A stretch of 36,224 nucleotides of DNA from an uncultured Bdellovibrionales bacterium (GTDB taxonomy: Bacteria; Patescibacteriota; Minisyncoccia; Moranbacterales; UBA11712), in NCBI GenBank assembly GCA_964519445.1, contig CAZFIH010000002.1, positions 6,130-42,353 on the forward strand, given 5' to 3'. Numbering within the stretch: position 1 is the first letter of the stretch; the number at the start of each line of letters is the position of its first letter. The notes under the pieces were generated by a model. It made no database searches, had not been told where the DNA came from, and saw only the letters and a list, made by a program, of their open reading frames with translations. Of the stretch, positions 1 through 36,224 are shown piece by piece. A program made the translations under genes and the position numbers.

Positions 1-100
1 GTATTATACTCCCGAGTTTAGATTGTGTCAATATTTTGCGTCAATAGTGTCAAGTGGCAAGTGGATTGATTTTGCTATAGTTCCTTATTTTAAGCCATAA

Positions 101-129
101 CTGACAATTTTGACGGGAGATGATATAAT
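101..129 (+). promoter_or_regulatory. sigma70-like promoter candidate (CTGACA, 17-bp spacer, TGaTATAAT extended -10)
   Basis: CTGACA at 101-106, a 17-nt spacer, TG at 121-122 and TATAAT at 124-129, all read directly. The transcript it would drive is unknown. Confidence 0.3.
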
Positions 130-220
130 ATAAATGTTGACGGATTTTATCGACATATTGTCGTATAGCGCGAAACTCAAAACGCATAACGGAAGAGCGG
201 AAGATGAACAAGCGCCCCTC

Positions 221-248
221 TTGACAATATCAATAACCCTGCTAAAAT
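221..248 (+). promoter_or_regulatory. sigma70-like promoter candidate (TTGACA, 16-bp spacer, TAAAAT) upstream of the AAA+ ATPase gene
   Basis: TTGACA at 221-226 and TAAAAT at 243-248. The ATG at 282 lies 34 nt downstream. The candidate overlaps the first copy of a 17-bp direct repeat. Confidence 0.35.
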
Positions 249-277
249 TAATAATGTATTATCAATAACCCTGCTAA
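229..277 (+). repeat. 17-bp perfect direct repeat ATCAATAACCCTGCTAA (229-245 and 261-277)
   Basis: Two identical 17-mers 32 bp apart, start to start. They lie between the -35 hexamer and the start codon of the 282 gene and may be an operator. Confidence 0.8.
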
Positions 278-281
278 TATT

Positions 282-1526
282 ATGTACATCCAACGGGAAG
301 TTGAACAAAAAATAACCCCTTTTCTCCAAAGAAAAGAGGCTATTTCAATCACCGGCCCACGGCAGGCCGGGAAAACGACTTTTATCCGGCATTTCGAAGA
401 AAAATTCCGCCGCGAAGGCAAAAAAGTGCGTTTTTTGACATTTGAATCGAAAGGCGATCTGGATCTTTTTGATAAAAATCCGGAAGATTTCAAAAAGCTG
501 GCCGAGCAATACGATGTCGTGATAATCGACGAATTTCAGTATGCGACTGACGCGGGCAAAAAACTGAAATATTTGTATGACACTACCCCGACGAAATACA
601 TCATCACCGGCTCATCTTCACTCGAACTCACTTTTCAAACCGGAAAATATATGGTCGGGAGACTCCTTGATTTCGAAATGTTTCCCTTTTCTTTCCGCGA
701 ATATTTGTCTGCCCAGAACAAAGAATTGCAAAAAATTATCGGAGGCACCGGCGACATTTTCGATTTCAAAACAAAAAGCGGCTTCGGGGATGAGATAAAC
801 AAAAGACTGGTCGAAGAACTCGAAAAGTTTGTTGTTTGGGGAGGCTATCCGGCCGTTGTTTTGTCAAACACAGAAGAGGAAAAAAAGAAAATCCTTGAAG
901 GAATCGTGGAAAAATATCTTTTGCGGGACATAAAAAGCCTACTTGAACTCGCCACCGAGGACGAACTTCTCCGCTTGGGAAAATTTCTGGCCGCCCAAAT
1001 CGGCAATTTGGTGAAATATCAGGAATTGTCAAATATTTCGAATCTTTTTTACGGCGATATTATCAAGCATCTGAATATCCTGCAAAAAACTTATATCATT
1101 GACCTGCTGAAGCCATATTATACCAACAAGATGACCGAACTTTCCAAAAATCCGAAGAGCTTTTTTGTTGATTTGGGCATGCGAAACCATTTACTCTCTG
1201 ATTTTCGGACGCTCGAGGCGCGTAACGATTTCGGCGCCGTGATGGAAAATTACGCCCTCACCACCTTTCGGAAAAGATTCCCCGGTTTGCCGGTCAAATT
1301 CTGGCGTACCAAAAGCAAAGCAGAGGTGGATTTCGTGATTGAAAAGGATCGGCAGATGATCCCGGTTGAAGTGAAATACTCATCGAAGAAAATTATCGGG
1401 AAAAGTTTGTTTTCATTCATCGAAAAATTCAAGCCGAAAAAAGCCGTCGTGCTCACAAAAGATTTCTTGTATGAAGAGAGGAGAAAAAATTGCTTAATTC
1501 AATTTATTCCTTTGGGATATCTGTAG
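282..1526 (+). CDS. AAA+ ATPase of the DUF4143 / COG1373 type with a C-terminal PD-(D/E)xK-like motif
   Basis: 414-aa ORF. Walker A is GPRQAGKTT and Walker B-like is VVIIDEF. The C-terminal KAEVDFVIE...IPVEVKYS pattern is typical of the restriction-endonuclease-like tail of this family. Confidence 0.85.
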   Translation: MYIQREVEQKITPFLQRKEAISITGPRQAGKTTFIRHFEEKFRREGKKVRFLTFESKGDLDLFDKNPEDFKKLAEQYDVVIIDEFQYATDAGKKLKYLYDTTPTKYIITGSSSLELTFQTGKYMVGRLLDFEMFPFSFREYLSAQNKELQKIIGGTGDIFDFKTKSGFGDEINKRLVEELEKFVVWGGYPAVVLSNTEEEKKKILEGIVEKYLLRDIKSLLELATEDELLRLGKFLAAQIGNLVKYQELSNISNLFYGDIIKHLNILQKTYIIDLLKPYYTNKMTELSKNPKSFFVDLGMRNHLLSDFRTLEARNDFGAVMENYALTTFRKRFPGLPVKFWRTKSKAEVDFVIEKDRQMIPVEVKYSSKKIIGKSLFSFIEKFKPKKAVVLTKDFLYEERRKNCLIQFIPLGYL

Positions 1527-1528
1527 AA

Positions 1529-2302
1529 ATGGAACTTAAACAGCAGCTACAACAACTTGACTTATTAGGAAAGAAGGCCGATGTCTATCTCGCTTCTCTT
1601 GAACTTGGGTCGGCGACAGTCATTGAAATAGCCAAAAAAGCCGGGATAAAAAGAACCACGGCCTATGATATTTTGATGGATCTCGCGCAAAAAGGCTTGA
1701 TTTCCGAAACATCAAAAGGCAAAAAGCGGCTGTTTGTCGGCGAAGACCCGGAAAAAATCAAAAAAGATCTGCAAAGGAAAGAAAGTTTGATTTCTGAAAT
1801 TTTGCCGATGCTCAAGTCCGTGTATAATGTAAGGGGCGTGAAACCGAGAATCAGGTTCTACGAAGGAATCGAAGGACTTAAGGAAACTTATAATGATACA
1901 TTGAACTACACCGGGGAGATGCTGATGTTTGCTTCTGAAGACGTGGTCAAGATCCTGGGAATGGATTGGGCCAACGACTATATGGCCAAACGGACGAAGA
2001 AAAATCTCCGGGTGCGGGCCATTATGCCCTCGAGCGAAACGCTGGTGAAAGATATCGTGCCGCGCGACCAGGAAGTTGTCCGAACCTCCAAGCTGATCGA
2101 TCCGAAAAAATATCCGTTTTCAATGGAGATAAATATTTACGGCCACAGCAAGGTCTCGCTTATGTCTTCCAAAGAGCAACTGGGCATCACCATCGAAAGC
2201 ACGGAGATATATAACACCATGAAGTTGATTTTCGAACTCATTTGGGACAACCTTCCTGAAATAAAAACTCACGAATTGAGAACTAATAAAAAACGAATAT
2301 AA
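1529..2302 (+). CDS. TrmB-family (wHTH) transcriptional regulator
   Basis: The N-terminus LGKKADVYLASLELGSATVIEIAKKAGIKRTTAYDILMDLAQKGLI matches the TrmB winged-helix pattern. I prefer the ATG at 1529, 2 nt after the upstream stop, over the ORF-track start at 1490, which overlaps the upstream gene. Confidence 0.75.
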   Translation: MELKQQLQQLDLLGKKADVYLASLELGSATVIEIAKKAGIKRTTAYDILMDLAQKGLISETSKGKKRLFVGEDPEKIKKDLQRKESLISEILPMLKSVYNVRGVKPRIRFYEGIEGLKETYNDTLNYTGEMLMFASEDVVKILGMDWANDYMAKRTKKNLRVRAIMPSSETLVKDIVPRDQEVVRTSKLIDPKKYPFSMEINIYGHSKVSLMSSKEQLGITIESTEIYNTMKLIFELIWDNLPEIKTHELRTNKKRI

Positions 2303-2327
2303 GAACGAACTCTTCGTTCCCATTCGT
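2293..2327 (+). terminator. two-segment hairpin over the stop codon of the TrmB-like gene (ACGAAT/ATTCGT plus GAACGAA/TTCGTTC)
   Basis: GAACGAA 2303-2309 pairs with TTCGTTC 2313-2319 across a 3-nt loop. ACGAAT 2293-2298 pairs with ATTCGT 2322-2327. No clean T-tract follows, so terminator function is uncertain. Confidence 0.3.
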
Positions 2328-2332
2328 TAAAA

Positions 2333-2348
2333 ATTCGTTCCTGATTAG
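2333..2348 (+). promoter_or_regulatory. ATTCGT...GATTAG composite motif 12 nt upstream of the yebC ATG
   Basis: ATTCGTTCCTGATTAG read directly. GATTAG ends 12 nt before the ATG at 2361. The motif and the same 12-nt spacing recur at 3804-3816, before the ATG at 3829. Confidence 0.35.
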
Positions 2349-2360
2349 TGAGTAAATCTT

Positions 2361-3077
2361 ATGTCTGGACACTCCCACTGGGCGGGGATAAAACACAAAA
2401 AAGCGGTTCAAGACGCGAAACGCGCCAATGTTTTCACAAAAGCCGCGCGTCTGGTGACGCTCGCGGCACGCGAAGGCGGAGAAAATCCGGAGACGAATTT
2501 CAAACTGCGCCTCGCCATTGATCAAGCAAGAGCTGTTAATATGCCGAAAGAAAATATCGAACGGGCAGTGAAGCGCGGTACGGGAGAACTCAAAGATGCA
2601 GCCGCTATCGAGGAAGTGCTTTATGAAGCCATGGGGCCGTCGAATATCGCTATTCTCATCAAGGCGGCAACCGATAACAAAAACCGAACCTTGGCAGGGA
2701 TTCGAAACGTCATTGAAAAAGCCGGCGGGAAAATGGTCCCGGCCGGAAGTCTGAAGCACTTGTTCAAGCAAGTTGGGATTATTTGCGTGAATACGCAAGG
2801 CGCAGACGCAGACGAACTGGAACTCAAGGCCATTGACGCCGGCGCGCTCGACACTATTTTTCAAGGAGAGCTTCTTCAGATTTACACAGCACCTAAAGAG
2901 CTCCAAAAAATCAAAGAGGCTCTTGAAAAAGAAGGAGCGCAAATCGACAACGCCGGCATCATTTTTCATCCCTTGAATCCCATCGAAATCGACGAACACA
3001 CAAAAATTGATTACGAAGTGCTGATTGGAAAACTCGACGAACTCGACGACGTGCAGGAAGTTTACGACAACTTATGA
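2361..3077 (+). CDS. yebC: YebC/PmpR-family DNA-binding transcriptional regulator
   Basis: MSGHSHWAGIKHKKA... is the signature N-terminus. The length is 238 aa. The gene sits directly upstream of ruvC, overlapping it by ATGA, which is the conserved arrangement. Confidence 0.95.
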   Translation: MSGHSHWAGIKHKKAVQDAKRANVFTKAARLVTLAAREGGENPETNFKLRLAIDQARAVNMPKENIERAVKRGTGELKDAAAIEEVLYEAMGPSNIAILIKAATDNKNRTLAGIRNVIEKAGGKMVPAGSLKHLFKQVGIICVNTQGADADELELKAIDAGALDTIFQGELLQIYTAPKELQKIKEALEKEGAQIDNAGIIFHPLNPIEIDEHTKIDYEVLIGKLDELDDVQEVYDNL

Positions 3078-3565
3078 AAATATTAGGTATTGACCCCGGA
3101 ACCGCCACGACTGGCTGGGCGGTGGTGGAAGAAAAAAAAGGAAATCCGAAGCTGGTAGCTTGCGGTTGTATAACGACTTCAAAAACGAACTCCGACGCCG
3201 ATCGGCTTCTTGAAATAGGTAAAGATTTGGAAACTATCGTTAGAAAATACAAACCCTCTGAAGTGGCCGTGGAAGATATTTTTTTCTTCAAAAACCTCAA
3301 GACCGTAATCACCGTCAGCCAGGCCCGCGGGATAGTCTTGTATGAGCTCGCCAAAAAGAGAATCCCGATTCAAAACTACACCCCGCTCCAAGTGAAACAA
3401 GCTCTCACCGGTTACGGCCGGGCGGAAAAAAAACAGATTCAGGTCATGGTGAAAAATATTTTGAAACTGAAGTGCGTTCCCCAGCCGGATGACGCCGCCG
3501 ATGCCGTAGCAATAGCTATATGTCACATAAACTCACGAAAAACTCGCGAATTAAAGAACGAATGA
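3074..3565 (+). CDS. ruvC: crossover junction endodeoxyribonuclease RuvC
   Basis: MKILGIDPGTATTGWAVV, VAVEDIFF and DAADAVAIAICH carry the RuvC catalytic acidic residues. Length is 163 aa. Confidence 0.93.
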   Translation: MKILGIDPGTATTGWAVVEEKKGNPKLVACGCITTSKTNSDADRLLEIGKDLETIVRKYKPSEVAVEDIFFFKNLKTVITVSQARGIVLYELAKKRIPIQNYTPLQVKQALTGYGRAEKKQIQVMVKNILKLKCVPQPDDAADAVAIAICHINSRKTRELKNE

Positions 3566-3645
3566 AAAGCGAATGAGAGCGAACTTTCTAGCATGTTCAC
3601 ACTTCATTTGCTCAAATTCGTTGTGATTCGCACGGTATTCGCGAG
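3543..3645. repeat. inverted array of helically phased CGAAT / ATTCG motifs spanning the ruvC 3' end
   Basis: CGAA(T/C) starts at 3547, 3559, 3570 and 3580. ATTCG starts at 3616, 3626 and 3637. The outer 9-mers CTCGCGAAT (3543-3551) and ATTCGCGAG (3637-3645) are perfect reverse complements. Confidence 0.6.
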
Positions 3646-3659
3646 TCCTCATAATTGAC

Positions 3660-3708
3660 AAAGCCCCCGAAATACCGGTATTATAAAGAAAAACAGGGGC
3701 TTTTTTTA
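3660..3708 (+). terminator. rho-independent terminator candidate downstream of ruvC
   Basis: AAAGCCCC (3660-3667) pairs with GGGGCTTT (3696-3703) and a T7 run follows. The long loop contains the perfect 12-nt palindrome AATACCGGTATT (3671-3682). Confidence 0.45.
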
Positions 3709-3720
3709 TTTAAGCATGGT

Positions 3721-3816
3721 GCTAATCTGCTAACCTTATGCATGCCAATCAACGAATTGCTAATCTACGAATAGAAGTATTCGTGATTAGTTGATTAGTG
3801 TTTATTCGTTGATTAG
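3721..3816 (+). promoter_or_regulatory. cluster of GCTAATCT / ACGAAT / ATTCGT / TGATTAG motifs upstream of the 7TM gene
   Basis: GCTAATCT occurs at 3721-3728 and 3759-3766. CTAATCTACGAAT (3760-3772) faces ATTCGTGATTAG (3779-3790) as an imperfect palindrome. TGATTAG also occurs at 3792-3798. ATTCGTTGATTAG at 3804-3816 ends 12 nt before the ATG at 3829. Confidence 0.4.
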
Positions 3817-3828
3817 CATCGTACCTTT

Positions 3829-4473
3829 ATGAATCAATTCGTGTCTCTTGCCCTTGCCAACGGCGTGCCGCTGGATACTCTGGTTCTGGTCTTGATTTTG
3901 CCGATCATTGTCACGGTAATCGCCTTTTTCCGCCAAATTATCGGAATCAAGGCGTTCGGCATCTATACGCCGGCTATCATCACTTTCGCGTTTCTGGCAA
4001 CGAACGAAATAAAATACGGCATCACTATTTTCGTGACCGTCATCGCAATGGGAACAGCTTCCCGCTACATTTTGAAACGCGCGCGCCTCCTTTATCTCCC
4101 CCGCGTCGCTATCATGATCACTATCGTGGGGCTTTCCATTCTTTTTCTCCTCTTCATTGGAGGGATCTGGAACCGCACGGGGCTGGCCAGTGTTTCCATA
4201 TTTCCAATTCTTATTATGATTACCTTGGTAGAAAAATTCATCGCCGTTCAAATCGAAAAAGGAAACCGGTCCGCCGTAATTCTCTCCATCGAAACCCTTC
4301 TTATTTCCGTAATCGGATATTATATCGCCAGCTGGGGATACCTCATAAACTTCCTCCTTACTTATCCGTGGGCGGTCCTCTTTACCATTCCCGTGAATAT
4401 TTTTCTCGGAAAATGGACGGGCTTGCGGCTTTCGGAATACTTTCGCTTTCGTCAAATCATCAGACCCAGATGA
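3829..4473 (+). CDS. 7-TM membrane protein of the type usually fused to an inactive transglutaminase (7TM_transglut-like), here without that domain
   Basis: 214 aa with about 7 hydrophobic helices. The FRQIIGIKAFGIYTPAII and GKWTGLRLSEYFRF motifs resemble the 7TM partner of ATPgrasp_ST ligases. The stop overlaps the next start (ATGA at 4470-4473). Confidence 0.7.
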   Translation: MNQFVSLALANGVPLDTLVLVLILPIIVTVIAFFRQIIGIKAFGIYTPAIITFAFLATNEIKYGITIFVTVIAMGTASRYILKRARLLYLPRVAIMITIVGLSILFLLFIGGIWNRTGLASVSIFPILIMITLVEKFIAVQIEKGNRSAVILSIETLLISVIGYYIASWGYLINFLLTYPWAVLFTIPVNIFLGKWTGLRLSEYFRFRQIIRPR

Positions 4474-5882
4474 GTCTTTTTTTTCAAAACAGCCGCGATA
4501 TTTTGGGCATGAACGCCCGAAACTTGAAGTTCGTCAGACCGCATAATCTTCGAAAGGCGAGAAGATTGGCTGACGACAAATTGCTTAGTAAAAAAATCCT
4601 CAAGAAGAATGAACTGCCCGTTCCGGAACTAATCGCCAAAGCCAAACACAAAGAAGAGTTGGACAATTTTGACTGGGATAAACTTCCCAACAGCTTTGTC
4701 TTGAAGCCCAATCGCGGATTTGGCGGTGAGGGTATATTGGTAGTTTATGGAAAGAAAAAAAATGTGGAAAACACCTGGGTCAAAGCGGACGGTTCGGCTG
4801 TTTCTGTTGAGGACATCAAAAATCACGTCCGGAATATTTTAGACGGAAGTTTTTCCTTGGCAGGCGTAACCGACGTTGCTTTTTTTGAAGAGCGGCTGAC
4901 GCTTCTCAAGCTTTTCAAACCCTACGCCTATAAAGGAATTCCCGACATTCGGATAATTGTTTACAATAAAGTGCCGACAATGGCCATGCTCCGTCTCCCC
5001 ACTCGTGAATCGGAAGGAAAAGCCAATCTCCAGCAAGGAGCTATCGGCGTGGGGATCGATATGGCCACCGGAGTGACAACAACTGCTGTCTTGGGAAAAG
5101 GAAAAGCCATTGAATATCTTCCCGGGACGCGGCTTCTCCTTTCCGGAGTTCGAATCCCCTACTGGAAAAATATTTTGCGAATGGCCGTACAAGCCCAAAT
5201 TGTTTCAAAGCTCGGTTTTTTGGGAGCTGACGTGGCCATTGACCGCGACCGCGGACCGGTTTTTCTGGAGCTCAACGCCCGGCCGGGACTTTCCATCCAG
5301 ATCGCCAATCTCGATGGTCTCCTCGGAAGATTGCGCCGAGTGGAGGGCCTCAAAATAAAAACAGTCGAAAAAGGCGTCTCGGTCGGAATGAATCTTTTTG
5401 GCGGAGAGATCGAAGAAGAAATTGAGGACATTTCCGGAAAGAGAATCATCGGCACGGTGGAGAAAGTGAAGCTCATCGGAAAAGATGAGAAAGAAATCGA
5501 AGTGGAAGCGAAGATTGATACGGGAGCAGGTTTTTCTTCCATTGACACCGAGCTTGCCAGACAACTTGGTTTTGAAAAAACGATCGCGGAGTATGAAAGA
5601 CTGGATCTAGACTATGAAAAATTAAAAATGCTCAAAAAAGAAGACAGAGAAACCCTTTTCAAGAGTAAAGACATCCCCGATTTGGCTGATACGGCTATTA
5701 TTCATTCTTCCCATGGAACAACGTACCGCCCGATGATTTCAGTTCGAATGATAATAGAATCAGTCGAGGTACCTGCCAAGGTGTCAATAATAGACCGATC
5801 TCACTTGAAATATCCAGTGATAGTAGGGCAACGTAATTTAGGTAAATTTTTAATTGATACTAGCAAAGTAAATAAACAATAA
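4470..5882 (+). CDS. alpha-L-glutamate-ligase-like ATP-grasp enzyme (ATPgrasp_ST type) fused to a C-terminal RimB-like retropepsin domain ('Zn_protease' family)
   Basis: ILGMNARNLKFVRPHNLRKARRLADDKLLSKK, KPNRGFGGEGI and FLELNARPGLSIQ mark the ATP-grasp part. The C-terminal part has GTVEKVKL...EAKIDTGAGFSSID (DTGA at 5517-5528) and YPVIVGQRNLGKFLID. I prefer the start at the ATG at 4470; the upstream extension to 4368 overlaps the 7TM gene. Confidence 0.85.
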   Translation: MSLFFQNSRDILGMNARNLKFVRPHNLRKARRLADDKLLSKKILKKNELPVPELIAKAKHKEELDNFDWDKLPNSFVLKPNRGFGGEGILVVYGKKKNVENTWVKADGSAVSVEDIKNHVRNILDGSFSLAGVTDVAFFEERLTLLKLFKPYAYKGIPDIRIIVYNKVPTMAMLRLPTRESEGKANLQQGAIGVGIDMATGVTTTAVLGKGKAIEYLPGTRLLLSGVRIPYWKNILRMAVQAQIVSKLGFLGADVAIDRDRGPVFLELNARPGLSIQIANLDGLLGRLRRVEGLKIKTVEKGVSVGMNLFGGEIEEEIEDISGKRIIGTVEKVKLIGKDEKEIEVEAKIDTGAGFSSIDTELARQLGFEKTIAEYERLDLDYEKLKMLKKEDRETLFKSKDIPDLADTAIIHSSHGTTYRPMISVRMIIESVEVPAKVSIIDRSHLKYPVIVGQRNLGKFLIDTSKVNKQ

Positions 5883-5892
5883 TAATAAAGTT

Positions 5893-6849
5893 ATGAAGAA
5901 GGTAGTCGTTGTCTACAAAGGAGATGATTGGCACAAGGAACTGCCCATGAAGAAAGCTCCCGCCACCCGAGAATCTTTTGAGGATTGGCATGAACGAGGG
6001 CTAAAAAACGGTGTCGAAATGTACCGGGCAAGCATTCAATGGTTTGATCTAGAAAAAGGCATCTTCAAAAAATCGTGGGCTTTTCGAGACAAAAAATGGA
6101 TTAGAGTAAAAAAACCCGTTAAGCCGGACCTTATTTTTGATAAAATCGCGGGAAGATACGACTTCGAGCTTTTCGGTTTGAAGCAGAATATTGAAAGAAA
6201 AGTAAAGATTTTCAATCCCCCGCTTTTTCGTACTCTCCTCGACAGCAAGCTGTCTCACTATCTTGTTTTCAAGGAGTTTATGCCCGATTCTTATCTTGCG
6301 CACACAAAAAAGGATTTGAACGCTGCCCTAAAAAAGATAAAATCTCCGAAAGTCGTGATAAAGCCTCTTTATGGATCAGGCGGTTTCGGAATCCTAATAG
6401 AGAAAAAAAAGAACATAAGCCGAAAGCGCATAAATTATCCTGTTTTTATCCAAGAATTTATACCGGCAAAAAGAGGTGTGCCGGGTTTTACGAAAAAAAA
6501 CGCCCTGGCAGATCTGCGACTGGTTTATATGAACCACAAATTAATCTACGCCCTTTCCCGGATTGCCAAACGAGGATCGCTTTTCACGAACTTTCACCAG
6601 GGCGCCAAAGCCGTCCTCGTTCCGCGTAAAAAAATTCCCGTCAGCGCTTTGAAAACTTCGAAAAAAATAATCGACAGGCTGAAAATATTTCCTGAAGCAA
6701 ACTATTCCATAGATTTTCTTTTCACAAATTCGGGAAAGCCGATTCTTATGGAAATTAACACGACCCCCGGATTTGACCTCTTGAGAATTGTTGGAGATGA
6801 AAAAACAAAAGAAAAAAACTTCAAGGAGTTTACAACCGTAATTCCCTAG
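5893..6849 (+). CDS. second ATP-grasp ligase (RimK / YheC-YheD-like)
   Basis: VVIKPLYGSGGFGILIE, DLRLVYMNHKLIYALSRIAKRGSLFTNFHQGAKA and ILMEINTTPGF fit the ATP-grasp nucleotide-binding core. Length is 318 aa. Confidence 0.7.
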   Translation: MKKVVVVYKGDDWHKELPMKKAPATRESFEDWHERGLKNGVEMYRASIQWFDLEKGIFKKSWAFRDKKWIRVKKPVKPDLIFDKIAGRYDFELFGLKQNIERKVKIFNPPLFRTLLDSKLSHYLVFKEFMPDSYLAHTKKDLNAALKKIKSPKVVIKPLYGSGGFGILIEKKKNISRKRINYPVFIQEFIPAKRGVPGFTKKNALADLRLVYMNHKLIYALSRIAKRGSLFTNFHQGAKAVLVPRKKIPVSALKTSKKIIDRLKIFPEANYSIDFLFTNSGKPILMEINTTPGFDLLRIVGDEKTKEKNFKEFTTVIP

Positions 6850-6854
6850 CTCGC

Positions 6855-7904
6855 ATGACAATACCCAAGAGAAAAATCAAAGTGGCTATGGTCGCGCCTC
6901 CGTTTGGCGCCATAGGCGGTCCGGAGGTAGTCGTCCAGAATCTTTCACACGCCCTTGCAAACAAGAACGTTCACGTCACCCTTTTTGCTCCGGGAGACTG
7001 GAAGATAAGGTCGAGAAATATAAAGCACATCAAAACTCTCCCTAAAAGTCTCTGGAATATGAAAGGGTTCCGGGAGCAAACCCGTAGGGTGAGAAGGAAT
7101 TTGATCATCTCGAGCCAAATTCAAGTTTTGTTCAGCAAAGAAAAATTTGACCTTATTCATCTTCATTCGTCGACTTACGCCTATTCCATAGGCGTTTTTT
7201 CCGAAATACCTTGCCTGGTCTCTTTTCACAGTATGATTACGATTCCGGAATACAAGCAGATTAGAAAAGCCGGGATTGTTCCGATTTCTCTTTCCAGATG
7301 GCAAAAAGGGAAACTAAAAACTGCTGCGACAATCTGGAACGGCGTGCCGGTGAAGAAAAAACTCTACTCACTTGACCGGGGATCCTACCTTATCACCGTT
7401 GGAAGGCTCACTGACCAAAAGGGAATTGATACTGCTATTCAAGTGGCCAGAAAAACAAACAAGAAACTGCTAATTTTCGGCAGGATCGGAAATACAGAAA
7501 AAAGGCAGACTTACTACCAAAAGAAAATAGAGCCTTATTTAGATAGAAAGAAAATTATCTATATGGGCGAAGTTTCAAATGAAAAAATTTTTTCCTACTT
7601 AAGGGGAGCAGAGGCATTACTGTTTCCAATCAGAAGACCGGAAGTATGTCCCATGATTATCGCGGAATCTCTCGCCTCCGGAACGCCGGTTATTGGCACA
7701 AAAGTAGACCCCCTTCCTGAACTTCTAGGAAAAGACAAAAAAATCGGATTTCTTTCGGACGAATTGAAAAAACTCATCAAGGCAGCAAAAGAAACAGATA
7801 AGTTTGACAGGCAAGCTTGTCGCGATTATGCAGAAAAACATTTTGACAGTGATATTATGGCCGCGAAGTACATGGGCTTGTACAAGAAAATTACCAAGAC
7901 TTAA
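6855..7904 (+). CDS. glycosyltransferase family 4 (GT-B, group 1)
   Basis: ITVGRLTDQKGID and EVCPMIIAESLASGTPVIGT match the EX7E-type C-terminal motif region. Length is 349 aa. Confidence 0.85.
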   Translation: MTIPKRKIKVAMVAPPFGAIGGPEVVVQNLSHALANKNVHVTLFAPGDWKIRSRNIKHIKTLPKSLWNMKGFREQTRRVRRNLIISSQIQVLFSKEKFDLIHLHSSTYAYSIGVFSEIPCLVSFHSMITIPEYKQIRKAGIVPISLSRWQKGKLKTAATIWNGVPVKKKLYSLDRGSYLITVGRLTDQKGIDTAIQVARKTNKKLLIFGRIGNTEKRQTYYQKKIEPYLDRKKIIYMGEVSNEKIFSYLRGAEALLFPIRRPEVCPMIIAESLASGTPVIGTKVDPLPELLGKDKKIGFLSDELKKLIKAAKETDKFDRQACRDYAEKHFDSDIMAAKYMGLYKKITKT

Positions 7905-7920
7905 AGCGTTCTAAAAAAAC

Positions 7921-8715
7921 ATGACGGAACTCGCTATTCTTTTTTGGTTCTACAAAAAGCCCCTGGTTTGCAAAAACCATCTTACCATCCTGAAAAAACA
8001 CAACCCGGGATTAAAAATCTACGGGCTGTTTGGCGGCAAACCCAGCGAGTCATCCAAATACAAAAGTATTTTAAATGACTATTTAGATGACTTTTATGCT
8101 TTTCCTTCTGGCAAGTCAAGATGGAAGTGGCTTAACGGGGATTTAATGATTCTTGACTGGTATCAAAAGCGCGGAAAAAATTTGCCCTGGGATAGCCTCG
8201 CAATTGTTCAATGGGATCTGCTCGTCCTAACCGATCTTGGGAAAAAGTTCGAAAAAATAAAGAAAGGTCAATTATATCTCTCTGGGCCGCGGACACTAGA
8301 AAATAACTTAGAAAATCGATGGCTATGGACAAGACCGGGCAGCATCTATAGAAAAGAATATATTGATTTTTCAAACCACGTGAGGGTTAATCACGGTTTC
8401 AGAAACAAAATGCGTTGCTGCCTATTCATATTTCAAATTTTTCCAAGATCCTTTCTTGAAAAACTTGCCAATACAAAAAACTTCCAGCTAGGATTTCTTG
8501 AGTATAAAATCCCGACTTATGCCAGGATATTCAAAATTCCCGGGTTCAAAAAAGAAATTGGCTGTCACTGGTTTGACGAAGAAATATCAAAAAGCTCCTT
8601 TCCTCTGAATGCTGACTCAAATGAAATAAGTAAATCCTACATAATTTCGGAACTGGAGAAAAAGCGAGGATACAGGATTTTTCACCCCTTTACTAAAATT
8701 TGGAAAGTATCATAG
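7921..8715 (+). CDS. hypothetical protein (no motif recognised)
   Basis: 264-aa ORF, co-directional, 16 nt after the GT4 gene. It has no TM segments or catalytic motifs that I can name. Confidence 0.6.
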   Translation: MTELAILFWFYKKPLVCKNHLTILKKHNPGLKIYGLFGGKPSESSKYKSILNDYLDDFYAFPSGKSRWKWLNGDLMILDWYQKRGKNLPWDSLAIVQWDLLVLTDLGKKFEKIKKGQLYLSGPRTLENNLENRWLWTRPGSIYRKEYIDFSNHVRVNHGFRNKMRCCLFIFQIFPRSFLEKLANTKNFQLGFLEYKIPTYARIFKIPGFKKEIGCHWFDEEISKSSFPLNADSNEISKSYIISELEKKRGYRIFHPFTKIWKVS

Positions 8716-8732
8716 AAACAATTTCCCAAAAC

Positions 8733-10085
8733 ATGACCAATAGACTCGGAGTCGAGCCAATAGACGCAAGATGGTTTGCACGGTTTTCCAAAATCGCCTC
8801 CTTTCAGGTATATGAATATTTTGCGGGGGATCAGAAATATCGCGACCGGCAGAAAAAGCTGTTTCTCGAGGACAAAGCTGAAAATCCGAAATTGGATTAT
8901 CCTCTTCTTGGCTCTCGACAACTTCAGCAAAAAAGAATCAAGCTGAAAAAACTTTTGGATGATATTGCGGAACAAGAGAAAAATTCTCTGGTTCGCCGAG
9001 CTTATCAAAAAAAGATAAAAGAAAAAATAACAGGAATCGATTTGCTTCTTGCTTCTCAAAGGAAAAATTGGAAAATTTTTTCCAAAAACTGCCAAAAGCT
9101 CTACAGCCGTCCGACTCTTCAAGGCCAGGGACATACTATAAGCTGGCTGAAAAAAAAGCTTGACCAGGCAGAAAAGAAAAATTATTTCGGAATTTCTGAA
9201 GACAAAATAGTCGAACTTGAAAGTTTTATTTTCAATTGGACCAAAAAAATTCCTTCCAAATACAGGCGTATAAAAAAGCCGAGAAACGCTATTTTTCAAA
9301 AGGCGAGAAAAAATTTCCTGGATGATTTCGGGAAGATATTTCAACCCGCGAAAAAGAATCAGGCACCGTTTGACGCAGTCGCGACAAGCAAAATATTTAA
9401 CTCGTCTTTAGAGTTGGGAGGTTTTCCTGATTGGAAAGCGAATGTAGCCAGGAGCAATTCGATAAGTATCAGTGTCGACATCGGGCGAAAGCAAATAAAA
9501 ATTCCCCACAGGAAAAAACTGTATCTTTCTGATTTGAAAAGCCTTATCGCTCATGAAATCGGGACTCACGTGGTTCGTCAATCCAACGGAGAAAAAAGCG
9601 GCCTGTTCCTTCTTGGCGTCGGTTTGGCTCGCTACGAGCAGGGCGAAGAAGGCATCGCTACTTTTCGAGAGCAATTGACCCGGCCACAGTTTGACGATTT
9701 TCTTGGTTTTCCGGGATTTTTGCCAATCTGCTTGGCTCTCGGCTCTGATGGGAAAAAAAGAAATTTTCGGGCGGTTTTTGAGATGCTTGAGGCAATTTTC
9801 TTTCTTCTCAAGATGCTTGGCGGGAAAAAATCGGCTAAAGCGAAAAGGGAAGCAAGGGAGGAAGCCTGGGAAAGATCAGTCCGTACTTTTCGGGGAACGG
9901 ACTGCTCTACTCCCGGGACATGCTTCATGAAAGACATTATTTATCGCGAGGGAAATATAAGAATTTGGCGTCTTGTCTCGAATAAACCCTCTCTAATGAA
10001 AGATTTTAATATTGGAAAGTACGATCCGGCTAACCCCGAGCATCTCGAAATCATCGAGTCGCTAAAAAAACTCTCTCCAGATTAG
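8733..10085 (+). CDS. DUF1704 / MATCAP-like (QEGLA-motif family) putative metallocarboxypeptidase
   Basis: HEIGTH (an HExxxH motif, 9552-9569) is followed by YEQGEEGIATFRE (9639-9659 region), which resembles the family's QEGLA motif. I prefer the ATG at 8733; a TTG at 8700 is the alternative start. Confidence 0.72.
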   Translation: MTNRLGVEPIDARWFARFSKIASFQVYEYFAGDQKYRDRQKKLFLEDKAENPKLDYPLLGSRQLQQKRIKLKKLLDDIAEQEKNSLVRRAYQKKIKEKITGIDLLLASQRKNWKIFSKNCQKLYSRPTLQGQGHTISWLKKKLDQAEKKNYFGISEDKIVELESFIFNWTKKIPSKYRRIKKPRNAIFQKARKNFLDDFGKIFQPAKKNQAPFDAVATSKIFNSSLELGGFPDWKANVARSNSISISVDIGRKQIKIPHRKKLYLSDLKSLIAHEIGTHVVRQSNGEKSGLFLLGVGLARYEQGEEGIATFREQLTRPQFDDFLGFPGFLPICLALGSDGKKRNFRAVFEMLEAIFFLLKMLGGKKSAKAKREAREEAWERSVRTFRGTDCSTPGTCFMKDIIYREGNIRIWRLVSNKPSLMKDFNIGKYDPANPEHLEIIESLKKLSPD

Positions 10086-10137
10086 TGCATAGCCTAAAAA
10101 AAGCATCGGTTTTTAATATTCTTCCCAAAGATCGTCT

Positions 10138-10638
10138 ATGGTCAAGATTATCTCCCTAAAAAAACCGACAAAAAACGACCTTCTTCGTCTGATGCGAATG
10201 CACAACAAATTATTTCCTCTTTCCAGGTGGAACGTAAAGGGGTTGAGTGAATATTTTTTCGATAAACATTATCGTCCGATCTGCTTCGTCATATATTTTA
10301 ATAAAAAATGCGCCGGCTATATAATAGGAAGACCGCCCCCAAGCAACAAAAGATCTTTCAATCTAATATCCCTTGGAATCAAACCGAGATATCGCCGAAG
10401 GGGACTAGCAATCCTTCTGATGAAAAATTTTTACCGTGCTGTTTTGAAAAAAAAGTCTTTTGAAAAGGTTTACCTCCACTTTCGGAGATCAAATGATTTG
10501 GAAAAATTCTACTCGAAATTCGGGTTTAGAAACACTTGTTTGGCCGGAAAACATCCCGACGGCGAGAGAAAATATTACATGGAAGCCAGTCGCAAAAATA
10601 TCGAAAAATATTTAAAATCAAACAAAAAAATAAAATAA
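10138..10638 (+). CDS. GNAT-family N-acetyltransferase (RimI-like size)
   Basis: LISLGIKPRYRRRGLAILLM is a GNAT motif A (R/Q-x-x-G-x-A). Length is 166 aa. Confidence 0.8.
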   Translation: MVKIISLKKPTKNDLLRLMRMHNKLFPLSRWNVKGLSEYFFDKHYRPICFVIYFNKKCAGYIIGRPPPSNKRSFNLISLGIKPRYRRRGLAILLMKNFYRAVLKKKSFEKVYLHFRRSNDLEKFYSKFGFRNTCLAGKHPDGERKYYMEASRKNIEKYLKSNKKIK

Positions 10639-10640
10639 TA

Positions 10641-10778
10641 GTTAAGGTACTCAAGAAAAACCCCGAAGAAGAAAAACGTTTCTCTGTTGGAAAATACGAT
10701 CCTTCGAACCCTCGTCATCTAGCGGCACTCAATCAGCTTCGCATCAGCGACGAGGACTTAGAAAAACTGGAAAAATAG
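10641..10778 (+). pseudogene. relic 3' end of a second DUF1704/MATCAP-like gene
   Basis: The translation KVLKKNPEEEKRFSVGKYDPSNPRHLAALNQL aligns with the C-terminus of the 8733-10085 product (RLVSNKPSLMKDFNIGKYDPANPEHLEIIESL). At the DNA level, TTGGAAAGTACGATCC (10012-10027) matches TTGGAAAATACGATCC (10687-10702). There is no plausible start codon after the GNAT stop. Confidence 0.6.
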
Positions 10779-10847
10779 TGTAAACTGTTATTGTAGCAAA
10801 AAAGAATAAATGGGAATAAAATACTCCGTAAAATTCGTATATATCCT

Positions 10848-13070
10848 GTGAAAACCATAATCAACAACGCTAAAAAAGCCTTGAACAAGCCTAAAAGGGG
10901 GCGCAAATGGCCGTGGACGCTACTCAAAATATGCGGCTGGACGGCGGCAGCCGGTCTTCTTCTCGCGATCGGCGTTTTTGCCTATTTCGCAAAGGATCTT
11001 CCGAGTCCCGGGAAACTTGACAAGCGCCGGGTAGTCCAGTCAACCAAAATTCTCGACCGCACCGGCGAACATATTCTTTACGAAATTCATGGGGAGGAAA
11101 AACGAACATCTATTGCTTTTAAGGACATGGGAGAAATAATAAAAGCAGCCACCGTCGCTTCGGAGGACCAAACCTTCTACCAGCATCGCGGCGTGCAGTT
11201 CAAAGCAGTCGTGCGCGCAGCCATCTATGACATTCTGGGACGCGCTAGATCCCAAGGGGGATCAACTATTACCCAGCAGCTAATCAAGAATACCGTTCTC
11301 ACTAAAGAAAAAACTTTCACGCGCAAAGTGAAAGAGGTGATTTTGTCCGTCGAACTCGAACAGCGTTTTTCCAAACAAGAAATACTTGAGATGTATCTCA
11401 ATGAAATACCATACGGCTCCAACGCCTACGGCATCCAAGCCGCCGCCCAAACCTATTTTGGAAAAGACGCCCGAAATTTGGATTTGGCGGAAGCGGCCCT
11501 TCTTACGTCTCTGCCGAAAGCTCCAACTTACTATTCACCCTATGGATCTCACCTGGAAGACCTAAAGGCACGCCAGGAATATGTCCTTGACCAGATGAAA
11601 AACATGGGCTATATCACCGAAGAAGACGCCCGGTCCGCAAAAGGATTTGATGTTCTTTCGAAAGTGAAGCCCTTCCGGGAAAACATCCAAGCTCCCCACT
11701 TCGTTATGTATGTCAAAGAACAGCTGGTCGCGAAATACGGAGAAAAGCAGGCTGAAGAGGGTGGGATGAAAGTCTATACGACACTCGACTGGGAAAAACA
11801 AAAAATCGCCGAAGAGGCTGTAAGGACCGGAGCGGCTAACAATGTCAAATACCGCGCGTCCAACGCGGCCCTCGTTGCTATTGATCCCAAAACCGGCCAA
11901 ATCCTAGCCATGGTCGGATCCAAGGATTACTTCGACAAATCAATTGACGGAAACGTCAATGTCGCTATCCGTGACCGCCAGCCGGGATCTTCTTTCAAGC
12001 CCTATGTTTACGCCACCGCCTTCAAAAAAGGATACACTCCCGACACGATCATTTTTGACGTCAAGACGGATTTCGGTACGAAAGAAAAGCCTTATGAGCC
12101 CGAAAACTACTCCAGCTCTTATAGCGGTCCGGTCAAAATGAAAGAAGCATTGGGAAGATCTCTTAATCTTCCGGCCGTAAAGACTTTGTATTTAGCGGGC
12201 GTCAACAATTCCATCAACACCGCCCAGGCGATGGGAATCACCACCCTAAAAAACCGCAGCCGTTATGGATTGTCTCTTGTCCTGGGCGGCGGCGAGGTAA
12301 AATTAGTCGACCATGCCAGTGCTTTCGGAACCTTTGCCGCCGGGGGCGTCCACCATGAAAAAACAGCCATTCTCAAGATAACGGATGCAAATAATAATAT
12401 TATTGAAGAATACCAGGGTGATACCGGAGAAAAAGTTCTTGATAAGGATATATGCGCCCAGATTAGCGCCATTCTTTCCGACAATAAGCTGCGCTCGCCC
12501 GTTTTTGGATCAAACAGCCCCCTGCGCTTCGACAGCCGGCCAGTCGCTGCCAAAACCGGAACTACCAATGAATGGCGAGACGCCTGGACGGTGGGCTATG
12601 CTCCGAACCTGGTTGCGGGGGTCTGGGCTGGAAACAACAATAACACTCCCATGGCAAAAGGCGCCGACGGCGTCTATGTGGCCGCTCCTATTTGGAAAGA
12701 ATTCATGGAAAAAGCGCTTTCCAATATGGCGGTTGAAAGTTTTCCGGAACCCGAAGAAATAAAAACCAAGAAAGCTGTCTTGGATGGAAATATTAGGATA
12801 GAAGAAAAAGAAGTGAAAGTCTGCAAAGATGACGATGGTGATTACTGTCTTCCAAAAAATAATGACTGTCCCGATGATACTGACTCGAAAAAGAAAACCT
12901 TATTCAGCGCTCACAGCATTCTCTATTGGGTGGACAAAGACAATCCGCGCGGAGATATTCCAAAATCCCCCCAAAAAGATCCTCAATTCCAAGCCTGGGA
13001 AAAGGGCATTTTGAAATGGGCCGATAAAGAAGATTTTGACATCAAAAGCGAATTAAAAGAATGTGACTGA
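10848..13070 (+). CDS. class A penicillin-binding protein (bifunctional transglycosylase/transpeptidase, PBP1A-type)
   Basis: GT51 motifs EDQTFYQHRG and GGSTITQQL. Transpeptidase motifs SSFK, SLN and KTGT. An N-terminal TM anchor is present. The start codon is GTG at 10848. Confidence 0.95.
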   Translation: MKTIINNAKKALNKPKRGRKWPWTLLKICGWTAAAGLLLAIGVFAYFAKDLPSPGKLDKRRVVQSTKILDRTGEHILYEIHGEEKRTSIAFKDMGEIIKAATVASEDQTFYQHRGVQFKAVVRAAIYDILGRARSQGGSTITQQLIKNTVLTKEKTFTRKVKEVILSVELEQRFSKQEILEMYLNEIPYGSNAYGIQAAAQTYFGKDARNLDLAEAALLTSLPKAPTYYSPYGSHLEDLKARQEYVLDQMKNMGYITEEDARSAKGFDVLSKVKPFRENIQAPHFVMYVKEQLVAKYGEKQAEEGGMKVYTTLDWEKQKIAEEAVRTGAANNVKYRASNAALVAIDPKTGQILAMVGSKDYFDKSIDGNVNVAIRDRQPGSSFKPYVYATAFKKGYTPDTIIFDVKTDFGTKEKPYEPENYSSSYSGPVKMKEALGRSLNLPAVKTLYLAGVNNSINTAQAMGITTLKNRSRYGLSLVLGGGEVKLVDHASAFGTFAAGGVHHEKTAILKITDANNNIIEEYQGDTGEKVLDKDICAQISAILSDNKLRSPVFGSNSPLRFDSRPVAAKTGTTNEWRDAWTVGYAPNLVAGVWAGNNNNTPMAKGADGVYVAAPIWKEFMEKALSNMAVESFPEPEEIKTKKAVLDGNIRIEEKEVKVCKDDDGDYCLPKNNDCPDDTDSKKKTLFSAHSILYWVDKDNPRGDIPKSPQKDPQFQAWEKGILKWADKEDFDIKSELKECD

Positions 13071-13107
13071 CCTCCCTTTTCGAAAACCCCGACCCTGATT
13101 GGAATTT

Positions 13108-13392
13108 TTATTTCACCTTTATCCCGTCAACGCATTTTGTCCCGAGAAAATTGTTGATTCTTTTTACTATCCTTTCCCTTTTTCGCCACACTTCATTTGC
13201 TTCCGCCGGGTGGCTTGTTTTCACAAAGAGCTTCCCTTTTTTCACAAAAACGTCGGCGGCATTTAGGCTATTCACGCCGGGGGTCTCTGTCTTTAAAACA
13301 TCAAAAAATACCTGCCTAATAACTTGCTCATCAAGAATTTCTGATTTCTTTTTTTTCTTCTGATTTTTTATCAGCTCAGCGATTGATTTCAT
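13108..13392 (-). CDS. dciA: DUF721 / DciA-like protein (putative replicative-helicase operator)
   Basis: 94 aa. The ...DVFVKKGKLFVKTSHPAEANEVWRKRERIVKRINNFLG... pattern fits DUF721. It sits immediately downstream of dnaN, in the position DUF721 occupies in other origin modules. Confidence 0.65.
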   Translation of the reverse strand: MKSIAELIKNQKKKKKSEILDEQVIRQVFFDVLKTETPGVNSLNAADVFVKKGKLFVKTSHPAEANEVWRKRERIVKRINNFLGTKCVDGIKVK

Positions 13393-13409
13393 GAATATTT
13401 CCCACTGGA

Positions 13410-14558
13410 TTAGCTTCTGATTGGCATCACTATATAGAGATAATCATCCTTCGTTTTTCCATCATTCATCTCTTGAAATATCACTGGTCCAAAACTGTCG
13501 TTAAATCCAATGTGGACTTCATTAGTGGTAATCGCGTTTACGGCGTCAATTAAATAGCGACTGTTAAAAGAGATTTGATATTCTCCCTCGGCGCTTATTT
13601 GGGCGGCGACACTAGTGACGTTCTCCCCGGTTTCCATGGATTGCGACTCGATGATAATCCTATTATCATCGCCCTTTACCTTCATTTTCACCTCCCGACT
13701 CTTGCTGTCTGAAAAAATACTAGCCACTCTAACCGCTCTTAAAAGCTCTTCTCTTTGGGAAACAGCACTTGACTGAAAACCCTTGGGAACAACTTGTTTA
13801 TATTTGGGGTATTTTCCGTCGATGAGGCGGGAAACATACATCGTGTCGTCGGCTTCAAAGAATATTTGGCTTTCGCCGACATAAACTCGCACTTTTTTAG
13901 TTTCAGCGGCTAGGCTTCGGGCCACCTCCTGAATCGTCCTTGCTGGAACAATTAATGAAGTGTTTTTTGAGATATATTTCAGATAATCCTTCCCCTGGTG
14001 ATCTTTTTTTAAGCGAATTTTCGATTCCGCCAATCGGAAACTATCTGTTGCCGCCATAACCAAGCTATCTTTTTCAAAACCAAAATAAACCCCCGTTAGC
14101 TCCTGGCGCGTTTCCGAAAAAGCCGCGCACCCCACAACTTTAAGGGCACTCTTCTGAAAAACAGGCGCTTCCAGTTCCAGTAAATAATCAGATTGGGGTT
14201 TGGGAATAAGGGGAAAATCCTTGGCATCCACCCCTTTTATAACAGCTCTGTTTTGCCCCCCCAAAACAAACAGGGTGTTGTTTTTTACCTCAATACTCAA
14301 CCTCTCATTATTGGAAATATTGCTTAAAAAATTTCCCAACACTTTCCCAGAGACCGCGATCTTTCCCTCTTTTTCAATCTTTCCGCGAATAAGACGAGTT
14401 ACTCCTATTTCCAGATTAGTTGCTGAAGCTGTAATTTTCCCTTTTTCAACACACAATAAAACATTCGAGAGAATTGGCAGGGTTAGATTTTTTCCCAAAA
14501 TTCTTTCTACTGTCATAACTCCATTTTTAAAGTTTTCTACTAAAGATTTAATCTTCAT
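13410..14558 (-). CDS. dnaN: DNA polymerase III beta sliding clamp
   Basis: 382 aa. The N-terminus ...LTLPILSNVLLCVEKGKITASATNLEIGV is typical, and the gene lies downstream of dnaA. Confidence 0.9.
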   Translation of the reverse strand: MKIKSLVENFKNGVMTVERILGKNLTLPILSNVLLCVEKGKITASATNLEIGVTRLIRGKIEKEGKIAVSGKVLGNFLSNISNNERLSIEVKNNTLFVLGGQNRAVIKGVDAKDFPLIPKPQSDYLLELEAPVFQKSALKVVGCAAFSETRQELTGVYFGFEKDSLVMAATDSFRLAESKIRLKKDHQGKDYLKYISKNTSLIVPARTIQEVARSLAAETKKVRVYVGESQIFFEADDTMYVSRLIDGKYPKYKQVVPKGFQSSAVSQREELLRAVRVASIFSDSKSREVKMKVKGDDNRIIIESQSMETGENVTSVAAQISAEGEYQISFNSRYLIDAVNAITTNEVHIGFNDSFGPVIFQEMNDGKTKDDYLYIVMPIRS

Positions 14559-14847
14559 TTGTTTATAAATAATTAATTTACTATTAATAAGATATTATAA
14601 CTTTTATTTAGTATTAGTATTAGTATAAGTGTGGAAAAGAGTAAAAACCCTTATTTTCCTATTTATAAAATATTTTTTTCGTTTCGTTCTGGGTTTTTTG
14701 TGGGGAAAATGTGTTGATAAAATGTTGGGGAGTTTGGCAATAGTTTTTTTTAGGTAAATTTGCCGACTTATACCCCGTTTTCCCCATAAGAGATTTTACC
14801 ATATAAACAAATTAGTATAATATTTATCAACAAGTTTTCCGCAGAAT
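14559..14847. other. candidate oriC (dnaA-dnaN intergenic): AT-rich unwinding region plus DnaA-box-like 9-mers
   Basis: 14559-14629 is almost pure A/T and contains a TATTAG tandem. Boxes compared with TGTGGATAA/TTATCCACA: TGTGGAAAA 14630-14638, TGTGGGGAA 14699-14707, TGTTGATAA 14712-14720, TTTTCCCCA 14778-14786, TTATCAACA 14824-14832. Confidence 0.6.
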
Positions 14848-16242
14848 TCAGCGATTTTCTAATGAATAAATCTTACTTTTAATGTTGTTTATCTCCTGCT
14901 CTAAATTATCATCAGCCTCTAATTTTTTGCTTATTTTTTCATAGGCATGCATAGCCGTCGAGTGATCCCGCCCCCCCAACTGAGCGCCTATTCCCGGAAA
15001 AGATGCTTGAAGCTCTTCTCTCATTAGAAACATGGCTATTTGCCGGGGCTGCACGATGTCTTTCCGTCGGGATCGATTAACCAGATCTTGGGTATTTATG
15101 TCGTAGAATTCAGAAACAGCTTGCAGTATTTGCTTAAACCCAACTCCCTTTTTTCGGCCGGAGTGTATAATATCAGAAAGAATTTTTTTGACGTTGCCAA
15201 GAGACGGCTCCATTTGCTTGAGTTCGCAGGTTACCATAATCCTGTTGAGAGCGCCTTCCAGTTCCCTGATGTTGTTTTGAATGTTAGAGGCGACATAAGC
15301 AAGGCATTCATCGTCGATTTCGAAATCCTGGTGGGCGGCTTTGTGTTCCAAAATTGCGATTCTGGTTTCTAGATCGGGGCGAGATACGTCAGCAATCATG
15401 CCTCCTTCAAACCTGGAACGAAGTCTCTCTTCGAGCGTGGAGATGGCCTTGGGCGGCCGGTCGCTGGATAGGATTATTTGTGTATTTTGCTGATAAAGGG
15501 TATTGAAAATATGGAAAAATTCCTCCTGAGTTTTTTCCCTTCCGGCGATAAACTGAATGTCATCAACAATAAAGAGGTTGGTATGGAGATAGGATTGCTT
15601 GAATTCTCTGCCTTGCTGGTTTTTTATCATATCAATGAAGCGGTTGGCGAAGAATTCAGCTGTGGAATATATAATTTTCGCTTTTTCGTTTTTGGCTAAT
15701 ATGGAATTGGCGACCGATTGGAGGAGGTGGGTTTTCCCCAGGCCGACCCCTCCGTAAATAAAGAGCGGGTTGTATACAGCTCCCGGGTTCTTTGAGATGG
15801 CCAGGCAGGCTGCGTGGCCCAATTCATTGTTTGATCCCACGATGAAATTTTCAAAAGTATAGCGCGGATTGAGGCCCAGATGACCCCCGGAGGCGTTTTG
15901 GTGATTGTTTTCGGCGGCATTTAGGCTCAACGAAGCGCCATCTTCCCAGGAGACACCTTCAGTGCTTTTTTTCCTCGAGTTGTTTTGCTTGAGAGCGCTT
16001 GTAGAAACTACGCATCGGATGGAATGAATGCCCTCTCTGTAGTTTCTAATCGCCTGGAGAATATATTGATTGTATTTGTTTTCCAGCCACTCTTTGGCGA
16101 ATCCATTAGGAACACTGACAACAACCCGGTTGTCTTCAAAATTAATAAGAGCTGTGTCTCGAAACCAAGTTACGAAACTAGCTGGTGAAATGGCCAGCTC
16201 CACTTCTCCAAGTACAGCTTGCCAAATTTCCTCGTTAGTCAT
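14848..16242 (-). CDS. dnaA: chromosomal replication initiator protein DnaA
   Basis: Walker A is GGVGLGKTHLLQ and Walker B is LFIVDDIQF. The C-terminal DNA-binding signature GGRDHSTAMHAYEKI is present. Length is 464 aa. Confidence 0.97.
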   Translation of the reverse strand: MTNEEIWQAVLGEVELAISPASFVTWFRDTALINFEDNRVVVSVPNGFAKEWLENKYNQYILQAIRNYREGIHSIRCVVSTSALKQNNSRKKSTEGVSWEDGASLSLNAAENNHQNASGGHLGLNPRYTFENFIVGSNNELGHAACLAISKNPGAVYNPLFIYGGVGLGKTHLLQSVANSILAKNEKAKIIYSTAEFFANRFIDMIKNQQGREFKQSYLHTNLFIVDDIQFIAGREKTQEEFFHIFNTLYQQNTQIILSSDRPPKAISTLEERLRSRFEGGMIADVSRPDLETRIAILEHKAAHQDFEIDDECLAYVASNIQNNIRELEGALNRIMVTCELKQMEPSLGNVKKILSDIIHSGRKKGVGFKQILQAVSEFYDINTQDLVNRSRRKDIVQPRQIAMFLMREELQASFPGIGAQLGGRDHSTAMHAYEKISKKLEADDNLEQEINNIKSKIYSLENR

Positions 16243-16448
16243 CTTTAGAAAAGAAATTAGATTTTCTAATTATATCACAAGGAATTCTCAGGCAACTCGC
16301 GGATTGTTGATAAAGCTGTTTATAAACTGTTGATATATATTAACGAATGGGCGCTGAAAAATCAAATAGGCAATGATTGACCAAAGCCTCCAATGCTGAT
16401 AATATGTAGGGAGCTGTCCGTCCATTATTTGGATAAATTTGCGATATC
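16243..16448. promoter_or_regulatory. divergent dnaA / rpmH control region with DnaA-box-like sites (possible second oriC half)
   Basis: TGTTGATAA at 16305-16313, TGTTGATAT at 16328-16336, TTTGGATAA at 16428-16436. A minus-strand extended -10, TGaTATAAT (16269-16277), faces dnaA. A plus-strand TTGACC (16377-16382), 17-nt spacer and TAATAT (16400-16405) face rpmH. Confidence 0.5.
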
Positions 16449-16583
16449 ATGAAAAGAACCTATCAGCCCAAAAAAAGAAAACGAAAGAAGAAACATGGTT
16501 TTTTGTCGAGGTCGAAAACCAAGAAAGGGAAGGCGGTTATCAGAAGAAGAAGGCGGGAAAAAAGAACAAAACTAAGCGTCTAA
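16449..16583 (+). CDS. rpmH: 50S ribosomal protein L34
   Basis: I translated this by hand: [44 protein letters not shown], with stop TAA at 16581-16583. At 44 aa it is below the ORF-track cutoff. It lies in the canonical position upstream of rnpA. Confidence 0.93.
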
Positions 16584-16585
16584 GT

Positions 16586-16942
16586 ATGTTGCCGGCAAAA
16601 TACCGTTTGAGCAAAAAAAGAAAAATCTCCCCGGCTTTAACAAAAAAAAAGACCGTTTTCGGCAGAATTTTATTCCTAAAGTGCGAAAAGATAAGCGAAG
16701 GGAAAGTTGAAGTGGGAATTTCAGCGGGAACGAAGTTTTCCCGCAAATCAACGGAGCGCAATCTAATAAAAAGACGGGTTCGAGAAGCTGTAAAGAGCTT
16801 AATAGAAAGAGTTAAGCCAGGATATCGAATTATATTTATTGCTAAAGCTAATCCGGAATTTTCAAGCAATAGGCAGATATGTTTTTTCGTTGTTCGTCAA
16901 GAGGTGGAAAGTCTGCTCAAGAAAGCCGGGCTAATTGAATGA
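16586..16942 (+). CDS. rnpA: ribonuclease P protein component
   Basis: MLPAKYRLSKKRKI... and the RNLIKRRVREA (RNR) motif. Starts at the ATG at 16586, 2 nt after the rpmH stop. The stop overlaps the yidC start (ATGA). Confidence 0.85.
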   Translation: MLPAKYRLSKKRKISPALTKKKTVFGRILFLKCEKISEGKVEVGISAGTKFSRKSTERNLIKRRVREAVKSLIERVKPGYRIIFIAKANPEFSSNRQICFFVVRQEVESLLKKAGLIE

Positions 16943-17658
16943 TTCAAATTTTCAATTCTTTTATATATCAGCCGATATATAATGCTCTCATATTTCTGTA
17001 TGACGTGATTCCGGGCCAGGACTTGGGTGTGGCCATCATCGCGCTAACGATCTTGATCAGGCTTCTCCTGTATCCAGTAGCCCAGAAGCAGATCGAGTCG
17101 CAAAAAAAACTGCAAGAATTGCAGCCCGAAATAAAGAAAATTCAGGAGAAATACAAGGGCAACCGGGAAAAACAGGGACGGGTCCTGATGGATTTCTATA
17201 AAGAAAAAAAGGTTAATCCTGCTTCGGGGTGTTTTCCTTTGGTAATCCAGATAGTATTCTTTATCGCCCTCTATAGGGCTTTTATTGCGGGATTGAATTT
17301 TTCCACGGGTTGCCAGGATTTGTATTCTTTTGTTGCTTGTCCGGAAAATATCGACGTTATGTTTTTCGGGATACTCGATCTTGCCAAGCCAAACGTGGTT
17401 CTGGCCGTTTTGGCAGCGGCTGGCCAGTACGTGCAGACGAAAATGCTGATGACAAAAAACCCGATCCCTGCCGGAAAGGATGATTTCTCATCCATTATGA
17501 ACAAGCAGATGCTCTATCTCGGCCCCCTCCTGACTCTCTTTATTGGCCTAAGGTTCCCGGCTGGATTGGCTCTTTATTGGGTTATAAATACGCTCTTTGC
17601 CGTCGGTCAGCAGTATCTAGTAATTAGGAAATCCAGGATAGAAGGCAGTGAGACATAA
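16939..17658 (+). CDS. yidC: membrane protein insertase YidC (short, Oxa1-like form)
   Basis: The pattern LTILIRLLLYPVAQKQIESQKKLQELQPEIKKIQEKYKGNREKQ...FYKEKKVNPASGCFPLVIQ is typical. Length is 239 aa. Confidence 0.9.
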   Translation: MIQIFNSFIYQPIYNALIFLYDVIPGQDLGVAIIALTILIRLLLYPVAQKQIESQKKLQELQPEIKKIQEKYKGNREKQGRVLMDFYKEKKVNPASGCFPLVIQIVFFIALYRAFIAGLNFSTGCQDLYSFVACPENIDVMFFGILDLAKPNVVLAVLAAAGQYVQTKMLMTKNPIPAGKDDFSSIMNKQMLYLGPLLTLFIGLRFPAGLALYWVINTLFAVGQQYLVIRKSRIEGSET

Positions 17659-17680
17659 GGAAAACTAAGAGAACAACATT

Positions 17681-18166
17681 ATGAATCCAGAGAACATAGA
17701 AACCATAAAAAACTTGATCAAAGAAGCCCTTGAAAAAATGGGTTTTTGCGACTTTTCAGTCAGCGTCAGGGAAGAAAACGGACCGAGCGGAGAAGATATA
17801 GTTTTTAATATCGGGACGAAAGAATCGGATCTTCTTATCGGGCAGCACGGTGTTAATCTGCGGTCTCTTCAGTTTGTTTTGCGCTCCATGGCTCGACGGA
17901 AGGTGGAAGAGAGACTCAGATTTTCCATTGACATCAATGATTATAACCGCCAGAAAGCCAATTCAATCGCAGAGCTGGCTCGCAGTATGGCCCGGCGGGC
18001 CATTGCTGATGGAAGGTCGGTGATTCTTCGCCCGATGAGCGCGTACGAAAGAAGACTTGTCCACATGGAACTTGCCGCGGAAGAAGGAGTAAAGACAGAG
18101 AGTGTTGGTGAAGGAGAGGAGAGAAAGGTTGTTATTAAGCCGGTGGGAAACATAGAGAGCGAATAA
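17681..18166 (+). CDS. jag: Jag/KhpB-like RNA-binding protein (Jag_N, KH, R3H)
   Basis: R3H motif RPMSAYERRLVHMELA. The gene is in the conserved position after yidC. Length is 161 aa. Confidence 0.85.
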   Translation: MNPENIETIKNLIKEALEKMGFCDFSVSVREENGPSGEDIVFNIGTKESDLLIGQHGVNLRSLQFVLRSMARRKVEERLRFSIDINDYNRQKANSIAELARSMARRAIADGRSVILRPMSAYERRLVHMELAAEEGVKTESVGEGEERKVVIKPVGNIESE

Positions 18167-18181
18167 TTCAAAAATCAAAAT
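18165..18181. repeat. 17-mer AATTCAAAAATCAAAAT, identical to 33123-33139
   Basis: Exact 17-nt match read directly. Both copies begin within 25 nt of the end of a coding region. Confidence 0.7.
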
Positions 18182-18300
18182 ATTGGAGCTCGCTCGTCTC
18201 GCTGGCGAAGCGGGCTTGCCTTGTGAACTTATTTTATGCAATGATTTTCGCGGGGCGACACCTTAATTTCGCGTTTTGATATTTGCATTTTGCATTTTCT

Positions 18301-19749
18301 ATGTCTCTTCCAAGCCGCATTGCCTATAATGTTATTTTCACTTCTTCCGCTAAAGTGCTCGGAACGGTTTTAGCTTTGGTTAGTATCGGCTTCATTACTC
18401 GTTATTTAGGGAAAGAAGGTTTCGGCGAATACTCGATCGTTCTGGCTTTCTTTGCCTTTTTTTCGGCCGTGGCGGATTTGGGGCTATATGCCATTTCAAC
18501 CCGAGAAATTTCCCGTCCTGCCAGCGATGAAAGAAAAATTCTCGGCAACGTTTTTGCCTTGCGGATTGCGGCCTCGATTTTGGTTTTTGTCCTGTCGCCT
18601 CTGGTAATCCTTCTTTTCCCCTATTCCGACCGGGTGAAAGAAGGAGTAGTTCTTGCCGCACTGGCTTATGTTTTTGCTTCCAGTTACTCGGTTTTGATAG
18701 GCCTTTTTCAAAAGAGGCTTGCTATGGATAAAGTAGCCGTCGGTGAATTTATAGGGAAGGTAGTTCAGCTTGGAACAATAGTCATTGTCATTAGGTTGAA
18801 TTTGGGCTTTTTAGCCGTTGTTTCCTCTCTTCTCTTCAATATGCTGGTAAGCTTTGTGATTATCTACTTGTGGTCTAGAAAATTCATAATTTTTTCACCG
18901 CGTATTGACTGGGGCGCCTGGAAAAGATTCATCAAGGAATCCTATCCCGTGGGGGTTTCGGCCGTCATAACTTTCGCCTACTTCAAGCTGGACACAATCC
19001 TTCTTTCTATCCTCAAGACAAGCGCCGATGTGGGCATTTATAACGCGGCCTATAAGGTTGTGGAAAATATTGCCTTTTTCCCGGCCATGATTATTGGATT
19101 GGTTCTTCCGCTCATGTCCCGGTATATTTTTGACAATCGGGAAAAATTTGCCAAGGTGGCCAACAAGACTTTCAAGGTGTTTCTGATATTGTCGGTTCCG
19201 CTTATCGTGGGGACTTTTTTTCTGGCCCGGAGCGTAATCGGAATTATTGGAGGAGCCGAATTTGAAGAGTCGGTTCAAGTGCTTCAGATCCTGGCTTTTG
19301 CCATGGCTTTTATTTTTTTCGGCAATTTTTTTATGCATGTGATTATCGCCGGAAACCAGCAAAAAAAACTGATTGTCATTCTTCTGTTTTGCGCCGTATT
19401 CAATATCGGACTGAATATTTTGCTCATCCCATCATACTCTTATGTCGGGGCAGCCGTAACCTCAAGCCTGACCGAATTGTTGGTAGTGGTTCTATCAGGA
19501 CTGGCTTGCTGGAAACTGGTGAAATACGTTCCTTCGTTCGACAAATCCCTTCCCATCCTTTTTTCCGGAGCTGTGATGGGAATCTTTTTATTTGTTTTTT
19601 CGAATACGCATTTTCTGTTTAGGGCCATCATGGGAGCGTTTATATATTTTCTTTTTCTCTGGATATTCAAGGCTATCAGCGCCGAAGAGATAACAAGCCT
19701 TATAAGCAAGAAAGAGGAAAACCTGCCCAAGTATGATCCACGGATCTGA
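18301..19749 (+). CDS. polysaccharide/oligosaccharide flippase (Wzx/MOP superfamily)
   Basis: About 14 predicted TM helices. The N-terminus NVIFTSSAKVLGTVLALVSIGFITRYLGKEGFGEYSIV is typical of 'polysaccharide biosynthesis protein'. I prefer the ATG at 18301 over the TTG at 18283. Confidence 0.8.
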   Translation: MSLPSRIAYNVIFTSSAKVLGTVLALVSIGFITRYLGKEGFGEYSIVLAFFAFFSAVADLGLYAISTREISRPASDERKILGNVFALRIAASILVFVLSPLVILLFPYSDRVKEGVVLAALAYVFASSYSVLIGLFQKRLAMDKVAVGEFIGKVVQLGTIVIVIRLNLGFLAVVSSLLFNMLVSFVIIYLWSRKFIIFSPRIDWGAWKRFIKESYPVGVSAVITFAYFKLDTILLSILKTSADVGIYNAAYKVVENIAFFPAMIIGLVLPLMSRYIFDNREKFAKVANKTFKVFLILSVPLIVGTFFLARSVIGIIGGAEFEESVQVLQILAFAMAFIFFGNFFMHVIIAGNQQKKLIVILLFCAVFNIGLNILLIPSYSYVGAAVTSSLTELLVVVLSGLACWKLVKYVPSFDKSLPILFSGAVMGIFLFVFSNTHFLFRAIMGAFIYFLFLWIFKAISAEEITSLISKKEENLPKYDPRI

Positions 19750-19777
19750 ATAATATTTTTGCAAATAAGAATAAAAA

Positions 19778-20581
19778 ATGCTTCTTACTGTGCAGATCGT
19801 AAACTACAAAAGCTTCAAGCATCTGAAAGGATGCCTGGGCTCCCTAAAGAGAAGCGGTCAAGAGGCCGGGAGCCTTGAGGCTATCATAATAAACAACGAC
19901 GACCAAGCATTGGATTCCGAACTGGACTTATCAAAGCTTCCTTTTTCGGCGAAAACAGTCGAAGTCGGAAAAAATGTCGGGTTCGGGAGAGCTCATAACT
20001 TGGGAGCGAAAAAAGCTCTTGGAGAATTTCTCCTCTTTTTGAATCCCGATGCGGAAATATCTCCCGGAGGATTGCAAAAACTGGTCAATGTTCTTCAGTC
20101 GAGCGAAAAGATCGGAGCAGCCGGGCCTCTCCTTGTGGGTACAAGCGGGAATGTCGAAGAAGAGCACTGCGGAGCGCGAAAAACCCCTCTTTCAATGATT
20201 TGCGGCAAGGTGCAATGCCGGAAAAAGCAAGAAATTCGATTGGATTCGGTTGCGGAAGTTGATTGGATAAGCGGAGGAGCCATGCTTATAAAAAAAGAAA
20301 TATTTGATAAAGCGGGAGGATTTGACGAGAATTATTTTATGTATTTTGAAGACGTTGATTTGTGTAATCGCGTCAAAAAGCTGGGCTACCGGGTCATGGT
20401 GAATTCCCGGGTGAAATTTCTTCATCGGAGCGGAAAGAGTTTCGCGGACAGCAGGAGCAAAAAAACGTACTATTATGCTTCCCAGGATTACTATATTCGA
20501 AAAAATTTTGGGATTCTTTCGGCACTGGCCGTTAAAGTGCTAAGATTTCCCATATATCTAAAGAACGTTTATTTTGAGTAG
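19778..20581 (+). CDS. glycosyltransferase family 2
   Basis: VQIVNYKS, IIINNDD, FLNPDAEI and YFMYFEDVDLCNRVKKLGY form the GT-A core with the ED...DL motif. Confidence 0.88.
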   Translation: MLLTVQIVNYKSFKHLKGCLGSLKRSGQEAGSLEAIIINNDDQALDSELDLSKLPFSAKTVEVGKNVGFGRAHNLGAKKALGEFLLFLNPDAEISPGGLQKLVNVLQSSEKIGAAGPLLVGTSGNVEEEHCGARKTPLSMICGKVQCRKKQEIRLDSVAEVDWISGGAMLIKKEIFDKAGGFDENYFMYFEDVDLCNRVKKLGYRVMVNSRVKFLHRSGKSFADSRSKKTYYYASQDYYIRKNFGILSALAVKVLRFPIYLKNVYFE

Positions 20582-20600
20582 ATCCTCGTGGATATATTCC

Positions 20601-21884
20601 ATGATTCGATTTCTTTTTCTTGCGACAATTCTCCTTCTTCCCTTCCAGTTCGCGCTTAATATCGGCGAGGATATTGACCTTGTCACGACCCGGGTCTTAG
20701 TGCCGCTGTTATTTTTTCTATGGCTTGTCCGCGGTTTAGCTAGAAGAAAAATTTTCGTTTTCAACGGGGCGGAAACCTGGCTGATTATCTCGCTTATATT
20801 TTTAACCGCGGTTTCTTTATGGGCGGGCATGGATTGGGAAAAGGGCGCAAGGAAGTTCTTGTATCTTTTGACGCTAATTCCTCTTTACTTCTTGGCAAGA
20901 GATTTGTTCCGGGATGGAAAATTTCAACTGTCAGCGATCCGAGCGGTTTGGATAAGCGGCACTTTAGCCGCGGCAGCCGCGATTGTTCAATTTTTTCTGC
21001 CTTTTTTTATTGGGCTGGAAAAAACTCTGCAAATATGGAGGAACACAGCTCCTTTTTTCCTGGGAAAATCTTTCGGACGGCTCGTCTCATCCAACCCCAG
21101 CTGGCTGGTGAACGTTTCGGGCGAAACTTGGATGCGGGCTTTTGGTTTTTTCCCGGATCCTCATGTATTTTCTTTTTTCGCGAGCCTGTGTTTTTTTTCC
21201 GGATTGGGATATTTCGTTTGGGAAAGGAAGATGAAATGGAAAATTGCGGCAGCAATAGGCCTTATGTTGATGCTTTTTTCGCTAGGGCTGACCTTTTCCC
21301 GGGGTGCTTATCTGGGTATTTTGATGGGAATATTATTTTTTTTGCTGATACTTCTTTTTAGGGCGGGAAAATCTGGTAGATTGGCCTTAATTGTTACTAT
21401 AGGATTATTGACGGCGACGATATTTATCTTCCAGCCCATACAGAAGCGAATGGCATCAGTCTTCAGTCTTCGGGAAGGCTCAAATATTGAGCGGATTGAA
21501 AATTGGCGACAGGCGGCTGGCATTGTAGCGGATTATCCTCTTGCCGGGATTGGTTTGGGGAATTATTCCTCTTTTATTGATCCCGAAGCCGAGGAACGGT
21601 CATCGATCTATGCTCACAATATTTTTCTCGATCTCTCGGCAGAAACGGGAATTCTAGGCGGAATACTTTTTTTACTCCTCATTGGCGCAGGGATTTGGAG
21701 AAATATTCTCTCGAGAAATGTCTTGGGTCTAGGATTGGCGTCTGCTTTGGTATATTTTTTGGTACATGGAGTTTTCGATACGCCCATCTGGTCCCCCCAG
21801 GTTTTTGTTGTATTTCTTACAATTCTTGCCTTGGGGGCCGGCAAGAATAGTTTCCAATATGAGGCCAATGCTAAGCAAAATTAG
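20601..21884 (+). CDS. O-antigen ligase / Wzy_C-family membrane protein (copy 1)
   Basis: Multi-TM protein. LTFSRGAYLGILMG and the periplasmic loop GIGLGNY...YAHNIFLDLSAETGILG are Wzy_C-like. Alternative TTG start at 20574. Confidence 0.8.
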   Translation: MIRFLFLATILLLPFQFALNIGEDIDLVTTRVLVPLLFFLWLVRGLARRKIFVFNGAETWLIISLIFLTAVSLWAGMDWEKGARKFLYLLTLIPLYFLARDLFRDGKFQLSAIRAVWISGTLAAAAAIVQFFLPFFIGLEKTLQIWRNTAPFFLGKSFGRLVSSNPSWLVNVSGETWMRAFGFFPDPHVFSFFASLCFFSGLGYFVWERKMKWKIAAAIGLMLMLFSLGLTFSRGAYLGILMGILFFLLILLFRAGKSGRLALIVTIGLLTATIFIFQPIQKRMASVFSLREGSNIERIENWRQAAGIVADYPLAGIGLGNYSSFIDPEAEERSSIYAHNIFLDLSAETGILGGILFLLLIGAGIWRNILSRNVLGLGLASALVYFLVHGVFDTPIWSPQVFVVFLTILALGAGKNSFQYEANAKQN

Positions 21885-23094
21885 ACTTCAAAACCTTCAG
21901 GAATTTATCATCTCGGCGATTTTATTCTGTCTCCCTTTTTATTTCATTAGGTTAAAGCACGATTGGATATCGTTTAGTATAGTTGAGATATTGATTATTT
22001 CCCTTTTTATCCTTTGGATTTTGAGCAAAGAAGAAAAATATTTAGTAGTCAATAATAAATATTCAATTCCCGTTGCCTTGATTATAACCGGACTGCTGCT
22101 CTCGACGGCGGTAAATAAGAATTATTACACCGGGCTTGGGGTTATCAAGGGCTGGTTTCTATTCCCTGTCTTGCTTGCGATCATATATCGTGAGCGCCTT
22201 AAAAAAAACGAAGAATTTCTAGGCTGGTCATTGAAAGCTTTTTTTTGGGGAGGAGCCTTTCTTTCGGTATTGGGGATTTTTTATCGGGCGTTTGATTCTT
22301 TAACTTACGACGGCCGACTGCGGATTTTCTACGATTCTCCCAACCAGCTGGCGATGTACCTGGCTCCGGTATTTCTGGTTGGTATTTTTCTATTCTATAA
22401 GGAAGCATGCAAGAAACATAAGCTGGTTTATGCGCTTGGCCTTGTGTTGATTTCGATTAATCTTTATTTCACTTTTTCTTTTGGGGCTTGGGTAGCTTTG
22501 GTCTTAGCTCTGGGCGCGTCTTTTTGGTTTTCGCGGAACGTGATTTGGAAGGAAGGACGAAAATTTATAGCAATCATGGCTGTTCTTTTGGTTGTTATTT
22601 CCATTTTCTGGGCTGGATTTTATAAATTAGGAGACATAGGGCCCGAAGGAGAAAGATCCTCGCTGGCTTCACGGGCAATGATCTGGAAATCGGCTGGCTT
22701 GATGGTGAAGAACAGTCCCTTTTTCGGGATAGGGCCGGGAAACTTTCAGGAAAAATATCTCGAGCACCAAAAATATTTTCCTCCTTATCTTGAGTGGGCG
22801 GTTCCCCAGCCGCACAATCTTTTTTTGGCTTTTTGGCTTGAGGCGGGAATTTTAGGCTTAGTTGGTTTCGCATGGTTATTAATTTTGTTTTTTAGGGATA
22901 ATAAAAAAACCCGTGACAATTTTCCTAAAACGGGCTTATTATGTTTGGCGGTAATGTTATACTTTCTCATTCACGGCCTTGTTGACACGACCTACTGGAG
23001 AAATGACATGGCTGTGATATTCTGGGCAGTGATCGCCGCCAATCTATTTTTGGCTGAAAAAATGGTTTCAGAAAAAAACGGAGACAGCCGATAA
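21859..23094 (+). CDS. O-antigen ligase / Wzy_C-family membrane protein (copy 2)
   Basis: Multi-TM protein. GIGPGNFQEKY...QPHNLFLAFWLEAGILG parallels copy 1. The start is ambiguous (21859 or 21868) and overlaps the end of copy 1. Confidence 0.75.
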   Translation: MRPMLSKIRLQNLQEFIISAILFCLPFYFIRLKHDWISFSIVEILIISLFILWILSKEEKYLVVNNKYSIPVALIITGLLLSTAVNKNYYTGLGVIKGWFLFPVLLAIIYRERLKKNEEFLGWSLKAFFWGGAFLSVLGIFYRAFDSLTYDGRLRIFYDSPNQLAMYLAPVFLVGIFLFYKEACKKHKLVYALGLVLISINLYFTFSFGAWVALVLALGASFWFSRNVIWKEGRKFIAIMAVLLVVISIFWAGFYKLGDIGPEGERSSLASRAMIWKSAGLMVKNSPFFGIGPGNFQEKYLEHQKYFPPYLEWAVPQPHNLFLAFWLEAGILGLVGFAWLLILFFRDNKKTRDNFPKTGLLCLAVMLYFLIHGLVDTTYWRNDMAVIFWAVIAANLFLAEKMVSEKNGDSR

Positions 23095-24261
23095 CTAAAA
23101 ATTCAGTCGATAAAGCTTTCCATCTCTTTTGTTTATGAAAAAAAGAGACTGACTGTCTTTCCCGAGGAACAAGTTGAGCGCGTCAATCGGGGAAGAAATT
23201 TTTTCCGCGTCAATAAGGCGCTCTTTTTTTCCGTTTGACACTTCAATTTTCCAAAAGGTATCGGCCGTTTGCACTTTGCCTTCCTGCCAGTCGTCGGGGA
23301 GGATGGCGGAGCCGGGAATGTTTCCCGGAAGGGCGCAAAAAAGATATTTCGAGTCATGAGACCAGGCGCATTTTGAAGAGAATGTGGGGAATCCGAGTGA
23401 CTGAAACTGTCCGCCCTGGGAATTCATGGTGGCCAGATCCGTTTTGTGCCCGCCCTTTTGGTCGGAATAGCTGACAGCGGCCCATTTTCCGTCGGGCGAC
23501 CAGAGAAGACTGACACCGTAGCGGCCCTTGAGGATTCCTTTTTTTTCTTCTCCTGAAAAAGAGACAATCTCCACCGAAGTCGGGGTGAAGGCGCTCGGAC
23601 TGGGCCAGAAGGACACAGAAGATGTTCCCGGAACGGCGACGATTTCCAAACCGAAAAAATTCGTGACTGCCAATTGGGTCCAACTGGATCCGTCCGGATC
23701 AGAAATGTTTATTGACCTTTCTTTTTTCTTTGAGTCGTAGAACTTGTAGATTATTTTGTCTCCCAGATTCGACCAAGCGACCGAATCCGTGTCCTTTTTT
23801 AGTTCGGTGGAGGTTCCAGATTCAAGATCAAAGAAAAAAAATCGGGGGGATGCCTCGTCGGCTTCTTCTGTTTCGATTATCGCCTGTTTTTTTGATTTGT
23901 TCCAAATTGCCTTCTTTATATTTTCAAATTTTCGGTCCGAAAGGACCTTATCGAGCTTCCCGTCAGGATTGACTTGGTTGAGCTGTCCGTTGCTTCCCAG
24001 AAACAAATAGAGGCCATTTCCGCTTGGAGAAAGAGTGGCGCCGAAAACCGGCTCTTCGGAAATCGCTTTGAGAGAGGTATCGCCTGTTGATTCAGAGCCG
24101 AGATCTTCAACAGAGGGCTTTTTTCCTTCTTCAGAGGCGACTTGCGTCTTGTTGTCTCCCTGGCTCGCGGAAGGCTTTTTGAAAACGAAGTTATACACAA
24201 AAATGACCCCGACAAGGAGCACCAAGACAAGCGTGGATATGGCGAATATTTTTTTGGCCAT
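23095..24261 (-). CDS. membrane-anchored TolB-like beta-propeller protein (PD40-like repeats)
   Basis: N-terminal TM segment AISTLVLVLLVGVIFVYNF. Repeated motifs LLWSPDGKWAAVSY, AWSHDSKYLFCAL and VAWSNLGDKIIYKF. Confidence 0.55.
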   Translation of the reverse strand: MAKKIFAISTLVLVLLVGVIFVYNFVFKKPSASQGDNKTQVASEEGKKPSVEDLGSESTGDTSLKAISEEPVFGATLSPSGNGLYLFLGSNGQLNQVNPDGKLDKVLSDRKFENIKKAIWNKSKKQAIIETEEADEASPRFFFFDLESGTSTELKKDTDSVAWSNLGDKIIYKFYDSKKKERSINISDPDGSSWTQLAVTNFFGLEIVAVPGTSSVSFWPSPSAFTPTSVEIVSFSGEEKKGILKGRYGVSLLWSPDGKWAAVSYSDQKGGHKTDLATMNSQGGQFQSLGFPTFSSKCAWSHDSKYLFCALPGNIPGSAILPDDWQEGKVQTADTFWKIEVSNGKKERLIDAEKISSPIDALNLFLGKDSQSLFFINKRDGKLYRLNF

Positions 24262-24267
24262 TGGAAA

Positions 24268-24810
24268 TTACCGGTTGAAAAAATAATAAAGGAGAAGATC
24301 TTTTATCTCTTCCGGCGGGTTTCCGAAAAATTCATAGCCGAGAGCAGAACCGACTCTCTCAATCAAAAGATAGGCTTTGCCGGAGGATCCGTCATGGGCG
24401 ATAATGGTTCCCGTTCCGCCGCAGTTTCTTGGCTGGCAGCCGGAAAGAAGCAAAATTTCCCTTCCGTCGCCGAGCCAGGTTTTTTTCGCCGGCGGCGACA
24501 CGCCGATATCATTCGGGACAAAATCGCCCTTGATGTTTTTGACGGAGGCCAGAATTTCCGGATTGTTATTGAGAAAATCGAGGGAATTCGCGGACTGTTC
24601 TTCAAGCTCGAAAATCTTTTCAGTGTCCGGTTCTTGAGGATAATATACTCCAGGCTGGTTGTCTTCCGGGAGTGGCGACGGCGTTTGAGCAGGAGACGCC
24701 TCAAGAGGCACTTGAGAGTCGGTTCCCCTTCTGGCCAAAAGAAGTGTCGCCGCAACGGCTAAAATTATGACGAAAACAGCCGTGAAGATTATTATCTTTG
24801 ATTTGGACAT
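24268..24810 (-). CDS. membrane-anchored protein with an Ivy-like (inhibitor of vertebrate lysozyme) CxPxxC loop
   Basis: N-terminal TM segment. WLGDGREILLLSGCQPRNCGGTGTIIAH (CQPRNC at 24421-24438) resembles the E. coli Ivy segment LGDETYQVMSACKPHDCGSQRIAVMW, which I recalled from memory. The CDS call is solid; the family call is tentative. Confidence 0.5.
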   Translation of the reverse strand: MSKSKIIIFTAVFVIILAVAATLLLARRGTDSQVPLEASPAQTPSPLPEDNQPGVYYPQEPDTEKIFELEEQSANSLDFLNNNPEILASVKNIKGDFVPNDIGVSPPAKKTWLGDGREILLLSGCQPRNCGGTGTIIAHDGSSGKAYLLIERVGSALGYEFFGNPPEEIKDLLLYYFFNR

Positions 24811-24854
24811 AAAATTGATTATTTAATATCGGAAAGTTATCCGGATTTTGAAAA

Positions 24855-25709
24855 TTACATCATGCGCCACCCGTAGGCTTGCCTTTTTCCGATCACGCTG
24901 GGGACAAACCTCCTTGTTTCTTCGGGAACCGCGGCTATAGTGCCGCTTTTGTATTTTTTATAATTTCCAGGTCCCCAGTTGTAGGCCATAAGGCCTCCTT
25001 CCAAACCGTATTTGGCTATCATTCCAGAGGCGTATTTTGTACCGCCTAAAATATTTTGTCGGGGATCGAAGGAATCGGATACTCCGAGATCTCTCGCTGT
25101 GCCGGGCATGAGCTGCATCAAGCCTTGGGCGCCTTTTGGACTGGTTTGGCCGTTGATTCCACTACTTTCCTGGTCAATCAAGGCCCAAATGAGGCTTTCA
25201 GAAACGTTGGGATATTTTTGGGCGGCTTCTTTTATGATCGTGTCGTATTGGGCGATTCTATCTTTGGTTGTTCCGCTTATGGAAACGGCACCGTACTTGC
25301 TGCTCAATAAACTGGTTCCCGATCCGGTACCCAATCCTGAAATTCTGGACAAATCAAACTCAATAAAATCCGGATTTATTTTGTAGAGAATCACCCAGGC
25401 GCAAAGGCCGAGAAGAAGCCCGAAAATGGCCGAGCCGATGGTCTCCTTGGCGGATTCTACCTTGCCCAGATTACCAGCGGCCATGAGATACTGATAGGCG
25501 CCGATAACAAGCATGAAGAGGGCCAGAATGCCAATTGTCGCAAAGCCGAAGTTGATAATATCTTTCAAGTATTGGGCAAAATCAGTTGTCGGCTCGGCTC
25601 CCGGGATTTTTTCCTGGTTCTGGTATTGAGCCAAAGCCAGCGACCAGCCTGACAGAATGGCCGTCGCGCCAAAAAAAATGTAAAAAATTTTCTTTCTAAT
25701 ATTTTTCAT
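24855..25709 (-). CDS. fusion of a CPR-type T4SS pilin (VirB2/TrbC-like) domain and an SLT lytic transglycosylase (VirB1-like) domain
   Basis: The N-terminal half has a two-TM hairpin with GAYQYLMAAGNLGKVESAKETIGSAIFGLLLGL, the T4SS_pilin pattern. The C-terminal half has SLT motifs LIDQESSG, GLMQLMPGTA and AYNWGPGN. I prefer the start at MKNIRKK (25709). Confidence 0.8.
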   Translation of the reverse strand: MKNIRKKIFYIFFGATAILSGWSLALAQYQNQEKIPGAEPTTDFAQYLKDIINFGFATIGILALFMLVIGAYQYLMAAGNLGKVESAKETIGSAIFGLLLGLCAWVILYKINPDFIEFDLSRISGLGTGSGTSLLSSKYGAVSISGTTKDRIAQYDTIIKEAAQKYPNVSESLIWALIDQESSGINGQTSPKGAQGLMQLMPGTARDLGVSDSFDPRQNILGGTKYASGMIAKYGLEGGLMAYNWGPGNYKKYKSGTIAAVPEETRRFVPSVIGKRQAYGWRMM

Positions 25710-28629
25710 ATTCGGCAGGCAAGCGATTTGCCAGGCCGTAGAGGGCGGCACTGGCGAAGTACATTACTCCGATGGTGAGAACCAGCCGGAGAAGATACAT
25801 GAAATAGTGCGGCAGATGGGTGCCGATGGCGGCCAAAATCTGGCCCGGTTCATTCAGGGCTGTTTCTTCAAAGGGAGACAGGAATGTCGTGGCGACTGTC
25901 GCTGAACCCGATCCTCTGGCGTTTTGGGGGGCAACGCCCCAGGCGGTATAGGAAATGGCTCTTTCTTCATCACTCCAGTATTTTTCAACGTCTGCCGACA
26001 AATTATAATAGACTCCTTCCGCGTCCGCCGTCTGAAATTCAAAAACCTGATTGTTGTTTTCGAGGTTAACGGCCCCGGAAAGACTGTTTTTTTCGTAAAA
26101 GTCGTAATCGTAAACGCTCACGCCGTTCATATTCCATTCGATTTCAGTGTTTAGGTCGTCACCAAGAATATAATACGGGACGAAATCCAGGTAGAAAGAG
26201 GCGGTTGAGCTGGTCAGCGCGTCAAACATATCGCTTGATTCGACTTGGATATACGACTGTCTCCGCTCGGGGTCCTCGGTGACGTAACTGGCGGGCCAGG
26301 CCGTGCTGGTGTCGGCGGATTTTATGAAAGCAGCCGGTTCCACCACGGTGACAAGGCGGCTTCCGGCCACCGGCTGAAGCTCGCCTTTTTTGGTCGCCGT
26401 CACGCTGACTTCTTCAATTTCCTGTGTTTGCTTGGTAATTGGAAAAAAAGCAATGTTGCTGTCCCAGCCGGAAAAAAGCGAAGAAGATTCGGGCGGCGGA
26501 TAATGAGGATTTCCGTTGACGGTCCAGGCGAATTCGGAATTACCGTTTGTGTATTTCCCGCTCGTGACCTTGGCGGCCAGCATCTGGTATTGAACGGCCG
26601 GGCAAAGATGGGCATAGAGCCCGTCGCTGCAAACTTCTTCACCAATGGCGGCTTTACCGTTGACGATTTCCACTTTGTGAAGAGAAAGGCGGATGCCATT
26701 CTTGTTTACGCCGATGATGACGCTCGAGCGGCCGCGGCCGGCATCAATTTCGGAGGAACGGCTGGCGGTAAGAGTCACTTTGAAATAGATGATGTCATCG
26801 GATCCCGAAAGAGCGCTGGTTTTGGGGATTAGATTGAGCTGGGTTATCCCGATTCCGCTGGTGGATCCGCTGGTATCGAAATTGTCCGGAATGCTTATTT
26901 CCCTCCAGGAATCGCTTCGAGGGTCTCCCCGGGAAACCTGCCACTGGTAGTATATTTCTCCCGGATTAAGATTGGTGTTGTCCATTGATGAGATGACTGT
27001 TATCCGGTCGGCGTTTAAAATGGATCCGTCGCTGTCGATATTTTCGCTGTTGGCTGAACTGGGATCGGCTTGCGGATTGTCCGGTGAAAAAGTGAGAGAC
27101 ACTTTCAAATTTTCCTCTAGTTCCTCGCTGGGAGAGCGAGTGGCCAGAAAACCGTAGCCGTAGTCGTCCGAGTCGTCGCACTTGTCGTCGTTCATGAGCT
27201 TGGTTTTGGTCGCGTCGCAGACATCCGGATAGCCCCACATAATTTTGTAGTAGGCGTTTTTTTCATCGGTCGGAAGCATGGAGGTTCCCTCCACAACGAG
27301 ACCAAGCCGGTCGCCGGCCTGATATGTCCAAGTGAAGCTCTGCTGGCCGAGGCCAATAATATCGGCTTCGTCAGAAAACCCATCCCCGTCCGTATCCGGA
27401 TCAAGCGGATCAGTGCTCCAGTATTCCTCTTCGCCACTAGGGAATTTTCCGGATCCGGAGCTGTATCCCGGCGCGTCTTCCCATTTGTGCTTGCAGGAAA
27501 CCGGATAATCAATTCCTGAATCATCTTCGGCTCGAAATCCGCTGGCGTCGTAGTTGGTTCCGAATTTGTGCTTGTAACAGCGGGACACTCCGGCATATAT
27601 TTCTTCGTTGAAACTGGTATGAGCGTCATCCCAGCTGGTCTGGCACTGGGAAAATTTGCTGGAAATGCAGTCGGAAACATCGCTTTGATTGCAGTCGGCG
27701 TAGCTCGTGTAACAGCTGTCGTAGGATGAGTCATACGAAGTGGGGCAGTATGCCGTGTCTATGTCAAAGTTTTCATAATTCAAATCCGCCGGATTGGCAA
27801 CCAGATAACAACACTTGTTGCGGTTGACTTCGCAGTCGTCGGCCGGCATAGTGAGGCTGTTTCGGCACTCCTCGCAGTAATAGTTGCTTTGGGTGCTTTG
27901 AAGGGTGTAATAGTAGGTTGAGGGGGTGTATACTTTTTCGTCTCCGGCGTCAGTGAAATAGCTGCACTCACTGGCGCTTGGATTTCCCAAAGAGCGGCAG
28001 TAAGTGTCCGAATCCGTGTATTGCTCGGTCGATTTCTCGTTGAGCCCCCCTACTCCGTCGGCTCCTCCCATAGGAGCCGCTTTGTCGTCCTCGTCGTAGC
28101 TGTTGTCGTCCACCGCCGGCCAGCCGTCATTGTCGGGGTCAGCGCTGGGATTGGAGTAGTTCTGGCCGTCCAGATCCGGGTCATAGTCTCCCCGGGCCAT
28201 TATCCTGGAGGCCTCGCGGATTCCGGACTCGATGCTGTTGGTGGCTGTTTCTATGCTTCCGTCTTCGGTGTGAATCAGGTACCAGGTGTAGTAGAGGTTA
28301 TGAGGGTCATTTTTGAAAAATTCCGGAACAGCGTGAGCTGTCACTTTCTCTCCCGCCTTGGGGTTGGTATTGTCGAAAAAAATTTCTACCCGGGGAGCGG
28401 GAAATTTTCTTTTGGAAGCCCTCCAGACATCATCGTCGAATCCATAGCGCTCTTCGACCGCGGAAAAAATTCTTTCCTGATTTGAGCTCGACAGAATCCT
28501 ATTCAAAGCTTCATCGGCGTTGGACCCGGCGTCAAAGTCAACCCATTGGGCGTGGGAAAAGGAGGGAAACAGAAGCGAGAAAGCGAAAAAAAGGTTGAGA
28601 ATAATTTGAAATAGCTTTTGTTTTTCCAT
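25696..28629 (-). CDS. 977-aa secreted/anchored Cys- and Asp-rich surface protein with TSP3-like Ca-binding repeats
   Basis: Signal peptide MEKQKLFQIILNLFFAFSLLFPSFSHAQ. DPDLDGQ..DPDNDG and DPLDPDTDGDGFSDEADI repeats. 14 Cys in a stretch of about 180 residues (counted by eye). C-terminal TM segment YFMYLLRLVLTIGVMYFASAALYGL. Confidence 0.8.
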   Translation of the reverse strand: MEKQKLFQIILNLFFAFSLLFPSFSHAQWVDFDAGSNADEALNRILSSSNQERIFSAVEERYGFDDDVWRASKRKFPAPRVEIFFDNTNPKAGEKVTAHAVPEFFKNDPHNLYYTWYLIHTEDGSIETATNSIESGIREASRIMARGDYDPDLDGQNYSNPSADPDNDGWPAVDDNSYDEDDKAAPMGGADGVGGLNEKSTEQYTDSDTYCRSLGNPSASECSYFTDAGDEKVYTPSTYYYTLQSTQSNYYCEECRNSLTMPADDCEVNRNKCCYLVANPADLNYENFDIDTAYCPTSYDSSYDSCYTSYADCNQSDVSDCISSKFSQCQTSWDDAHTSFNEEIYAGVSRCYKHKFGTNYDASGFRAEDDSGIDYPVSCKHKWEDAPGYSSGSGKFPSGEEEYWSTDPLDPDTDGDGFSDEADIIGLGQQSFTWTYQAGDRLGLVVEGTSMLPTDEKNAYYKIMWGYPDVCDATKTKLMNDDKCDDSDDYGYGFLATRSPSEELEENLKVSLTFSPDNPQADPSSANSENIDSDGSILNADRITVISSMDNTNLNPGEIYYQWQVSRGDPRSDSWREISIPDNFDTSGSTSGIGITQLNLIPKTSALSGSDDIIYFKVTLTASRSSEIDAGRGRSSVIIGVNKNGIRLSLHKVEIVNGKAAIGEEVCSDGLYAHLCPAVQYQMLAAKVTSGKYTNGNSEFAWTVNGNPHYPPPESSSLFSGWDSNIAFFPITKQTQEIEEVSVTATKKGELQPVAGSRLVTVVEPAAFIKSADTSTAWPASYVTEDPERRQSYIQVESSDMFDALTSSTASFYLDFVPYYILGDDLNTEIEWNMNGVSVYDYDFYEKNSLSGAVNLENNNQVFEFQTADAEGVYYNLSADVEKYWSDEERAISYTAWGVAPQNARGSGSATVATTFLSPFEETALNEPGQILAAIGTHLPHYFMYLLRLVLTIGVMYFASAALYGLANRLPAEYEKY

Positions 28630-28630
28630 T

Positions 28631-29302
28631 TTATTTCAGGTTGCTTAGGATTTCTTTTATTAGTATTATATCCGCTGTCACGGATACTAGCCAGATGAAA
28701 GCGAAAGAATAGTAGATCGAGCGGCTAAAACGAACCATGGCTCCGGCAATGACGGCTGATAAGAATGCCGTTGCGACTGCCAGCCAGGAAACCTTGAGAA
28801 AAAGGAGAGCGTAGATTGCCGACTGGCCAAGAATGGCATAATACCCGAATTTTCCCTCAAGTCCCAGCTGGAGAAAGCCCCGAAAAAAGAACTCCCGGGA
28901 GAAAAAAACAACGCTGGCAATAAGAAGCTCAAACCAGAGAAAGGCAACAAAACTGGTGGCAATGGGCGCGTAAATCCGGTAGCTGTTCTCGAAACCAGCC
29001 TCAATGATAAAGAAGTAATTCAAAAAAGAGAACAGAGCTATTGCGGCCAGGGCAGTCAGGACCCCCTTTTTCCAGTTGCCGACAATCAAACCAAAACGGG
29101 AAAACTTTTCCTTGAGCAGAAATTTGATAATAATGGCGGGAAAGAAGAGAAAAAGGAGTAAATTGAGCCAAAACCACTCGCCGGGCAGATCAGAAGGAAA
29201 AATAAAGCGGATGGAAACGGCTAAAAGCGCGCAAAAGGCGATAATTATTTCCCGGTTGTATTTTTGGATATAGGCTGATTTTTTTTCAGGTATTTTGATC
29301 AT
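28631..29302 (-). CDS. CPBP (CAAX protease/Abi)-like intramembrane protein, apparently catalytically degenerate
   Basis: Multi-TM protein. SREFFFRGFLQ sits in the position of the EExxxR motif, with the first Glu replaced by Arg. The 223-aa sequence contains no histidine, so the FxxxH and HxxxN motifs are absent. Confidence 0.55.
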   Translation of the reverse strand: MIKIPEKKSAYIQKYNREIIIAFCALLAVSIRFIFPSDLPGEWFWLNLLLFLFFPAIIIKFLLKEKFSRFGLIVGNWKKGVLTALAAIALFSFLNYFFIIEAGFENSYRIYAPIATSFVAFLWFELLIASVVFFSREFFFRGFLQLGLEGKFGYYAILGQSAIYALLFLKVSWLAVATAFLSAVIAGAMVRFSRSIYYSFAFIWLVSVTADIILIKEILSNLK

Positions 29303-29335
29303 TTTTTTGATAATTGAAACTGCCAGAAATATTTT

Positions 29336-30025
29336 TCAAGCTGTCGCGGGAGCTTCTACTCCCGGTTCCTCCTCCGATTCCTCGGATGTTCGATCATAGA
29401 GCACAAATCCGTACAGAACGAATACTTGAAGAAATGCCAGCGGCAGCCAGCCGATGCCGGGAAGAGCTTCCGAAATGAAGGCCACCGAGAGTCCGACGAA
29501 ATACTTGGCCATGCCGCGGTTGCTGATTTTGGCGCCGGCCAAAACCAGAATGACGACGGTGAGGCAAAGCAGCAGGATTTCTCCTACGAAAGTTACCACC
29601 ATGCCCACGGCGATGGCGGCTTGTCCGAGAACGGGAACCCAGCCGCCGGCCGTGCCAATGGCGGCGAAGGCGATGTCAAAAATATCTTTGAGAAAGGCTG
29701 CCGGAGCAAGAACAAACAGGAAGAGCCAGTCCCGGCTAAGATCCATTTTTTTGAGAATGTCAGTCGCGAAAGAAAACATTTTAGGCGCCGTGGAAGTTTT
29801 TGAAGCGACGCTTTTGGGCAAAGCGGGGTTTCGCCTCTGCAGCCGGTTCAGCTTATTTTGAATGCGGGCTTGCTCTTGGGCGGGAAGATTTTGGAAATTA
29901 CTTTGCGCTTTGTTGAATTTCTGGAGGTAGCGGCTTTTTATTTCGTTTTCAAGCCGCGGCGAACTGGCCGTCGCTTGAGAAGGCAGGGTGGCTGGCTTTT
30001 GGTCGTGATAGTTTTCAGACGGCAT
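29336..30025 (-). CDS. hypothetical membrane protein (polar N-terminal region, about 4 TM helices)
   Basis: 229-aa ORF between virB4 and the CPBP-like gene. The N-terminal part is Q/N/S-rich, the C-terminal part is hydrophobic, and the tail is acidic. Confidence 0.65.
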   Translation of the reverse strand: MPSENYHDQKPATLPSQATASSPRLENEIKSRYLQKFNKAQSNFQNLPAQEQARIQNKLNRLQRRNPALPKSVASKTSTAPKMFSFATDILKKMDLSRDWLFLFVLAPAAFLKDIFDIAFAAIGTAGGWVPVLGQAAIAVGMVVTFVGEILLLCLTVVILVLAGAKISNRGMAKYFVGLSVAFISEALPGIGWLPLAFLQVFVLYGFVLYDRTSEESEEEPGVEAPATA

Positions 30026-30070
30026 GTGAATAAAAAATCCAAATTACAAAACCCAAAATTCAAATATGAC

Positions 30071-31876
30071 TTACGCTTTTTTTTGTTTCGCTTTTCTCTC
30101 TAAAATCTCCGCCGGATCAGATGTCACCAGCTGGTCTTCCGAATAGGAAGCCACAATCTGAATAGCGACATGCTTGAGTCCCGCGAAAAAGATTCCCTCT
30201 CCGACGTTCGATTCGAGGAGCATGAATTTTTCCTGGTCAGTGAGATAAAAGGTGTCCCCCACCACGTCAATTGCCGCCGGCGATTGCTTGAGAAGAAGCT
30301 GAATGGACGAATTGGTGACGATTGGTTTCCCGTAGCGCGAGGCCAAGAAGTCGGTGATGTCCTGGGTAATGGTCGTGAGGCCGGCAAAATACTTGCGGCA
30401 GCGCTTGGCGATTCCAAACATGAACGATCCGGCGTCTTCGTACTGCATCATGACCCAAGCTTCGTCAACCACAATGAGTCTTTTCTTGAGCTTCGAGCGA
30501 ATTTCGTTCCAAATGAAGTGAAGAACGACATACATAGCCACCGGCCGAAGCTCCTCTTCCATGTCCCGAATATTGAAAACGACCAGCTGGTTTTCCAGAT
30601 TGACATTGGAAGGATTGTTGGCAAATCCGGAAAAAATCCCTTTCGTGTATTTCTCAAGACGGATCGCCAGATCTTTGGCTCCCTCCATGCTTTGGAGCAC
30701 TTCGTACAGATCCGACATAGTGGGAACTTGCTCACGGCCAAAAGAACGGAGATTCGATTCGGGCGTGATATCTTTCATGGCGTAGGTTTCGTGAATGGCC
30801 CGGTCCAAAATGGAATCCTCTTCAGGGGTGATATTCCCGAGCATAATATGAAGCAGGCCGATCAGATTGGCAATATTGTTTCGGAAAACATCCTGCGGAT
30901 CCTCATCTTCCGGGATTTTGGGAAGGTCAAAGGGGTTGAGATGGTAGTCGGAGTTGAGCGAGACGTTTATAAAGCTTCCTCCGACGGCCTCACAGAGATA
31001 CTGATATTCATTTTCCGGGTCTATGACAATAACTTCCGTTCCGAGCATCAAAGAGCGCAAAATCTCAAGCTTCACGGCATAACTCTTCCCGGCTCCCGAT
31101 TTGGCGAAAATCACCATGTTGGCGTTTTCCATTTCAAAGCGGTCAAAAAGAATGAGACTATTGTTGTGACGGTTGATGCCGTAGAGCACGCCGGTATTGG
31201 ACGAGAGATCGGAAGAAACAAAGGGGAAAGTAGTCGCCAAAGGAGAGCTGTTCATGTTGTTCCCAACCCCCAGTTCGTCGTTGGCGATAGGAAGAGTGGA
31301 AACAAAGCCCTGTTCCGTTCGGAAAACCGCTTCTTTGACATAGACGAGCCGCGACTCCATGAGAGACTGCACGAAGCGTGCCGATTTGTCTATTTCTTCC
31401 TTGCTGTTTCCGTAAAAAGTTATGTAAAGGCCGTATTTGAAAAACCTTTCTGTCCCCTGCTGAAGCTTGTCGCGCAGATCTTCAATGTCCTGGCGGGCCG
31501 TTTCCAAGATCGGGTCACGAACTTTGCCTGTTTCGGCCTCAATGTGGATCTGGGATTCGACTTGGGTCAGGGACCGGCGCAGACTTTTCAAGATTTCCGT
31601 TGTTTCAACCGGATGGATAAACATGGAAATATCCATCGGCATATCAAGGTTGATGGCGGGAGAGAACCAGCTCGTCTGAAGGTATCTGGGGTAGGTAGTG
31701 GCAAAAATAGTCTTGGCGTACGTCTCGCCGACTTGGATGAAAGTGCTGTTCACGCGCAGGGCCGCCGGAGCAATGAGATCAATGACGGAAGCCAGCCCCT
31801 CGTGGTATATCCGGTCCGTATCGCTCGTTGCTTCAATTCCGGGAACCTTTTGTTTTTTCTTGGAAAAAATGGCCAT
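30071..31876 (-). CDS. virB4: VirB4/TraC/TrbE-family type IV secretion ATPase (DUF87-type)
   Basis: Walker A is FAKSGAGKSYAVK and Walker B is RLIVVDEAW. The N-terminal domain pattern is IAPAALRV...YAKTIFATTYPRYLQTSWF. Length is 601 aa. Confidence 0.92.
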   Translation of the reverse strand: MAIFSKKKQKVPGIEATSDTDRIYHEGLASVIDLIAPAALRVNSTFIQVGETYAKTIFATTYPRYLQTSWFSPAINLDMPMDISMFIHPVETTEILKSLRRSLTQVESQIHIEAETGKVRDPILETARQDIEDLRDKLQQGTERFFKYGLYITFYGNSKEEIDKSARFVQSLMESRLVYVKEAVFRTEQGFVSTLPIANDELGVGNNMNSSPLATTFPFVSSDLSSNTGVLYGINRHNNSLILFDRFEMENANMVIFAKSGAGKSYAVKLEILRSLMLGTEVIVIDPENEYQYLCEAVGGSFINVSLNSDYHLNPFDLPKIPEDEDPQDVFRNNIANLIGLLHIMLGNITPEEDSILDRAIHETYAMKDITPESNLRSFGREQVPTMSDLYEVLQSMEGAKDLAIRLEKYTKGIFSGFANNPSNVNLENQLVVFNIRDMEEELRPVAMYVVLHFIWNEIRSKLKKRLIVVDEAWVMMQYEDAGSFMFGIAKRCRKYFAGLTTITQDITDFLASRYGKPIVTNSSIQLLLKQSPAAIDVVGDTFYLTDQEKFMLLESNVGEGIFFAGLKHVAIQIVASYSEDQLVTSDPAEILERKAKQKKA

Positions 31877-31897
31877 CAGGAAAAATAATTTTTACTT

Positions 31898-36224: not shown

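Follow-up and report, generated by a model that had tools for sequence, protein, structure and literature searches.

The window analysed here, a stretch of DNA of 36,224 nucleotides, contains a run of seven co-directional genes (g1 to g7) that lies between two upstream elements and a gene for a class A penicillin-binding protein. The features are as follows.

3653..3710, + strand: promoter-like hexamers (TTGACA-18-TATTAT) inside a terminator-like hairpin with a T-run
3742..3819, + strand: structured 5' leader or inverted-repeat element, directly 5' of g1
3829..4473, + strand: g1, 214-aa membrane protein, RloB-like, about 7 TM helices
4470..5882, + strand: g2, 470-aa fusion of an ATP-grasp ligase and a retropepsin
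5893..6849, + strand: g3, 318-aa second ATP-grasp ligase, divergent RimK-like
6855..7904, + strand: g4, 349-aa GT4 (GT-B fold) glycosyltransferase
7921..8715, + strand: g5, 264-aa protein, predicted GT-A-fold glycosyltransferase-like
8733..10085, + strand: g6, 450-aa MATCAP/DUF1704-like gluzincin metallopeptidase
10138..10638, + strand: g7, 166-aa GNAT acetyltransferase, distantly RimI-like
10848..13070, + strand: PBP1A, class A penicillin-binding protein; context, not an established member of the system

All seven genes announced by a sequence-only reading of this DNA were found in an ORF check of the window. The spacings from g1 to g7 are -4, 10, 5, 16, 17 and 52 nt, which agrees with the claimed maximum of 52 nt, and PBP1A follows g7 at 209 nt. 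The ATG of g2 lies over the stop codon of g1 in the expected ATGA (4470-4473), and through this overlap g2 is translationally coupled to g1. The locus had been drawn to end at 10778, a coordinate that comes from an 80-aa ORF (10536-10778). This ORF runs over the 3' end of g7 and is unlikely to be a gene; the last real gene stops at 10638. In the public gene call, g6 starts at ATG 8733 (450 aa) and not at the TTG at 8700. Profile searches (Pfam, NCBIfam) recovered every family named earlier, and homologues are annotated as Candidatus Moranbacteria or Patescibacteria, as suspected of the CPR-like host. Neither signal peptides nor transmembrane segments were detected in any of the six enzymes g2 to g7. 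The locus holds no small conserved ORF or acidic-tailed protein, and no candidate substrate protein was found.

The promoter-like hexamers upstream of g1 score 11/12 and lie within a hairpin with the predicted stem AAAGCCCC/GGGGCTTT. At least 8 related loci have the same element ahead of the 7TM gene. The yebC-ruvC unit probably ends here, and the operon probably begins. In the second element, copies of TGCTAATCnACGAAT occur in both orientations (4 matches vs 0.22 expected), and the RNA is predicted to fold with -37.4 kcal/mol (z = -5.35). In related loci the equivalent site also carries long inverted repeats, but their sequence differs.

The first two genes have clear relatives in the Rlo proteins of Pseudomonas aeruginosa. 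g1 matches the 7TM_transglut family (PF14402, E 1.5e-29), and its match to RloB (NF052267) is limited to profile positions 306-507 of 508; it is thus RloB-like but without the periplasmic inactive-transglutaminase domain of RloB. The protein has about 7 hydrophobic segments. Its identity between loci is 48-86%, and many of its polar residues do not vary; a solved homologue of g1 was not found. g2 combines a RloC-like ATP-grasp ligase (aa ~17-295; PF14397 ATPgrasp_ST, E 1.4e-67; TIGR02291, E 1.8e-84, 283 bits, below the cut-off of 314) with a RimB/RloA-like retropepsin (aa ~322-465; PF05618, E 9e-9; PF05618/RloA3, E ~1e-9). The ligase part has the ATP-grasp motifs D159-I-R and E267-L-N, and the profile of the retropepsin domain matches the RloA crystal structures 9G58 (5e-16) and 9G59 (1e-14). 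Both the catalytic DTG and the K/R/R residues with which RloA binds poly-Glu are retained, and K348, D350-T-G, R420 and R443 are invariant. Unlike the secreted RloA, the retropepsin is cytoplasmic and fused to the ligase. g3 matches PF08443 RimK (E 1e-11); its score for the RimK family lies far under the cut-off. Its family profile finds the RimK structures 7QYS, 7QYR, 5ZCT and 4IWX (1.8e-13 to 5e-10), followed by TTLL6, GshB and CphA, and K157, D207-L-R209 and E287-x-N289 are invariant. Since both ligases score below their family cut-offs, the amino acid that they add can only be guessed.

The triad of 7TM protein, ATP-grasp ligase and retropepsin had been described as lacking an experimentally defined function. 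This view is outdated, as the triad corresponds to rloABC of P. aeruginosa, which acts in stress tolerance and for which poly-Glu cleavage in vitro, hypo-osmotic lethality, and cell-shape and beta-lactam phenotypes have been reported (mBio 2025; PMC12239564). In mutants without the peptidases, loss of rloB or rloC acts as a suppressor (PMC12239564), and hence the ligase and the 7TM protein of P. aeruginosa make what the peptidases remove. RloA and RimB cut stretches of 8 or more Glu and cleave polyglutamylated RpsF in vitro; Lormand et al. consider genome-encoded proteins with acidic stretches unlikely physiological substrates of RloA and leave post-translationally polyglutamylated proteins possible (PMC12239564). 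Judged by sequence, the core triad described here is a variant of rloABC. However, the transfer of function from Pseudomonas is indirect, because the retropepsin is fused and cytoplasmic and g1 is without the transglutaminase-like domain.

Comparison of loci separates a fixed core from a variable slot. RuvC, the 7TM protein and the ATP-grasp-retropepsin fusion (49-81% identical) are co-located in 21/21 related loci. Nearly all of these loci have a second RimK-like ligase downstream, and in each complete slot an ATP-grasp gene comes next. At least 12 loci share the g1/g2 overlap and about 20 independent contigs the order g1-g2-ligase, so the arrangement is not due to chance. The slot from g3 to g7, in contrast, has a different gene composition in each of the 14 complete loci, and its GC content is 0.406 vs 0.458 in the core and 0.481 in PBP1A. 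The seven genes can therefore not be seen as the single unit first proposed; conservation extends only to g1, g2 and a second ligase. The slots draw on one to three ligases, GT4, YdjC, GNAT, methyltransferase and Mur-ligase or cyanophycin-synthetase-like genes and MATCAP-like peptidases, and the order GRASP-(GT4/YdjC/GNAT)-MATCAP is repeated in L061, L068, L075, L078, L079 and L090. An AAA_14/DUF4143 ATPase gene, likely a passenger, sits in the slot at L003, L060 and L078, and at L066 such a gene follows a MATCAP-like gene without a neighbouring ligase. Every complete Moranbacteria-type locus has PBP1A (60-78% identical) on the 3' side of the slot as a conserved boundary, but this gene is not found downstream in the more distant L019 and L021.

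Among the accessory genes, g6 matches PF08014 MATCAP (E 2.5e-26, 92.9 bits vs a cut-off of 27). Its H274-E-x-x-x-H279 and E305-E-G307 align with the HEIGTH and EEG motifs of human MATCAP (7Z5G), which is also the sole significant Foldseek match (E 1.2e-5) of the AF2 model (pLDDT 90); g6 is predicted to be a carboxypeptidase. In 39 independently sampled contexts of MATCAP-like genes, a g3-like or fusion-type ATP-grasp ligase lies within 4 genes in 17. Pairs of stand-alone retropepsin and ligase accompany MATCAP-like genes in L052, L058 and L076, and in L019 and L021 the MATCAP-like gene stands directly 3' of the fusion. MATCAP-like genes without a nearby ligase also exist (e.g. L027, L030), and in one lineage (L028, L042) the gene lies in the dcw cluster, flanked by ftsW and murG and with FemAB and Mur ligase genes close by. 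The link of MATCAP-like genes to ATP-grasp ligases is thus genuine. The MATCAP family shortens poly-glutamate chains built by ATP-grasp TTLL enzymes (PMC10499314), and together with the linkage this supports the ligase-plus-carboxypeptidase logic proposed earlier.

The GT4 protein g4 (PF00534, PF13692, PF13439) has as its best solved relative the glucosylsucrose synthase TeGSS (7FG9/8X3Q, E 2e-36, full length), and a second one is a UDP-glucose:tetrahydrobiopterin glucosyltransferase. A GT4 gene lies downstream of g3 orthologues in 8/10 loci and follows in none of the checked loci with only more distant g3 paralogues; GT4 is co-inherited with the g3 subtype. For g5, described earlier as free of recognisable motifs, Pfam and NCBIfam indeed give no match. 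Its AF2 model (pLDDT 93, pTM 0.92) retrieves glycogenin, UGGT, XXYLT1 and LARGE1 from the PDB with Foldseek (E ~4e-7, probability 1.0, TM 0.4-0.5), which predicts a GT-A-fold glycosyltransferase-like protein. g5 has 248 homologues. It occupies the slot only at L004, L091 and in the window itself; elsewhere its homologues are solitary or stand beside a GT2 gene, and they occur without any ligase, also in an archaeal contig. g7 matches PF00583 GNAT (E 5e-11) with the acetyl-CoA loop R86-R-R-G-L-A; RimI is its best NCBIfam match (TIGR01575, 47.9 bits, under the cut-off of 86.4). GNATs occupy the corresponding slot at L009, L010, L059 and L079.

We favour, at a probability of roughly one half, a patescibacterial system of the Rlo/Rim kind that carries out membrane-docked, ATP-dependent ligation and trimming of acidic amino-acid chains. 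The ligases would add alpha-linked amino acids, most likely acidic ones of the glutamate type, to a cytoplasmic carboxylate acceptor, and g3 might extend the chain or attach a different residue. Acting against the ligases on one common substrate, the g2 retropepsin would cut long acidic chains internally and g6 would trim them from the C-terminus. At the envelope, the 7TM protein may serve to export, anchor or sense the product. g4, g5 and g7 would be strain-specific tailoring genes from the hypervariable slot. The presence of GT4, GT-A-like and GNAT genes leads us to think of an acceptor or product that carries glycosyl or acetyl groups as a conjugate, either from the start or after modification; with families as generic as GT4, GNAT and YdjC, part of the slot content may consist of unrelated passengers. 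The acceptor could be a protein tail, an envelope glycoconjugate, a peptidoglycan precursor or a soluble metabolite.

Of the substrates named earlier, a protein tail has no better support than non-protein acceptors, given that the closest solved relatives of the GT4 act on small soluble molecules. In a RimK/S6-like scheme the ligases would add Glu or other residues to a protein C-terminus, the retropepsin and the MATCAP-like carboxypeptidase would remove them, and the GNAT would acetylate that protein or a partner of it. RimK and TTLL as the closest characterised relatives of g3, the cleavage of polyglutamylated RpsF by RimB and RloA, the activity of MATCAP/TMCP enzymes as protein carboxypeptidases and deglutamylases, the RimI match of g7 and the cytoplasmic location of all enzymes fit this scheme. 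However, a highly conserved, tightly coupled 7TM protein and two glycosyltransferases are unexpected for a single housekeeping protein target, as are the YdjC, Mur-ligase and cyanophycin-synthetase-like alternatives in the slot. Strain-level hypervariability argues against a fixed protein substrate, the locus offers no acidic-tailed protein or small conserved ORF, and the doubts of Lormand et al. concern genome-encoded acidic stretches, not polyglutamylated proteins. We regard this scheme as unlikely. Somewhat less likely still is a soluble metabolite of the glycosyl-peptide or N-acetyl-peptide type (such as a compatible solute, a thiol or the tail of a cofactor) with the 7TM protein as release or uptake channel. 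The mycothiol and bacillithiol pathways follow a logic of GT4, deacetylase, ligase and GNAT, and NAGGN one of GNAT, RimK-like ligase and peptidase; YdjC deacetylase and GNAT alternate in the slot, g4 resembles enzymes that glycosylate sucrose and tetrahydrobiopterin, and the RimK-family enzymes MptN (matched by g3 at 4e-10) and CofF extend cofactors. All six enzymes being cytoplasmic, the osmotic-stress link of the rlo genes and the 27- to 38-fold induction at low salinity of a QEGLA/DUF1704 gene and its GshB-like ATP-grasp neighbour in Photobacterium also suit a solute. Yet none of these similarities reaches a family cut-off, a dipeptide-like solute is a poor match for endopeptidases with a requirement of at least 8 Glu, and a slot this variable would sooner be expected for a surface structure than for a core metabolite.

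The position of PBP1A directly after the slot raises the idea of precursor or cross-bridge tailoring, in which the ligases would add amino acids to the stem peptide or side chain of a cytoplasmic peptidoglycan precursor, which the carboxypeptidase trims and PBP1A uses. The dcw-borne MATCAP-like genes, the LytR-CpsA-Psr, Mur-ligase and FemAB-like GNAT genes of some slots and the cell-shape and beta-lactam phenotypes of rlo mutants point the same way. But the adjacency is lost in L019 and L021, where the ligase-MATCAP link persists, and so it may be inherited gene order next to oriC. The dcw context comes from one lineage only, no role in peptidoglycan is known for a retropepsin of the poly-Glu type, and Ddl, pseudomurein-ligase and other peptidoglycan-ligase models give the ligases negligible scores in profile searches, which makes this idea improbable. 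We consider it least probable that a three-gene Rlo-like core simply stands beside unrelated cargo (g4-g7) in a recombination-prone slot near the replication origin. The scattered g5 homologues, the ATPase passengers, the lower GC of the slot and the MATCAP-like genes found elsewhere would be explained; against this stand the small toolbox that the slots reuse, the gene order repeated in six loci, the covariation of GT4 with the g3 subtype and the co-directional genes with gaps of at most 52 nt throughout. The Rlo/Rim-like ligation and trimming of acidic chains remains our preferred reading: the core joins the recently described Rlo kind, and the accessory set differs from strain to strain.

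An Rlo/Rim-type system is the best-supported reading of the seven-gene locus that lies between ruvC and the gene for PBP1A. The seven co-directional plus-strand reading frames proposed by the sequence-only reading are present at the coordinates that it gave, with one correction: the end had been drawn at 10778, where an 80-aa ORF overlapping the end of g7 stops that we do not consider a gene. The features are:

3829-10638, + strand: g1 (7TM protein), g2 (ATP-grasp ligase fused to a retropepsin, here termed the fusion), g3 (second RimK-like ligase), g4 (GT4 glycosyltransferase), g5 (264-aa GT-A-like protein), g6 (MATCAP-like peptidase) and g7 (GNAT acetyltransferase)
4470-4473, + strand: ATGA, overlap of the g1 stop with the g2 start
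8733, + strand: ATG taken as the start of g6, giving the 450-aa form called in public data
10536-10778, + strand: the 80-aa ORF, without independent support
3802-4455, - strand: ORF over g1, without independent support and probably not a gene
8682-9344, - strand: ORF over g5/g6, likewise without independent support and probably not a gene

The gaps from g1 to g7 measure -4, 10, 5, 16, 17 and 52 nt with g6 starting at ATG 8733, and 209 nt separate g7 from PBP1A. Near the replication origin the genes follow each other as yebC, ruvC, the locus, PBP1A, dnaN, dnaA and then rnpA, yidC and jag. Every family that had been named from sequence for g1, g2, g3, g4, g6 and g7 was recovered by profile searches, and g5, in which no motif had been recognised, is without a sequence family, as these searches gave it no match. 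All of the best 120 homologues of g2 are fusions, about 465 aa long and 67-79% identical, and the named hosts among them are Candidatus Moranbacteria or Patescibacteria MAGs. Rfam searches found zero known RNA families across the entire window. None of the seven proteins matched a PADLOC model at E <= 1e-3, and an anti-phage defence reading was dropped on this ground. A scan of the locus proteins for acidic C-terminal tails, which could form a built-in substrate, gave nothing convincing.

The fusion carries the strongest link to a known system. Its ligase part matches ATPgrasp_ST (PF14397; E 1.4e-67, 228 bits against a cut-off of 31), a family whose Pfam name we take to be 'sugar-transfer associated'. 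It also matches nearly the whole alpha-L-glutamate-ligase-like model TIGR02291 (E 1.8e-84), with 283 bits, which is below the cut-off of 314; RloC itself is presumably a member of TIGR02291. Against the RimK family TIGR00768 g2 reaches 41 bits (cut-off 143), and against PF08443 it reaches 30.5 bits (cut-off 21), though no single stretch of g2 passes alone. The C-terminal domain is a PF05618/RloA-like retropepsin by profile search. A profile of this domain matches the RloA crystal structures 9G58 (5e-16) and 9G59 (1e-14) and the Legionella structure 2PMA; RloA was reached only with the domain profile, as phmmer with the whole of g2 against the PDB gave one weak Ddl match. The residues K348, D350-T-G, R420 and R443 are invariant and correspond to K46, D48, R114 and R137 of RloA, with the same arginine-arginine spacing. 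In RloA, D48 is the catalytic aspartate and K46, R114 and R137 bind poly-Glu, as determined by mutagenesis (PMC12239564). We found no signal peptide in g2 and no transmembrane segment between its ATP-grasp and retropepsin domains. Since the upstream ATP-grasp domain is cytoplasmic and a signal peptide is missing, the retropepsin should be cytoplasmic like RimB and not secreted like RloA.

The membrane partner g1 (214 aa) belongs to 7TM_transglut (PF14402, E 1.5e-29). It covers positions 306-507 of the 508 positions of the NCBIfam RloB model with 87 bits against a cut-off of 900; the transglutaminase-like part is missing and the 7TM part is kept. Identity across loci is 48-86%, and many polar residues within or close to the helices are invariant. 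Weaker Pfam matches to g1 were absent, and even profile searches gave no solved homologue.

The triad of 7TM protein, ATP-grasp ligase and retropepsin had been thought to have no experimentally defined function. This has to be revised, since the same triad is rloABC of P. aeruginosa, for which experimental data exist (PMC12239564). The operon encodes a retropepsin, a 7TM/inactive-transglutaminase protein and an ATP-grasp enzyme (Lormand et al., mBio 2025, PMC12239564). The RloA proteases are secreted and cleave runs of at least 8 Glu in vitro, and hypo-osmotic medium is lethal to a triple protease mutant, which also shows cell-shape, biofilm and beta-lactam defects (PMC12239564). Deletion of rloB or rloC suppresses these defects (PMC12239564); in P. 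aeruginosa the peptidases thus stand downstream of the ligase and the membrane protein. In Shewanella an RloB homologue affects the production of membrane vesicles (PMC12096838), and RloB matches were reported to be 96% proteobacterial (PMC12239564). The present locus resembles rloABC in having a PF05618 retropepsin, a 7TM_transglut protein and a TIGR02291/ATPgrasp_ST-type ATP-grasp enzyme in one operon, and g2 keeps both the catalytic DTG and the poly-Glu-binding K/R/R residues of RloA. There are, however, distinct differences. The retropepsin is fused to the C-terminus of a cytoplasmic ligase and has no signal peptide, unlike secreted RloA; g1 lacks the periplasmic inactive-transglutaminase domain of RloB; a second ligase is found in almost every locus, at times joined by a third or fourth; a hypervariable tailoring slot lies 3' of the core; and the host is a Patescibacterium.

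We have mapped the window proteins onto 21 loci fetched with the fusion as anchor (related loci and metagenome contigs used for comparison carry L numbers). The order RuvC-7TM-fusion is kept in every locus that extends far enough upstream, and three distant loci in which the fusion is only 49-51% identical still keep it. At least 12 loci repeat the start-stop overlap of g1 and g2. In all complete Moranbacteria-type loci PBP1A follows the slot, as we term the interval from the fusion to PBP1A, at 1.0-6.0 kb from the fusion. We extracted the ORFs of the slot, clustered them and annotated them with Pfam. In almost every locus the fusion is followed by an ATP-grasp gene of about 317 aa; such genes form two sequence clusters, and up to three ligase paralogues stand in tandem. 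The slot is otherwise a mosaic of GT4 (one or two copies), g5-like, MATCAP-like, GNAT, YdjC, methyltransferase and Mur-ligase genes, together with L-amino-acid-ligase-like ATP-grasps, FemAB-like acetyltransferases, unknown proteins of about 620 aa and an AAA_14/DUF4143 gene. The 14 complete slots have 14 different compositions, with counts of 3 for MATCAP-like genes, 4 for GT4, 3 for GNAT, 2 for YdjC and 2 for g5. The series g3-GT4-g5-MATCAP of the window was found only in L004, where YdjC replaces GNAT; g3-GT4-g5 occurs in L091 and g3-GT4-GNAT-MATCAP in L079. GC content in the window is 0.406 for slot genes, 0.458 for the core and 0.481 for PBP1A. Thus, conservation, slot mosaic and GC content together define a conserved core of g1, g2 and a second ligase, followed by a hypervariable accessory cassette. 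The proposal that all seven genes form one unit has to be given up, since beyond the core they are hypervariable. Within the cassette one association stands out. Orthologues of g3 (at least 48% identity) occur in ten loci and are followed by GT4 in 8 of the 10, and none of the checked loci that have only ligase paralogues of 25-39% identity has GT4 after them, which argues that this ligase subtype and the glycosyltransferase travel together.

Several observations were made in and around the slot. In the window an AAA_14/DUF4143 ATPase gene is placed upstream of yebC (282-1526). Homologues lie in or beside the slot in L003 (15029-16165) and, at +1 of the MATCAP-like gene, in L060, L066 and L078, a pattern suggestive of a mobile passenger often present in the origin-proximal region. 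In L055 (2817-5378) the slot holds an 853-aa protein with cyanophycin-synthetase-like architecture (ATP-grasp, Mur_ligase_M and Mur_ligase_C), placed between the second ligase and another ATP-grasp gene and the MATCAP-like gene. In L091 (3567-4970), a close relative, the gene call for the otherwise conserved fusion has just 354 aa and starts 340 nt behind the 7TM gene, which may reflect a frameshift or an assembly error. Upstream of g1 and beyond the origin genes the window contains:

520-534: one extra copy of TGCTAATCnACGAAT
3653-3710: in the ruvC-7TM interval, conserved TTGACAAA-N-CCCC, about 28 nt including a -10-like hexamer, then GGGGCTTTTTTTATTT
3720-3819: long inverted repeats just 5' of the 7TM start, with at least 4 copies of TGCTAATCnACGAAT in both orientations (RNA fold z = -5.35)
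18283-25751: more envelope and surface genes near the locus, namely a Wzx-like flippase, a GT2, two genes of the Wzy_C type (O-antigen ligase/polymerase-like) and a fusion of an SLT transglycosylase with a T4SS-pilin-like segment

The element at 3653-3710 resembles a terminator-like hairpin whose loop contains a near-consensus promoter, and would thus be a compact terminator/promoter overlap; the element is also present 5' of the 7TM gene in L004, L009-L013 and L018. Inverted repeats occupy the same place in L004 (9283-9359), L018 (1056-1132) and L001 (9161-9296), their sequence varies between genomes, and either a structured leader or a small mobile element of the inverted-repeat type could account for them.

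The second ligase g3 scores 46 bits against TIGR00768 (cut-off 143) and 45 bits against PF08443 (cut-off 21). Against solved structures its profile finds RimK first (1.8e-13 to 5e-10), then TTLL6, GshB and cyanophycin synthetase, and its ATP-grasp K, DxR and ExN motifs are invariant. The sequence-only reading had named a clear assignment of both ligases to a known ATP-grasp pathway as a refutation; g2 and g3 stay far below the cut-offs of such pathways, for example CphA (25 against 850), GshB (39 against 272) and Ddl (25 against 243). In g4 the GT-B fold domains PF13439 (N-terminal), PF00534 (C-terminal) and PF13692 are all above their cut-offs and no NCBIfam equivalog is reached. Its best solved relative is the glucosylsucrose synthase TeGSS (7FG9; full length, E 2e-36), followed by a UDP-glucose:tetrahydrobiopterin glucosyltransferase; both are soluble enzymes that act on small acceptors. 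The AF2 model of g5 (pLDDT 93) has a GT-A fold resembling glycogenin, UGGT and LARGE1 (E ~4e-7, TM 0.4-0.5). A canonical DxD was not identified in g5; D74, D99 and H255 are invariant and D56-D57 nearly so. The 248 homologues of g5 lie mostly outside this system, being solitary, beside GT2 in a cyanobacterium or beside TYW3 on an archaeal contig; the g5 family spans domains and is not restricted to this system. A 49%-identical homologue is found in L092 (6001-6795), an archaeal-looking contig with aS21, Pelota and ELP3, between TYW3 and a 2'-5' RNA ligase-like gene. A 263-aa slot protein of L014 was considered as a g5 relative and rejected (hhalign probability 0.2). The last gene, g7, matches PF00583 with 43 bits (cut-off 20.7) and has an intact acetyl-CoA loop RRRGLA; as it reaches 47.9 against a cut-off of 86.4 for RimI (TIGR01575), it is a GNAT and not demonstrably RimI.

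The peptidase g6 matches PF08014 with 92.9 bits (cut-off 27). The metal site of human MATCAP has its counterpart in H274-E-I-G-T-H279 and E305-E-G307 of the g6 alignment, and 26 homologues keep both motifs without change. The sole significant PDB matches of the AF2 model (pLDDT 90) in Foldseek are chains of MATCAP 7Z5G (E 1.2e-5, probability 1.0), at modest TM-scores of 0.35-0.46. Against TIGR02421 (QEGLA) g6 reaches 73 bits, under the cut-off of 339, and hence belongs to a different subfamily. The link to ligases was tested in an independent scan of metagenome contigs anchored on g6 relatives, with clustering of the neighbours. The order 7TM, fusion, ligase, (YdjC / GT4 / GNAT), MATCAP, PBP1A recurs in six contigs (L061, L068, L075, L078, L079, L090). 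In other Patescibacteria (L052, L058, L076) the MATCAP-like gene stands beside a stand-alone, RimB/RimK-like pair of retropepsin and ligase, and in the distant L019 and L021 it is immediately 3' of the fusion. In L019 (11405-20707) the fusion is followed in a row by three MATCAP-like paralogues, two L-amino-acid-ligase-like ATP-grasps and two FemAB-like (Acetyltransf_6) genes; ligase and carboxypeptidase numbers rise together in this locus. Several further contexts have a weaker ATPgrasp_ST-like gene near the MATCAP-like gene. MATCAP-like genes without a ligase nearby occur in L027 and L030, and one Patescibacterial lineage (L028/L042, 7001-8335) has such a gene within the dcw cluster, flanked by ftsW and murG. 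The order there is Mur ligase, DegT, FemAB, MraY, FtsW, MATCAP-like, MurG, FtsQ, FtsA and FtsZ. Ligase and MATCAP-like peptidase are thus genuinely and repeatedly paired, though the association is not an obligate one. Of the earlier peptide-tail writer-eraser proposal it is this logic of ligase against peptidase that survives, with a g3-like ligase or the fusion within 4 genes of the MATCAP-like gene in 17 of 39 contexts (those with at least 4 genes); its uncharacterised triad and its seven-gene unit do not.

Other known systems share parts of this logic. As in RimK/RimB, a cytoplasmic RimK-like alpha-amino-acid ligase is combined with a cytoplasmic retropepsin able to remove Glu tails, and the RimK structures are the nearest solved relatives of g3. 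Unlike RimK/RimB, which has no 7TM partner, a 7TM protein is present here, g2 and g3 are far under the RimK family cut-off, and the GT, GNAT and MATCAP-like accessory genes have no counterpart in rim loci. In the MATCAP family, TMCP1 and TMCP2 use HExxxH and EEG and shorten poly-Glu made by ATP-grasp TTLLs (PMC10499314). The TTL/TTLL and MATCAP/TMCP enzymes thus resemble the present set in that a Glu- or Tyr-adding ATP-grasp ligase is opposed by a PF08014 gluzincin carboxypeptidase with both motifs. However, there is no tubulin here, g6 carries about 210 aa of additional helical sequence at its N-terminus, and the linkage is genomic and not biochemical. In Photobacterium damselae, low salinity induces a QEGLA/DUF1704 gene and an adjacent GshB-like gene 27- to 38-fold, along with rimK (PMC10308900). 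Such gammaproteobacterial QEGLA (TIGR02421/DUF1704) loci also place a DUF1704/MATCAP-like peptidase next to an ATP-grasp ligase, yet g6 is of the other subfamily and the partner ligases differ. Cyanophycin synthetase/cyanophycinase, PgsBCA and TupA likewise combine ATP-dependent non-ribosomal amino-acid polymerisation with peptidases, membrane components and glycosyltransferases; in contrast to these systems, no window protein reaches any of their cut-offs, and the window has no Mur-ligase-type enzyme. A literature search gave nothing on the Patescibacterial fusion, the second ligase, the variable cassette or the combination of 7TM_transglut, ATPgrasp_ST and DUF1704.

Starting from the observed families, motifs, fusion, translational coupling and pattern of conservation and variability, we infer the residue added, a single substrate common to all activities and the role of the 7TM protein. 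The two cytoplasmic ATP-grasp ligases would start or lengthen an alpha-linked chain of probably acidic amino acids, with a carboxylate as acceptor. The retropepsin, acting in cis, may cap chain length by internal cleavage, and the MATCAP-like gluzincin, a predicted carboxypeptidase, would trim the chain from its C-terminus. The translationally coupled 7TM protein might tie the process to the membrane by export, anchoring or sensing, and GT4, the GT-A-like protein and GNAT would add lineage-specific tailoring activities.

The acceptor can be read in several ways. The hypervariability of the slot, the glycosyltransferases, YdjC, LCP and the Pseudomonas phenotypes speak for an envelope-directed conjugate. 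A soluble metabolite as acceptor or product is in play as well, since the relatives of GT4 act on small molecules and the enzyme set is wholly cytoplasmic, and so is a protein tail, for which the homologies to RimK, RimI and MATCAP speak. Peptidoglycan is likewise in play through the adjacency of PBP1A and the one dcw context; however, the adjacency is gone in the distant L019 and L021, and we have for this reason downgraded it as functional evidence. The boldest reading, which we regard as improbable, is an 'amino-acid tail code' of CPR/Patescibacteria, with a conserved membrane-coupled ligase::endopeptidase engine and swappable cassettes of extra ligases, MATCAP-type carboxypeptidases, glycosyltransferases and acetyltransferases that would write, trim and cap strain-specific peptide (glyco)conjugates on envelope or protein. 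Such a code would foreshadow, in prokaryotes, the TTLL/MATCAP tubulin code of eukaryotes, and these episymbionts might owe their surface identity to it.

This Rlo/Rim variant is widespread in public Moranbacteria-type MAGs, yet undescribed. The fusion is among the best-conserved non-housekeeping proteins of Moranbacteria-type genomes and has a fixed position beside oriC. The locus joins three lines that had been unconnected, the Rlo-dependent stress and beta-lactam tolerance of Pseudomonas, glutamylation by RimK/RimB and the bacterial relatives of the tubulin carboxypeptidase MATCAP, and it offers a genomic link of the latter with RimK/TTL-like ligases. With the peptidase fused to the ligase and all parts cytoplasmic, the Patescibacterial version is unusually informative for finding the product, and it offers a tractable route to the Rlo product. 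Dozens of natural cassette variants, differing in ligase number, in GT4, YdjC and GNAT and in one to three MATCAP paralogues, can be compared and expressed. The identity of the product could explain the Rlo phenotypes in a pathogen, and it could reveal how ultra-small episymbiotic bacteria vary their envelope.
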